From contig OZ024743.1 of the NCBI GenBank assembly GCA_964016885.1, positions 296,050,001 through 296,114,000 on the forward strand: 64,000 bases of DNA, in the 5' to 3' direction. Shown one piece after another: positions 1 through 64,000 of this stretch. The stretch comes from Eledone cirrhosa. Lineage: Eukaryota. Each line of letters opens with the position of its first letter. Within the stretch, counting starts at the first letter, position 1. The notes beneath the pieces were generated by a model. That model was not told the DNA's origin and searched no databases. It worked only from the letters and a program-made list of their open reading frames with translations. The position numbers were made by a program, and so were the translations under genes.

Positions 1-458
1 TTCTTTCTTGGCTTAAAAACTGTAGTGTCTACTGTGCAGACTTGCATGTGGTGTTTTTGATTAATATTCCCTCAACCAACAATATGCCTTATGAAGTTAA
101 GAAAACATAACGATAACCCGAATGTTATAACAAAAGAGGATGCTGGGGATAAAAACTGCACTGGTTATTTATTAACAAAGATCGAAAATGTAAACACTGC
201 AACGCAGAGAAAAACAACGTAAGACGCTCAATGTAAACAGAACAAAGGGAAATAACTCGTCACTTACGCTCAAAAATCGATACATTAGATTCGATTTCGT
301 CACATAGGGTGGGTCAATTTGAAATTTTTTTTCCGATGTCTTCGCTAGGGCTCAATGTACAAGTATAGCAATTTCGGTGCAATTCCGTGAGAGATTCTAA
401 GAGGAGATGTGTGCCAAAAATCGATAGACAGACAGACAACCACAGCTTTATATATATA
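1..458 (-). mobile_element. Non-autonomous mini-Helitron (internal-deletion derivative), cut off by the window start
   Basis: 1-216 matches the 3'-terminal part of the adjacent Helitron (~524-740). 222-458 matches its 5'-terminal part (~7367-7605). The complete copy is at 55185-55707. Confidence 0.85.
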
Positions 459-1743
459 CTAGCAGTAAAGCCCGGCGTTGCTCGGGGTCGCTCAGTAGCT
501 GTGTTAAAGTTACAATGTTAAGTTTCTTTTTTGGCTTAAAAACTGTAGTGTCTACTGTGCAGACTTGCATGTGGTGTTTTTGATTAATATTCCCTCAACC
601 AACAATATGCTTTATGAAATTAAGAAAACATAACGATAACCCGAATGTTATAACAAAAGAGGATGCTGGGGATAAAAATTGCACTGGTTATTTATTAACA
701 AAGATCGAAAATGTAAACACTGCAACGCAGAGAAAAACATTAGCGTAACCAAATTATCAGTTATTTTGAAACAAAGAAATTGGATGGACATGAAGAACAA
801 AAAAAAAAATGCGTTATCTGAAGTCGAGGGGCAGGCAGCATCAAATAGGTTTGCACTTGTGATAAAAAATATTGACAATGTAATAGCTCAGATGTTTAAG
901 TATAAAGTATGAAGAGCTCATAACATACCCATGGTGAGTTTGACGGGCAGATTATAGACAGCCACAGCATGCGAAATGGATAGCTGCAGCAAAAGCCATA
1001 TTCACCAAAAAGAATCACTAAAATCAACAAAACAGAAATGCTGATTCCATTGCATCTTCAGGTGCAACTGAGAATGATGACGAAAGTTTACTTTGACGCA
1101 CCAGAAATGCTGTTGTCGCTTGTTGTCCATGTCGGAATGCATATTGAAACAATGAAAGAAATGACGGAAACAATCTGTGTATGTATGCGGCAAGTTGTGT
1201 GTGTCTACGTATTAAACGCCGGACTTGTCAGCGACTGGAGGGTGTCCTTAACAATCGAAAGCATCAATTCCAGAGTCCACTTTGACTTGCAAGCAATGCC
1301 GGGCCTATAGGTCTCGTGATGTGTCCTATGGTGTCAGAGGCGTTGTGCTTGTTAAGAAGTTGGCGTCATGTCGTCAGTTTCGAAGTTGCTGATGTCGCGT
1401 GTGTGTTAATGCATGAGCACGCATGTATGTCGTTCTTTTAACTGTGTGTGGGCGTATGTGTGGGTGCATATGATGGCGGTGTGTGCAAATACGAAGTGCG
1501 AATAAGTTTGTATATAGTTCTGTTGTTTGACATATATTTGTACAATGGTAGAAAATTCAAATGAGAAGTGATTCACTGTTGCATTGGTAACTGTAATTTA
1601 CTCTGCAAATGCACTGAAAGGTATGTCTAGGTGTCAATAGAATGCACTGCGTCAATGTTGAATAAGTCTCCTTTTTTCAGGTTTCGTAGATGCTATATAT
1701 TTAAGGCAGTTGGTGTAACATTGCCATTTTGAACATAAAAACT

Positions 1744-4700
1744 CTATAAAACCTCACGGTATACAATATTCTTTGTTTTTCCATTTGGAGCAAAGGCAAA
1801 AAGGTTATTCCGGCTGCCAACTCGAGAACATCCAACGTAGAATTGTCCATGTGAGAAACATGGTTCCTCCAGGTGAAGTCCTGCAACAGATAAAGTCTGA
1901 CCCTGGGACTTGTTGATGGACATAGCAAAGGCAGCACGAAGGGGAAATTGAGTTCTTTTAAAAGAATAGGGTGCATCCACTCCTGATGTAGTAAGAGTTA
2001 CCATAGGTATTAAAACATCTTCTCCTTTTCCACACCCTGACATAATCGTAGCATAAATAATGTGCTGTGACATCCTATTGACAACAAGGCGTGTACCATT
2101 GCAAAGCTTGGGAGGAGTTATATTCCTGAGAAGTATAACTGGACATCCTTCCTTGAGAGACAAAATATGTTGAGGTAGACCAGGAATGTCCAATGAATTG
2201 AGGAATTCAATGGGATAACTGACCGCATCATGTGGATCAACATTGGTATCAATAGACTTAAAAGTCATATCATTTCCAGGAAGACTTTCAAGCATTTAGC
2301 GATTAATGGCGGAGACAGTGACATTTGTAGGAACTAATATAGCCCTCTCACACAGCCATGTATGATTGCGGTAATTACCTACCAAGCTGGGAAAAACGGC
2401 TGCCATGAGATCTTCGACAGTGTTAACCAGACAGCATATATTGTCGAGTGCAATGTCTCTATGCACATCTGAAGGTACTTTGCCGTCGCCAAGAATGAGA
2501 AGGTCTTCAGCAAATTTTTCAGACACAGTATCGCCATGCAGTTGAATACGCATGTTAGTGGTCAGACGAAGTGTTGTTACCTGTTGCCACAATGGAGAAG
2601 ACTTCAGGCAGGCCCGAACTTGATCCGCTCTGGTGCCCTTTGGAATAACCGGCAAAGTTTGTCGAAAGTCCCCTGAAAGCAAAAGAGTTACACCCCCCAT
2701 GGTCTCCTGACAGTCTCTAATGTCTTTTAGCGTTCTATCTAAGGCCTCAATAGCTCCTTTGTGAGCCATGGTACATTCATCCCACACAATCAGTTGGCAC
2801 CGCCGTAGCAGTTCTGCTCTGGGACTATCCTTGGTGATGTCACAGAGCGGTGTTTCAGCTGATACCAAGTTAAGCGGAAGCTTAAAGGTAGAATGTGCTG
2901 TCCTACCGCCAGGAAGTAGTGTTGCAGCAATACCAGATGATGCAACAGCTATTGCGATAACTTCATTCTGTCTAACTTTGGCAAGAATAAGTTTAGTCAC
3001 AAAGGTTTTTCCAGTGCCTCCAGGGGCATCAAGAAAGAAGATACCACCCGATCGATGAAATACATAATCAGTGATAGTGTTGTATGCTAATTGTTGATCA
3101 GGAAGTAGTTTTGATTCCATTTCAAACACATATCTAGCTAGAGCATCGACATCATAAGATGTTTCTTGGATGATGAGAATTGGAATTTTATTAGAATCAG
3201 TGCGGTGGGTTTGTGGAAGACCGTATGCTGGCAAGGCATTCCCACCCATAAGGAAAATCCTGTCCTCTATATCTACAAGCCCTTTATTGTATAAATCATC
3301 ACTGAAATCTATTTCTATGTCAGGAAGTAGTAGTTGAGCCTGGTGAAGGAAGTCCTCAGACAGTTGGTTCCGAAACTTCAACCATAATGTGTAGGGATCA
3401 CAAATGTTACATAAGTGAAGAAGCTTTGCAAAGACCTCTCGTAGGCTTCCAGCTGAGTGTGATGAAGCGATCTCCACCAAGGTTGCATCCCATCGTGAGT
3501 CATCTTCAAGCATTCCACGAGCCAAACAGGCATCTCTGTATGTAGACCAAACACGATTACTGAAAGTTCTGAGGTCCTGAAAACTGGTCGGTCCTTTGAC
3601 CTCATGCAGTAGCATTCGAAGATAGAAGCAACTGTGTTGATTTGGAGGAATCGTATACACTCGCCCCAAGCAATTAGTGAATTTGATTCCAGGAACTCCA
3701 ATAACTGGTTGGCCAGTCTTTCTGCGACACCATGTTTTTTTATTCCATGTGTAGTATGATGGCACCTGAGGATACAGCAATGATTTTGCGAACTCATCGT
3801 ATTTGCACAGTTTGAAGAATCCAGTTAAAGTTGTCTCCCTTGGGGTCGGTGCTAATTCAGCGGCATTTTCATTGGTATAATACACCCGTTGACCGTGTTC
3901 TAGGTGTACATCTAATTTTACAATTGAAGGGTGCCTATCATGTATTGGAAAACCAAAGATTCGCCAAAAGGCCTCGCTACTACTTATGTATCGACCTACT
4001 TGGAATTGTGTTACTTCGTCTCTATTGTTTTCGTTGAGTATACCGAACGAAGCAGCGTCAGAACCTTTATTAACATACTTACATATGTATTTGATGCACT
4101 TGACGGAGCTACAGAATTCAACATTAATGTGTGCGTTGAAAGTACTGAGCAGGAGTGGACAATAGGGAATGATCCAACTGTTGTCAACCTCGCCATTCTT
4201 AACCCTAGCCGTAAAACCTCCATCTTCAGGTCGCCTACGTCTATATAATGGGTAGCCATCATTGCCAGTCTGAGTATCGCGAATAAATTGACGGGGAAAT
4301 TTTTTAGTGCATCTTTTATTGCCTGTAACGCATGGTAAGTCGGTTCTAAAGCCAGGCCCACATGGACCATGCACCATATGTGCCCTAACTTTCATGTACA
4401 AGTCCTTGTCAGTGGAAGGATCTGGTAATTCTGCAGAGATGATCCTGTCAATGTCGTTAGAACTAACCTTTGTTGTCAGCCAAATAAGAATATGAGCATG
4501 GGGGAGGCCCCTTTTTTGCCATTCGATTGTGTACATGTCACATTGAACTGGTCCGAAAACCTCACCTAATTTCATAAGATCCATAAGCTTAAGTAACTTA
4601 AGACGGAATACTCTAGCTGCGAGATCATGTCGGCGTGTGGTGTTCTGACCAGGAAGGAGTTCGTCCTCAATCTCCTTCCAATTGGGGTTACATGTAAAAG

Positions 4701-6517
4701 TTATGAATAAGTCTGGCCTACCGTAATGTCGTACAATTGTCACGGCGTCCTGAGTCCTTTCATGCATATATCGAGGGCTTCCCGTGAAGGTAAAGGGCAG
4801 AATGCATACTTTTCCAAGACTCTCAGGATCCGCATCATCGTTCATTCCATCCCGAAGGTGTATGTAGCTGTCACAACGCAACTTTTTTTTATTGAGTTTG
4901 ATAAAACACCATCTCTCTGATTCCATTTTTGCACACATGTCAGTTGCATACTGGTTGAAAAGGTCTTGAGAGCGGTGGAGGTGATTAAAACAGTCATCTC
5001 GGATCATGAATCGAAATGCATAGAAGTCCTTGCATGAAACTGTTTTGGTAGAATGAACCTCTGAATTGGTAGAGTTACATTGTGGAATGCCAAAATGGTA
5101 TCCATCCTCTCCATATACAAAAAGCAGTGGGTATTGGAGTGCGTCGTATGATCTGTGTGTTTCACTGATCCGTTGAAGTCCGTGGTCGCGATGCTTGATA
5201 ACAATGTCACGTTTGTTGTGCTGATCACCAGCGAGAAGTATCGCAACCTCATTCAAAGAAGGTGAATTATAGCGGCCTGCATGTTCTCCAGATGGCCGCT
5301 TGTCAGCATCAATGACAACATAGTAATTATCAACAGGAGCTGTTTCTAATGCATATTTAAAGCTCTGAACATAGCTGTTGTGACTATGAAGCATGTCTTG
5401 AAGTTCAAAAAGGAGCTCCTGTCTAGTGTCATAGGCAATTGAATATTTCCTTGTTGCTTGTGGACAGTCAGTTAAGTTATTTGTTTTTTTCTTTTGGGAA
5501 GGCAAATGTATTTCGCCTTGTAGCTTGTTGAAGGCAGTTGGACATGAAGTAGACCTGGAGAAAACGGGGCTCTTTATTATCTACAGGCTCCAGTGATCCG
5601 ATAAGATGATAAACCTGACCTTGAACTTTGAAAGTGGGCATAAATCCACCTTCATATTCATAACTCGATCCAAAAGATGTCATTTGGAAGGCACAATTAT
5701 AATGTCGAATATCTAGAAGGAAAGCTCTGGAGAGTGAATGGGTGTATGTAAGAAGAAGCCTCAATGGCTGTGGTGGATCTCTAGGAGGGTGCAAGTTGAC
5801 CTTACCATTAGAGCAGCACATTCCGGCTGGTTCGCCCGGCCACTTTTTAGCTTTGCAAAACTGGCAAATTCCAGACATGTCACCAATTTGAATATGAAGG
5901 TGTGTAGCATAATTATTAGCGGGGACATAATTGAAAGCCTTCAATGACCACCGTGATTTCGCAGCCCTCGAAATACCCCGCTTATTGGCTTTATACTGAA
6001 AAACACCCCCCAGTCGAATAGTTCGGTTACCTGCTGTCTCCGCTTCTCGCGCAGCTGCAGTAGCAGCCGCATCTCTGCCCTGACGAAGTATACGTTCAAT
6101 AGCATTCTCTGCAGCTCGAACAGTTGCAGTAACAGCCGCATCTCTGCTTTGACGGAGTTTACGTTGAACATCATTCTCTGCAGCTCGCGTAGCTGCTTTT
6201 GCCGTTGCATTTCTTGCAAGCTGAGTTTGACGTTCCACGTGTTTCACTGCAGCACATAAGGATGCAGTTGAAGAAGCATTTCTGGTGCGTCGGAATAAAC
6301 ATTCGTCATAATTCTCAGTTGCCTGTGAAGGTGCAATGGAAGCAGCATTTCTGTCCTGTTGACTCAAGCAACGCTCATCGATAGACAGAGCTGTTGTATT
6401 CACTGAACACCCCGCTATTTCAGGCTGTCTAATGCTCGACGACACCTCAGTCAACCTCCTTCTTTTTGTTATCTGAGACCGCGTCAGTCGTAATAAGGGT
6501 GTCCTTTTTTTAGGCAT
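1744..6517 (-). pseudogene. Helitron RepHel (HUH/Y2 Rep endonuclease + PIF1-like SF1 helicase), disrupted
   Basis: Zn motif CQFC...MCCSNGKV; EWQKRGLPHAHIL (HUH); KYICKYVNK (Y2); Walker A DAPGGTGKT; DECTM; GDFRQTLP; AMSINKSQGQTL; HGQFYVGCSRV. A +1 frameshift near the A7 run (~5484-5505) and an in-frame TAA at 2296-2298 split it into three ORFs. First ATG at 6517 (MPKKR). Confidence 0.93.
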
Positions 6518-6541
6518 CAGGGTGGTGGGCACGATTGAAAC

Positions 6542-6747
6542 CTAAAACAAACAATCCCTCCATTTCGTCAAGATAAAATGAAATTAAAGTAAATTCAGCC
6601 TTATAAGACCGTAAAATTAATTTAAGTAGAAGGCCTAACCGCCAACGCCATAGTGAAATCAACCAACTTATACTGAAAATAATCCAAACGTTTAATAGGG
6701 AAAGTTTGCTAACCGTCGTAATAAAAAAATAAATATCAATAACTTAC
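6542..6747 (-). other. Putative 5'-UTR spliceosomal intron of RepHel
   Basis: Minus-strand GTAAGT at 6747 and TTGTTTGTTTTAG ending at 6542, about 25 nt upstream of ATG 6517. Confidence 0.5.
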
Positions 6748-6912
6748 GAAGTAATGAACTCGCCGAACTTTTAAAGCGTTGTAGCATACAAAGGCAGTAC
6801 AGTGCAAATGAAGCTATTAAACAAACTGGAGATTCCAATTCACTCTACTAAAGATTTACTTAATCGTCTGCACATTCGCTAATCGTCTGCTCATTCCATA
6901 AAAGGGAAATAA

Positions 6913-7083
6913 TCGCCTATATCACCTCTCTGCATGACTGTCTGTCTGCACGCCTATATCACCTCTCTGCATGACTGTCTGTCTGCACGCCTATATCACC
7001 TCTCTGCACGACTATCTGTCTGCACGCGTATATCACCTCTCTGCACGACTGTCTGTCTGCACGACTGTCTGTCTGCACGCCTA
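6913..7083. repeat. ~37-bp minisatellite inside the Helitron 5' region
   Basis: Unit cgcctatatcacctctctgcatgactgtctgtctgca, about 4.5 degenerate copies. Also at 62162-62332. Confidence 0.9.
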
Positions 7084-8267
7084 ACGAAATTTACAGATAC
7101 ATATATTTTAAATAAACTTATATAATTTTTGCTTTTTTTTACGAAATATTTGCTTGTTTTACGTAGTCTTTAAATAGACTTGTTTTCAAGTAAAAATATT
7201 GTTTTAAAAGGCTTTTAAATGGAAATGAAGCAAAACGGAAGCTTAGTGTTCGAACTGATGAATTTTGCAGGTCAAAATTTTGCTGGCTCGACAACTGTTC
7301 GTGTATTGTGTTAATGTCATTTTAAACGCTGAGAAAGCCAGCGTAATTTTTTTAATTTTTGCACGCAGACGCTCAATGTAAACAGAACAAAGGGAAATAA
7401 CTGATCACTTACGCTCAAAAATCGATACATTATATTCGATTTCGTCAGATAGGGCGGGTCAATTTGAAATATTTTTTTTCCGATGTCTTCGCTAGGGCTC
7501 AATGTACAAGTATAGCAATTTCGGTGCAATTCCGTGAGAGATTCTAAGAGGAGATGTGTGCCAAAAATCGATAGACAGACAGACAACCTCAGTTTTATAT
7601 ATATAGAATAGATAACGAAATAAATAACCGGATAGTCAATGCATTTTTATTGCAAGGATCACAGATAACTTTTTGATCATCCGCTTATTTGTGTGGAGTC
7701 AGTCATGGTTATTTCTTTTAACTACTTTGTTTGATATATTTATTATTTCGTACTGTACAACCAGATTTTAGTAAATATTATCATTTGGAATATAGATGAT
7801 GGACTTTCCAGTTTCTTATGACTCACCCTGTAGGATAAATTATACACTTTAGAAAAAATGGCAGAATATAATAACGGATCCAATTTAGAAGGGAAATATC
7901 AGAATACAATAGAGAATACAATTTAGAAAGAATCATAGAATATGGAGAATTCTATTTATAAGAAAACACGGAAATGAATAAATATCAAGATTGTTGTTAT
8001 AGGATATATAAGTAAGAAATATATAGAGAAAGAAAGAAAGAGTGACATAAAAAGTAAGAAAAAATAAAAGAAAGAAATTGAGAAAGTATTAAATTGAAAG
8101 TCCTATACGATATAAATATTCTACAATAATGTATAACTGAAGAATCTATCTGGTTTTACTATACCCGAACAATTTACGACCGTCCATATAAAAACGATGA
8201 CGGATTTGTAATTGTTTATTTCTCTATTCAAATCCATTTTCTGTCTCTCGCAATATCAACGTCATCT

Positions 8268-8423
8268 GAATTAGGCACAATACAAACAAAAATGGCAACA
8301 TACTATAATCTTGAATCCCTCTTCTTATTTGACTTTCACCCCAGAATTAGGCACAATACAAACAAAAAGGGCTACATACTATAATCTTGAATGATCCCTC
8401 TTCTTATTTGACTTTCACCCCAG
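8268..8423. repeat. ~76-80-bp direct duplication
   Basis: gaattaggcacaatacaaacaaaaa...gactttcacccca occurs twice in tandem. Confidence 0.85.
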
Positions 8424-8861
8424 CACCTTTTCTGCCCTTGTCAAATCAGTCGTACACGTAAATATAGTCCTTCTGATGAAATCTTCTACGTCATTGACCA
8501 GACCTGTTCATGCTTGCTGCTAGCCAGGGGAGAGTTACATTAAACTGGTGTGTTATACAATCTTTTAGCCTTTTTCTTCATCGGTTAGTATTTGCTCTTT
8601 CCCAATTTTGACAAATTTTTAATTTAAAATACTGTGTAGCTGTAAGGCAATTTTGTAGTTCAATGAACTCAATTGCCTAAACCAGTAACCTTGAGCACTA
8701 TCAGACTTTGGCACTTCCCAATTGGGCGTTCTAAGACTTTTCTTACTAACCGTCATTTTATCAAAGTATATATCATTTGGAGTTGTATGTCTCTTTTTCT
8801 CCCGTTTTAATTCTTCTAAACATTCAACTTTATATGTATGCTTTTGAAACAGCGAGCGAGT

Positions 8862-9032
8862 TTGAAAATAGAAATAAAAGCTTTCGCCGTATTTTTTACT
8901 AAAGAAATTTTAGCCTGATAGTGGGGTTTAGAACCCTCTAAGAAATGAAAAATAAGATGTGTATTGACGTCAATATCAGGCTGAAATTTCTTTAGTCAAA
9001 AATACAGTGAAAGATTCTAATTCGATTTTCAA
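8862..9032. mobile_element. MITE-like element with ~59-bp imperfect inverted arms
   Basis: 8862-8920 (ttgaaaatagaaataaaag...tagcctgata) is the imperfect reverse complement of 8974-9032. No TSD identified. Confidence 0.65.
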
Positions 9033-10106
9033 TTTTATATATCAGTCGACAGCAATAGATAATAGGTGACAAAAAAAAAGATTTGACTCCAGTATATACT
9101 ATGTTGTGCGACCGTGTAAAAGCTTGCTCCTATAATGGAATGTTCAGTTTGATCCTGAGATAGATGGAGGTATAGTACTATTTCATAATGATTCTTGTCC
9201 TCTCTTCAGTAAAATATCGTAGGTTTTTCACTATTTAACCTGTTTTAATGGTCAAGTTCTTTATATATTGTGTTATTTTTACTATCCCCAAATATCATTC
9301 CCCTCTTACCTCCTTCTGCATCAGAAATTGCGTCTCCGTCCACATACTTTCATTTAACTCTCAATATATTTTCTCTCCCATACTGATTGTACAGTTTCGT
9401 ATTTACCGGTTTATTCGTTCTTCATACTGATTAACCACAGCCGACTTCGCAGTCATTTGTTTCAATTCTTCTATAGACATTATTAGGCTCTTGTTTTGTG
9501 TGTTATACTTCATACCTATGTTTCCCCATAGCCTTCACTTGCTGTTTCTTTCTTTTTTTTCCGAAACATTAATGCCTCTTCTCTCCTCAGCGCCTCTATA
9601 TCCTAAATTATTATTCTTTATCAGCGTGCTTCATTATTTTTAGTATTCTTCCTTGTATCCCTCAGGCCTTTCTCATTTACTCTATATCTAATTCCAGCTA
9701 TTAATGATGTTTTGTTTCATACCACGCAGTCGATGAATAAAAGTACTTCTAGATTCACAAAAACTTTTACAAGCAATGGCTGCTGGACAGATATATGACA
9801 CTCTCTAACCAAATCTAAGAAGTGTGTTCTAATACGCGTGTGGGTGGTAACCCTAAAGGTCCTCTATGTACTTTTTATATATCTTATTATATTTACTATT
9901 ATTCTTTCGTATTTATTGATTCATTTATTTATTATAAGCCTATTATTCATAATATAGCATCTTTGACCCAGCCCTCAGTTTTATATAATTTATTTTGCTC
10001 ACACCCACGCGTTTCGTTTATGTTAACCCCCTCCGCCTTCTAGCTTATTTTAACGGTTCATAGGATATTTATGAATGATGAAGCTAAATAAAGATACATT
10101 TACTAT

Positions 10107-10333
10107 TAGGATTGGCAGAATCGGTAGCGTGTCCGACATCATGCTTTGCAGCATAGAGTTACGACCCTTTATGTTCTGAGTTCAAAAACCCGCCAAGATT
10201 AACTTTGCTTTTCATCCTTACGGGGTCGATAAAATAAAGTACCAGTAACGCACTGGGGTCGATTTAATCGACTTCCTCCTCCCCCAAAATTGCTGTCTTT
10301 TGTGCCAATTATTGTTATTATTATTATTATTAT
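10107..10333 (+). mobile_element. tRNA-derived SINE (octopus-type)
   Basis: A-box-like TGGCAGAATCGG and B-box-like GAGTTCAAA. Body ttcatcct...ggggtcgataaaataaagtaccagt...ctggggtcgatttaatcgac, then an (ATT)n tail. Homologous to 14333 and 14547. Confidence 0.8.
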
Positions 10334-10381
10334 TCGATAATGAACTGGGTATTTGCTGGCCTTGTGCCAAAAGTAGAAACA

Positions 10382-10414
<33 letters not shown>

Positions 10415-10599
10415 TCTCCACAAATGTCCCTCCCCTCCGAAGTCTCCCCCCTATTGGGGAATTTTTCATTGTTATTTTTTTTGTTACATCCTCTGTTTTT
10501 GTTTTTACACGCAGAAATGCCCATTTGTACCGTCCTGTATTGTCCTGCACTGTCCTTAATGTCTACTTTATGTAAACCCTTGTGGTTAATAAAGAAATC
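10415..10599 (+). mobile_element. Tx1-like LINE 3'-UTR fragment inserted in (ATT)n
   Basis: Shares ccccctattgggg, tgtaaac and ccttgtgg..aataaagaaatc with the 3' UTRs of the other Tx1-like copies. (ATT)n on both sides. Confidence 0.7.
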
Positions 10600-10605
10600 A
10601 TTATT

Positions 10606-10655
<50 letters not shown>

Positions 10656-11226
10656 CATTTTTATCTTTATCACCATCATTGTCATCTTTATTATTATCAT
10701 CACAATTACCATCGTCACCACCATCATCATCACCACGACCATCAACATCCTCCTCCTCCTCCTCCTCCTCCTCACCATTATCTTCACAATCTTCAACATA
10801 TTCACTATCATCATCACCATCATCGTCATAACTATCATCATCTACAAAAGCATTATTATTTACATCACCATCACCATCACCATCACACTCACACTCACAC
10901 TCACCAACACTACCATCATCCTTATCATCACTATTATCATCATCATCACCATCATCTTCACTACCCTCACCATCACTACCACCATCATCATCACCATCCT
11001 CATCATAATCATCAACACTACTCACGGTATCACCACCATCACCAGCGCCACCATTATCATCATCATCATCATTAATACAGTCATCACTACTCTCACCATC
11101 ATCACCAGCATCAGCGTCACTATCATCATCATTATCATCACTACCTTCCTCATCATCAGCAGCATCCGCACCACTACCACCACCATCATCATCATCATCA
11201 TCATCATCGCCATCATTATCATCACG

Positions 11227-11268
<42 letters not shown>

Positions 11269-12768
11269 GCCATCCACATCATCATCACTACCACCATCAC
11301 TACCACCATCATCATCATCATCATCATCATCTTCATCATCACCACCACCAACATTATCATCATCACCACCACCACCACCACTACCATCATCATCATCATC
11401 ATTGTTATTATCATCATCGCCGTCATTATCATCATGACCACCATCATCATCATCATCATCATCATCACCATCATCATCAGCGTCATCACCCCCGCCACCA
11501 CCCCACACCGACCACTACCATCAGCTTCATCATCACCATCATCATCCCCACCAACACCACCACCATCGTCATCATCATCATCATCATTGTCGTCGTCATC
11601 ATCACCGCCAACACCACCACCATCATCATCACCACCACCATTACCATCATCATCGTCATTATCATCACCGCCACGACTACCATCGCCATCATCACCATCA
11701 CCATCATCACCCCCCCCCCACCATACCACCACCATCACCACCACCACCACCACGACTACCACCACCATTACAACTACCACCACCACCACCACTACCATCA
11801 CCATCACCATTACCATCATCATCACCCCTACCATACCACCACCACCACCACCACCACCATCACCACCACCACCACCACGACTACCACTACCACCATCACC
11901 ATCATCATCATCACCATCATCATCATCACCCCCATCATACCACCACCACACCACCACGACTACCACCACCATTACCATTACCATCACCATCATCACCCCC
12001 AACACCATCACCACTACCACCACCACCACCATCACCGCTACCACCACCACAGCACCCCCAACACCATCACCACTACCACCATCACCACTACCACCATCAC
12101 CATCACCATCATCATCATCATCATCACCCCCACCATACCCCATACCACCACCACCACGACCATCATCACCACTACTACCACCACCACTACCACCACCACT
12201 ACCACCACCACCACCATCATCACCATCATCATCACCATCCCTACCATACCACCACCACCACCACCACGACCATCATCACCACCACTACCACCACCACCAC
12301 CACCACTACCACCACCACCACCATCACCATCATCATCATCATCATCCCCACCATACCACCACCACCACCACCACCACCACCATCATCACCACCACTACCA
12401 CCACCACTACCACCACCACTACCACCACCACCACCATCATCACCATCATCATCACCATCCCTACCATACCACCACCACCACCACGACCATCATCACCACC
12501 ACTACCACCACCACCACCACCACCACTACCACCACCACCACCATCACCATCATCATCATCATCATCCCCACCATACCACCACCACCACCACCACGACCAT
12601 CATCACCACCACTACCACCACCACTACCACCACTACCACCACCACCACCACCACCACCACCACCACCACCACCACCACCATCATCATCACCATCCCCACC
12701 ATACCACCACCACCACCACCACCACGACCATCATCACCACCACTACCACCACCACTACCACCACCACC

Positions 12769-12800
<32 letters not shown>
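10600..12800. repeat. Compound trinucleotide tract (ATT/CAT/CAC/CCA)
   Basis: About 2.2 kb of degenerate triplet repeats with internal higher-order duplication. All frames give homopolymer peptides. Confidence 0.95.
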
Positions 12801-13104
12801 ATTTATGTATGACTTACACCCAAAACTACTTGCTCAGTCCTCCTAGTCTGTCTGGTGCCATTGTTATCAAGGTTGCTTGCCGCGTTTTTCGCCAACGTCT
12901 CATTGTAGTCGTTTCATACGTTAATTATTCAATCTTTTATTTGGCATGTTTATGTACTTTAATAAATCTTTAATACATGCTATACACCACTTTTAAGCTG
13001 GCTTTTATTTCCTTCCTACTTTTCTTGCCTTCCTCTAACAATTGAAATGCTTCTATTATTTTATTTCTCTTGAATTATTTTATTTTATTTCATTCTAATT
13101 ATCG

Positions 13105-13910
13105 TTTTGTTGCTGTTGTTGCTGTCTTAGTCGACGGTATTGTGGTTGTGGTTGATCTTGTGGTGATAGTAGTTGTTGTTGCTGCTGTTTTTTGCTGTTG
13201 TTGTTCTTCTTCGTCTTTTCTTCTTCTCTTTCTTCTTTTCTTCTTCTTATTCTCCTTTTTTTCTTCTTTTCTTCTTCTTCTTCTTCTTCTTCTTCTTCTT
13301 CTTCTTCTTCTTCTTCTTCTTCTTCTACTTCTTCTTCTTGATGTTCTTGTTGTTGCAGGCTTAGCCGTATATTATTGTAGTTGTAGTTGCTCTTGTGGCA
13401 GTTGTTATTATTGTTTTACTGTTCTTTATTCTTGTCATCGTCGTTGTCGTTGTTGTTGTTCTCGTTGTTGTTGTTGTTGTTGTTGTTGTTGTCGTCGTTG
13501 CTGTTGTTGTTGTTGTCGTCGTTGGCGTCTGTCGTCGTTGTTGTCGTTGTTGCTGTCATTGTTTTTGTAGTCGTTGTTGTTGTTGTAGCTGTTGTTGTTG
13601 CTGTCGTTGTTGTTATTGTTGTCGTCGTTATTGTTGTCGTCGTTGTTGTCGCTGCTGTCGTTGTCGTTGTTGTTGTTGTTGTTGTTGTCGTCGCTGTTGT
13701 TGTCGTTGTTATAGCTGTTGTCGTTGTTGTTATTGTTGTCGTCGTTGTTGTTGTCGTCGTTGTTGTTGTTGTTGCTGTCGTCGTTGTTGTTGTTGTTGTT
13801 GTTAGTGTTGTCGTTGTTGTTGTTGTCGCTGCTGTCGTTGTCGTTGTTGTTGTTGTCGTCGTCGTCGTTGTTGTTGTTGTCGTCCACGTTGTTGTTGTTG
13901 TTGTTGTTTG
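13105..13910. repeat. (GTT/GTC/CTT)n tract
   Basis: Seen directly in the sequence. Confidence 0.95.
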
Positions 13911-14178
13911 TCTCATATATTTTCCTCGTTGTTTGTCCTTCTCGTGACTATTGTTATGTATATTACAAAGATGTTTATATGTATTAGTTTTTGCTGGGAT
14001 GACTTTAGCTGTAGATTCTCGTTCTACATACTTGGATTGGAATGGAAGCTATATTTATTATCCCTGGTTCCTATTTCTTCTTTACGTTGTATTTTTTATT
14101 GTATCCTATGTTACCATTTATTTCTTCTGTCTTTCTTTCTTTTACTTATTCTTCTACTTCTTTTCCTTCCACTGCTAT

Positions 14179-14242
<64 letters not shown>

Positions 14243-14332
14243 GCTACTACTACTACACCACCACCACCATCACCACCACCACCATCACCACCACCACTAC
14301 TACTACTACTACTACTTTTGCTATTGTAATAA

Positions 14333-14530
14333 TGTGGTGGCTTGGAAGAATTGGTAGAGCGTCGGAGACCACGGTTTTGCAGCATAGAGTTACGGTCCTT
14401 TACGGTCTGAGTTCGAATCACGCCGAGGTTAGCTTTGCCTTTCATCCTGTAGTAATACACTGGCATCGATTTAATCGACTTTCTTCAAATTGCTGGCCTT
14501 GTGCCTAAAGTAGAAACAATTATTATTATC
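14333..14530 (+). mobile_element. tRNA-derived SINE, internally deleted
   Basis: B-box GAGTTCGAATC at ~14409, homology to 10107, (ATT) tail. Confidence 0.78.
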
Positions 14531-14546
14531 ATTACTTTATTATTAA

Positions 14547-14770
14547 GGGTGGTGGATTGGCAGAATCGGTAGAGCGTCGGACACCATGCTTTGCAGCATA
14601 GAGTTACGGCCCTGTACGGTCTGAGTGCAAATCCCGTCGAGGTTAACTTTGCCTTTCATCGTTACAGGATCGATAAAATAAAACACCAATAATTCACTGG
14701 GTTCGATTTAATCGACTTCCCCCTCCTCCAAATTGCTGGTATTGTGCCTAAATCAGAAACCATTATTATA
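14547..14770 (+). mobile_element. tRNA-derived SINE
   Basis: TGGCAGAATCGG A-box, same body as the other copies, gaaaccattattat tail. Confidence 0.8.
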
Positions 14771-14780
14771 ACTACTACTT

Positions 14781-16005
14781 CCCTTGCCCCGTTTGCGCCT
14801 CGCCAACTTGGAACGGCTCCTCTTCAAATTCTTGTGGAGGGGTCAGGTTCCGTTGGTGAGGCGGTCCATCTGCTGCCAGCACCCTCTATGTGGAGGGCTG
14901 GGCATGCCGTGGCTAATGATGCGCAGATACGCGCTAAGGCTGCGGCATCTCCAGATATTCTGCCTAAACGGTGAACAGGTGTGGCCGCAGCTCGTCTCTT
15001 TGAATGAGCTGCAGTCCTGGGTCAAGAAGAGACCGAGACTGGGTGACTGGCATCTGGAATGTTGCCAGACACTCACTGCCCTCTACCAGGCGGGCAATGT
15101 GGTCAGTGGAACTTCCACTCTCGAGTTCTATAGAGGATTAGTGGAGGGCAAGTGCGATGACGTACTAGGAGAGGCTCTGGGCGTCAACGAAGTAGAACTG
15201 ACCAGTATGTTCCGGAGGACTTTCGAGCCGGGGACGATGGATAACTTCCAGAAATCCCTCGCTTGGCAGTGCTACCGGGGGGCGCTGCCGGTTCGGGATA
15301 AACTCTACAGGCACGGAAGTGCTGTCAGACGAACCTGCCCGAGATGCGCGCAGAGCGACGAAACCGTTCTGCACGCACTCGTCCAGTGTCCGTGCATTGC
15401 TGACTTGTGGGGTTATGTCGAACAGCTATTGTCGCGTGTAGAACGGATCCGGCTATCGTCCGAGTCCATAGTGAAGATTGACCCGCCGCCTTCTTTTGGT
15501 CAGGAAGGGCAGGCAATTTTCCTCTGCCTGGTGGCAGTAGCGAAAGAGGTTGCATGGTGGACCAGGTTGAAAGGACTGAAGACAGACACTTTTCTCTTCG
15601 GCCAATCCCTCATCAACTTCTTCAAGTTTCACTTGGAAAGGAAGGTGAGGGTGGAGAGAGAAGTGCTGCCCCCCAGTACATTTACTGAAAGGTGGGTGAA
15701 TGTGGCGAGAATGGCCCGCGTGAGTGGGCCTACTCTGATCATGCGCCTGTAGGCTGGTGAATTCGAGAAGGAGAGGGGTGCCCTTCCCGGGTGCCCTAGG
15801 AGCGTCGGGTGGCTCAGGACTGGTGGGGTGCTTGAGTCAACCCTGGGTGGTGATCCCTCTTATTGGGGAACTTTCATTGTTGTATTTTTATTGTTATTTT
15901 GTTTTTTTGTTATTTATACTTACTCGATCTCTATGTAAACCCCCACTGTCCCTGTCTATTGTGTTGTCCCCTATATGTCGGCCCTTGTGGCCAATAAATG
16001 AAATC
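14781..16005 (+). mobile_element. 5'-truncated Tx1/L1-type LINE (ORF2 C-terminus + 3' UTR)
   Basis: Open frame 14784-15752 with FKFLW..GGLGMP and the zf-RVT-like CPRC..ETVLHALVQC. Ends aataaatgaaatc + (att). Follows a SINE ATT tail. Confidence 0.88.
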
Positions 16006-16536
16006 ATTTATTATTGATGGGGTTTCTTCGGTGTTTGTAATCCGTCAATTAATTGTCCGTTTGATAGCAAACGTTGCTGTCCTTTTGTTAAAACTACAAT
16101 GTATATATTTCGTTCTTTATTGTTTTTATTTTGTATTAATATTATTATTGTTATTATTATCACTATTATTTTGATAGTTGTTATTATATTATTGGCCTTC
16201 TTCTTTTACTTATTATTATTATATTGTTATTATTATCATTATTATTATCATCATCATCATCAACATCATCACTAATTATTACTATTATCTCTTTTATTAT
16301 TTTTATTGTTAGACACATCTTTATAATAAACATTATTATCATTTTCTAAATTGGTATCACTGTGCCAGATAAAAGAACACTATATATATATGTGTGTGTG
16401 TGTGTGTATATAAGTATTGATATATATATATAATTATTTCTGTGTTCATGTGTATGCATATATCTATAGATATACATATGTATATATCTATACGTACATA
16501 TAAGTACATATATACATATATATATGTGTATGTATG

Positions 16537-16628
<92 letters not shown>

Positions 16629-16815
16629 TACATACATACGTACCAATAAAAGTTTCGAGGTGATCAATAAATGTTAACATTACTGGTCTACACTAGAAGA
16701 TTTTGAAGGAAAAAAATTTGAAAACGTTTGAAAGCGCAACACACAGTCACGCGCGCACACACACACATACTACACACACACACATATATACACACACATA
16801 CTACACACACATACT

Positions 16816-16940
<125 letters not shown>

Positions 16941-17307
16941 TACTCATAGAAAATAATTTTAAAAATGTATTGAAAGCTTCAAATAAAGATATAAATAAAT
17001 TGCATTGCTTTAGAAAACAAATAAAACTTAATAGGAATGAATTGAGAAGACAATGCGATGTCGTATAAAAAAAACTACGGCAAGATTCCTTGATTAAAAA
17101 AGAAAGAGAAGCAATCTAAGACATTACAATAGTTGTTGATTATTGAAGCAGTGAGAAAGAATTCACGGGTTTATATAGACACTTTCTTTCTCCCCGATTC
17201 TGTTCGCTTGCCTAACTATTTATATTAATTATTTTATTGTATTCTTACACAGAACCGTGATATTATAATTATATGTCTGTATAGTTATACACACACAACA
17301 ATATATC

Positions 17308-17346
<39 letters not shown>

Positions 17347-17553
17347 GTGAGGTTTTTTTTTTGGGGGGGGGGGGGGGTTATAGAATGAAAAATAACCGAG
17401 GTGTCCTACAGGAGTGAAAGTATAAAAAAAAAAAAAAGATGAAATCGAAAACTCTACTTTTGAAAAGCAGAAGAACTGCGAAACCGGTAAAGGAACCAAA
17501 TAAATATATATATATTTTTTTAAATAAGACTCCAGTTGCATTTTCGATTTCAT

Positions 17554-17594
<41 letters not shown>

Positions 17595-17607
17595 CACATA
17601 CGCACAC

Positions 17608-17679
<72 letters not shown>

Positions 17680-17770
17680 GGGGTAACAAATAATAGTTAT
17701 ATGCAGTCCACTTAGGTGAGGTTAAAAACCTTTTTTGTATAGCAAACCGTGTCAATCTTCTTTCCTGATT

Positions 17771-17800
<30 letters not shown>

Positions 17801-17801
<1 letters not shown>

Positions 17802-20800
17802 TGTTATACTTTGGGAGGGTCATATTTGTGTAATAATATTGCCAGAATTAATAACAGAACACATTCACTGTTTGGTTGGTTTTCGCTTCTGTGTCTTTTA
17901 TATCGGTTAATTTAATTTATTCGGTCCTCACTGTTACCATTGACTAACCAACGGTCAAAAATACAGATACAATATAGACACAAACACATATATATAGTCT
18001 AACAAAGTTCTTTCGTTGCACATCTGCAACATCGTCAGTGGTGCTTTTATGTTTCCTCCTGTTGTATTGTATGCCTACGCCATCTTTATTTAGTCTGTTT
18101 ATTTATTTATTTATTTATTTATTGTATTCTCTGCGCATGCGTTTGCGTGTGTGTATAGTGTTTGATGTGTGTTCGTGTTTGGGTGACTGTATATTCTTAG
18201 GTTACTACTGTGTGTTTATATGTGTTTGTTGTTATTGTGCTTGTGTATGTATTTATTTTTTTATTTATACTTCTCTTAGGTCAGTATTGTTTGTTTGGGT
18301 GTTGTTGTTATTCCATTTATTTTTTTCTGTTTAGCCTTGGTCTTCTAAGTTCTATTTCGCTGGCCTCTCTGATTTGCCTGTCTGCTGGGTCATTTCTATC
18401 TTTCGATATTATTCTAATTTCTATGTTGTCTATGTTACCGTGGAGTTGTTGTCTGGCATGTTCGTATAATACTGAAACGTTTTTTCGTCCTTTTACTTCC
18501 CCCCAGTGTTGGTCTATCCTTTCACCTATGCTACGAGCTGTCTCGCCTATGTATGTTGTTGTCATGTTTCTTCAAGTACCCTCTGTACATCTTATGCTAT
18601 AGATTACGTTTCTAGTTTTACAGTTTATCCGGGGGTTTACTTTACATATAATACATTTCCTATTAGTACAGTGGATTTTCTTAAAAGGGTAGGTTTTGCT
18701 GATCAGGGATTTTATGGTGGTACCTGGCTTTTCTACCACCTTAATCTTTAAGTGGGTCTTTCTCAGGGCCTTTCTACACTGATTAGCTAATTTCCCTCCA
18801 GGGGTAGCGTCCACAAACATGACACTCTAGTATCTCTGTTTGTTGTACCATGAGGTGGCTTTCCCTATCTTATGTCTAGTCCAATCTAAGCTATTCCTGT
18901 ATAATGGGCAAATTCCTTTCATGTCCAGTTCTATGAGGGTCTTATACTTCTCCGATAGACAGAACAACAACAACAACCACAATGATAATAATAGAAACAT
19001 TAACGACAGACACAGCAGCAGCGACCACAGTATTAATAATGGTAGTAATACGAGTAACAACAACAACACCACAGTGGTAATAATAGAAATAATACATGTA
19101 GCAACATTAATGATAGACACAACAACAACAACAAAAACAAGAAACATAATAAATGTAACAACCACAATGGTTGAAATAACAGTAACAACAACAACAACGG
19201 TGGAGAAAACAACAACAATACATCTAACAATCACAGCAACAATACATCTAGCAATCATAACAATAATAATAATGTTAATGATAGGAATAACAACAACCAC
19301 CATAATAACAATAATAGCAACACACACAACTATGACGATAGATATAATGACAACCCCTTAGAGAAACTATTCTTCAATCCAGCTGACAAAACATATAAGA
19401 TTGGCAATATCTATCCTACGAGGTTACCCTTTAATAAAAGGGTATGTATACCACAACAAATAGATGACGAGACAGAGGCACAGTTCACCATAGCTAGAAA
19501 TAAGATTAGACAAATAGTAGACCGGTAAACTAAGAGACAAAGCAGACCAGATGTCCAACAACTTGGGAGGAAACCTGTAGAAGGCTTGGTTAGCCTCAAG
19601 CAGCGCACAAGAGATGGTGAGGTAGTATGTCTACCCACGGATAAGTCTGGTAGGATGTCAATAGACAGCATGCCGAACTACTTCAAGGCTATGTAACCCC
19701 CACATCACCAACACGAGCGAAATTGCACAGCAAATACATGATGGGAGAGAGAAACTCCTCAACGATCACATGATGATGTGGACCGACATCCTAAAGCCAA
19801 GCTGACGCACTGCCAACAACTTCCAAGCGTCTAACAATGGCATACCACCCTTGTATGGGCTCCGCAAAGACCATAAGACAGTCGACGGCCCGACAACAGA
19901 ACCACCAACAAGAGCTGTATGCGGAGCAAATATAGTTAGCAACTACAGGATCTCCTACTTCCTCTCAATGGTTATACGCCCCATAATCAAGATGCCCCCA
20001 GATGTATGTGACAGTACAGAGAACCTCCTCAGCAGAATCAGTGAGTGCAACAAAAACAAAAACCTATCCAACTGCATAATAGGCAGTATGGATGTGGTAT
20101 CAGTGTACCCATCCATTAACATTGATTTTGCTGTGGAAAAATGTGTGGAGATGATCATTGAGAGTGAGGTGGAGTTCTGCGACGTCGACACAGACTAACT
20201 GGGCCTCCTACTTAGACTTACCTATGACACTGACTACCTAGACAGCAATGACCTTAGACGTTTCTGCCTCAGTAGACCCATAAGGGGTAGACCCCCCCCC
20301 CCCCGCCATAACCTCAATGGCAAAAAAGACTCCCATGGGAAGGTGGATTGGGTGGACCAAAGCTATACGGACCCCCAAAACAATGATCAGAGAAGTATAA
20401 GACCCTCATAGAACTGGACATGAAAAGAATTTTCCCATTATACAGGAGCAAATCATGGAATAGCTTAGATAGGACTAGACATAAGATAGGTAAAGCTACC
20501 TCTTGGTACGACAACCAGAGATACCAGAGTGTCATGTTTGTGGACGCTACCCCTGGAGGGAAATTAGCTAACCAGTGTAGAAAGGCCCTGACAAAGACCC
20601 ACTTAAAGATTAAGGTGGTAGAAAAGCCAGGAACCACCATAAAATCCCTGATCAACAAAACCTACCCTTTTAAGAAAACCCACTGTACTAATAGGAAATG
20701 TATTATATGTAAAGTAAACCCCCGAATAAACTGTAAAACTAGAAACGTAATCTATAGCATAAGATGTACAGAGGGTACTTGCAGAAACATGACAACAACA

Positions 20801-21548
20801 TACATAGGCGAGACAGCTCGTAGCATAGGTGAAAGGATAGACCAACACTGGGGGAAGTAAAAGGACGAAAAAACGGTTCAGTACTATACGAACATGCCAG
20901 ACAACAACACGACGGTAACATAGAAATTAGAATAATATCTAAAGATAGAAATGACCCAGCAGATAGGCAAATCAGAGAGGCCAGCGAAATAGAACTTAGA
21001 AGGCCAAGGCTAAACAGAAAAAATGAATGGAATAACAACAACACCTAAACAAACAATACTGAAACTAAGAGAAGTATAAATAAATAAATAAATAAATAAA
21101 TACATACACAAGCACAATAACAACAAACACATATAAACACACACTAGTAAACTAAGATAGAATACAATAACCAATACACAGTCACCCAAACACGAACACA
21201 CATCAAACACTATACACACACGCAAACGCATGCGCAGAGAAGACAAAAATAAATAAATAAATAAACAGACTAAATAAAGATGGCGTAGGCATACAATACA
21301 ACAGGAGGAAACATAAAAGCACCACTGACGATGTTGCAGGTGTGCAACGAAAGAACTTTGTTAGACTATATATATGTGTTTGTGTCTATATTGTATCTGT
21401 ATTTTTGACCGTTGGTTAGTCAATGGTAACATTGAGGACCGAATAAATTAAATTAACCGATATGAAAGACACAGAAGCGAAAACCAACCAAACAGTGAAT
21501 GTGTTCTGTTATTAATTCTGGCAATATGACCCTCCCCAAGTATAACAA
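17801..21548 (+). mobile_element. Penelope-like element with inverted ~1.16-kb arms, decayed
   Basis: 17801-18957 is the reverse complement of ~20385-21548. Arms encode a Cys-rich linker and GIY-YIG (VIYSIRC...YIGETARSIGERIDQH...REASEI...LNRK). N-terminal RT part at 19380-20380 (YGLRKDHK, PTRAV, SMDVVSVYPSI) has stops, and the RT core is deleted. Confidence 0.9.
21325..21360 (+). ncRNA. Hammerhead-ribozyme-like core in the Penelope arm (mirror copy at 18011-18038, minus strand)
   Basis: CTGACGA-T-GTTGCA(ggtg)TGCAAC-GAAA. Stems I and III are imperfect. Confidence 0.5.
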
Positions 21549-21604
21549 TGTTTGTTTTAACCCACGATTTCATATAAAAAACCTCGCAAACTATTTCATC
21601 GCTG

Positions 21605-21663
<59 letters not shown>

Positions 21664-21982
21664 AGAATTAGTATGCAAATTGGGTTTTTACAACACTTTA
21701 TTCGGAAATCTTCTATTACAAATGCTTCGACGGGTTTGACACCTATGCAGTGTGTTGGTTTCATAGTATCAATTCGGCCTCATCAGATGGTCTTCTGAAG
21801 TGAAGAGATAGGGGAAAGGATAAAATTGTCTGTTGAAACCAAATAATAATACTAATATTTATTATGATGATGATGATTTCTTAATTTAAATGAACTGCCG
21901 CCAATTTGGTGAGTGGGGAAATTGATTATATCGACTTCAATATTTGACTGTTACTTAATTTTATCATCTCATATATATCTGG

Positions 21983-22699
21983 TCTCCTTTTAGTCCATTG
22001 AGCACTTGCCGCATATCTCGAAAATTGCGTTTCGCTTTGTTTTTGACCACTGCCGAAATTCGATCTCGCTGAAATTACATTTGTATTAATCTCCCGGACC
22101 TAGCAATTAGCCAGTTAATTCTATTAGATAATTCTATTGACTGATTAATTGCTTAAGTTTATTTTAAAAACAACCCGGCCGAGAGCTTAATTCGATTTTT
22201 GCAGTTTTTGCAATTCTTGCATTAATTTTACACATTCTGAATCCATCCGCCAAAAACAGGGGATACCTCCCTAGTAGGGTAAAGTAGGGTAATACACGTG
22301 GGGTAATCACTCCAACATTGCAACTGCTAGGAGCCCGCTCGTTGGCTGAGAACAAAATACCTGTTGACGAAGTGGAAGCCTTGTTTGATCATTATACCAA
22401 AAGCTTAATATGGAAGAGGGTAGTATAATTGATTTAGGTGTCGCAGAAATTATACCATCAATTCCAGAGGATCCAGGTAAATTCTTTCGTTTGGCCTGTT
22501 TAGCTTGCTTCGTTTTTTTGGCTTAGGTGGCTGATAGCTTCATGACCACCGTTTTCAGTTTGTTTGGCCTCTATAACCTATGTTTATTGCTCTAGTCTTC
22601 TTTTAGTCCATTGAGCGCTTGCCGCATATCTCGAAAATTGCGTTTCGCTTTGTTTTTGACCACTGCCGAAATTCGATCTCGCTGAAATTATATTTGTAT
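21983..22699. repeat. ~105-bp direct repeats about 613 bp apart, between TA runs
   Basis: ttttagtccattgagc.cttgccgcatatctcgaaaattgcg...gctgaaatta.atttgtat at 21983-22086 and 22596-22699. Confidence 0.8.
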
Positions 22700-22723
22700 A
22701 TATATATAGAGAGAGAGAGACAG

Positions 22724-24385
22724 TAGGGAAACATCCAACTTCGTACAGTTTGACATTAATGACTGCTACTCCTCCATCTCCCCAGTTACCCTAGATAAAG
22801 CGCTAGCCTTTGCCAAAAAAAACTCGGGCCTAACCTCTGATGAAATTAAAATAATACTAGCTACTAGGACTATCATTAGATTCGAAAATAGTTACTGGGA
22901 ACGAAAAAACACACAGAATAGCATCGATATCACAATGGGATCTAGTGACGCAGCTCAGGTAACAGACATAGTTGGAACATATATAGCGCATAACTTACAT
23001 AAGGAATTTAATAACCTCCAAGGAGGAATTTATAGAGACGACACACTTCTTTTAGCTAAGAACTTAAATAATCAAAACATGGAAAATTTATGGAAAAACA
23101 TCAGAGTCTTCTTCAACAAACTAGGCCTAGGTATCACTTTCGAACTTAACTCTAAAAAAGCAAACTTCTTAGATGTAACACTCAACCTAAACACATGATT
23201 AATAGAGCCCTTCCATAAAAATAACGAGAATCTAATCAACATTAGTTATAACTCAAACCACCCTCGATCCATAATTAACTCCATAGCACATAGTATATCT
23301 CTCAGAATATCCCGCCTATCTTCTAACCCAGAGAATTTTAACGAACACGCAAACTATTATAACATAGCTTTACATAAGGTAGGACATAAGGAGGGTCTCA
23401 TATACATACCAGATAGAGACAGCAACAACAAACCTAACGATAGCTACACTACCCACACCTATAGAAATAACAAACATAGGACTAAACATAGAATTAGACA
23501 ACGGGCACCAGAAATAACTGAACCGGATACTAACATAAGGACCCCTAGGAACTATAGAAAATCCAGAGATAGGAAATACATATGGTTCAATCCAATATTC
23601 AACTCCTCTATAAAAAACAAACTACCTTCTACATTCTTTAAGCTAATTGACAAACACTCCCCTAAACTACACAAATACCATAAAATCTTTAACAGAAAAA
23701 CTATCAAACTATCTTACTCCACTGCAGCCAACATAGAATCACACATGCATAAAATCAACTACAAAAGAATCTCTAAAGAAAATAACCTACCAACATACAC
23801 CATAGCACCAAATACAAAACGCAAACACATAACAACATCACAACCACACACACACATCAGGGCGCATCACAACAAAACATTAATAGGCCTAAATATCAAC
23901 TCACCCATAACAACATGCAAAACCGCAACTGAGAACCTGCACACAGGAAGGCCTCCAATTGTAACTGCCACCTACCGGATAAGTGCCCACTACAAAATAG
24001 GTACCTGGATTCAAACATGGTGTACCTGTGTACTATAAATTTAGGCAACTTAACATGGCACTACATAGGTTCCACGGCTGGGGAGTTCACAAAAAGATGG
24101 TGTGTTCACAGACATTCCATGAAGAACCGTAAACTGGAGAACTCTACAACGCTGGCCAATAAAATCTGGCAGCTTAAGAACATAAACCAAGAATATGGGA
24201 TTAGGTGGTCAAAATTAACGGGAGCAAGGGCCTACAACAATGGAATGTGCCACTGCGGACTTTGCAATATGGAGCTATTCCATATTTTAAGGTACGATAA
24301 GATGCTGCATAACAGCAAAATAGAAAGATCAATTTTCTGCAGGCACAAAGCAGCTACCAAGTTCACAAATTTCAAACCACCATGA
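22724..24385 (+). pseudogene. Penelope-like RT + C-terminal GIY-YIG (Hydra-type motifs), 5'-truncated and frameshifted
   Basis: QFDINDCYSSI, ITMGSSDAAQV, IYRDD, NFLDVTLNL, SNHP, WFNP, CNC..CP, VYLC..YIGST..F.KR..H, TTLANKIWQLK, CGLC..E, CRHK. The clade name is from recalled motifs only. Confidence 0.85.
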
Positions 24386-25141
24386 TTCGACCCAGCAATC
24401 CCAAAATTCGAACTGAACCACCCGAATTTTAACGTACGGAATATATCGTACCGCACTGTTATTAGCTGTCAACTAACCGACTGGTCACTAGATCATAAAT
24501 CTGCTAATTCTTCTTTCACTCTCTCTCTCCCTGAAGCCACATCAACACCATTAAGATAAGACAATCAGCAGGCCAAATATTTACCACACACACATATCAA
24601 AATCCCCCTTCCCTATCCATCCTTAGCCCTTATGTCTCATGCTCGTATCTCTCACTTAATTTTTAATTTATTGTTTTCTCTTTTATCTGTCATTCTCTAC
24701 CTGTATGTATGTATCGAATATTGCTTATCATGTTAGTACTGCCTCCAATCCCCATCCTTATACAGACACTTACTCACCACCACCACTATTATCAACTATC
24801 GTATTCTGTACTTATATACTTTTACTTATTTTTTATGTATTTCTTTATTTTTTTATTTTTCGTCTTTTTACATCTGTAACTTCTTTACCTATTTATCATT
24901 ATATTTTATTATTGATGATATTGTTTTGATTCTACGCTGTATCTCTATATATACCATTGCCATATGTGAGTTCTCTAGTATTCTGAGGATTTCATCAGAG
25001 GTAAATAGTGTATTGAAGGTCGAATGACGCAACTTCGAGTGATTAGCGGCCTTTAGACTCACCTGATCAATGAAACAATTGTTAATACTTGAAATAAAGC
25101 CCCTTGTTGTACAGCCGACCATGTATTCTTCAATCTTTCAC

Positions 25142-25174
<33 letters not shown>

Positions 25175-25210
25175 TTGCGTGTGTATGTACATGTATATGT
25201 ATGAATATGA

Positions 25211-25311
<101 letters not shown>

Positions 25312-25314
25312 TGT

Positions 25315-25354
<40 letters not shown>

Positions 25355-25410
25355 ATGTATGTATGTATGTATGTATGTATGTATGTATGTTTGTATGCAT
25401 GTATGTATAT

Positions 25411-26618
25411 ATTAGGAAAGCAAGTGATGCTTTCGGAAAGCTAGAAAGGCGACTCTGGGGTCGGCGAGACATATGCAGGAGGACAAAGGTAAAGGTGTAC
25501 AGGGCATGTGTGCTCTCTTGTCTTCTTTATGCCTGCGGGACATGGGTCACATATCGACACCACCTTAAGTAATTGGAGCGTTTCCATCAGATGTGTCTCA
25601 AACGGATCCATGGCGTTCACTGGAGGGACCACATTAGTGATGTCGAGATTTTGGAAAGCTCTATGTGTGACAGTATAGAAGCTCTTGTGCTTAAGCAACG
25701 ACTCCGTTGGAGTGGTCACCTTGCCAGGATGAAGGATTCTAGAATACCAAAACAACTCTTTTATGGAGAGTTGGTTAAAGGAAAACGACCGCCATATAAA
25801 CCAAAAAAGAGGTATAAGGATTCCTTGAAAGCCTCTCTGAAAGACGCTAACATCTCTGCTGATACATGGGAGAATATTGCTGCTGATCGTAATAAATGGA
25901 GAAAGACTGTATATGAGGGAAAAGTTGCCTTTGAGGCATCTCGAATCGCATACGAGAAAGTAAAGCGGGATGTGAGGAAGGGCATTGCTGTTGCACTTCC
26001 AGACGGCGAGGGTCCTCCTATGGTGCTGACATGCAGCGTATGTGCGAGACTCTGCCTAAGCAAAGCTGGACTCAAAAGTCATCTTCGCAGTCATAAAGTA
26101 AGACCAGTGGTTGACTACCAGGCTGCTGTTGGAGATGCTACTCATCATGCTTGCCAAACATGTGGTAGAGAATGTAAATCAGCAGGAGGGCTCAAGCGAC
26201 ATGCAAAAGTACACGAACTCCAACCACAGCCGACTATTCCCAGTGACTGTTTTGGTTGCCGACTCTGTGCAAGACATTTTAGATCATTGGCTGGGCTAAA
26301 AAGCCACATTCGATCGCAGCGCTGTTAGTTGCTATCGTGTGTGTGTAGATATGCTTATGTGTGTGCGTGTGTGTGTATATATGTATATGTATATTATTAT
26401 TGTTGTTGTCGTTATTATTATTGTTGTTATTATTATTATTATTGTTATTAATGTATGTGTGTGTGTATATGTGTGTGTGAGTATGTGCGTGTGTGTGTAT
26501 ATATGTATGTATATGTATATATATATATATTTTTTTTTATTTATTTATTTATTATTTTTTTTTTTTCTCTTTCTCCTCGTGCAATGGCCATACTCGATAA
26601 CGAGGGGGCAGCCATCAT
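25411..26618 (+). mobile_element. 5'-truncated RTE-clade LINE with three C-terminal C2H2 zinc fingers
   Basis: KASDAFGKL..TKVKVYRACV..LLYAC, LRWSGHLARM..RIPKQLFYGEL, one TAA at 25570-25572, three CxxC..GL..H motifs. 3' end ggccatactcgataacgagggggcagccatcat. (GTAT)n on both sides. Confidence 0.87.
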
Positions 26619-27463
26619 GTATGTATGTATGTATGTATGTATGTATGTATGTATGTATGTATGTATGTATGTATGTATGTGTATATATATAAACAAAGCG
26701 TGAGAGAGAGAGGCCAACGGTGAAAATAAGACAGTCAGATTTGGAGTGTCAAAATAATCAAAGCTTGACCATCGGGCTTACATAATAATTACAAAATAAT
26801 ATGAGTGTATGGGTATGTAGGTAAAGGTGTGGGAAGCGACGAAATTTACATCGGCACTACCAATAATAAAGAATGTAAATACTTAAAACCATTACCTAAT
26901 CTCAACAGAGAAAACTCGGCGTCCCTATCAAAATACACTAGGGTCCCACTGGAGTATTATCTAAATATAACTATACACTGAACAAAATAATAAATGCCAC
27001 CCATACATGATTGTTTCTAACGCTAGCCCATGTGCACCGCAAAAAAATTATCATAATTACTAAATAAATATATTTGTTCAACAGTGAAATGAAATAATAT
27101 AGTGGATCAGACAGCAGACCAAACATTGTTAGCAAGTGGTGTAATCTGCAAATAGGATAATTGTCTATGATGTGACTGCAATGGGAATAACATTATATGC
27201 ACTACAATACCTCTTCCAATTGGATAATGAAATATTAATCTAGAATAGTAAATTATGATTTAGAAAAATCAGATGTAATTCATCATGAACTGTCAACTTG
27301 AATATTCGACAATATCAAAATCATATTTATCGAATTAGTACTAAACCTGATAACTGGGACAAGAAGATATAACGGAAGCAATCAACGCAAATATGCAAGA
27401 CAACTGCTGTACTAACAAACGAATAAGTGTTTTTCTTTCTTACCGTGTCCACAAGAGTGTCAG

Positions 27464-27745
27464 CTACAAAGCTTGGCTAGATGTGGTTCCACCGCAGCTT
27501 AACATATTGTTGTCCTTTCTCATTAAAATCTGCCAAGACCAATGCTGAGCAAGGGTTTTTTTTTCCAGCAGGGGGCATATCAGGAGATGCTGCGTAGTCT
27601 GCGGTTCGTTGCCGCAGTCGCACAGATTTTCCCGATCCTTTAAATATCCCCATTTTCCCAGATTAACGTTTGCACGACCAACACCAGATCTTAATCTGTT
27701 GAGGCATTTCCACACTGCATAGTTTATATCTGCTCCCGGGGGGCA
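27464..27745 (-). mobile_element. LINE ORF C-terminal fragment (Ingi/Vingi/RTEX-like)
   Basis: WKCLNRLRSGVGR..LGKWG..CDCG..QTTQHLLICP zinc-knuckle-like tail. Confidence 0.65.
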
Positions 27746-28094
27746 GTGCCACTCTCGCCTTCAGCTCCATTGTTGTTACACATGCAACCACAAGCAACGA
27801 ATAGGTAATAAACTGATAAACAACTGTATCACATTACTTTAGATTTCTATATACACCTCATTACAAGAAATATAAACTGTTTGCGTACAGAAGAAATATA
27901 ATTTTCAATTTTTTAATGTAATTCTGATTTTAAATGTTCAAGAAATTTTACAAAGTTGAAGTTATTTTTGTTTTAATGTTTCGCTTTGATTCTTTACAGC
28001 AAAACATATTTGTGGCTGTTTTTATCCTCCACTGATACAAGTATCAAGAGGTCATAGACTTATATGTGCACCTAGGTTTATATGTGAAGAAACA

Positions 28095-28545
28095 TGGTTT
28101 AGGGGTTAGAGTTGAATTCCCAATCATGAGGTTGTGGTATTAAACCCACAACCTCATGATTGATGCATTGTGTCCTTGAGCAAGATGTTTTATTTCACGC
28201 CAACTGCCAGGAGTTGCGACCAGTAGATAGTATCAGCAATTGGAAAGACCAATAAAAACATTGTTTCCTTGGTCCAATTTGTTGATTCTCACCTCATTCA
28301 GTAAGAGAATGAGGTCTGAGAACTTGTCGATTTGGATGTATATATCTATCTATCTATATATCTGTGGGGGGGGGGGTACTTAATTTACACAAACACAAAT
28401 TGTGGTTTGTGTGGTTAAAAGGTTCGGTTAGCAACTACGTGTTTCTGCTGCATGCCACCTAAAACAAGACTCATCTTCTATAGCTTCAAGTTAACAGCTT
28501 GTGATTAGAATTTAGTAGGCGGAAACTGAAGATGTACGTGTGTGT
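28095..28545 (+). mobile_element. Two decayed SINE-like fragments
   Basis: tRNA-like heads (ggggttagag.., gtgtggttaaaagg..), cattgtgtccttgagcaag and tagtaggcggaaactgaa segments resemble cephalopod SINE bodies as I recall them. Confidence 0.4.
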
Positions 28546-28983
28546 GTATGTATGAATATTTCAATTATATTCTCTATTAATTATTCCACTCTATTCATTC
28601 TTATGGTATTAGAGAGTCAGTTCCTTCTTACCTATTGTTATAGTTGTTCTTATTTTAGAGATAAAAATATCGATATAACAGCAGGCAATGTGCAAAAATA
28701 GCCCCCAACACACACAGACATTATGCATATAGAGGGGTCTACAAGGAGTAGACAATTATAGGAGAGAGTAGATGATTTATCTATAAGAGATATGAAGAAG
28801 TTTTAATTAATACTGAATTAGCCTGACCACGTGTTCTAATTAACTTGGCCTTCAACACAAAATACACTTCACAGCATGACTAATTACGTTTACATAGACA
28901 CAATATGCAGAATAATAAATTGTAATACATATATATATGTGTGTGTGGATGTGTGTGTGTGCGTGTGTGTGTGTGTGTGTGTA

Positions 28984-29015
<32 letters not shown>

Positions 29016-29919
29016 CGTGTGTGTGTTTGTGTTTGTGTGTGTGTCTGTGTGTGAACACGCCTATGGTATGAATAACGCCCATACACAATATGTGTTCTAG
29101 TGAAATTCTAGGTAAGGTACAAACAAATGCGATAGTTACTCTCACAATCTTCACAAGGCTCGTCTCTACCAATCTGCAACTCTACCACTACAAATGTGAT
29201 CTCTTCCATGATGACTACCATTGCAACCATCACACTTTCTCTCACTAGCAACAACCTATGTCCACAATCACAATCACTATCAATAGTTATATTAGTATCA
29301 CCATCATCTTTACCGGTACCCTCTCCATTATCTTCTTCGTTGTCACCTTTACTACAATTACGCGTCAAACATCAACAACCTTAATCACTACCGTTACTGC
29401 CATGAACATTTTCATTAATACTGCCTCTAACACACACATATTGACACAAAACCTCATATACACACTCGTACACATAAACTCATTTAAACATACTGTCAAT
29501 ATTTGCAACTACAACTGTATCATGATTTTATGATTTGGGACAATATGTCTCATTACTAGCTCTCGTTGCTTCAGTGATATTGACTAAGGTATGAGAGGCG
29601 ATATATGTGTGTATATCTATCTGTATCTGTAAGTGTATTTCTGCATGCCTGTTTTGTTCTTCTATGTGTGTATATCCTCGTAAATATACATGGATCTGTA
29701 TGTGTGTATATCCTCGTAAATATACATGGATCGTTAGCGGTCTTCTAGATCCACATGCAAAAGAATCTAATGCAAATAAAGCATTGATGTATTAACAAAT
29801 CATTAACGGTATACCAGTGACAGTCAACAATATACGCAGAATTTAAATATAAACATACACACACACACGCACGCGTGCACGTATACATACATATGTACAC
29901 TCATACACACACGCATATA

Positions 29920-30925
<1,006 letters not shown>

Positions 30926-31392
30926 TTCATTGAGTTTGTGTGTGTGAATAAAATGAAAGCGAACGCGTAGTAAATGCTGTTAAATTTGCATAGACATGTA
31001 TACACACACACACACACACACACACATTACACACACACGCACATACACATCCGATTTTATAGTGACAAGCGCTTGTGAGACATAAGAGCCACTCGCAAAA
31101 TGTTTGAAGTTAAACTAGAAACAAGCAAAAACAAGTCAAGCTGTTCAAATCGCACAAGCACCCCAATATTAAAGATTTTTAATAAGATTTTTCGAAATTT
31201 CCTAAATATTTCATACGTATTTACATTGATATGTATAAACATATAAATATACATATACACATATTTTCTTCCGCCAAAATGCATTCCAACACCAACACCA
31301 CGCGTGCATGGTGGGTTTGTCTGTTCTATAGCCGTCGATCTGACTATCCATGGAATTATATTTCGATACACACTACCTGTAGCCTTCCAGAG

Positions 31393-31506
<114 letters not shown>

Positions 31507-33422
31507 CGAAGGAAGTGTGGTAAGGAACCAGGTGGACCATAACACACCAGAATACTCGATACTTTAGGTAGTAGAGTGGGTAATAGGAAAAGGATCAAAC
31601 CCCGACGGCAGAGCTCAAGCCGTTTCGACGGCTATTTCTGGACTAAATTAAATTTTTAGCGTGGTAATAATGTAGCCGAATTTTTCAAGGGTAGTTCCAT
31701 ATATGGGCATGCGATAATCATACATTTTTGAAGGTTGTAGTTGTCAAAGGCATTGGTTGAAGTTTCTTGTAAACACAGTTAAATCTTTCATGGGGTAAGG
31801 GGTGGGGTGGCTGAACTTGCCTGTAGAACAATGGGGGAGTGGGTGAAGCCGGTCAAGCGTTGAAAGTAAATTCTATACAGAAAATTCTAAGGAGTGTTGA
31901 TGAAGTAGGCTAGCTAGAAAGCAAGCGAAAATAGAATTCTACAGCAATCTGAAAAGGGGAAATTATAAAATTAAAAAATTAAAAAATTAAAAAATTTAAA
32001 ATTTAAAAAATTAAAATTTTTTTTTTTTTTAAATAGAGTCTAAAACAGCTGCTATATTTTTAGCTGGTATTGCGTTTTCAGCCAATGCTATATAGAATTC
32101 ACAGGGTGGGGTACTGAAGCTACAAAAGCCGATGGGCTGCCTCATGGAAAGCGAAAGAGGAAAAAGAAAAAGGAAGAGAGGGAGTGAAGGACCAACTCCT
32201 AAACAAAAGAGAAGAACTTGTAACTGCATGTAAACACCGATTGCATAGGACTTACCTTGCCTTCAAAGCCCCTCATGACCTGGGTGGGTAGACAGACAGG
32301 GCTGTAACATCCCTCTTTTCCCCACTTGCCGAACAAGATAGGAGAAACCCCAGCATACATAGGTAGATGTAATTCTTTTCTTTTTTTCCCTTTTATCTCT
32401 TCTTCTCACTTCCTTCCACTCCCTCTCCTCTTCCTTTTTCTTTTTCACAGCACACACATCTTCCCCTTATCAGCTCTCAAAGCAGTAAAATGGTTTCTCA
32501 CGATTTAATTGAGAGCACCCTTTTCAAATGCTGGATCGTGCAACAGAAAAATAAATCTTTCTGTTGGTATGATGTGTGTGATAAAACAAACAGCACTGGT
32601 AGAAGGACGAAAGAAGACAAAGAAAAGAAAATAACGGGATAGCGAACTTCAAGCTGCGTTGTATGTTCTAAATAGAAAGGTAATCATAGATATGATAAAG
32701 TTAAATGAATAAACATTGTTGTCTCGGGTCGAATGATATACGATATGTTTACGAATAAACATTTGAAAGCCTTTACAATTTTATGAATTTTAAATTAACC
32801 TTGAGTTCCAGTACGAGGAAAGGTGCGCATGACATTGACAACGGCTACACAGTCAGAAACAGCAGTTGGTTGCTTCCCCCTTACTTCTGCTGGAATTAGA
32901 TAGGTGGCGCCAGCCAGCACCTTTAAAATTCATATCTAAATGCTTTTAAATGTTTATTCGTAAACATATCGTATATTAAACAATATACGAACTATTTTCT
33001 CCAGCTGTATACATGTATGTATACAGCTGGAGCAAATACCTTAATTCTATTTCTTGTTCAGGCCGAACTAGCCGAATGCTCGGTATGCAAATAAGGCTAA
33101 TCAGCCCATATACATAATCGTTAAAAATATGTTTGCGGTTTATTTGCGTTCCAGAACGAGGCGAGTAAAGGAGTGCGTAACCTTGGCAACGATGAAACAT
33201 CCAGAAACAACTGTCGGTACCATTCCTCCCTTGCTTCTGCTGGAACTAGGTAGGTGGCTCCAACTAGATGGCTCCAAATGCTTTCAAATGTTTATTCGTA
33301 AACTTATCGTATATTATTCGATATACACATTTGACATATATATATATGGGTGGGGCACTTCCTGGTACGTTGAGGTTTACCATAAACAAAAATTCATGCC
33401 GTCAGCACTTTCTTCTATTCTC

Positions 33423-33550
<128 letters not shown>

Positions 33551-34327
33551 ACGCGCATGCATATGCATTTATGCTCCTCCGTGCTTTTCTGTGTTTAGTA
33601 TGTATGCATTAATAACAATAGTAAAAATATTCGTTGCCATACCAACTGACTTGAAGTTGTTGTGAGTTATGTGTTATATATTGAGGCTTTTGTTTTCTTT
33701 GGTGTGAGATCTGAGGTTATTTTTAGTCGCTAGACTGCTTGCCGACTTTGTTTAGAACATATTTCTCTAATATGGAGATTGGTGTTTAACATGGTGCATT
33801 TATAATTTATTATGCTGATATGGTTTGGTATCTAATGTTATCTCTACTAGAAAGTCGTATCTGCTCTCTACCCAGATATCACTGTTAAGTTGATGTGACT
33901 GCTAGTATAGTGTCACTAACAATAGTTAGCATCATTCTTTTTTCCTTCTCTGATCTGCATTTAGTCTTTACTATTGCTACAGAGATTTCGACACTATCTG
34001 ATTCAATGACGAGATATAATGATGCTTCGCTTTATGAGAAAACACATTTTTTTGTTATCTCTGGATCAGAATATTTGATGTGTTGTTTGATTAAGTACTT
34101 TTGTTTACGGCGTTGTTAGTGGTGGTGTTAGTGTTGGTGGTGATAGTAGTGGTTATGGTAGGAGAGGGGGTAGAGGTGATGGCATAGGTTGCTGAGAAGT
34201 ATGCAAATACAATCCATGTATGTGTAATGCTTATGATTATGTAGTATAGTTTTTTTTATTGTTTCCTGGTTTCTAAATTATTTTCTGTACGTGTTATCAC
34301 AAACACACACATACATACATACACACA

Positions 34328-34366
<39 letters not shown>

Positions 34367-34424
34367 ACATATATATATATATACATATACATATGCATAC
34401 ATACATACATACATACATACATAC

Positions 34425-34455
<31 letters not shown>

Positions 34456-34465
34456 CATACATACA

Positions 34466-34550
<85 letters not shown>

Positions 34551-34594
34551 ATACTTTGGGAGGGTCATGTTGCCAATAAAGAAATTCAGAAACG

Positions 34595-34702
<108 letters not shown>

Positions 34703-35078
34703 ATATATATATATGTGTGTGTGTGTATGTGTGTGTGTATGTATGTATGTGTGTGTTTGTGATAACACGTACTGAAAATAATTATATATATATATATATA
34801 TATCAAGTAAAAATAACGGAGCAAAGGACTCGCGTATAATCCTGTGATTAAATGAGCTCAAAGGAAATAGTTTTCCTGGGCTCTTTAAATACAATATATA
34901 GAGGGGAAAGACACAGGAGAGTGTGTTTTTCATTACATGAATTTGGTTTTTCATTTCAATTCATACTTTTAATTTTAATGTTTTACCAATGCCTCTAGTA
35001 GCTTATATTCTTCTCACGCTGGTGGTTCTAAATTCATGTAATGAAAAACACACTCTCCTGTGTCTTTCCTCTCTATAT

Positions 35079-35111
<33 letters not shown>

Positions 35112-35119
<8 letters not shown>

Positions 35120-35986
35120 GAAAGGTATAGAAATTGTTGCAGCGAGAAGCTAACATTATTCCTTAACATATATGCGACTATAGCGTCAAAATGGGAAAAA
35201 TAGTTAACGTAAGATGCGGGAAAAAACAATTCAAACTCATCTCAAAGAGAATCAGGATATAAATTCATCCACAGAATTTAGTGAAATCCAGGGAAAAATC
35301 AATAGAGCCTTAACTCATGATAAAATAAAGTCTAAAATACCCATCCTTCAATTTGGAAAAACTTCAAATGCTCTGTATAGTCTTAAAGACTATTTCATGA
35401 AAACTTTCAGTGGAGATGGTCACGGTTGGATTTCAAACGTCAGCAGAGCTCAACTCGATAACCAGGACTCTCACAGATTTATATGCCAAAAAGGGAATTT
35501 TAAAACTGGCTAGTTCACCATCATGCGTGATTATGAAAAACGCACATGAGGAAAAACAGGGCTAGTGACGTCAGAATGAGACAAATGTTTGTTTACAAGA
35601 AACAACAGTCAAAAACATTCCGAAAAAACTCTACAGAAGAAGTTCAGCAAAAAGCAATATTATCGCAGGTTTTATTTAAAAAACCGGGATTAGTCACAAA
35701 TAATTTAAGCACTCTAGGAAAAACTCCGAGTATAAATATATAAATGAAAGGTATAGAAATTGTTGTAGCGAGAAGCTAACAGTATTCCATAACATATATG
35801 CGACTATAGCGTCAAAATGGGAAAAATAGTTAACGTAAGATGTGGGAAAAAAACAATTCAAACTCATCTCAAAGAGAATCAGGATATAAATTCATCCACA
35901 GAATTTAGTGGAATCCAGGGAAAAATCAATAGAGCCTTAACTCATGATAAAATAAAGTCTAAAATACTCATCCTTCAATTTGGAAA

Positions 35987-35990
<4 letters not shown>
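35112..35990. mobile_element. TA-flanked non-coding element with ~255-bp terminal direct repeats
   Basis: 35112-35363 is nearly identical to 35738-35990 (ataaatgaaaggtatagaaattg...tttggaaaaact). (TA)n on both sides. Confidence 0.7.
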
Positions 35991-36081
<91 letters not shown>

Positions 36082-38028
36082 TATATACATAGATATAGAT
36101 ATAATAAGCAGGCTAGAATAAAGTGTCAAGATTGTATCATATACATACTTTATTCACACATGACATGTGTTTCGTTATTGATTGACTCGAGGTACGATCG
36201 GTCATGTTCTCAGATGTGTGTTCGTGCTTACATCCAAATGTGTATGAAAAGGTTAGACATCCTTTTTGTATATGTAGCTTCGGTCTGAACGGTGTTATTT
36301 GCCGCAAACACACTAAAAAGAACAGATTGAATATAAATACAATTAGTTATAGATAAGTAGATAAAAAAGAAAAAAGTAAAAACGTAATTGTTGAAAAAAG
36401 CGAATGATGAAGCAATTAATAATAGAGAAACGGGAGGACAACAGGTGTTCGTTGATAAACTGGCTATAGAAATCATATATAGCCATAGGCTTTGTGTTAC
36501 TAGAGTTGTTGGAAATGTCATATTATCAGATCAGTCTGTGTCGGTTATCAATGTGTAGTGTCAAGCCTACCGAATGTTATTGAGATTCAATGGGGAAGAG
36601 GTCACAACAGCTATAATAGCAATAACAACACTAGCAAGGTCACCGACCATGGATCAGTGTTAATGAATTTAGAAGTAGCAACACCAATACCAACAACATA
36701 AGCACCACCAACAACGACAACCAAGTCACCGACCACAGGTCAATTTAGGCGAGACAGTGGGAATTCGTCTCTTTCGTGTTCGGTCACATTGCACCGGGCA
36801 TTGACTTCTGCCTGGTACTAAGTAATTTTTGTCAATTTATTTGTCAATTTATCAACATTCAAGGTGTAATACAGGTCAGTTTCACCTAGACAGCGTCAGG
36901 AACAACAACACCCTCAGCATCAACTTCACCATCACAAACAACAACTTCAGCACCAACAACTGTTTTTTTTTTTGCTAATTGCCCGAATAGTAAGCAGAGA
37001 AGCTTCCCTGTGGAGATTGTGATCGTGGGACTGATCAACAGCAGCAAGAACAACAACAACAATCCAGCCCCCCAAACAACAACAAGAGCAACAACTACAA
37101 TTCCGCCGGATTCCAATCATTTTGTTGGTCGCACAAGAGCACCATCTACGATCATGTTAGCAGTCGTGGTGTCATGTGCCGTGTGTTAGTACAAGGGAAT
37201 TAATAATTTAAACAAAAATACATTAAATGAAACTCGGGACAGCGATAGGTTGTTGGGTGTAATGGTTATTAGTGTGTAGCTGCTTGTTTAGATATAAAAA
37301 TAGTTACTAAAAACAGTATCGTACCGGTGATTAGAATAGTGTATCCAAGTATTAAGATATTTCAATATACATAATTATTCAAACGTTCACAAGGTGTTTA
37401 GATATATTCCAAAACAGGAGGTACACAGGGCAAAGACAACGGAAAAACGGAGTCCCAACTTCTCAATCAGCCTCTGGAAATCACTATAGTTTCAATGCAT
37501 TAATATTTTTACTGTTCATTCCAATGCACATTGGGACGCAACAAAACAGGTAGAAACAACCACAGGATAAGTTATACATTTTGGTGAATTATACAAGTAA
37601 AAAGACAAAAAGAAAAATACTATAAATCAAAGTGTGTCAACTGAAAAGGAAGGGTAAATGAAAGGAAACGACTGCGCTTAATATTGACGTTCACATAGGG
37701 ATTAATATTTTCTTTGTTAAGGCCACTTTATAGTATAGGATTATGAGACAAGATGATAGATCAACAGAGTTCTAACTTGGCCTTAATATATATTATTTTA
37801 TTTATTATTTTATTATTTTTCTGATTTGAGTTTTTAGTATGCGGTCATGTTAGGGCATCGTGTTGAAAGGATTAATCAATATCTAGCAGCAGTACTTAAG
37901 TTTTTCAAAAACCTTGTATTTATTTTATCGATCTTGTTTCTTAACTCCTAATTTACGGGACATAAACAAACAGTAAACGTAAACATAGTCACGGACACAC
38001 TATCTATGAAGTGAAGAGGAGAGAGAGG

Positions 38029-38085
38029 AAGATAGATAGCTAGATCGATCGATCGATCGATCGATCGATAGATAAATAGATAGAT

Positions 38086-38137
<52 letters not shown>
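38029..38137. repeat. (GATA)n/(GATC)n tract, left border of the LINE array
   Basis: Seen directly in the sequence. Confidence 0.95.
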
Positions 38138-38138
<1 letters not shown>

Positions 38139-38336
38139 TCATTATTTGCCACTGGGGCGTACCTAATGGGACATTACAAGACGGGGGTTTTACATAACAA
38201 TCATACAACTTTAACATTAATAAATAACAATAAACTATATGTAATAAAATAACAATTGAAATCCCCAATAGGGGGGAACGTTACTGCAGGGTTGTTTTAC
38301 ACCCCGAGGATAGAACAACCCTCCACACCAGGAACA
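38138..38336 (-). mobile_element. Tx1-like LINE E1 (3' UTR only)
   Basis: Similar to the 3' UTR of E4 (40789-40995). GATA repeats on both sides. Confidence 0.85.
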
Positions 38337-38346
38337 ATAGATAGAT

Positions 38347-39202
38347 ATGTTTCTTTATTAGCCACAGGGGCACAAAAGAAGAGGACAATTACAAAGGGAG
38401 GAGTTTACATACAATAAAAACATGTAAAATATTATCACAAATGCAAATTAAAAGTTAATCGATTTTCCCCAATAGGGGGAGACAGTTCATATGGGTAGCA
38501 CATACCCCCGAAAAAAATGTGCAACCCTCATCTCCAGCAGTACGAAGAGTTTGTACCCCTTTCCTCTCTTCCTCTTTTCCCTCAAACTACAGTCTGATAT
38601 AGAGAGAAGGCCCATTCACTCGGGCCATTCTTGCCACTTTCACCGACCTTTCATAAAACTTGCTGGGGTACAGCACCTCTCTCTCCATCCTGATTCTTCT
38701 TCCAAAGTGGTATTTGAAAAAAATAATCAGTTGTTGGCCGGAGAGATGGGTGTCTGACCTCAGCCCTTTTAACCTCGTCCACCATGCAACCTCTTTCGCC
38801 ATAGCTATCACACAAAGGAAAACCGCCTGTCCTTCGTTTTTTGAAGGAGGATGGCGGTTTGATCATGACAATGGACTCGGTGGTCAATCGGATTGGTCCT
38901 ACCCGCGACAATAGTCGTTCTACATAGCCCCACAGGTCGGTAACGCCCGGGCAGTGTATGAATGCGTGCGCGACGGTTTCTTCGTCTCGCACGCATCTCG
39001 GACAGATCTTTTTCGAAGGGTCCCTGCTCGGGCGCCCATGTCTGTAGAGCTTGTCACGAATTGGTAGAGCTCCTCGGTAGCACTGCCAGGCCAGGGACTT
39101 TTGGAAGTTGTCCATCGGTCCCGGGCGGAAGGTCCTACCGAATAGACTGGCCAGTTCGTCTTCTTCCGCGCCTAGAGTTTTTCCGAGCGCGTCGTCGCAC
39201 AC
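38347..39202 (-). mobile_element. Tx1-like LINE E2 (5'-truncated)
   Basis: FQKSLAWQCYRGALP, CPRC..ETVAHAFIHC. Frameshifted. Flanked by GATA repeats. Confidence 0.9.
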
Positions 39203-39224
39203 AATAGATAGATAGATAGATAGA

Positions 39225-40756
39225 TTTCTTTATTTGCCACAAGGGCGCACAAGAAAAGGGTACAATACAAAGACACATGCCGGGGATTTTACATACAATC
39301 GTGTAAAAATATTATTAAAACAAGAAAATTTAACAATTGAAATCCCCAATAGGGGGGAGACGTTACAAATAGGTTGTTTAATACCCCTTTGATAGAACAC
39401 CCCTCAACTCTAGGAGCGTGTTGTGCAAAAGCTCCTTTCTTCCTTTTGCTCTCATCTTCAACCTACAGGTTTATATACAGAGAAGGCCCAATCACTCGGG
39501 CCATTTCTGCTACATTCACCCCACCTTTCAGTAAATTTACTGGGGTGCAGTGCCTCTCTCTCCCCTTTGATTCTCCTTCTAAAGTGGTACCTAAAGAAGG
39601 GAATGGGTTGTTGTCCGGAGAGAAAGGCATCTGTCCTCAGTCCTCTCAATCTCGTCCACCATATAATCTCTTTTACCATAGCCACTATACAGAGGAAAAC
39701 CGCCTCTCTTTTGTTTTTGAAAGAAGTTGGCGGTTTGATACTTACTATGGACTTGGCAGTCAACTGGATTTGTCCCATACGTGACAGCAGTTGTTCTGCG
39801 TAGTTCCACAGGTCGGTTACGCCCGGGAAGTGTACAATTGCGTGCAAGACGGTTTCAATGTCCTTCTCGCATCTTGAACACGTCCTCTTGGAAGGATCCC
39901 TGCCGAGGCGTTCGTGCCTGTAGATCTTGTCTCGAACTGGTAGAGCTCCTCGGTAGCACTGCCAGGCCAGGGACCTGGATAGTTGTCCATAGGTCCCGGG
40001 CGGAAAGTACTACCAAACAGTCTGGTGAGCTCGTCGTCTTCGATGCCCAGAGTCTCTCCGAGTACGTCGTCGCACTTGTAACGCACTAACCCTCTATAGA
40101 ATGTCGAAGTGGAGTCTCCACTGATTGCTGTGCCCGCTTGAAAGAGGATTGTGGGCGCCTGAGAGCATTCAATGTGCCAGGCGCCCATTTTCTTCGGGAT
40201 CCGCTTGACCCAGGACTGCAACTCCGTCAGCGAGACAAGTTGCGGGAAGGCTTGTCTCAGAAATGGGGCCCACACCGGTTGTTCGGTGAGGAATACCTGT
40301 AGATGTCGTAGCCTCAGCGCGTGTTTGCGCATCATCAGCCACGGCATTCTCAGCCCTCCGTTGGAAGGGTGCTGACAACAGACGGATCTCCTCACCAGTG
40401 GAGCCTGGAAGAGCATGCGTTCCATCTTGGTGAGGTATTCACGGGGACAAGGCACGACGGTCAAGCGGTAGTAGATGACGGACGCTATAAAAGTGTTCGC
40501 CACCTCCGCTCGACCTTTCAAGGATAGTTTGCACTCTGCCCAATTCTGGGTGAGTGCAAATACCTTGTTTCAATTTTTTTCCACCTGGAGGTCCGGACCG
40601 AACCAGACGCCAAGCAATTTCACCGGTCGTTCCGTCCAGCGTCCGGCGATGCTGTCGGACGGTATCGGTTTGCCACTCCACGTTCCGAGTTGCAAACCTA
40701 CAGACTTGTCCGGGTTCAGTTTTGCTCCTGTGAGCCTTTCGTATTCCTGCAGTAAG
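39225..40756 (-). mobile_element. Tx1-like LINE E3 (5'-truncated)
   Basis: KGRAEVANTFIASVIYYRL, GGLRMPW, zf-RVT-like end. Several frameshifts. Flanked by GATA. Confidence 0.9.
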
Positions 40757-40788
40757 GATAGATAGATAAGTGGTTAGATAGATAGATA

Positions 40789-43700
40789 TCTTTCTTTATT
40801 TGCCACAGGGGCGTACAAAAATGGGACATTACAAGACCTGACGGTGGGGGTTTTACATAAAAATAACTTTAACATTAATAAATAACAATAAACTATACAT
40901 AATAAAATAACAATTGAAATCCCCAGTAGAGGAGAACGTTACTGCAGGGTTCTTTTACACCCCGTGGATAGAACGACCCTCAACACCAGGAACACGTTTT
41001 GTAGGTGTTCCCGTCTTCCCTCTGTTTATCTTCCTCAACTTACAGGTTTATATACAGAGAAAGCCCATTCATTCGGGCCATTTTTGCCACATTCACCCAC
41101 CTTTCAGCGAATTTACTGGGGTGTAGCACCCCTCTCTCCACTCTCATCTTCCTTCTGAAGTGATACTTAAAGAAGGGGATAAGTTGTTGTCCGGAGAGAA
41201 AGGTGTTTTCCCTCAGTCATTTTAACCTCGTCCACCATATTACCTCTTTCACCATAGCCACCAGACAGAGGAAAATCGCCTCTCCTTCGTTCTTAAATGA
41301 AGTCGGCGGGGTGAACCTCACGATGGACTCGGCTGAAAACTGGATGCGTCTCACACGTGACAGCGGCTGTTCGACATAATTCCACAGGTCGGTCACCCCT
41401 GGGCACTGAACAATTGCGTGCAGAACGGTTTCAATGTCCTGCTCGCATCTTGGACAGGATCTCTGCCAGGGCGTCCATGCCTGTAGATTTTGTCTCGAAC
41501 TGGTAGAGCTCCTCGGTAGCACTGCCAGGCGAGAGACCTCTGAAAGTTATCCATAAGCCCTGGACGGAAAGTCCTCTCGAACAGACTGGTCAGTTCGTCC
41601 TCCTCGATGCTTAGAGTCTCCACGAGAACGTCGTCGCACTTATCCTCCACTAACTCTGTATAGAATGTCGAAGTAGAGTCTCCGCTGATTGCCGTTTCCC
41701 CTTGGTAGACGGCTGTGAACGCCTGTAGGCACTCGAGGTGCCAGGCACCCATTTTCGGTCTTCGCTTGACCCAGTACTGCAGCTCTGTTACTGAGACGAG
41801 TTGTGGAAGAGCTTGTCTCACAAACGACAGCCACACCGGTTCACCGGTCAGGAATACCTGGAGATGGCGTAGCCTCAGCGCATGTTTGCGCATCATCAGC
41901 CACGGCATGCCCAGCCCTCCGTTAGAAGGGTGTTGACAGCAGATGGATCTCCTCTCCAATGCAGCCTGTTTCTTCCAAGGAACTTGAAGTGTAGGCGTTC
42001 CATTTTGGTAAGGTATTCGCGGGGGCAAGGCACGACTGTCAAGCGGTAGTAGATGACGGGCCCTATGTAAGTGTTCGCCACCTCCGCTCGACCTTTCAAG
42101 GAGAGTTTGCACTCAGCCCACTTCTGGGTGAGTGCAAACACCTTCGCCGTGACCTCGTTCCAGTTCTTGTCTACCTGGAGGTCTGGACCGAACCAGACCC
42201 CGAGTAATTTCACCGGTCCTTCCGTCCAGCGTCCAACGACACTGTCGGAAGGCATGTGTTTGCCTCTCCATGTGCCGAGTTGTTTGGGTTTAGTCTTGCT
42301 CCTGTCAACGTTTCGTATTCCTGTAATAGGTTGCTGATTACCCTGATTTCTGAGGTTTTCGACACCATTACCGTTGTGTCGTCGGCATAGGCTGACGTTG
42401 CTTTCCGCAGTGCTGGTTCGATCGGGATGCCCTGCAACAGCTCCAATTTCCGCAGTAACGGCTCGAGAGTCAGTACATACAGAATGGAGGAGAGAGGGCA
42501 TCCCTGACGGATGGAACGTATGATTTGGAATATCTTTGATAGGTAGCCATTCACCTTGACTGCCGAGCAGATGGTGGTGTGCATGGCAGCGATCCAGCCT
42601 CTGAAGACGGACCGAAGCCGGCCGCCTTGAGAACTGCTTCCAAGTATTGATGGTCGACCCTATCAAATGCCTTAGACTGATCTAAATTGATCAGAGCTCC
42701 ACCAAAGCCAGGTTTACACCCAACCCTCTCTATGATGTATCGCATGAATTTGAGGTTGTCGTGTATGGAACTGGTCGGGATTGCACACATTTAGAATTCC
42801 CCTACTAGGTTCTCGACGACAAGCGCCAGCCTTACTGCTAACACCTTGGCCAAAATCTTTAACTCTGGTTTGAGTAGAGTTATGGGCCTGAAATTGCTTA
42901 TCTCATCCCCCTTGTTCTCATCTTTCCTGATCAGCGTTACTACGCCTCTGCCTACAGAACTGGGAATCCTCCCGTTCTGCTGCCAGTTGCAGTAGACCGC
43001 TTCGAGGACGCCAGAGAACAAGTCTGGTATGCCTATGTAAAACTCATAGGGTAACCATCTAAACCGGGAGATTTGCGTTTCCCGCAGCGGCCTAGAGCAT
43101 CTATTTCGCCCGCTGTGATCGGCCTTTCGCAGCTCTCCGCATACCTGCTCGAGAGTCGCGGTACGCCGTCGAGGTAGGAGCTGAAGTCCATCACCTCGCT
43201 CTATGTCCCGCTTTGCCCGAACAGTTGTGCAAAATGCTGCTGGAAGGCCGCGCACATCTGCTTGGATTCAAGTATAATGCGTCCATCTTTGTCTTGCAAA
43301 GACCGAATTGTGGATTTGTTGCCACTCTTCGCCTCTGCCACTCGGGCCAGGCTAACAGCTTTGGCTCCCTCGTTTCTTAGAGCACGTGTTCTACTTCTGA
43401 CAATACAACCTTCGTGTTTCACGTTGAAGAACTGGTCTAGTGCCGTTTTCGCCGCTAGTACGTCAGCTGTACTGCCATCCCTAAGTGCCTCTTCTATTTT
43501 AGCTACCAGTTCCTTTTCAGTTTTGTTTTTTTCTAAAGCTACTTCCTTGCTAAATGCTATTGATTCTATTCTAATTGCTTTCTTGAGAGAGCTCCACCAC
43601 CTGTTGTTGACGATCGCCCCCGTCAACTGGCACTTAACTAAGGTGCTAATCCGTTTACTGTAGGCCTTACGCGCTGGGAGCGACATGTTTAGCTTCCAGT

Positions 43701-45296
43701 ATACGGGTCCCTGTCTATGTATTCTATCAAGGTTGACTACGCAGGTTTTGGGGGTTCCTCTTCATTCTCACTTGGAGATGTAGAGGTTCCCGTATCTGAG
43801 ACTTCTGAATCAGGGGTAGGTGGGAGGGTATGTTGTGTGGTGGAGTGTTTGTGCAGGTGTTTGTGGAAGTATTTGACAGAGGGGGAGAGGCAATGGAGGG
43901 TTTTTCAGTGGGATTTTGTGTGGGAGATTGTCTCTGGTCTGTGGTGGTGTGGGAGTGGATGTTGCAGGTGTTTGTCTTGTGTTTGGTTTGGAGTGTTGAT
44001 GTCGGGGTTTTGGTGTTGGTAATAACACCTTGTTTGTCCTCGGTTTGTTTTAGAGGGGGCAAAAGGCCTTTAAGTGTGTGGTTTTCCCACACTTATGGCA
44101 CTGAGGTCTTTTCCCCTCCACTAAAATGGAGATGACATCTTCCTCAAGGACGATCCTGTCCGGTATTTTCTCAATTCTCTCTGGCCTCATTTGTACCAGA
44201 ACCTCGATGCATGTTCCAAACCAGTTATGCCGGTCTGTCCTGTCTACAGATAGGAGGGTGTCCTCATCCTCCTTCGGGATGCAGCGTAGGATCCACCATA
44301 TGTTGACCTCTGCTGGGATCCTGGTTATTTTTATTTTGTAGAATGGTCTTCCCATGTATGTGGGGAAGAAAATGTGTTGATCCGTTTTTATTGGGTGAAC
44401 CGAGTGTTTTTGTGCTAGAGTTTAGCTCTTAAAGAGCACTGACACACTTCCATACTGTTTACCTCTTTGGAGATATGCGACGTCTGGCTGATGTCATTTA
44501 GTGCAGCTTTTATAGTGCTTGTTGGGAGCGTTATGGGTTTTTTGGTAGTGATGTCAACTTTTCTATAAATTAGCTTCTTTTTCTGTGTAATTTCTCTTAC
44601 TTGTGGGGGTATGTGTGTGTGGGGGGTGTCTCCCACAAACGTCACATAGTTGGAAGCTTCTTCCAAATATTGGGACTTTTGGGAAATGTCCATGGAGTAG
44701 TATTTAAAATCATGTTGCTTAGCAACTGTTGCTGCAAATGAAATTTTGTTATTGTTGTTGTTGGTGGTGATGGTGGTCTCATTCGTTGTGTTGCCACTGA
44801 TTCCTTTTATTGTGTTGTTGTTGTTCTCATTTATTGTGCTGTTGTTGTTGGTTGTGGTGGTATTCGTGTTTGCTACATATACTTCCTTCTGTGTGTGGAT
44901 ACATGTGACGTTTGTGACGTCAGGCGTGTTCAGTTGCTTACAAGCAGCTGAAGCTTGTTTCTCTTCTAAATGTTGAGGCGATAATGTTGGCATTCCTTTG
45001 TCCATGTCTGCTACTACCTGCTGGTCAAGTAGGCATCTTCTTGTTTTGACAAAAAAGTAGGTGCCTTTACTTCAGCCATTTTAAAAAAATTGAAGCGTTT
45101 TCCAAAATCTTTTTTTCGAAAATATTGTGGATGTTTTTGCCCTGAGGGGCACGGTATTTTGGGAGAGTGACCAGATCAAAATTTGACCTGTCAGTCCCTC
45201 TACAAATTGGTATAAAAATAAAAGTTCACAATGACGAATTTCTAATGAAATTTAAACAAAACTTACCGAGCAAGTTTAACACATGTGTCCATCCCA
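40789..45296 (-). mobile_element. Tx1-like LINE E4 (5'-complete, endonuclease deleted)
   Basis: ORF1 remnants with zinc knuckle CHKCGKTTHLKAFC. ORF2 resumes at ~43746 (TCVVNLDR..YWKLN). RT motifs NFRPITLL, LDQSKAFDRVDH, RQGCPLS, YADD. 5' end tgggatggacac abuts GATA. Confidence 0.92.
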
Positions 45297-45306
45297 GAGA
45301 TAGATA

Positions 45307-48300
45307 ACTTTCTTTTTATTTGCCACCAGGGCATCAAAAAGTGGGACAAGTACAATGGGGGGAGTTTACATAAAAAGGCGTCCTCAATAAGGAGGAGGCA
45401 ATAACAATATATAAAAAATAATATATAAAATATAACAAAAATAAATTTAATAACAAAATCCTCAATAGGGAGGAGGCGCCTTGGGGGGTCGCACCCCCCC
45501 CACCGAAAAAAGTGTGCAACCCTTCTCCTTAGGAGCACAGAGAGGGGGTGCTCCCTTGATCTTTCATCTTCCTCACCTATAGTCTGATGTAGAGTGAAGG
45601 CCCATTCACAAGGGCCATTCTCGCCACTTTCACCCATCTTTCATAAAAACGCCTGGGGTGCAGCACCTCTCTCTCAATTCTGATCCTTCTTCCGAAATGA
45701 TATCGGAAGAAACGGACCAGTTGTTGGCCAGAGAGAAAGGTGTCTGACCTCAGTCCTTTCAGACACGTCCACCATACAACTTCTTTCGCCATGGCTATTA
45801 CGCACAGAAACACCGCCTCTCCTTCGTTTTTGAAGAGGGGAGGCGGCTTGATCGTTACATTAGACTCGGTAGTCAACCGGATCGGTCCCACCCTTGACAG
45901 CAGACATTCGACATAGCCACACAGATCGGCAATGCCCGAGCAGTGTACCAATGCGTGTGCAACGGTTTCCTCGTCGGACACGCATCTGGGACAGATCTTT
46001 TTCGAGGGGTGCCTGCCCGGGCGCCCGTGTCTGTAGAGCCTTTCTCGAGCAGGCAGAGCCCCTCGGTAGCACTGCCAGGCCAACGACCTCTGGAAGTTAT
46101 CCATGGGTCCCGGGCTGAATGTCCTACCGAACAGGTTGGCCAGTTCGTCTTCCTCCATGCCTAGGGCTTCTCCGAGGGCGTCGTCGCACCTGCTAACCAC
46201 CAGCCCTCTATAGAATGACGAGGTGGATTCTCCACTGACATCCGCTCCGCCTGCCAGAGAGCCGTAAGCGTCTAGGCACACTCGGTGTGCCAGGCGCCCA
46301 GTTTTCTTGGTCTTTTCTTGACCCAGGATTGCAGCTCGGTGAGCGAGACGAGTCTCAGAAAGGCTCGCCTCACAAACGGGGCCCTCACCGGTTGACCAGT
46401 GAGGAATACCTGGAGGTGCCGTAGCCTTAATGCGTGTTTACGTATCATTAGCCACGGCATCCCCAGCCCTCCTTTCGAAGGGTGTTGACAGCAGATGGAT
46501 CTCCTCACCATAGGAGCCCGCTTCTTCCAGAGGAATTGTAAGAGTGCGCGCTCCATTTTGGCGAGCGTTTCCCTTGGGCAAGGCACGACGGTCATGCGGT
46601 AGTAGATGACGGACGCTATATAAGTGTTCGCCACCTCCGCCCGACCTTTCAGGGACAGTTTGCACTCGGCCCACTTCTGGGTCAGTGCAAGCACCCTGTT
46701 CGTGACCACACCGCAGTTCTTCTCCACCTGGAGATCTGGTCTGAATCAGACCCCGAGCAACTTCATCGGGCCCTCCGTCCAGCGCCCGACGACGCCATCG
46801 GAGGGCATCGATCTACCCCTCCACGTGCCAAGTTGCAGACTGATCGACTTGTCCCGGTTCAGCTTAGCCCCTGTAAACCTTTCGTACTCTTCCAGTAAGG
46901 TGCCGATCGCTCCGATTTCCGAGGCCGTCGACACCATTACTGTTACGTCATCGGCGTAGGCCGACACCGCTTTCCGCAATCCCGGTTCCAACGGGATGCC
47001 CTGCAACAACTCCAACTTCCGCAGCAGTGGCTCTAGAGTCATTACATACAGAAGGGAAGTGAGAGGGCACCCTTGTCGGATGGACCGCGCGATATCGAAC
47101 GGCTCCGAGAGGTAGCCGTTCACCTTGACCCTAGAGCAGATGCGGCTGCTGTGCATGGCAGTGATCCAGCCCCTGAAAACGGGTCCGAAGCCTGCCGCAT
47201 CTAGCACCGCATCCAGGTAACCATGGTCGACCCTATCGAACGCCTTAGATTGATCCAAGTTGATCAGGGCCCCACCAAAGCCGGGTTCTTTCCCAACCCT
47301 CTCTATGATGTATCGCATGAGGTGGAGGTTGTCGTGGATGGACCTGGACGGGATAGCACATGTCTGCGCATCTCCCACCAGGTTGCCCACGACAAGCGCC
47401 AACCTCTTTGCTAGCACCTTGGTCAAAATCTGTAACTCTGTATTAGCAGAGTTATGGGCCTGAAATTATTTATATCGTCCCCCTTGTTCTCGTCCTTCCT
47501 CACTAGCGTGACTACACCCTTGGTCACAGCACAGGGAATTCTCCCGTTCTGTTGCCAGTTGCAGTAGACCGCCTCGAGGAGATCGGGGAACAAGTCCAGC
47601 ATAGCTAGATATAGTTCGTATGGAAGACCATCGAGACCCGGGGATTTACGTTTGCCGCATTGGCTCAGCACGTCCTCTATCTCAGCGGTTGAAATCGGCT
47701 CCTCGCAGGACTTCGCCTCCCTGTCCGAGAGACGCGGCAGGCGGTCGAGGTATGGATCGAAGTCCACTTCCCCAACCGGTTCCTCGCCCCTTCCGAACAA
47801 TCTGGCCCAGCTAACAGCTTTGGTCTCCTCGTTTCCCAGAGCACGTATTTTGCTTCGGACTATGCAGCCTTCGTGTTTCGCGTCGAAGATCTGGCCCAGG
47901 GCCGTTATCGACGGCCACGTCGCCGCTTCTAATTGCCTCTTCTACACTATCTACCAATTCCCTTCCCTTCCTATTTCTACTAATTTCTACTACAAATCCT
48001 TACTAAATTCTATAGAGACTACTCTAATCTCTCTTTTGAGAGATCCCCACCACCTGCTGTTGACGATGGCGCCCGTCAACCGCTCCTTAACTAAAGTGTT
48101 AATCCGGTCCCTGTAAGCCTTACTTGCCGGTAAGGACAAGTTAAGCTTCCAGTAACCGGGTCCCTGTCTATGCGTTCTGTCAAGGTTGACCATGCAGGTC
48201 ACTAACTTGTGGTCTGAATAGCCAACCATGAGCATTTTTGGACAACTTAAAAAGTCCTTATCCTTATTTCTAACTAAGAACCTATCTAGGTACGACCTCG

Positions 48301-50893
48301 ATGATCCGCTACGGTTTGCCCAAGTCCAGGTTGGCGCAGTCGGAAAATCTAGTCGATATCTATCGGCCAGGTCAAATCGACCGATTATCTCTATCGGGAC
48401 AGGCCCCTACGTAGTCCCAACGTGCATCTAGGATACCATTCCAGTCCCCCACTAATAGCAAGGAGCGGGACGTCCCTAGAAAAGTCTCCAGACGATGGAA
48501 GAAGTCCGGCCGCGTTGACCCGAAAGGGCCGTAGACGGCTACCAGCCTAAACGCTCCGCCTTCACCACTGCCAAGGTCCAGAACCACTAGTCGACCCTCC
48601 GGGTACAAATGTACCGTCTGTGTTGCGAGACCCAGATGTTTTTGCAGCAGAACGACAACTCCACCCCCACCTCCGGGCTGACAGAGAGATGCCTGCATCT
48701 CAAAGTCATTAAAGGTGGGGGCCAGCTGTCGCACGTTGCTGATCCGGGCCTCGCAAATAACCATCACATCTATATGTTGTGACCTGAGGTCATTTAGAAG
48801 CATTGCTTGCTTCCAAGTTGAGCCCAGGCCACGCGCATTTAGACAGCCTACTCTTAGCATAGCCATGTTGGTGGTGAAGAGAAAAGGCACTTACCTCTCT
48901 GCGTCCCGGGTATCGGGCTGCACAATTTCCATGAGGGTGGGGGATGGGTTGTTGGGTGGGGTGGTGGTTTGTGGAAGTGTAGGGGCATCAGTGTGTTGTG
49001 TGGTTGGGGTGTTTGGAGTTGTATGGGTGTTTGGGGAGGGGGTGGGGAAGTTTTTTTAGGAGGACGCTATTAATGGGCCCTACGCGGGGGAGGAGGGGGG
49101 AGGGGGGCACGCCCTCTTTAAAGTTGTTTTTTAGTGTTTTATATGTGTCCTCTGGGGCCTTAATTATTTTGAGGTGGGGGAAATCTCCTGCCTGGGTGAA
49201 GTTAGGCTCTTGGGTTACTAAATTGTTGTTGTATACAATGTTTAGCAGTTTTTTTATTTCTTGTGTTTCTGTATGTGTATGCATGTTTTTGTTTCTGTGT
49301 GGTGTTTTTTGTTTGCTGTTGTTGTGTGCTCTTTTGTGTTGGTGTCAGTGTTATGTTTTGGGGAGGGGTTGTTTTCATTTGTGTGTCTGAGTTGTGTTTT
49401 CTTTGTTTTCTTTTGATTGTGTGGAAGTGCTCCTCCTCGTCTGACGACGAACGAGGGTCATCTTCCGCGTTGAAGGGGAGGGGTAGATTTTCGGGTTGTG
49501 TTTGCGGTGCGGGTATTTTGGAAATTGTTTTTTTTTAGTGGGGGGATGGGTTGGACAGTGTTTTGTTTTGGTTTGAGCTGTGGTTGTTGTTTTTGTAGTG
49601 GTGGTTGTGGTGATTGTGTTGGTTGTGCAGTTGTTGGTGGTGTAGGCAGGATTGGGGTTTTCTTTTTAAGTTGAGGACAGACAGCCCTCATGTGACCTCT
49701 GACTCCACAGAGGTAACACGAGGGCCGCCTACCCTCAACGGTAATGTTGATAAAAGTTTGATCATCCAGTATGACGTGTTCAGGGATCTGGGCGATCCTT
49801 TCGGGCCTCATTTGAACTACAAGTTCGAGGCCCAGTCCACTGAACGCGTCACCCGATGCCTTTCCCATGGATATTAGTGTGTCATCGTCTAGGTCCAGGA
49901 AACCTGTCAATACCCACCATATGTCCATAATCAGAAGGATTGTGTGCATTTTTATTTTTTGTAACCTTCTACCCATGTACGTAGGGTAGAAGGTGTATGC
50001 GGTGGATGTGATTGGTTTTATGGACAGTTTCATTGCTGTGTCCCTGTCCTTCATGAGAATGGATAGACTCCCGTAGAGTCTATCCTTCTGAATGAATATG
50101 ATGTTTTTCATGACATCTTTTAAAACCAGCTCTATCTAACTCTGTGATGGTTGAGCTGGTTTTTTGCTTTTGTTTGAGACTGTCCTAAACATGTTTAGGA
50201 GTCACTGGCATTTTAGTTCCGGGGGAGGGGGGATAAAAAATGATCCATTTTTCCCCGTATACTGTATTTTTTGGCAACTGCCAGTAGCTCCTTCGCTTTG
50301 CTTATATCTACTGGCAGATAGTCGAGGGTTTTCCTTGCCGTCTGGGCGAAGGAGACCTTTTCCTTGTTTGTGTTGCTGTTGTAGTTGGTGGTGTTGTTGT
50401 TATCACTGTTGTTGTTATCATTGTTGTTGTTATCATTGTTGTTGGTGTTGTTGTTTCTGTTGTCTTTATTGTTGCTGTTGTTGTCGTTGTTGTTGTTGTT
50501 GTTTTCGGTTTCTTGTGTCGTTGTGGCTACATCAAGTTGTCGGTCAGCAGGTGGAGAAAGTTCTCCCTCTGGCTGACCTCTGCTTTTGGCAGCTGCTGCT
50601 GTGCCAGTGGCAGGGGGAAGCTGTGAGTTTAGCTTCCCTTTTCTTTCTTTGAATGTTGGTGAAGCTGCTTCAGCCATTTTTATCAAAGAAGGAAATTTTT
50701 CGAAAGATAACAATTTTTTTTTTCAACACAATTTCGCCTAAAGGCGTAGAATAATTTGAGAGACTGACCAGATCAAAATTTGACCTGGCAGTCCCTCTAC
50801 AAAATGGTACAAAAATGAAGGTTTACAGTCAAGAATTTCTGTAGAAATTTAAGCAGAACTTACTCAGCAAGTTTCACGCGTGTGTCCATCCCA
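45307..50893 (-). mobile_element. Tx1-like LINE E5 (near full length, decayed)
   Basis: ORF1 (MAEAASP.. from ~50677; knuckle CYLCGVRGHMRAVC). ORF2 APE endonuclease (LNARGL, VYGP, GDWN, LDRFL, SDH), RT (KSPGLDGLPYE, DQSKAFDRV, QGCPL, YADD) and zf-RVT-like end. Multiple frameshifts. Confidence 0.94.
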
Positions 50894-50894
50894 G

Positions 50895-50925
<31 letters not shown>

Positions 50926-51708
50926 TGTTTCTTTTATTTGCCACAAGGGCATCAAAAGTGGGACAAGTACAATGGGGGGAGTTTACAAAACAAGGCGTCC
51001 TCAATAGGGAGGAGGCAATAACAATATATAAAAATAAAATAAAATATAACAAAAAATAGAATTATAACAAAATCCTCAATAGAGGATTTTGTTATAAAAT
51101 ATAACAAAAAATAAAATTTATAACAAAATCCTCAATAGAGAGGAGGCGCCTTGGGGGGTCGCACACACCCCCGAAAAAGTGTGCAACCCTTTTCCTCAGG
51201 AGCACAGAGAAGGGGTGCTCCCTTGGTCTTTCATCTTCCTCACCTATAGTCTGATGTAGAGTGAAGGCCCATTCACACGGGCCATTCTCGCCACTTTCAC
51301 CCATCTTTCATAGAAACGGCTGGGGTGCAGCACCTCTCTCTCCATCCTGATCCTTCTTCCGAAATGATATCGGAAGAAACGGACCAGTTGTTGGCCAGAG
51401 AGAAAGGTGTCTGACCTCAGTCCTTTCAGACGCGTCCACCATACAACCTCTTTCGCCATGGCTATTACGCACAGAAACACCGCCTCTCCTTCGTTTTTGA
51501 AGAGAGGAGGCGGCTTGATCGTTACAATAGACTCGGTGGTCAACCGGATCGGTCCCACCCTTGACAGCAGTTGTTCGACATAGCCCCACAGATCGGCAAT
51601 GCCCGAGCAGTGTACCAATGCGTGTGCAACGGTTTCCTCGTCGCACACGCATCTGGGACAGATCTTTTTCGATGGGTCCCTACCCGGGCGCCCGTGTCTG
51701 TAGAGCCT
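50926..51708 (-). mobile_element. Tx1-like LINE E6 (5'-truncated, E5 subfamily)
   Basis: Closely similar to the 3' 0.7 kb of E5. (GATA)n at 50894-50925 and 51709-51748. Confidence 0.92.
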
Positions 51709-51748
<40 letters not shown>

Positions 51749-52059
51749 CATGATGGGACGGAGAGAGGTAGAATAGTAGTGGAATATATAAAGAGGTAGG
51801 GAATTAGGTAAATAGATAGACAGTTATAAAGATAGGCTAGTATGTAATTACGATTGTATGTAATTTGATAATTAGTTATATTGGCAATTAGATAGTTTGG
51901 CAGATGTGCAAGACAGAAAACAGATTGAAAAGTTGTATGTATAAGTTATACAAGATAGCAAAAATAAATAATAGTTGTAACATATGAGAGAATATAATTT
52001 AAAAGAAATAGCAAATCAGGAGAATGCTATTTAGAAGGAATGACAGATTAGAAAAATAG

Positions 52060-54915
<2,856 letters not shown>

Positions 54916-54919
54916 GAAT

Positions 54920-55166
54920 AGAGAATACAATTTAGAAGTGGAATATCAGAATAGAAGAGAGAATACAATTTAGAAGTGAACTACCAGAATAGTATAAAGA
55001 ATACAAATTAGAAGTGGAATATCAGAATAAAGGAGAGAATACAATTTAGAAGTGGAATATCAGAATAAAGGAGAGAATACAATTTAGAAGTGGAATATCA
55101 GAATAAAGGAGAGAATACAATTTAGAAGTGGAATATCAGAATAAAATAGAAAATACAATTGAGAAG
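54920..55166. repeat. 38-bp minisatellite (~6.5 copies)
   Basis: Unit gaatacaatttagaagtggaatatcagaataaaggaga. Confidence 0.92.
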
Positions 55167-55184
55167 AAATGAATTTAGTAGTAA

Positions 55185-55707
55185 CTAGCAGTAAAGCCCG
55201 GCGTTGCTCGGGGTCGCTCAGTAGCTGTGTTAAAGTTACAATGTTAAGTTTCTTTCTTGGCTTAAAAACTGTAGTGTCTACTGTGCAGACTTGCATGTGG
55301 TGTTTTTGATTAATATTCCCTCAACCAACAATATGCCTTATGAAGTTAAGAAAACATAACGATAACCCGAATGTTATAACAAAAGAGGATGCTGGGGATA
55401 AAAACTGCACTGGTTATTTATTAACAAAGATCGAAAATGTAAACACTGCAACGCAGAGAAAAACAACGTAAGACGCTCAATGTAAACAGAACAAAGGGAA
55501 ATAACTCGTCACTTACGCTCAAAAATCGATACATTAGATTCGATTTCGTCACATAGGGTGGGTCAATCTGAAATTTTTTTTCCGATGTCTTCGCTAGGGC
55601 TCAATGTACAAGTATAGCAATTTCGGTGCAATTCCGTGAGAGATTCTAAGAGGAGATGTGTGCCAAAAATCGATAGACAGACAGACAACCACAGCTTTAT
55701 ATATATA
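55185..55707 (-). mobile_element. Complete ~523-bp non-autonomous mini-Helitron
   Basis: Ends in hairpin + CTAG|T at 55188-55185. Built from the 5' ~235 bp and 3' ~280 bp of the large Helitron. Its 5' TC is missing at the junction. Confidence 0.88.
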
Positions 55708-58700
55708 CTAGCAGTAAAGCCCGGCGTTGCTCGGGGTCGCTCAGTAGCTGTGTTAAAGTTACAATGTTAAGTTTCTTTTTTGGCTTAAAAACTGTAGTGT
55801 CTACTGTGCAGACTTGCATGTGGTGTTTTTGATTAATATTCCCTCAACCAACAATATGCTTTATGAAGTTAAGAAAACATAACGATAACCCGAATGTTAT
55901 AACAAAAGAGGATGCTGGGGATAAAAATTGCACTGGTTATTTATTAACAAAGATCGAAAATGTAAACACTGCAACGCAGAGAAAAACATTAGCGTAACCA
56001 AATTATCAGTTATTTTGAAACAAAGAAATTGGATGGACATGAAGAACAAAAAAAAAAATGCGTTATCTGAAGTCGAGGGGCAGGCAGCATCAAATAGGTT
56101 TGCACTTGTGATAAAAAATATTGACAATGTAATAGCTCAGATGTTTAAGTATAAAGTATGAAGAGCTCATAACATACCCATGGTGAGTTTGACGGGCAGA
56201 TTATAGACAGCCACAGCATGCGAAATGGATAGCTGCAGCAAAAGCCATATTCACCAAAAAGAATCACTAAAATCAACAAAACAGAAATGCTGATTCCATT
56301 GCATCTTCAGGTGCAACTGAGAATGATGACGAAAGTTTACTTTGACGCACCAGAAATGCTGTTGTCGCTTGTTGTCCATGTCGGAATGCATATTGAAACA
56401 ATGAAAGAAATGACGGAAACAATCTGTGTATGTATGCGGCAAGTTGTGTGTGTCTACGTATTAAACGCCGGACTTGTCAGCGACTGGAGGGTGTCCTTAA
56501 CAATCGAAAGCATCAATTCCAGAGTCCACTTTGACTTGCAAGCAATGCCGGGCCTATAGGTCTCGTGATGTGTCCTATGGTGTCAGAGGCGTTGTGCTTG
56601 TTAAGAAGTTGGCGTCATGTCGTCAGTTTCGAAGTTGCTGATGTCGCGTGTGTGTTAATGCATGAGCACGCATGTATGTCGTTCTTTTAACTGTGTGTGG
56701 GCGTATGTGTGGGTGCATATGATGGCGGTGTGTGCAAATACGAAGTGCGAATAAGTTTGTATATAGTTCTGTTGTTTGACATATATTTGTACAATGGTAG
56801 AAAATTCAAATGAGAAGTGATTCACTGTTGCATTGGTAACTGTAATTTACTCTGCAAATGCACTGAAAGGTATGTCTAGGTGTCAATAGAATGCACTGCG
56901 TCAATGTTGAATAAGTCTCCTTTTTTCAGGTTTCGTAGATGCTATATATTTAAGGCAGTTGGTGTAACATTGCCATTTTGAACATAAAAACTCTATAAAA
57001 CCTCACGGTATACAATATTCTTTGTTTTTCCATTTGGAGCAAAGGCAAAAAGGTTATTCCGGCTGCCAACTCGAGAACATCCAACGTAGAATTGTCCATG
57101 TGAGAAACATGGTTCCTCCAGGTGAAGTCCTGCAACAGATAAAGTCTGACCCTGGGACTTGTTGATGGACATAGCAAAGGCAGCACGAAGGGGAAATTGA
57201 GTTCTTTTAAAAGAATAGGGTGCATCCACTCCTGATGTAGTAAGAGTTACCATAGGTATTAAAACATCTTCTCCTTTTCCACACCCTGACATAATCGTAG
57301 CATAAATAATGTGCTGTGACATCCTATTGACAACAAGGCGTGTACCATTGCAAAGCTTGGGAGGAGTTATATTCCTGAGAAGTATAACTGGACATCCTTC
57401 CTTGAGAGACAAAATATGTTGAGGTAGACCAGGAATGTCCAATGAATTGAGGAATTCAATGGGATAACTGACCGCATCATGTGGATCAACATTGGTATCA
57501 ATAGACTTAAAAGTCATATCATTTCCAGGAAGACTTTCAAGCATTTAGCGATTAATGGCGGAGACAGTGACATTTGTAGGAACTAATATAGCCCTCTCAC
57601 ACAGCCATGTATGATTGCGGTAATTACCTACCAAGCTGGGAAAAACGGCTGCCTTGAGATCTTCGACAGTGTTAACCAGACAGCATATATTGTCGAGTGC
57701 AATGTCTCTATGCACATCTGAAGGTACTTTGCCGTCGCCAAGAATGAGAAGGTCTTCAGCAAATTTTTCAGACACAGTATCGCCATGCAGTTGAATACGC
57801 ATGTTAGTGGTCAGACGAAGTGTTGTTACCTGTTGCCACAATGGAGAAGACTTCAGGCAGGCCCGAACTTGATCCGCTCTGGTGCCCTTTGGAATAACCG
57901 GCAAAGTTTGTCGAAAGTCCCCTGAAAGCAAAAGAGTTACACCCCCCATGGTCTCCTGACAGTCTCTAATGTCTTTTAGCGTTCTATCTAAGGCCTCAAT
58001 AGCTCCTTTGTGAGCCATGGTACATTCATCCCACACAATCAGTTGGCACCGCCGTAGCAGTTCTGCTCTGGGACTATCCTTGGTGATGTCACAGAGCGGT
58101 GTTTCAGCTGATACCAAGTTAAGCGGAAGCTTAAAGGTAGAATGTGCTGTCCTACCGCCAGGAAGTAGTGTTGCAGCAATACCAGATGATGCAACAGCTA
58201 TTGCGATAACTTCATTCTGTCTAACTTTGGCAAGAATAAGTTTAGTCACAAAGGTTTTTCCAGTGCCTCCAGGGGCATCAAGAAAGAAGATACCACCCGA
58301 TCGATGAAATACATAATCAGTGATAGTGTTGTATGCTAATTGTTGATCAGGAAGTAGTTTTGATTCCATTTCAAACACATATCTAGCTAGAGCATCGACA
58401 TCATAAGATGTTTCTTGGATGATGAGAATTGGAATTTTATTAGAATCAGTGCGGTGGGTTTGTGGAAGACCGTATGCTGGCAAGGCATTCCCACCCATAA
58501 GGAAAATCCTGTCCTCTATATCTACAAGCCCTTTATTGTATAAATCATCACTGAAATCTATTTCTATGTCAGGAAGTAGTAGTTGAGCCTGGTGAAGGAA
58601 GTCCTCATACAGTTGGTTCCGAAACTTCAACCATAATGTGTAGGGATCACAAATGTTACATAAGTGAAGAAGCTTTGCAAAGACCTCTCGTAGGCTTCCA

Positions 58701-61700
58701 GCTGAGTGTGATGAAGCGATCTCCACCAAGGTTGCATCCCATCGTGAGTCATCTTCAAGCATTCCACGAGCCAAACAGGCATCTCTGTATGTAGACCAAA
58801 CACGATTACTGAAAGTTCTGAGGTCCTGAAAACTGGTCGGTCCTTTGACCTCATGCAGTAGCATTCGAAGATAGAAGCAACTGTGTTGATTTGGAGGAAT
58901 CGTATACACTCGCCCCAAGCAATTAGTGAATTTGATTCCAGGAACTCCAATAACTGGTTGGCCAGTCTTTCTGCGACACCATGTTTTTTTATTCCATGTG
59001 TAGTATGATGGCACCTGAGGATACAGCAATGATTTTGCGAACTCATCGTATTTGCACAGTTTGAAGAATCCAGTTAAAGTTGTCTCCCTTGGGGTCGGTG
59101 CTAATTCAGCGGCATTTTCATTGGTATAATACACCCGTTGACCGTGTTCTAGGTGTACATCTAATTTTACAATTGAAGGGTGCCTATCATGTATTGGAAA
59201 ACCAAAGATTCGCCAAAAGGCCTCGCTACTACTTATGTATCGACCTACTTGGAATTGTGTTACTTCGTCTCTATTGTTTTCGTTGAGTATACCGAACGAA
59301 GCAGCGTCAGAACCTTTATTAACATACTTACATATGTATTTGATGCACTTGACGGAGCTACAGAATTCAACATTAATGTGTGCGTTGAAAGTACTGAGCA
59401 GGAGTGGACAATAGGGAATGATCCAACTGTTGTCAACCTCGCCATTCTTAACCCTAGCCGTAAAACCTCCATCTTCAGGTCGCCTACGTCTATATAATGG
59501 GTAGCCATCATTGCCAGTCTGAGTATCGCGAATAAATTGACGGGGAAATTTTTTAGTGCATCTTTTATTGCCTGTAACGCATGGTAAGTCGGTTCTAAAG
59601 CCAGGCCCACATGGACCATGCACCATATGTGCCCTAACTTTCATGTACAAGTCCTTGTCAGTGGAAGGATCTGGTAATTCTGCAGAGATGATCCTGTCAA
59701 TGTCGTTAGAACTAACCTTTGTTGTCAGCCAAATAAGAATATGAGCATGGGGGAGGCCCCTTTTTTGCCATTCGATTGTGTACATGTCACATTGAACTGG
59801 TCCGAAAACCTCACCTAATTTCATAAGATCCATAAGCTTAAGTAACTTAAGACGGAATACTCTAGCTGCGAGATCATGTCGGCGTGTGGTGTTCTGACCA
59901 GGAAGGAGTTCGTCCTCAATCTCCTTCCAATTGGGGTTACATGTAAAAGTTATGAATAAGTCTGGCCTACCGTAATGTCGTACAATTGTCATGGCGTCCT
60001 GAGTCCTTTCATGCATATATCGAGGGCTTCCCGTGAAGGTAAAGGGCAGAATGCATACTTTTCCAAGACTCTCAGGATCCGCATCATCGTTCATTCCATC
60101 CCGAAGGTGTATGTAGCTGTCACAACGCAACTTTTTTTTATTGAGTTTGATAAAACACCATCTCTCTGATTCCATTTTTGCACACATGTCAGTTGCATAC
60201 TGGTTGAAAAGGTCTTGAGAGCGGTGGAGGTGATTAAAACAGTCATCTCGGATCATGAATCGAAATGCATAGAAGTCCTTGCATGAAACTGTTTTGGTAG
60301 AATGAACCTCTGAATTGGTAGAGTTACATTGTGGAATGCCAAAATGGTATCCATCCTCTCCATATACAAAAAGCAGTGGGTATTGGAGTGCGTCGTATGA
60401 TCTGTGTGTTTCACTGATCCGTTGAAGTTCGTGGTCGCGATGCTTGATAACAATGTCACGTTTGTTGTGCTGATCACCAGCGAGAAGTATCGCAACCTCA
60501 TTCAAAGAAGGTGAATTATAGCGGCCTGCATGTTCTCCAGATGGCCGCTTGTCAGCATCAATGACAACATAGTAATTATCAACAGGAGCTGTTTCTAATG
60601 CATATTTAAAGCTCTGAACATAGCTGTTGTGACTATGAAGCATGTCTTGAAGTTCAAAAAGGAGCTCCTGTCTAGTGTCATAGGCAATTGAATATTTCCT
60701 TGTTGCTTGTGGACAGTCAGTTAAGTTATTTGTTTTTTTCTTTTGGGAAGGCAAATGTATTTCGCCTTGTAGCTTGTTGAAGGCAGTTGGACATGAAGTA
60801 GACCTGGAGAAAACGGGGCTCTTTATTATCTACAGGCTCCAGTGATCCGATAAGATGATAAACCTGACCTTGAACTTTGAAAGTGGGCATAAATCCACCT
60901 TCATATTCATAACTCGATCCAAAAGATGTCATTTGGAAGGCACAATTATAATGTCGAATATCTAGAAGGAAAGCTCTGGAGAGTGAATGGGTGTATGTAA
61001 GAAGAAGCCTCAATGGCTGTGGTGGATCTCTAGGAGGGTGCAAGTTGACCTTACCATTAGAGCAGCACATTCCGGCTGGTTCGCCCGGCCACTTTTTAGC
61101 TTTGCAAAACTGGCAAATTCCAGACATGTCACCAATTTGAATATGAAGGTGTGTAGCATAATTATTAGCGGGGACATAATTGAAAGCCTTCAATGACCAC
61201 CGTGATTTCGCAGCCCTCGAAATACCCCGCTTATTGGCTTTATACTGAAAAACACCCCCCAGTCGAATAGTTCGGTTACCTGCTGTCTCCGCTTCTCGCG
61301 CAGCTGCAGTAGCAGCCGCATCTCTGCCCTGACGAAGTATACGTTCAATAGCATTCTCTGCAGCTCGAACAGTTGCAGTAACAGCCGCATCTCTGCTTTG
61401 ACAGAGTTTACGTTGAACATCATTCTCTGCAGCTCGCGTAGCTGCTTTTGCCGTTGCATTTCTTGCAAGCTGAGTTTGACGTTCCACGTGTTTCACTGCA
61501 GCACATAAGGATGCAGTTGAAGAAGCATTTCTGGTGCGTCGGAATAAACATTCGTCATAATTCTCAGTTGCCTGTGAAGGTGCAATGGAAGCAGCATTTC
61601 TGTCCTGTTGACTCAAGCAACGCTCATCGATAGACAGAGCTGTTGTATTCACTGAACACCCCGCTATTTCAGGCTGTCTAATGCTCGACGACACCTCAGT

Positions 61701-62861
61701 CAACCTCCTTCTTTTTGTTATCTGAGACCGCGTCAGTCGTAATAAGGGTGTCCTTTTTTTAGGCATCAGGGTGGTGGGCACGATTGAAACCTAAAACAAA
61801 CAATCCCTCCATTTCGTCAAGATAAAATGAAATTAAAGTAAATTCAGCCTTATAAGACCGTAAAATTAATTTAAGTAGAAGGCCTAACCGCCAACGCCAT
61901 AGTGAAATCAACCAACTTATACTGAAAATAATCCAAACGTTTAATAGGGAAAGTTTGCTAACCGTCGTAATAAAAAAATAAATATCAATAACTTACGAAG
62001 TAATGAACTCGCCGAACTTTTAAAGCGTTGTAGCATACAAAGGCAGTACAGTGCAAATGAAGCTATTAAACAAACTGGAGATTCCAATTCACTCTACTAA
62101 AGATTTACTTAATCGTCTGCACATTCGCTAATCGTCTGCTCATTCCATAAAAGGGAAATAATCGCCTATATCACCTCTCTGCATGACTGTCTGTCTGCAC
62201 GCCTATATCACCTCTCTGCATGACTGTCTGTCTGCACGCCTATATCACCTCTCTGCACGACTGTCTGTCTGCACGCGTATATCACCTCTCTGCACGACTG
62301 TCTGTCTGCACGACTGTCTGTCTGCACGCCTAACGAAATTTACAGATACATATATTTTAAATAAACTTATATAATTTTTGCTTTTTTTTACGAAATATTT
62401 GCTTGTTTTACGTAGTCTTTAAATAGACTTGTTTTCAAGTAAAAATATTGTTTTAAAAGGCTTTTAAATGGAAATGAAGCAAAACGGAAGCTTAGTGTTC
62501 GAACTGATGAATTTTGCAGGTCAAAATTTTGCTGGCTCGACAACTGTTCGTGTATTGTGTTAATGTCATTTTAAACGCTGAGAAAGCCAGCGTAATTTTT
62601 TTAATTTTTGCACGCAGACGCTCAATGTAAACAGAACAAAGGGAAATAACTGATCACTTACGCTCAAAAATCGATACATTATATTCGATTTCGTCAGATA
62701 GGGCGGGTCAATTTGAAATATTTTTTTTCCGATGTCTTCGCTAGGGCTCAATGTACAAGTATAGCAATTTCGGTGCAATTCCGTGAGAGATTCTAAGAGG
62801 AGATGTGTGCCAAAAATCGATAGACAGACAGACAACCTCAGTTTTATATATATAGAATAGA
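55708..62861 (-). mobile_element. Full-length Helitron, copy 2
   Basis: Same termini and content as 459-7612. Confidence 0.93.
56993..61766 (-). pseudogene. Helitron RepHel, disrupted (copy 2)
   Basis: Same motifs, same +1 frameshift (~60733-60754) and same TAA (57545-57547) as copy 1. Five amino-acid differences are visible in the ORF track. Confidence 0.93.
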
Positions 62862-64000
62862 TAACGAAATAAATAACCGGATAGTCAATGCATTTTTATT
62901 GCAAGGATCACAGATAACTTTTTGATCATCCGCTTATTTGTGTGGAGTCAGTCATGGTTATTTCTTTTAACTACTTTGTTTGATATATTTATTATTTCGT
63001 ACTGTACAACCAGATTTTAGTAAATATTATCATTTGGAATATAGATGTTGGACTTTCCAGTTTCTTATGACTCACCCTGTAGGATAAATTATACACTTTA
63101 GAAAAAATGGCAGAATATAATAACGGATCCAATTTAGAAGGGAAATATCAGAATACAATAGAGAATACAATTTAGAAAGAATCATAGAATATGGAGAATT
63201 CTATTTATAAGAAAACACGGAAATGAATAAATATCAAGATTGTTGTTATAGGATATATAAGTAAGAAATATATAGAGAAAGAAAGAAAGAGTGACATAAA
63301 AAGTAAGAAAAAATAAAAGAAAGAAATTGAGAAAGTATTAAATTGAAAGTCCTATACGATATAAATATTCTACAATAATGTATAACTGAAGAATCTATCT
63401 GGTTTTACTATACCCGAACAATTTACGACCGTCCATATAAAAACGATGACGGATTTGTAATTGTTTATTTCTCTATTCAAATCCATTTTCTGTCTCTCGC
63501 AATATCAACGTCATCTGAATTAGGCACAATACAAACAAAAATGGCAACATACTATAATCTTGAATCCCTCTTCTTATTTGACTTTCACCCCAGAATTAGG
63601 CACAATACAAACAAAAAGGGCTACATACTATAATCTTGAATGATCCCTCTTCTTATTTGACTTTCACCCCAGCACCTTTTCTGCCCTTGTCAAATCAGTC
63701 ATACACGTAAATATAGTCCTTCTGATGAAATCTTCTACGTCATTGACCAGACCTGTTCATGCTTGCTGCTAGCCAGGGGAGAGTTACATTAAACTGGTGT
63801 GTTATACAATCTTTTAGCCTTTTTCTTCATCGGTTAGTATTTGCTCTTTCCCAATTTTGACAAATTTTTAATTTAAAATACTGTGTAGCTGTAAGGCAAT
63901 TTTGTAGTTCAATGAACTCAATTGCCTAAACCAGTAACCTTGAGCACTATCAGACTTTGGCGCTTCCCAATTGGGCGTTCTAAGACTTTTCTTACTAACC

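What the first reader, a model, noticed from the sequence alone, without database searches (positions are those of the whole stretch)
10349..16015. Sibling LINE with a different target: (ATT)n tails of SINEs
Seen: the ORF2 C-terminus at 14784-15752 is clearly homologous to E2-E6 (FQKSLAWQCYRGALPVRDKLYRHG, VARMARV.GP.L..RL). It and the fragment at 10415-10599 end in AATAAA(T)GAAATC followed by (ATT)n instead of (TATC)n. Both begin just after the (ATT) tail of a co-oriented tRNA-SINE. Inference: closely related families have switched microsatellite specificity (ATT versus ATCT), and the ATT family exploits abundant SINE tails. This would be a natural pair for mapping endonuclease specificity determinants. 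Only two copies support it here.
Basis: partly seen in the sequence, partly recalled or inferred. Interest (0 to 1): 0.72.

Follow-up and report, generated by a model that had tools for sequence, protein, structure and literature searches.

The report
Octopus repeat-seeking LINEs and hitchhiking SINE
Two related jumping-gene lineages in an octopus-like genome land in different simple repeats (ATT or TATC), a known kind of behaviour, and the short SINE elements beside the ATT copies look like passengers that share the LINE's tail hairpin, not just landing pads.

Summary
Copy B (14779-16005) is a 5'-truncated L1/Tx1-type LINE and copy A (10415-10599) is a 3' UTR fragment. Both sit in ATT on both sides, though B's tails are short and decayed. 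Six related copies at 38.0-51.7 kb all sit in (TATC)n.

Raw reads widen the two-copy case: 6,946 reads at a depth of about 7,200-8,150 run on past B's 3' end with an (ATT)n consensus. The five TATC copies with coding sequence form a clade, 62-68% identical to B. Target shifts between sister Tx1 families are already known (Kibi/Koshi; crocodilian families).

Two inferences are not supported. SINE tails are not shown to be preferred (5 of 10 local ATT loci are SINE tails). The endonuclease hairpin loop barely differs (2 of 8 residues; linkage to the ATT family is indirect).

New lead: the SINE's last ~25 nt align without gaps to the LINE 3' ends and share a small hairpin with compensatory changes. 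The SINE is therefore probably the LINE's non-autonomous partner, piling into the same ATT nests. No whole genome was held, so 5' flanks rest on three junctions.

The parts
10109..10307 (+). SINE copy 1 (head start lost, 3' end decayed); ATT tail 10308-10334
   Evidence: 81% to SINE3 over 224 nt; alignment
10335..10381 (+). 5'-truncated SINE 3' fragment; hairpin TGGC-CTTGT-GCCA at 10357-10369
   Evidence: 39/40 to SINE2 end plus tail; folds the shared hairpin
10382..10414 (+). (ATT)11 between SINE fragment and LINE fragment A
10415..10599 (+). LINE fragment A, 3' UTR only; homology clear from 10445; hairpin AACC-CTTGT-GGTT at 10575-10587
   Evidence: 69% to B over 170 nt, E 2e-13
10600..10664 (+). 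(ATT)n after A, grading into a 2.2-kb ATC/CAC tract
14334..14518 (+). SINE copy 2 (internal deletion); ATT tail 14519-14545
14549..14762 (+). SINE copy 3, starting directly after the tail of SINE2
14763..14778 (+). decayed ATT/ACT tract between SINE3 and LINE B
14779..15752 (+). LINE B: 5'-truncated ORF2 (post-RT region and zf-RVT CCHC domain)
   Evidence: PF13966; 79% to P0001, 62% to an Argonauta hians protein
15753..16005 (+). LINE B 3' UTR; hairpin GGCC-CTTGT-GGCC at 15980-15992, then AATAAA and the terminus
16006..16015 (+). short ATT tail of B; reads of related copies run on in (ATT)n here
   Evidence: 6,946 loose ends behind 16008
38030..51750 (-). nest of six related LINE copies in (TATC)n: E1 50927-51710, E2 45308-50892 and E3 40788-45295 (both with the 5' end), E4 39222-40755, E5 38347-39205, E6 38136-38338
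   Evidence: clade with UFBoot 99 for E1-E5
48296..48319 (-). endonuclease betaB6-betaB5 loop of TATC copy E2 (ANRSGSSR)
   Evidence: position inferred through the P0006-L1 ORF2p alignment

Best explanation
An octopus L1/Tx1-type LINE lineage has split into subfamilies that insert, by target-primed reverse transcription, into different microsatellites in a fixed orientation: (ATT)n for the B type and (TATC)n for the E type. Each insertion leaves repeat units on both sides, so tracts become head-to-tail nests. The local SINE carries a LINE-like 3' hairpin (3-4 bp stem, 5-nt loop ending GU, about 13 nt before the terminus). It is most likely reverse-transcribed by the ATT subfamily and so lands in the same tracts. 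LINE-after-SINE is then a by-product of a shared target, and the order of insertion is open. Shown: flanks, subfamily split, shared 3' sequence and fold. Inferred: targeting by the endonuclease, recognition of the hairpin, mobilisation of the SINE. Odds: ATT targeting about 0.85; SINE partnership about 0.6; both together about 0.55.
For: 3' side: 6,946 raw reads of run X23 are loose behind 16008, consensus (ATT)7 then GTT, agreement 0.76. Depth there is 7,193 (bin mean) to 8,149 (at 15963) and falls to 0 beyond 16015. 5' side: 3 of 3 junctions seen have ATT upstream (A; B, decayed; one read group of 75 reads with 1 start, joining a LINE 3' end, four ATT units and a truncated copy at 15292). 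TATC: 6 of 6 copies, both junctions. Subfamilies. SINE: 12 ends align without gaps. The same hairpin is the MFE in 8 of 8 LINE and 2 of 4 SINE ends. 3 of 4 pairs show two-sided changes; covariation 0.386, reached by 2 of 500 shuffles, 0.015-0.155 when slid. A matrix built from the 8 LINE ends alone ranks the SINE ends 10, 12, 48 and 297 of 127,936 sites, ranks 1-8 being the training set. SINE ends run on in ATT in 104 contigs of run X4. Precedent: Tx1-Mar and SINEU share a target (PMC4494074).
Against: No genome was held, so there is no genome-wide 5' flank test. The number of loci behind the 6,946 reads is unknown (reduced-representation library, PCR copies). Only 6 loose-end rows per run were shown and 4,314 were hidden. 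The hairpin is tiny: no fold beats its shuffles (z -1.6 to +1.1), 2 of 4 SINE ends do not fold it, and the outer pair is unpaired in 7 of 12. The covariation control ignores relatedness and I chose the columns after looking. SINE ends match TATC copies as well as ATT copies, so the hairpin does not say which subfamily drives the SINE. An unrelated repeat at 34556 outscores the SINE ends. A is not clearly closer to B than to the TATC copies.
Confidence: 0.55

Rival explanations
1. One reading: the ATT subfamily targets (ATT)n and mainly uses tails of an unrelated SINE that is mobilised by another LINE (for example RTE or CR1). The 3' likeness of SINE and LINE is chance, convergence or an old relic.
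For: 2 of 2 window copies follow a SINE end. RTE, CR1 and Dong are active in Octopus vulgaris (PMC13282606). The shared stretch is only about 22 nt, 13-17 matches for the two best SINE ends against 7 of 8 LINE ends.
Against: 5 of 10 local ATT loci are SINE tails, so 2 of 2 has p about 0.25. A truncated copy also follows a LINE's own tail. The likeness is in register with the terminus and keeps pairing through a C-G to G-C flip.
Confidence: 0.25
2. The repeats are self-made tails, not endonuclease targets. Each subfamily's RNA ends in ATT or TATC units, and pairing of that RNA end with a nicked look-alike tract (or slippage) gives the flanks, while the endonucleases are nearly the same.
For: The hairpin loops differ by only 2 of 8 residues. 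Both repeats share T|AT at the junction and differ by one C. PMC1950540 raises RNA-target pairing as an added contribution. The 3' read evidence cannot tell tail from target.
Against: Repeats are also upstream of 5'-truncated copies in 9 of 9 junctions seen (6 TATC, 3 ATT). Other endonuclease surfaces differ (54-64% identity between P0385 and E2). This rival still implies target choice, only by another route.
Confidence: 0.15
3. Passive accumulation or chance: LINE and SINE copies collect in repeat-rich, neutral DNA, and ATT adjacency at the 5' side is coincidental.
For: The window has 194 tandem-repeat rows. B's flanks are decayed. Passive build-up is proposed for Waldo-A/B (PMC3812793).
Against: Exact abutment in one polarity, repeat type sorted by clade, and ATT-adjacent positions of only 0.37-1.3%.
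Confidence: 0.05

Closest known systems
Kibi (TC)n and Koshi (TTC)n of teleosts; crocodilian Tx1 families on (TTCC)n/(TTTC)n (PMC4494074, PMC3812793)
   Same: APE-type L1/Tx1-group LINEs inserting in microsatellites; neighbouring lineages use repeats that differ by one base.
   Different: Host is an octopod; the repeats are A/T-rich ATT and TATC, not pyrimidine tracts. Relation to Kibi/Koshi in a tree was not tested.
Tx1-Mar LINEs and SINEU of crocodilians (PMC4494074)
   Same: A SINE shares the target of a Tx1 family and forms tandem nests with it.
   Different: SINEU has snRNA heads and poly(A) tails, targets a Mariner element, and no LINE matched the SINEU-1 3' half. Here the head looks tRNA-like and the 3' hairpin is shared.
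Stringent L1-clade pairs: maize LINE1-1_ZM with ZmSINE2/3; Chlamydomonas L1-1_CR with SINEX-3 (PMC3747384)
   Same: LINE and SINE share a short 3' hairpin with compensatory changes and a conserved loop.
   Different: Those are plant and algal. That review's Table 1 lists no L1/Tx1 partner among its animal pairs and no mollusc pair.
Dong (R4 clade) on (TAA)n (PMC3812793); Dong-R4 is active in O. vulgaris (PMC13282606)
   Same: Uses the same duplex repeat class (TAA/ATT).
   Different: A different clade with another endonuclease type (recalled); these copies are L1-like with an APE domain.

Membership tests
L1/Tx1 group LINE | APE-type endonuclease at the ORF2 N-terminus | tested here: met
   E2: PF03372 E 9e-5, 22.7 bits, just under the 24.5 cut-off on a partial frame. 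B-like P0385 carries PF03372. B itself lacks this part.
L1/Tx1 group LINE | RT followed by a C-terminal CCHC (zf-RVT) domain | tested here: met
   PF00078 in E2, PF13966 in B; both in P0001-P0003
L1/Tx1 group LINE | Closest solved relative is L1 ORF2p | tested here: met
   Indirect: full-length relative P0006 (44% to P0002) hits human L1 ORF2p at 1e-72 and R2 at 6e-29
Tx1 clade proper | RT tree groups with named Tx1L, Keno, Kibi, Koshi | not testable with these tools
   No named Tx1 reference came back. The label Tx1 is recalled from anatomy.
Tx1 clade proper | ORF1 with a CCHC zinc knuckle (feature recalled) | tested here: met
   C-x2-C-x4-H-x4-C in the E2 ORF1 frame 49458-50135; no Pfam hit
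Target-specific LINE (criterion of PMC4494074: target in more than 20% of flanks) | Target repeat at the 3' flank | tested here: met
   6,946 reads at depth about 7,200-8,150, ATT consensus; reads, not loci. TATC 6 of 6.
Target-specific LINE (criterion of PMC4494074: target in more than 20% of flanks) | Target repeat at the 5' flank of independent truncated copies | tested here: inconclusive
   ATT 3 of 3 (one decayed, one a single read group); TATC 6 of 6 but in one nest
tRNA-derived SINE | tRNA-like head with A and B boxes | tested here: inconclusive
   Box-like motifs seen by eye; ARAGORN 0 genes; no Rfam tRNA match
Stringent SINE-LINE pair | Shared 3'-terminal sequence | tested here: met
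   Ungapped alignment; LINE-only matrix ranks; short and post hoc
Stringent SINE-LINE pair | Shared stem-loop with compensatory changes | tested here: inconclusive
   10 of 12 fold it; 3 of 4 pairs change on both sides; only 4 pairs and related sequences
Stringent SINE-LINE pair | Trans-mobilisation that depends on the 3' end | not testable with these tools
   Needs a reporter assay

The most novel reading that the evidence does not exclude
A widespread octopus SINE is driven by a microsatellite-targeting Tx1-type LINE through a shared 3' hairpin. It would be an animal L1/Tx1 pair of the stringent type, a kind that a 2013 table of pairs lists only for plants and algae. SINE and LINE would then seed and re-use (ATT)n tracts together, while a sister LINE with the same hairpin and an almost identical endonuclease loop has moved to (TATC)n. 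The pair would test directly whether endonuclease or RNA tail sets the target.
Probability: 0.45. Interest if true: 0.7.

Novelty: new variant of a known kind. Interest (0 to 1): 0.5.

Why it matters
Microsatellite-specific Tx1 families and one-base target shifts are known, so the ATT/TATC pair alone is a new example. PMC3812793 (2013) says the mechanism of such targeting is not well understood; two sister families 62-68% alike in one genome are a usable natural pair. The near-identical hairpin loop points away from the usual suspect. If the SINE is the partner, it names a possible engine for part of the octopus SINE expansion (SINEs are 11.6% of the O. vulgaris assembly, PMC13282606) and extends stringent 3' recognition to an animal Tx1 lineage.

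Tried and rejected
No whole genome was held. Related loci: none in genome contigs, viral contigs or metagenome contigs. DNA patterns: 0 hits. The window pattern was badly specified (2 hits) and was not used.

The 4,246 heterogeneous loose ends before 14827 in run X23 first looked like non-ATT 5' flanks. They start at an AATT site 75 nt from a GCATGC site, and other read starts and ends also fall on such sites (14903/14906, 14731, 15515). I read them as double-digest ligation chimeras and dropped them; the enzyme names SphI and MluCI are recalled.

Endonuclease search: loops STKNGKSR (Argonauta, P0247), TNRIGSSR (P0237) and IHRIGTSR (P0266) cannot be tied to a tail. PDB search with the E2 endonuclease piece gave nothing relevant. 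The Atlas gave only generic RT clusters.

Direction of the switch: 4 of 5 topologies stay in the confidence set (AU p 0.10-0.56). In one search, rows with 100 or fewer aligned residues would have been dropped; 24 rows were kept. A and E6 have no coding part and are not in the tree. One search used 15 of the 24 rows.

Local SINE-LINE alignments over 60-70 nt gave p<0.05 in 15 of 32 pairs, none for SINE1. The SINE3 window was off by one base. The RTE-like end at 26.3 kb showed no likeness to the SINE end by eye. Rows with small word shares were not used, except X4, which was laid. Earlier-findings look-ups by sequence, place and long word list were empty.
Full report
SETTING. The window is octopod DNA by its named protein hits (Argonauta hians; a fragment in an Octopus bimaculoides model). 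No whole genome was held. Labels A, B and E1-E6 are mine.

WHAT IS THERE. B (14779-16005, +) is a 5'-truncated LINE: 320 codons of ORF2 with a zf-RVT domain, a 253-nt 3' UTR and a short tail ATT-T-ATT-ATT. It follows SINE3 and a decayed ATTATTAT-AACTACTAC tract. A (10415-10599, +) is a 3' UTR fragment between (ATT)11 and (ATT)9-TTT-(ATT)8; the first tract ends a ~45-nt SINE fragment. Each is the last member of a co-oriented run: SINE1, SINE fragment, A; and SINE2, SINE3, B. On the minus strand at 38.0-51.7 kb six relatives are nested head to tail, with TATC units at both junctions in 6 of 6. E2 and E3 keep a shared 5' end (85% over 144 nt).

IS ATT ADJACENCY REAL? Positions within 12 nt after (ATT)>=3 are 0.37% of the + strand, and after (ATT)>=2 are 1.3%. 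I laid 4 of 24 listed runs on 14700-16100 at 85% likeness. In the one raw-read run (X23, 131,379 reads laid), 6,946 reads are loose behind 16008 with consensus (ATT)7(GTT)3 and agreement 0.76. Mean depth there is 7,193 (8,149 at 15963) and falls to 0 beyond 16015. Imperfect agreement and 74-172 read starts at nearby variants suggest many loci, but the number is unknown and this is a reduced-representation library. One read group (75 reads, 1 start) joins a LINE 3' end, four ATT units and a truncated copy starting at 15292, so a copy can follow a LINE tail as well as a SINE tail. Only 6 loose-end rows per run were shown; no row at 16008 was shown for the three contig runs. The 4,246 mixed loose ends before 14827 coincide with an AATT cut site and were set aside as library chimeras.

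TWO SUBFAMILIES. Over the C-terminal ~330 residues B is 62-68% identical to E1-E5 and 79-81% to four unnamed database proteins. The TATC copies carry a 4-residue insertion after RHG that B, P0001-P0003 lack, and form a clade with UFBoot 99. Forcing B together with E3 and E4 is rejected (AU p 1e-7), but four other topologies stand, so the direction of the switch is open. A is B's best BLAST partner (69%, 170 nt) yet is no closer to B than to the TATC UTRs in MAFFT (85/136 against 58-65%). It may be a third subfamily.

ARE SINE TAILS EXPLOITED? Of 10 local ATT loci (9 with three or more units, excluding A's own tail, plus the SINE3 tail), 5 are SINE tails. Two of two is then p about 0.25. The SINEs themselves start after ATT-like tracts: SINE3 after SINE2's tail, the fragment after SINE1's tail, with weaker cases for SINE1 and SINE2.

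A SHARED 3' HAIRPIN. The last 32 nt of 8 LINE and 4 SINE copies align without gaps. A stem of 3-4 pairs closing a 5-nt loop, about 13 nt before the terminus, is the minimum-energy fold in 8 of 8 LINE and 2 of 4 SINE ends, though none beats its shuffles. The stem reads GGCC/GGCC in B, AACC/GGTT in A, mostly (T)GCC/GGC(A) in E, and (T)GGC/GCC(A) in the two best SINE ends. Three of 4 pairs change on both sides; covariation is 0.386, reached by 2 of 500 shuffles, and 0.015-0.155 when slid; the outer pair fails in 7 of 12. That control ignores relatedness. A matrix from the LINE ends alone ranks the SINE ends 10, 12, 48 and 297 of 127,936 sites; among sites that can form the stem, two are first and second after the training set. 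An unrelated repeat at 34556 ranks 9. I chose the columns after noticing the likeness. SINE ends match TATC copies as well as ATT copies, so the link to the ATT subfamily rests on the shared repeat and polarity (SINE ends run on in ATT in 104 contigs of X4).

THE ENDONUCLEASE LOOP. Only E2 keeps an endonuclease; its loop between the WTW and SYLDR anchors is ANRSGSSR, placed by the alignment of relative P0006 to L1 ORF2p. P0385 (endonuclease) and P0124 (RT and B-type C-terminus) have the same source and contig length, 3,877, and abut on P0002, so they are probably one B-like element. Its loop is ANSSGSAR: same length, 2 of 8 residues different. That element's tail is unknown, and other fragments vary as much (TNRIGSSR, IHRIGTSR). 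Loop grafts do alter L1 nicking (PMC1950540), so two residues could matter, but other surfaces or RNA-target pairing are as likely. ATT and ATCT differ by one C and share T|AT at the junction.

MECHANISM. Shown: flanks, clades, shared 3' sequence. Inferred: ORF2p binds the 3' hairpin, nicks the bottom strand of its preferred repeat, primes reverse transcription there and often stops early. Repeat units remain on both sides, so nests grow in one orientation. The SINE borrows the ATT subfamily's protein and joins the same nests.

COMPARISON. It works like Kibi/Koshi and the crocodilian TTCC/TTTC families, and like Tx1-Mar with SINEU. Membership of the L1-like group is supported; Tx1 proper could not be tested against named references. 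A hairpin-sharing pair resembles the maize and Chlamydomonas L1 pairs; the 2013 table lists no animal L1/Tx1 partner. O. vulgaris has 13 recently active L1-Tx1 families. That the SINE belongs to the octopus Deu/Nin type is recalled, not tested.

WHAT I READ. PMC4494074: passages, sections 15 and 16, text parts 2-3 of 5; its Fig. 3 with the target list is not held and could name ATT or TATC. PMC13282606: part 1 of 3 and a search of its one supplement. PMC3747384: passages and tables part 1 of 2. Passages only: PMC3812793, PMC1950540, PMC4758252, PMC3531059, PMC4824008, PMC8967140. Not seen: Kojima and Fujiwara 2004, Ohshima and Okada 1994, Repbase, Dfam. Eight searches showed no report of ATT- or TATC-targeting octopus Tx1 or of a Tx1 partner for an octopus SINE; most listed papers were seen only as listings, and Repbase may hold such entries.

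VERDICT. A real feature. The target shift is a new example of a known kind. The probable SINE partner with a shared 3' hairpin makes it a new variant. Interest 0.5.

Noticed in passing
window 1-8751 and 55250-64000: A 99.87% identical direct duplicate of at least 8.75 kb, 55,249 bp apart, holding a Helitron-like Rep/PIF1 helicase ORF. A recent Helitron copy, a tandem duplication, or an assembly artefact.
   Followed up: no
window 17836-18956 and 20386-21527: Inverted copies 92.6% alike with a Penelope-like ORF end (label recalled). A short terminal motif recurs at 17790, 21549 and, alone between (TA)n tracts, at 34545-34590.
   Followed up: partly
window 16349-16380 (+): A SINE-like 3' end (rank 11 in the LINE-end matrix) behind a decayed ATT tract but followed by (TA)n, not ATT. 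Not verified as a SINE.
   Followed up: partly
window 21800-21965 (-): Decayed SINE remnant (65% over 106 nt) ending in ATC/ATT units.
   Followed up: partly
window 10600-14316: A long chain of related trinucleotide tracts (ATT, ATC, CAC, TTC, GTT, ACT) between the two ATT nests; may be tail-seeded repeats drifting by point change and slippage.
   Followed up: no
window 25093-26328 (+): RTE-like ORF2 C-terminus (label recalled) with several C2H2 zinc fingers.
   Followed up: no
window 22710-24385 (+): Broken RT-bearing element, PF00078 E 9e-6, Penelope-like by recall.
   Followed up: no
window ~43760 (-): E3 keeps its 5' end and ORF1 but has lost most of the endonuclease by an internal deletion.
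   Followed up: partly
P0004: An Octopus bimaculoides RhoGEF10-like gene model contains a piece 78% identical to 14% of B's ORF2: exonisation or a gene-model error.
   Followed up: no

Follow-up and report, generated by a model that had tools for sequence, protein, structure and literature searches.

How did six LINE copies come to lie head to tail within one GATA microsatellite? The locus lies in a 64,000-nt stretch of the Eledone cirrhosa genome (contig OZ024743.1, positions 296,050,001 to 296,114,000; hereafter the window), where six co-oriented minus-strand copies, E1 to E6, alternate with seven GATA tracts between positions 38029 and 51748. An earlier note made from the sequence alone had described this layout, which we found at the positions it gave, and had proposed strand-specific insertion into pre-existing (GATA)n. 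Our analysis points to the same answer: the copies share one GATA repeat because their lineage inserts into GATA repeats across the genome. With a probability of roughly 0.7, we consider that members of an L1-group LINE lineage inserted independently inside (GATA)n, in one orientation, through an endonuclease nick of the GATA strand and target-primed reverse transcription.

The array as a probable series of independent insertions

E1 to E6 represent four families of L1-group (Tx1-like) LINEs (Table 1). The 3’-terminal 195 nt are 49–67% identical between families, 81% between E1 and E4 and 75% between E5 and E6. The four 3’-UTR groupings drawn up earlier (E1/E4, E2, E3, E5/E6) therefore hold, and the array is no simple tandem duplication. 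Besides the four 5’-truncation points, two intact 5’ ends had been reported. Both ends are indeed present in E4 and E5 and have a common motif (...GTGTCCATCCCA; 144 nt, 84–86% alike), but neither element is intact, since the deletion in E4 takes out the endonuclease along with the terminal part of ORF1, and the frameshifted E5 has also lost about 115 nt. As likewise noted before, the array copies have no poly(A); AATAAA (AATAAT in E1) lies 2–8 nt from the 3’ junction. The boundary between E2 and the third tract had to be moved: E2 ends at 39200, and positions 39201–39214 repeat 38334–38347 as a 14-bp target-site duplication. Its left copy takes in the last 3 nt of E1 as its own first 3 nt, so E2 was inserted after E1. 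In the family of E6 all 40 scored matches are 99–100% identical over about 300 nt.

Table 1. Positions of array elements, tracts and the AAT-associated copy in the window.
Feature	Position	Strand	Remark
S copy, (AAT)n-targeting family	14780..16005	+	5’-truncated; left end approximate
Left-bounding (GATA)n tract	38030..38138	+	degenerate; period 4, 27 copies
E1	38139..38336	-	5’-truncated LINE, 198 bp, only 3’ UTR; E1/E4 family
E2 target-site duplication, left copy	38334..38347	+	14 bp; both element ends set by comparison with copies of the E1 and E2 families
E2	38348..39200	-	5’-truncated LINE; ORF2 C-terminus with zf-RVT, 3’ UTR
E2 duplication, right copy, with additional GATA units	39201..39222	+	duplication 39201–39214
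E3	39223..40756	-	5’-truncated LINE
GATA spacer E3/E4	40757..40788	+	interrupted
E4	40789..45298	-	5’ end present; ~1.2-kb internal deletion at 43746
GATA spacer E4/E5	45299..45306	+	short
E5	45307..50893	-	near full length; disabled (frameshifted)
E5 ORF2	45577–48866	-	APE endonuclease-RT-zf
E5 ORF1	~48870–50677	-	CCHC knuckle
GATA spacer E5/E6	50894..50924	+	
E6	50925..51708	-	5’-truncated LINE, 784 bp; youngest GATA family
Right-bounding tract	51709..51748	+	(GATA)9

A second copy of the whole array, 99.8% identical, lies 55.3 kb upstream. The array is part of a 55.3-kb block that is itself repeated with 99.7% identity, which could reflect either a true duplication or a haplotype left uncollapsed. 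This setting would suit an origin of the array by tandem duplication, recombination or misassembly. We regard such an origin as highly improbable, as the divergence between the four families, the dispersed relatives of each of them, the target-site duplication belonging to E2 alone and mixed-family arrays on other chromosomes all speak for separate insertions.

GATA repeats mark the 5’ breaks genome-wide

We scored 118 independent copies elsewhere in the genome, 113 of them 5’-truncated; they are the best matches of each search and not a random draw. From 130 rows, 12 had been left out before counting (4 window copies, 5 duplicates, 3 with unresolved 5’ ends). Automatic calling halted at internal repeat-like sites, and 40 element ends were set by hand before the count. 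Under a strict test (a perfect (GATA)n stretch of 7 nt or more, no farther than 20 nt from the 5’ break) 83 of the 113 truncated copies carry the repeat on the same strand (E6 30/35, E1/4 21/27, E2 19/27, E3 13/24), often in tracts of 10 or more units. The opposite-strand repeat occurred at the 5’ break of none of the 118 copies. By comparison, a 7-nt perfect piece falls in 0.52% or 0.57% of random 20-nt windows according to two estimates, the latter from a regularly spaced sample of 400 kb with only 8 perfect (GATA)n runs of at least 3 units. The earlier proposal of strand-specific insertion into existing repeats is thus borne out beyond the window.

In 106 of the 118 copies the 3’ junction ended in GATA, and in 75 the repeat lay on both sides in fixed orientation; according to excerpts from PMC4494074, LINEs count as microsatellite-specific when the target occurs in over 20% of flanks. 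Exact counts over the whole genome agree in direction: 1596 of 2605 E6-type 3’ ends come after GATAGATA, and on the forward strand ATAGATA lies within 8 nt of 182 of 235 full-length 5’ ends. Thirty of the 118 copies fail the strict test. By eye, about 12 of these have variant or shifted tracts and the others no repeat; our tentative reading of the repeat-less ones is that they broke later. The 400-kb sample contained a single copy of these families (L255/L292), whose 3’ end lacks a GATA run, and (GA)n adjoins a few copies, on one side only.

Junctions identify the 3’ units as target DNA

Fourteen target-site duplications (17 script matches minus L123, L171 and L180) contain unique sequence and are therefore informative. 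They measure roughly 12–21 bp and all end at the 3’ junction, 13 with GATA and one with TATA. Because the duplicated sequence is unique, the 3’ units are target DNA. When the far side lay outside the repeat, unit numbers were equal on both duplicated sides, and in 29 truncated copies a single perfect unit stands at the 3’ junction; the repeat is thus not a long tail.

This bears on the possibility that (TATC)n is a 3’ tail made by the element, in which case the tracts between copies would be tails of the next copy and the clustering would reflect local tolerance. Within the array each spacer does double as the 3’ flank of the next copy, and nearly every copy carries the repeat after its 3’ end. 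Yet 84 of the 118 scored copies have no 3’ end of another family member within 400 nt (34 do), while GATA stands at most truncated 5’ breaks, and the unique duplications assign the 3’ units to the target. A repeat confined to the 3’ end with random 5’ flanks, named in the earlier note as the mark of a tail, is not what the genome-wide 5’ flanks show, and we give a tail origin very little credence.

Right tracts are longer than left ones (median 5 vs 3 units, 48 vs 32). As the duplication inflates the right tract, we make no claim of a preference for tract edges.

The elements belong to the L1 group

Pfam identified Exo_endo_phos, RVT_1 and zf-RVT in ORF2, i.e. an N-terminal APE domain, a reverse transcriptase and a C-terminal zinc-binding region. 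The best PDB match of ORF2 was human L1 ORF2p (E=3e-48, vs E=3e-19 for R2). Two ORFs (592 and 1145 aa in copy L229), 5’ truncation, target-site duplications and this L1-nearest ORF2 are features of the L1 group. A Tx1-clade element would be expected to have a type I-like ORF1 (RRM plus CCHC) and not Transposase_22. ORF1 has one visible CCHC knuckle; Pfam zf-CCHC scored E=0.005 in E5, under the cut-off, and gave no match in P0003/P0004. Its Atlas neighbours were CCHC proteins (0.92) and ZCCHC3-like RNA-binding proteins (0.89). CCHC-type ORF1s of this kind have been called consistent with Tx1 (PMC5203782). Protein, cluster and Atlas searches returned no named Tx1 family; the nearest named protein matches were hypothetical proteins of Argonauta, Paramuricea and Branchiostoma. 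We found no GATA- or AAT-targeting case for Tx1-like LINEs in the literature searched, Repbase and Dfam being outside that search.

Sister families are associated with (AAT)n

The same genome harbors two sister families, S and S2, which have (AAT)n at both ends, form arrays as well and carry the APE domain. The repeat was present at the 5’ end of all 18 full-length S copies and of all 18 S2 copies retrieved. One S copy lies in the window itself, outside the region covered by the earlier note. A supposed third AAT family (“T”, L263/L291) was rejected, as the tree identified it as an older S2 copy.

S and the GATA lineage are about 69% identical in ORF2 and 60% in the endonuclease. In the phylogeny the GATA families form one clade (support 100/100) with S as its sister (98.8/68). 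This topology suggests, with moderate support, that the GATA lineage arose once from (AAT)n-targeting ancestors; the direction from AAT to GATA has weak bootstrap support (62–68). Each type is represented by very young copies, and some natural copies of each have open ORFs.

Target choice by the endonuclease or by the RNA

In the mechanism that we favor, the endonuclease likely cuts the GATA strand inside a tract, and the end so released likely primes reverse transcription from the 3’ end of the element. About one UAUC unit at the RNA end may pair with the primer and fix the register, and a staggered second nick upstream would produce the duplication, copying 1–3 units. The remaining tract would survive, so that later elements could insert next to older ones and mixed head-to-tail arrays could grow. 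The earlier statement that the lineage regenerates its target thus holds in a modest sense only, through the duplicated units; the rest of the tract simply survives.

Alternatively, the endonuclease may be loose and the choice made at priming: if transcripts read into (UAUC)n, only nicks in GATA would pair with the RNA, the target would perpetuate itself through the RNA, and a change from AAT to GATA would need no protein change. With AATAAA no more than 8 nt from the junction, the distance from a poly(A) signal to its cleavage site would place RNA cleavage inside the repeat. One copy (L219) has 2 extra nt beyond its duplication that look RNA-templated. There are also precedents in excerpts of published work: SART1Bm initiates at RNA stretches that resemble the repeat and presumably anneal to the target (PMC7265360), and in RTE elements 3’ repeats correlate with duplication starts (PMC6007223).

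Pairing would, however, use only DNA upstream of the nick. Among the 29 copies with a single perfect unit before the junction, 15 continue with two more units beyond the duplication, compared to 19 of 1153 in the background (1.6%), so DNA beyond the nick plays a part. When two units lay upstream, the difference in downstream continuation was not significant (8/22 vs 7/29, p=0.37). Of the 15 continuing sites, one (L111) lies within its own duplication and many have imperfect upstream units able to pair with RNA; within a repeat, the nick phase and any unit supplied by the RNA are invisible. Contigs from four runs examined for the RNA 3’ end contained related sequence and nothing on the junctions. 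Selection at priming also fits poorly with the GATA and AAT families each keeping strictly to their own repeat although both are available in the genome, and with the Tx1L endonuclease, which in vitro nicks almost nowhere but at its target (PMC1950540). Taken together, we consider target choice by the RNA rather unlikely, though clearly less so than a tail or a duplication.

Candidate changes in the endonuclease

We found 33 diagnostic changes between GATA and AAT families, 11 in the endonuclease and 22 outside. Two stem changes, C152Y and I194S, place Y152 and S194 at positions aligning with L1 R155 and P197; PMC1950540 names the former as a residue that contacts DNA and the latter as the tip of the hairpin. 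The same source found that the L1 loop sequence determines specificity only in part, and grafting loops between distant elements answered the question incompletely. On sequence comparison and with moderate support, changes in the DNA-contact loops are candidate causes of the switch from AAT to GATA. The fuller scenario, an octopod LINE radiation in which AAT families gave rise to GATA families once, through few loop changes such as C152Y and I194S, is a tentative proposal that we hold to be possible but somewhat doubtful.

Relation to known systems and significance

Among Tx1-clade LINEs, Kibi, Koshi and crocodilian Tx1 elements are known to target (TC)n, (TTC)n and (TTCC)n/(TTTC)n, respectively (PMC4494074, PMC3812793, in excerpt). 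They resemble the Eledone elements as APE-type L1-group LINEs with short microsatellite targets and related families on different repeats. Compared by description only, the Eledone families differ in targeting (GATA)n and (AAT)n, not (TC)n or (TTC)n, and in comprising two types that are both young in one genome, each with open-ORF copies. Tx1L of Xenopus is likewise APE-type, with site selection by the endonuclease domain, and a predicted hairpin loop between the L1 T192/S202 anchors is common to both; the target of Tx1L is a site within the Tx1D transposon and its loop counts 11 residues (PMC1950540), whereas the loop of the GATA lineage aligns gap-free to that of L1 and its target is a simple repeat.

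Dong inserts into (TAA)n, the repeat class of the AAT families (PMC3812793), and Table 1 of PMC13282606 records Dong-R4 for O. vulgaris. In the text on R4 in PMC4640811 Dong-R4 falls in the restriction-like endonuclease clades; the review PMC3812793 lists Dong among APE types. With a restriction-like Dong-R4 and an APE domain in S and S2, (AAT)n targeting would be a convergence. SART1/TRAS1, Waldo and Mino are also APE elements in short tandem repeats whose priming may be aided by RNA-target pairing (PMC7265360, PMC3812793), but they belong to the R1 clade and have telomeric, ACAY or AC targets. SART1 moreover requires a poly(A) tail (PMC7265360), which the GATA lineage lacks.

The GATA/AAT pair bears on the way in which the endonucleases of APE-type retrotransposons specify and alter their target. 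Lineages about 69% identical in ORF2, strict for different repeats in one genome and separated by 11 diagnostic endonuclease positions provide material for testing a change of target. If the switch took place as proposed, no other known pair of APE retrotransposons strict for different targets would be as closely related, and specificity could be approached directly through them. For Eledone cirrhosa, GATA targeting accounts for the growth of single microsatellites into multi-kilobase LINE arrays, and GATA and AAT marker loci in octopods may often be LINE junctions.

Structure of the array

The six minus-strand LINE copies (E1–E6) and the seven bounding GATA tracts described in an earlier note are present at 38030–51748 of the window. 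E5 carries remnants of endonuclease, RT and zf-RVT as well as an ORF1 with a CCHC knuckle; E4 has kept its 5' end and is missing about 1.2 kb including the endonuclease. By membership criteria the lineage belongs to the L1 group. As the earlier note had claimed, all six copies end in an AATAAA-type signal followed after a few bases by (TATC)n and have no poly(A). Its division into four 3'-UTR subfamilies also held: the last 195 nt at the 3' end are 49–67% identical between the four families, and 81% (E1/E4) and 75% (E5/E6) identical inside them. Formation of the array by tandem duplication is contradicted by this low between-family identity, which leaves the proposed independent insertions standing. 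The stretch 38334–38347 recurs at 39201–39214 and takes in the last three bases of E1, indicating that E2 inserted later than E1 and adjoining it. A second copy of the array is located 55.3 kb upstream in this 3.0-Gb genome with 99.8% identity, within a repeated block of more than 35 kb. This block is either a real tandem duplication or an uncollapsed haplotype, and array copies duplicated by it were counted once.

Features in and near the window and common flanks of families S and S2
Feature	Position (window) or loci	Strand	Remarks
Repeated block, offset 55.3 kb	-20218..15141 vs 35074..70391 (G000:C4)		99.7% identity, whole array included
Degenerate (ATC)n/(CAC)n trinucleotide repeat	10600–12800		about 2 kb
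Family S LINE copy	~14780–16005	+	same 3' motif, ends in (ATT)n
Inverted repeat, 1.1 kb	17836–18956 and 20386–21527		93%
Direct repeat, 260 bp	35105–35363 and 35731–35990		97%
Palindromic microsatellite-rich stretch	52680–53043
Short-period satellite, >20 kb	about -80000 to -56000, upstream of window		with 200-N gap
Common flanks, S/S2	left: L139/L146/L157/L296/L307/L309/L311; right: L204/L208/L336

Target or tail

If (TATC)n were a pure tail, the repeat would be found at the 3' end only, with random 5' flanks. Flanks were scored in the best 30 loci for each of the four 3' ends, loci running off being extended. Ten further E6 matches brought the sample to 130 rows, from which 12 were removed (4 copies from the window, 5 duplicates and 3 that stayed unresolved), leaving 118 copies; 40 ends were reset by hand before counting. 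GATA closes the 3' junction in 106 of the 118. The opposite-strand repeat occurs at neither end of any copy (0/118), in agreement with the strand specificity proposed earlier. Using as criterion a perfect (GATA)n run of 7 nt or longer at most 20 nt from the 5' break, we found the repeat at 83 of 113 truncated breaks in this sample from the best loci (E6 30/35, E1/4 21/27, E2 19/27, E3 13/24); background rates by this criterion are 0.52% for nearby DNA and 0.57% for forty regularly spaced 10-kb stretches. About a dozen of the 30 failing copies carry a shifted tract or variant units (GGTA/GACA); those remaining without any repeat may represent later breaks. In three GATA-family copies (L123, L042, L097) (TA)n or (GA)n adjoins the 3' junction; specificity is imperfect.

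Exact counts over the whole genome are in accord, with GATAGATA preceding 1596 of 2605 E6-type 3' ends. Of 235 full-length 5' ends on the forward strand, 182 have ATAGATA at most 8 nt away; the reverse-strand count was left out because double matches inflate it. A search with the E5 5' end yielded 30 fetched loci, 26 of them independent and reaching the true end, and 25 of these 26 enter a GATA tract. Full-length 5' ends are weaker evidence than truncations because an upstream repeat could be transcribed.

A script identified 17 target-site duplications containing non-GATA sequence, three of which were set aside as ambiguous (L123, L171, L180). The 14 others measure 12–21 bp, two about 30 bp, these lengths being upper bounds where the tract continues. 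Every one of the 14 stops precisely at the 3' junction, in GATA in 13 cases and in TATA in the other; like the GATA at truncated 5' breaks, this contradicts a pure tail. Where the far side exits the repeat (L122, L177, L232 and, by eye, L241) the unit number is equal on both sides; insertion therefore added no tail. Two additional bases in L219 are RNA-templated in appearance.

Mechanism of insertion

Target-primed reverse transcription is the most likely mechanism. In this model the GATA strand would be nicked selectively at the repeat, the other nick would fall 12–21 bp upstream of the first, and little or no tail would be added. Alternatively, the target might be selected at priming, via read-through (UAUC)n RNA, which is compatible with a selective nick and does not exclude it. 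By analogy, precedents appear in the available text on SART1Bm (PMC7265360) and on RTE elements (PMC6007223). However, pairing with such RNA alone would not explain why, at sites with one perfect unit before the junction, two more units lie past the duplication in 15/29 cases compared to 19/1153 background sites (p about 1e-17). Sites with two units before the junction showed no contrast in continuation past the duplication (8/22 vs 7/29). The one-unit sites suggest that DNA on the far side of the nick is recognised, though imperfect upstream units weaken the test.

The 3' end of another member lies at most 400 nt away in 34 of the 118 copies, so that array formation is a habit of the lineage. 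Two E2-family copies, L081 and L241, have a left flank in common, apparently inside another repeated element, at a site of fewer than two GATA units; the site may be a minimal target that was hit twice, or the two copies may belong to a duplicated composite.

AAT-targeting sister families

Two related families, S and S2, have (AAT)n as target. All 40 scored S matches are 100% identical over 261 nt, mean identity among 20 fetched copies is 99.0–99.7%, and the family is very young. AAT was found at S 3' ends at 29/29 loci besides the window copy. Among these 20, the 18 full-length copies all enter (AAT)n at the 5' end; of the other two, a truncated copy carries a 15-bp duplication and the last reaches an assembly gap. 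S copies also form head-to-tail arrays with 5.84-kb spacing (G000:C1:423385667-423415101), near-identical and mostly full length with open ORFs. S2 shows AAT at the 3' end of 30/30 loci and at the 5' end of 18/18 fetched copies, one of them truncated. Among best matches most copies of the AAT families are full length, in contrast to 2/37 E6-family copies. Several copies of S and S2, located on different chromosomes, have common sequence flanking the AAT tract, which suggests transduction or a host element that is itself repeated.

At ~14330–14770 lies a short repeat of very high abundance (18 motif matches in 400 kb) that is probably a SINE. It ends CCTTGTGCC..AAGTAGAAACAATTAT, resembling the LINE 3' end CCTTGTGGC.AATAAA..GAAA followed by the repeat, and may be a partner mobilised by the LINE lineage.

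Phylogeny and endonuclease changes

An open ORF2 occurs in natural copies of the GATA lineage (P0001, 1145 aa), of S (P0002) and of S2 (P0243); P0001 and P0002 are 69% identical. Over the RT region, the sister family shares 70% identity with the nearest named protein, which comes from Argonauta hians, so that an octopod host is probable. ORF2 trees built by maximum likelihood, from an alignment possibly biased by projecting broken copies onto P0001, place the GATA families in a single clade (SH-aLRT/UFBoot 100/100) to which S is sister (98/62 and 99/68); outside these fall S2 and the Argonauta protein, and FastTree concurs. A single AAT-to-GATA switch would be the simplest reading, with moderate support. 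GATA copies are divided from S and S2 by 33 positions: the endonuclease (235 residues) holds 11 of them, the RT (340 residues) 4, and the other 18 lie elsewhere. In a HMMER alignment to human L1 ORF2p, Y152 (C in the AAT families) corresponds to R155, a DNA-contact residue of the L1 endonuclease, and S194 (I in the AAT families) to P197 at its hairpin tip (PMC1950540). As stem-branch changes of one event both are candidates and no evidence of cause.

Relation to known microsatellite-targeting LINEs

Insertion into (TC)n, (TTC)n, (TTCC)n and (TTTC)n has been described for elements of the Tx1 clade (available text of PMC4494074), ACAY, AC and TAA targets are recorded for LINEs of other clades (excerpts of PMC3812793), and Togen targets (TG)n (PMC4640811, in part). 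We found no description of a GATA or AAT target in the searchable Tx1 literature, including that on octopus and cephalopods; such a family may exist in Repbase or Dfam. The accessible portion of a recent O. vulgaris annotation names 13 L1-Tx1 families as recently active and lacks the word 'target' (PMC13282606), and that of an octopus LINE paper mentions neither Tx1 nor GATA (PMC9115989). (GATA)n is a real and well-supported target, apparently a new one, for a known habit, insertion into microsatellites. The more valuable part of the finding is the GATA/AAT sister pair.
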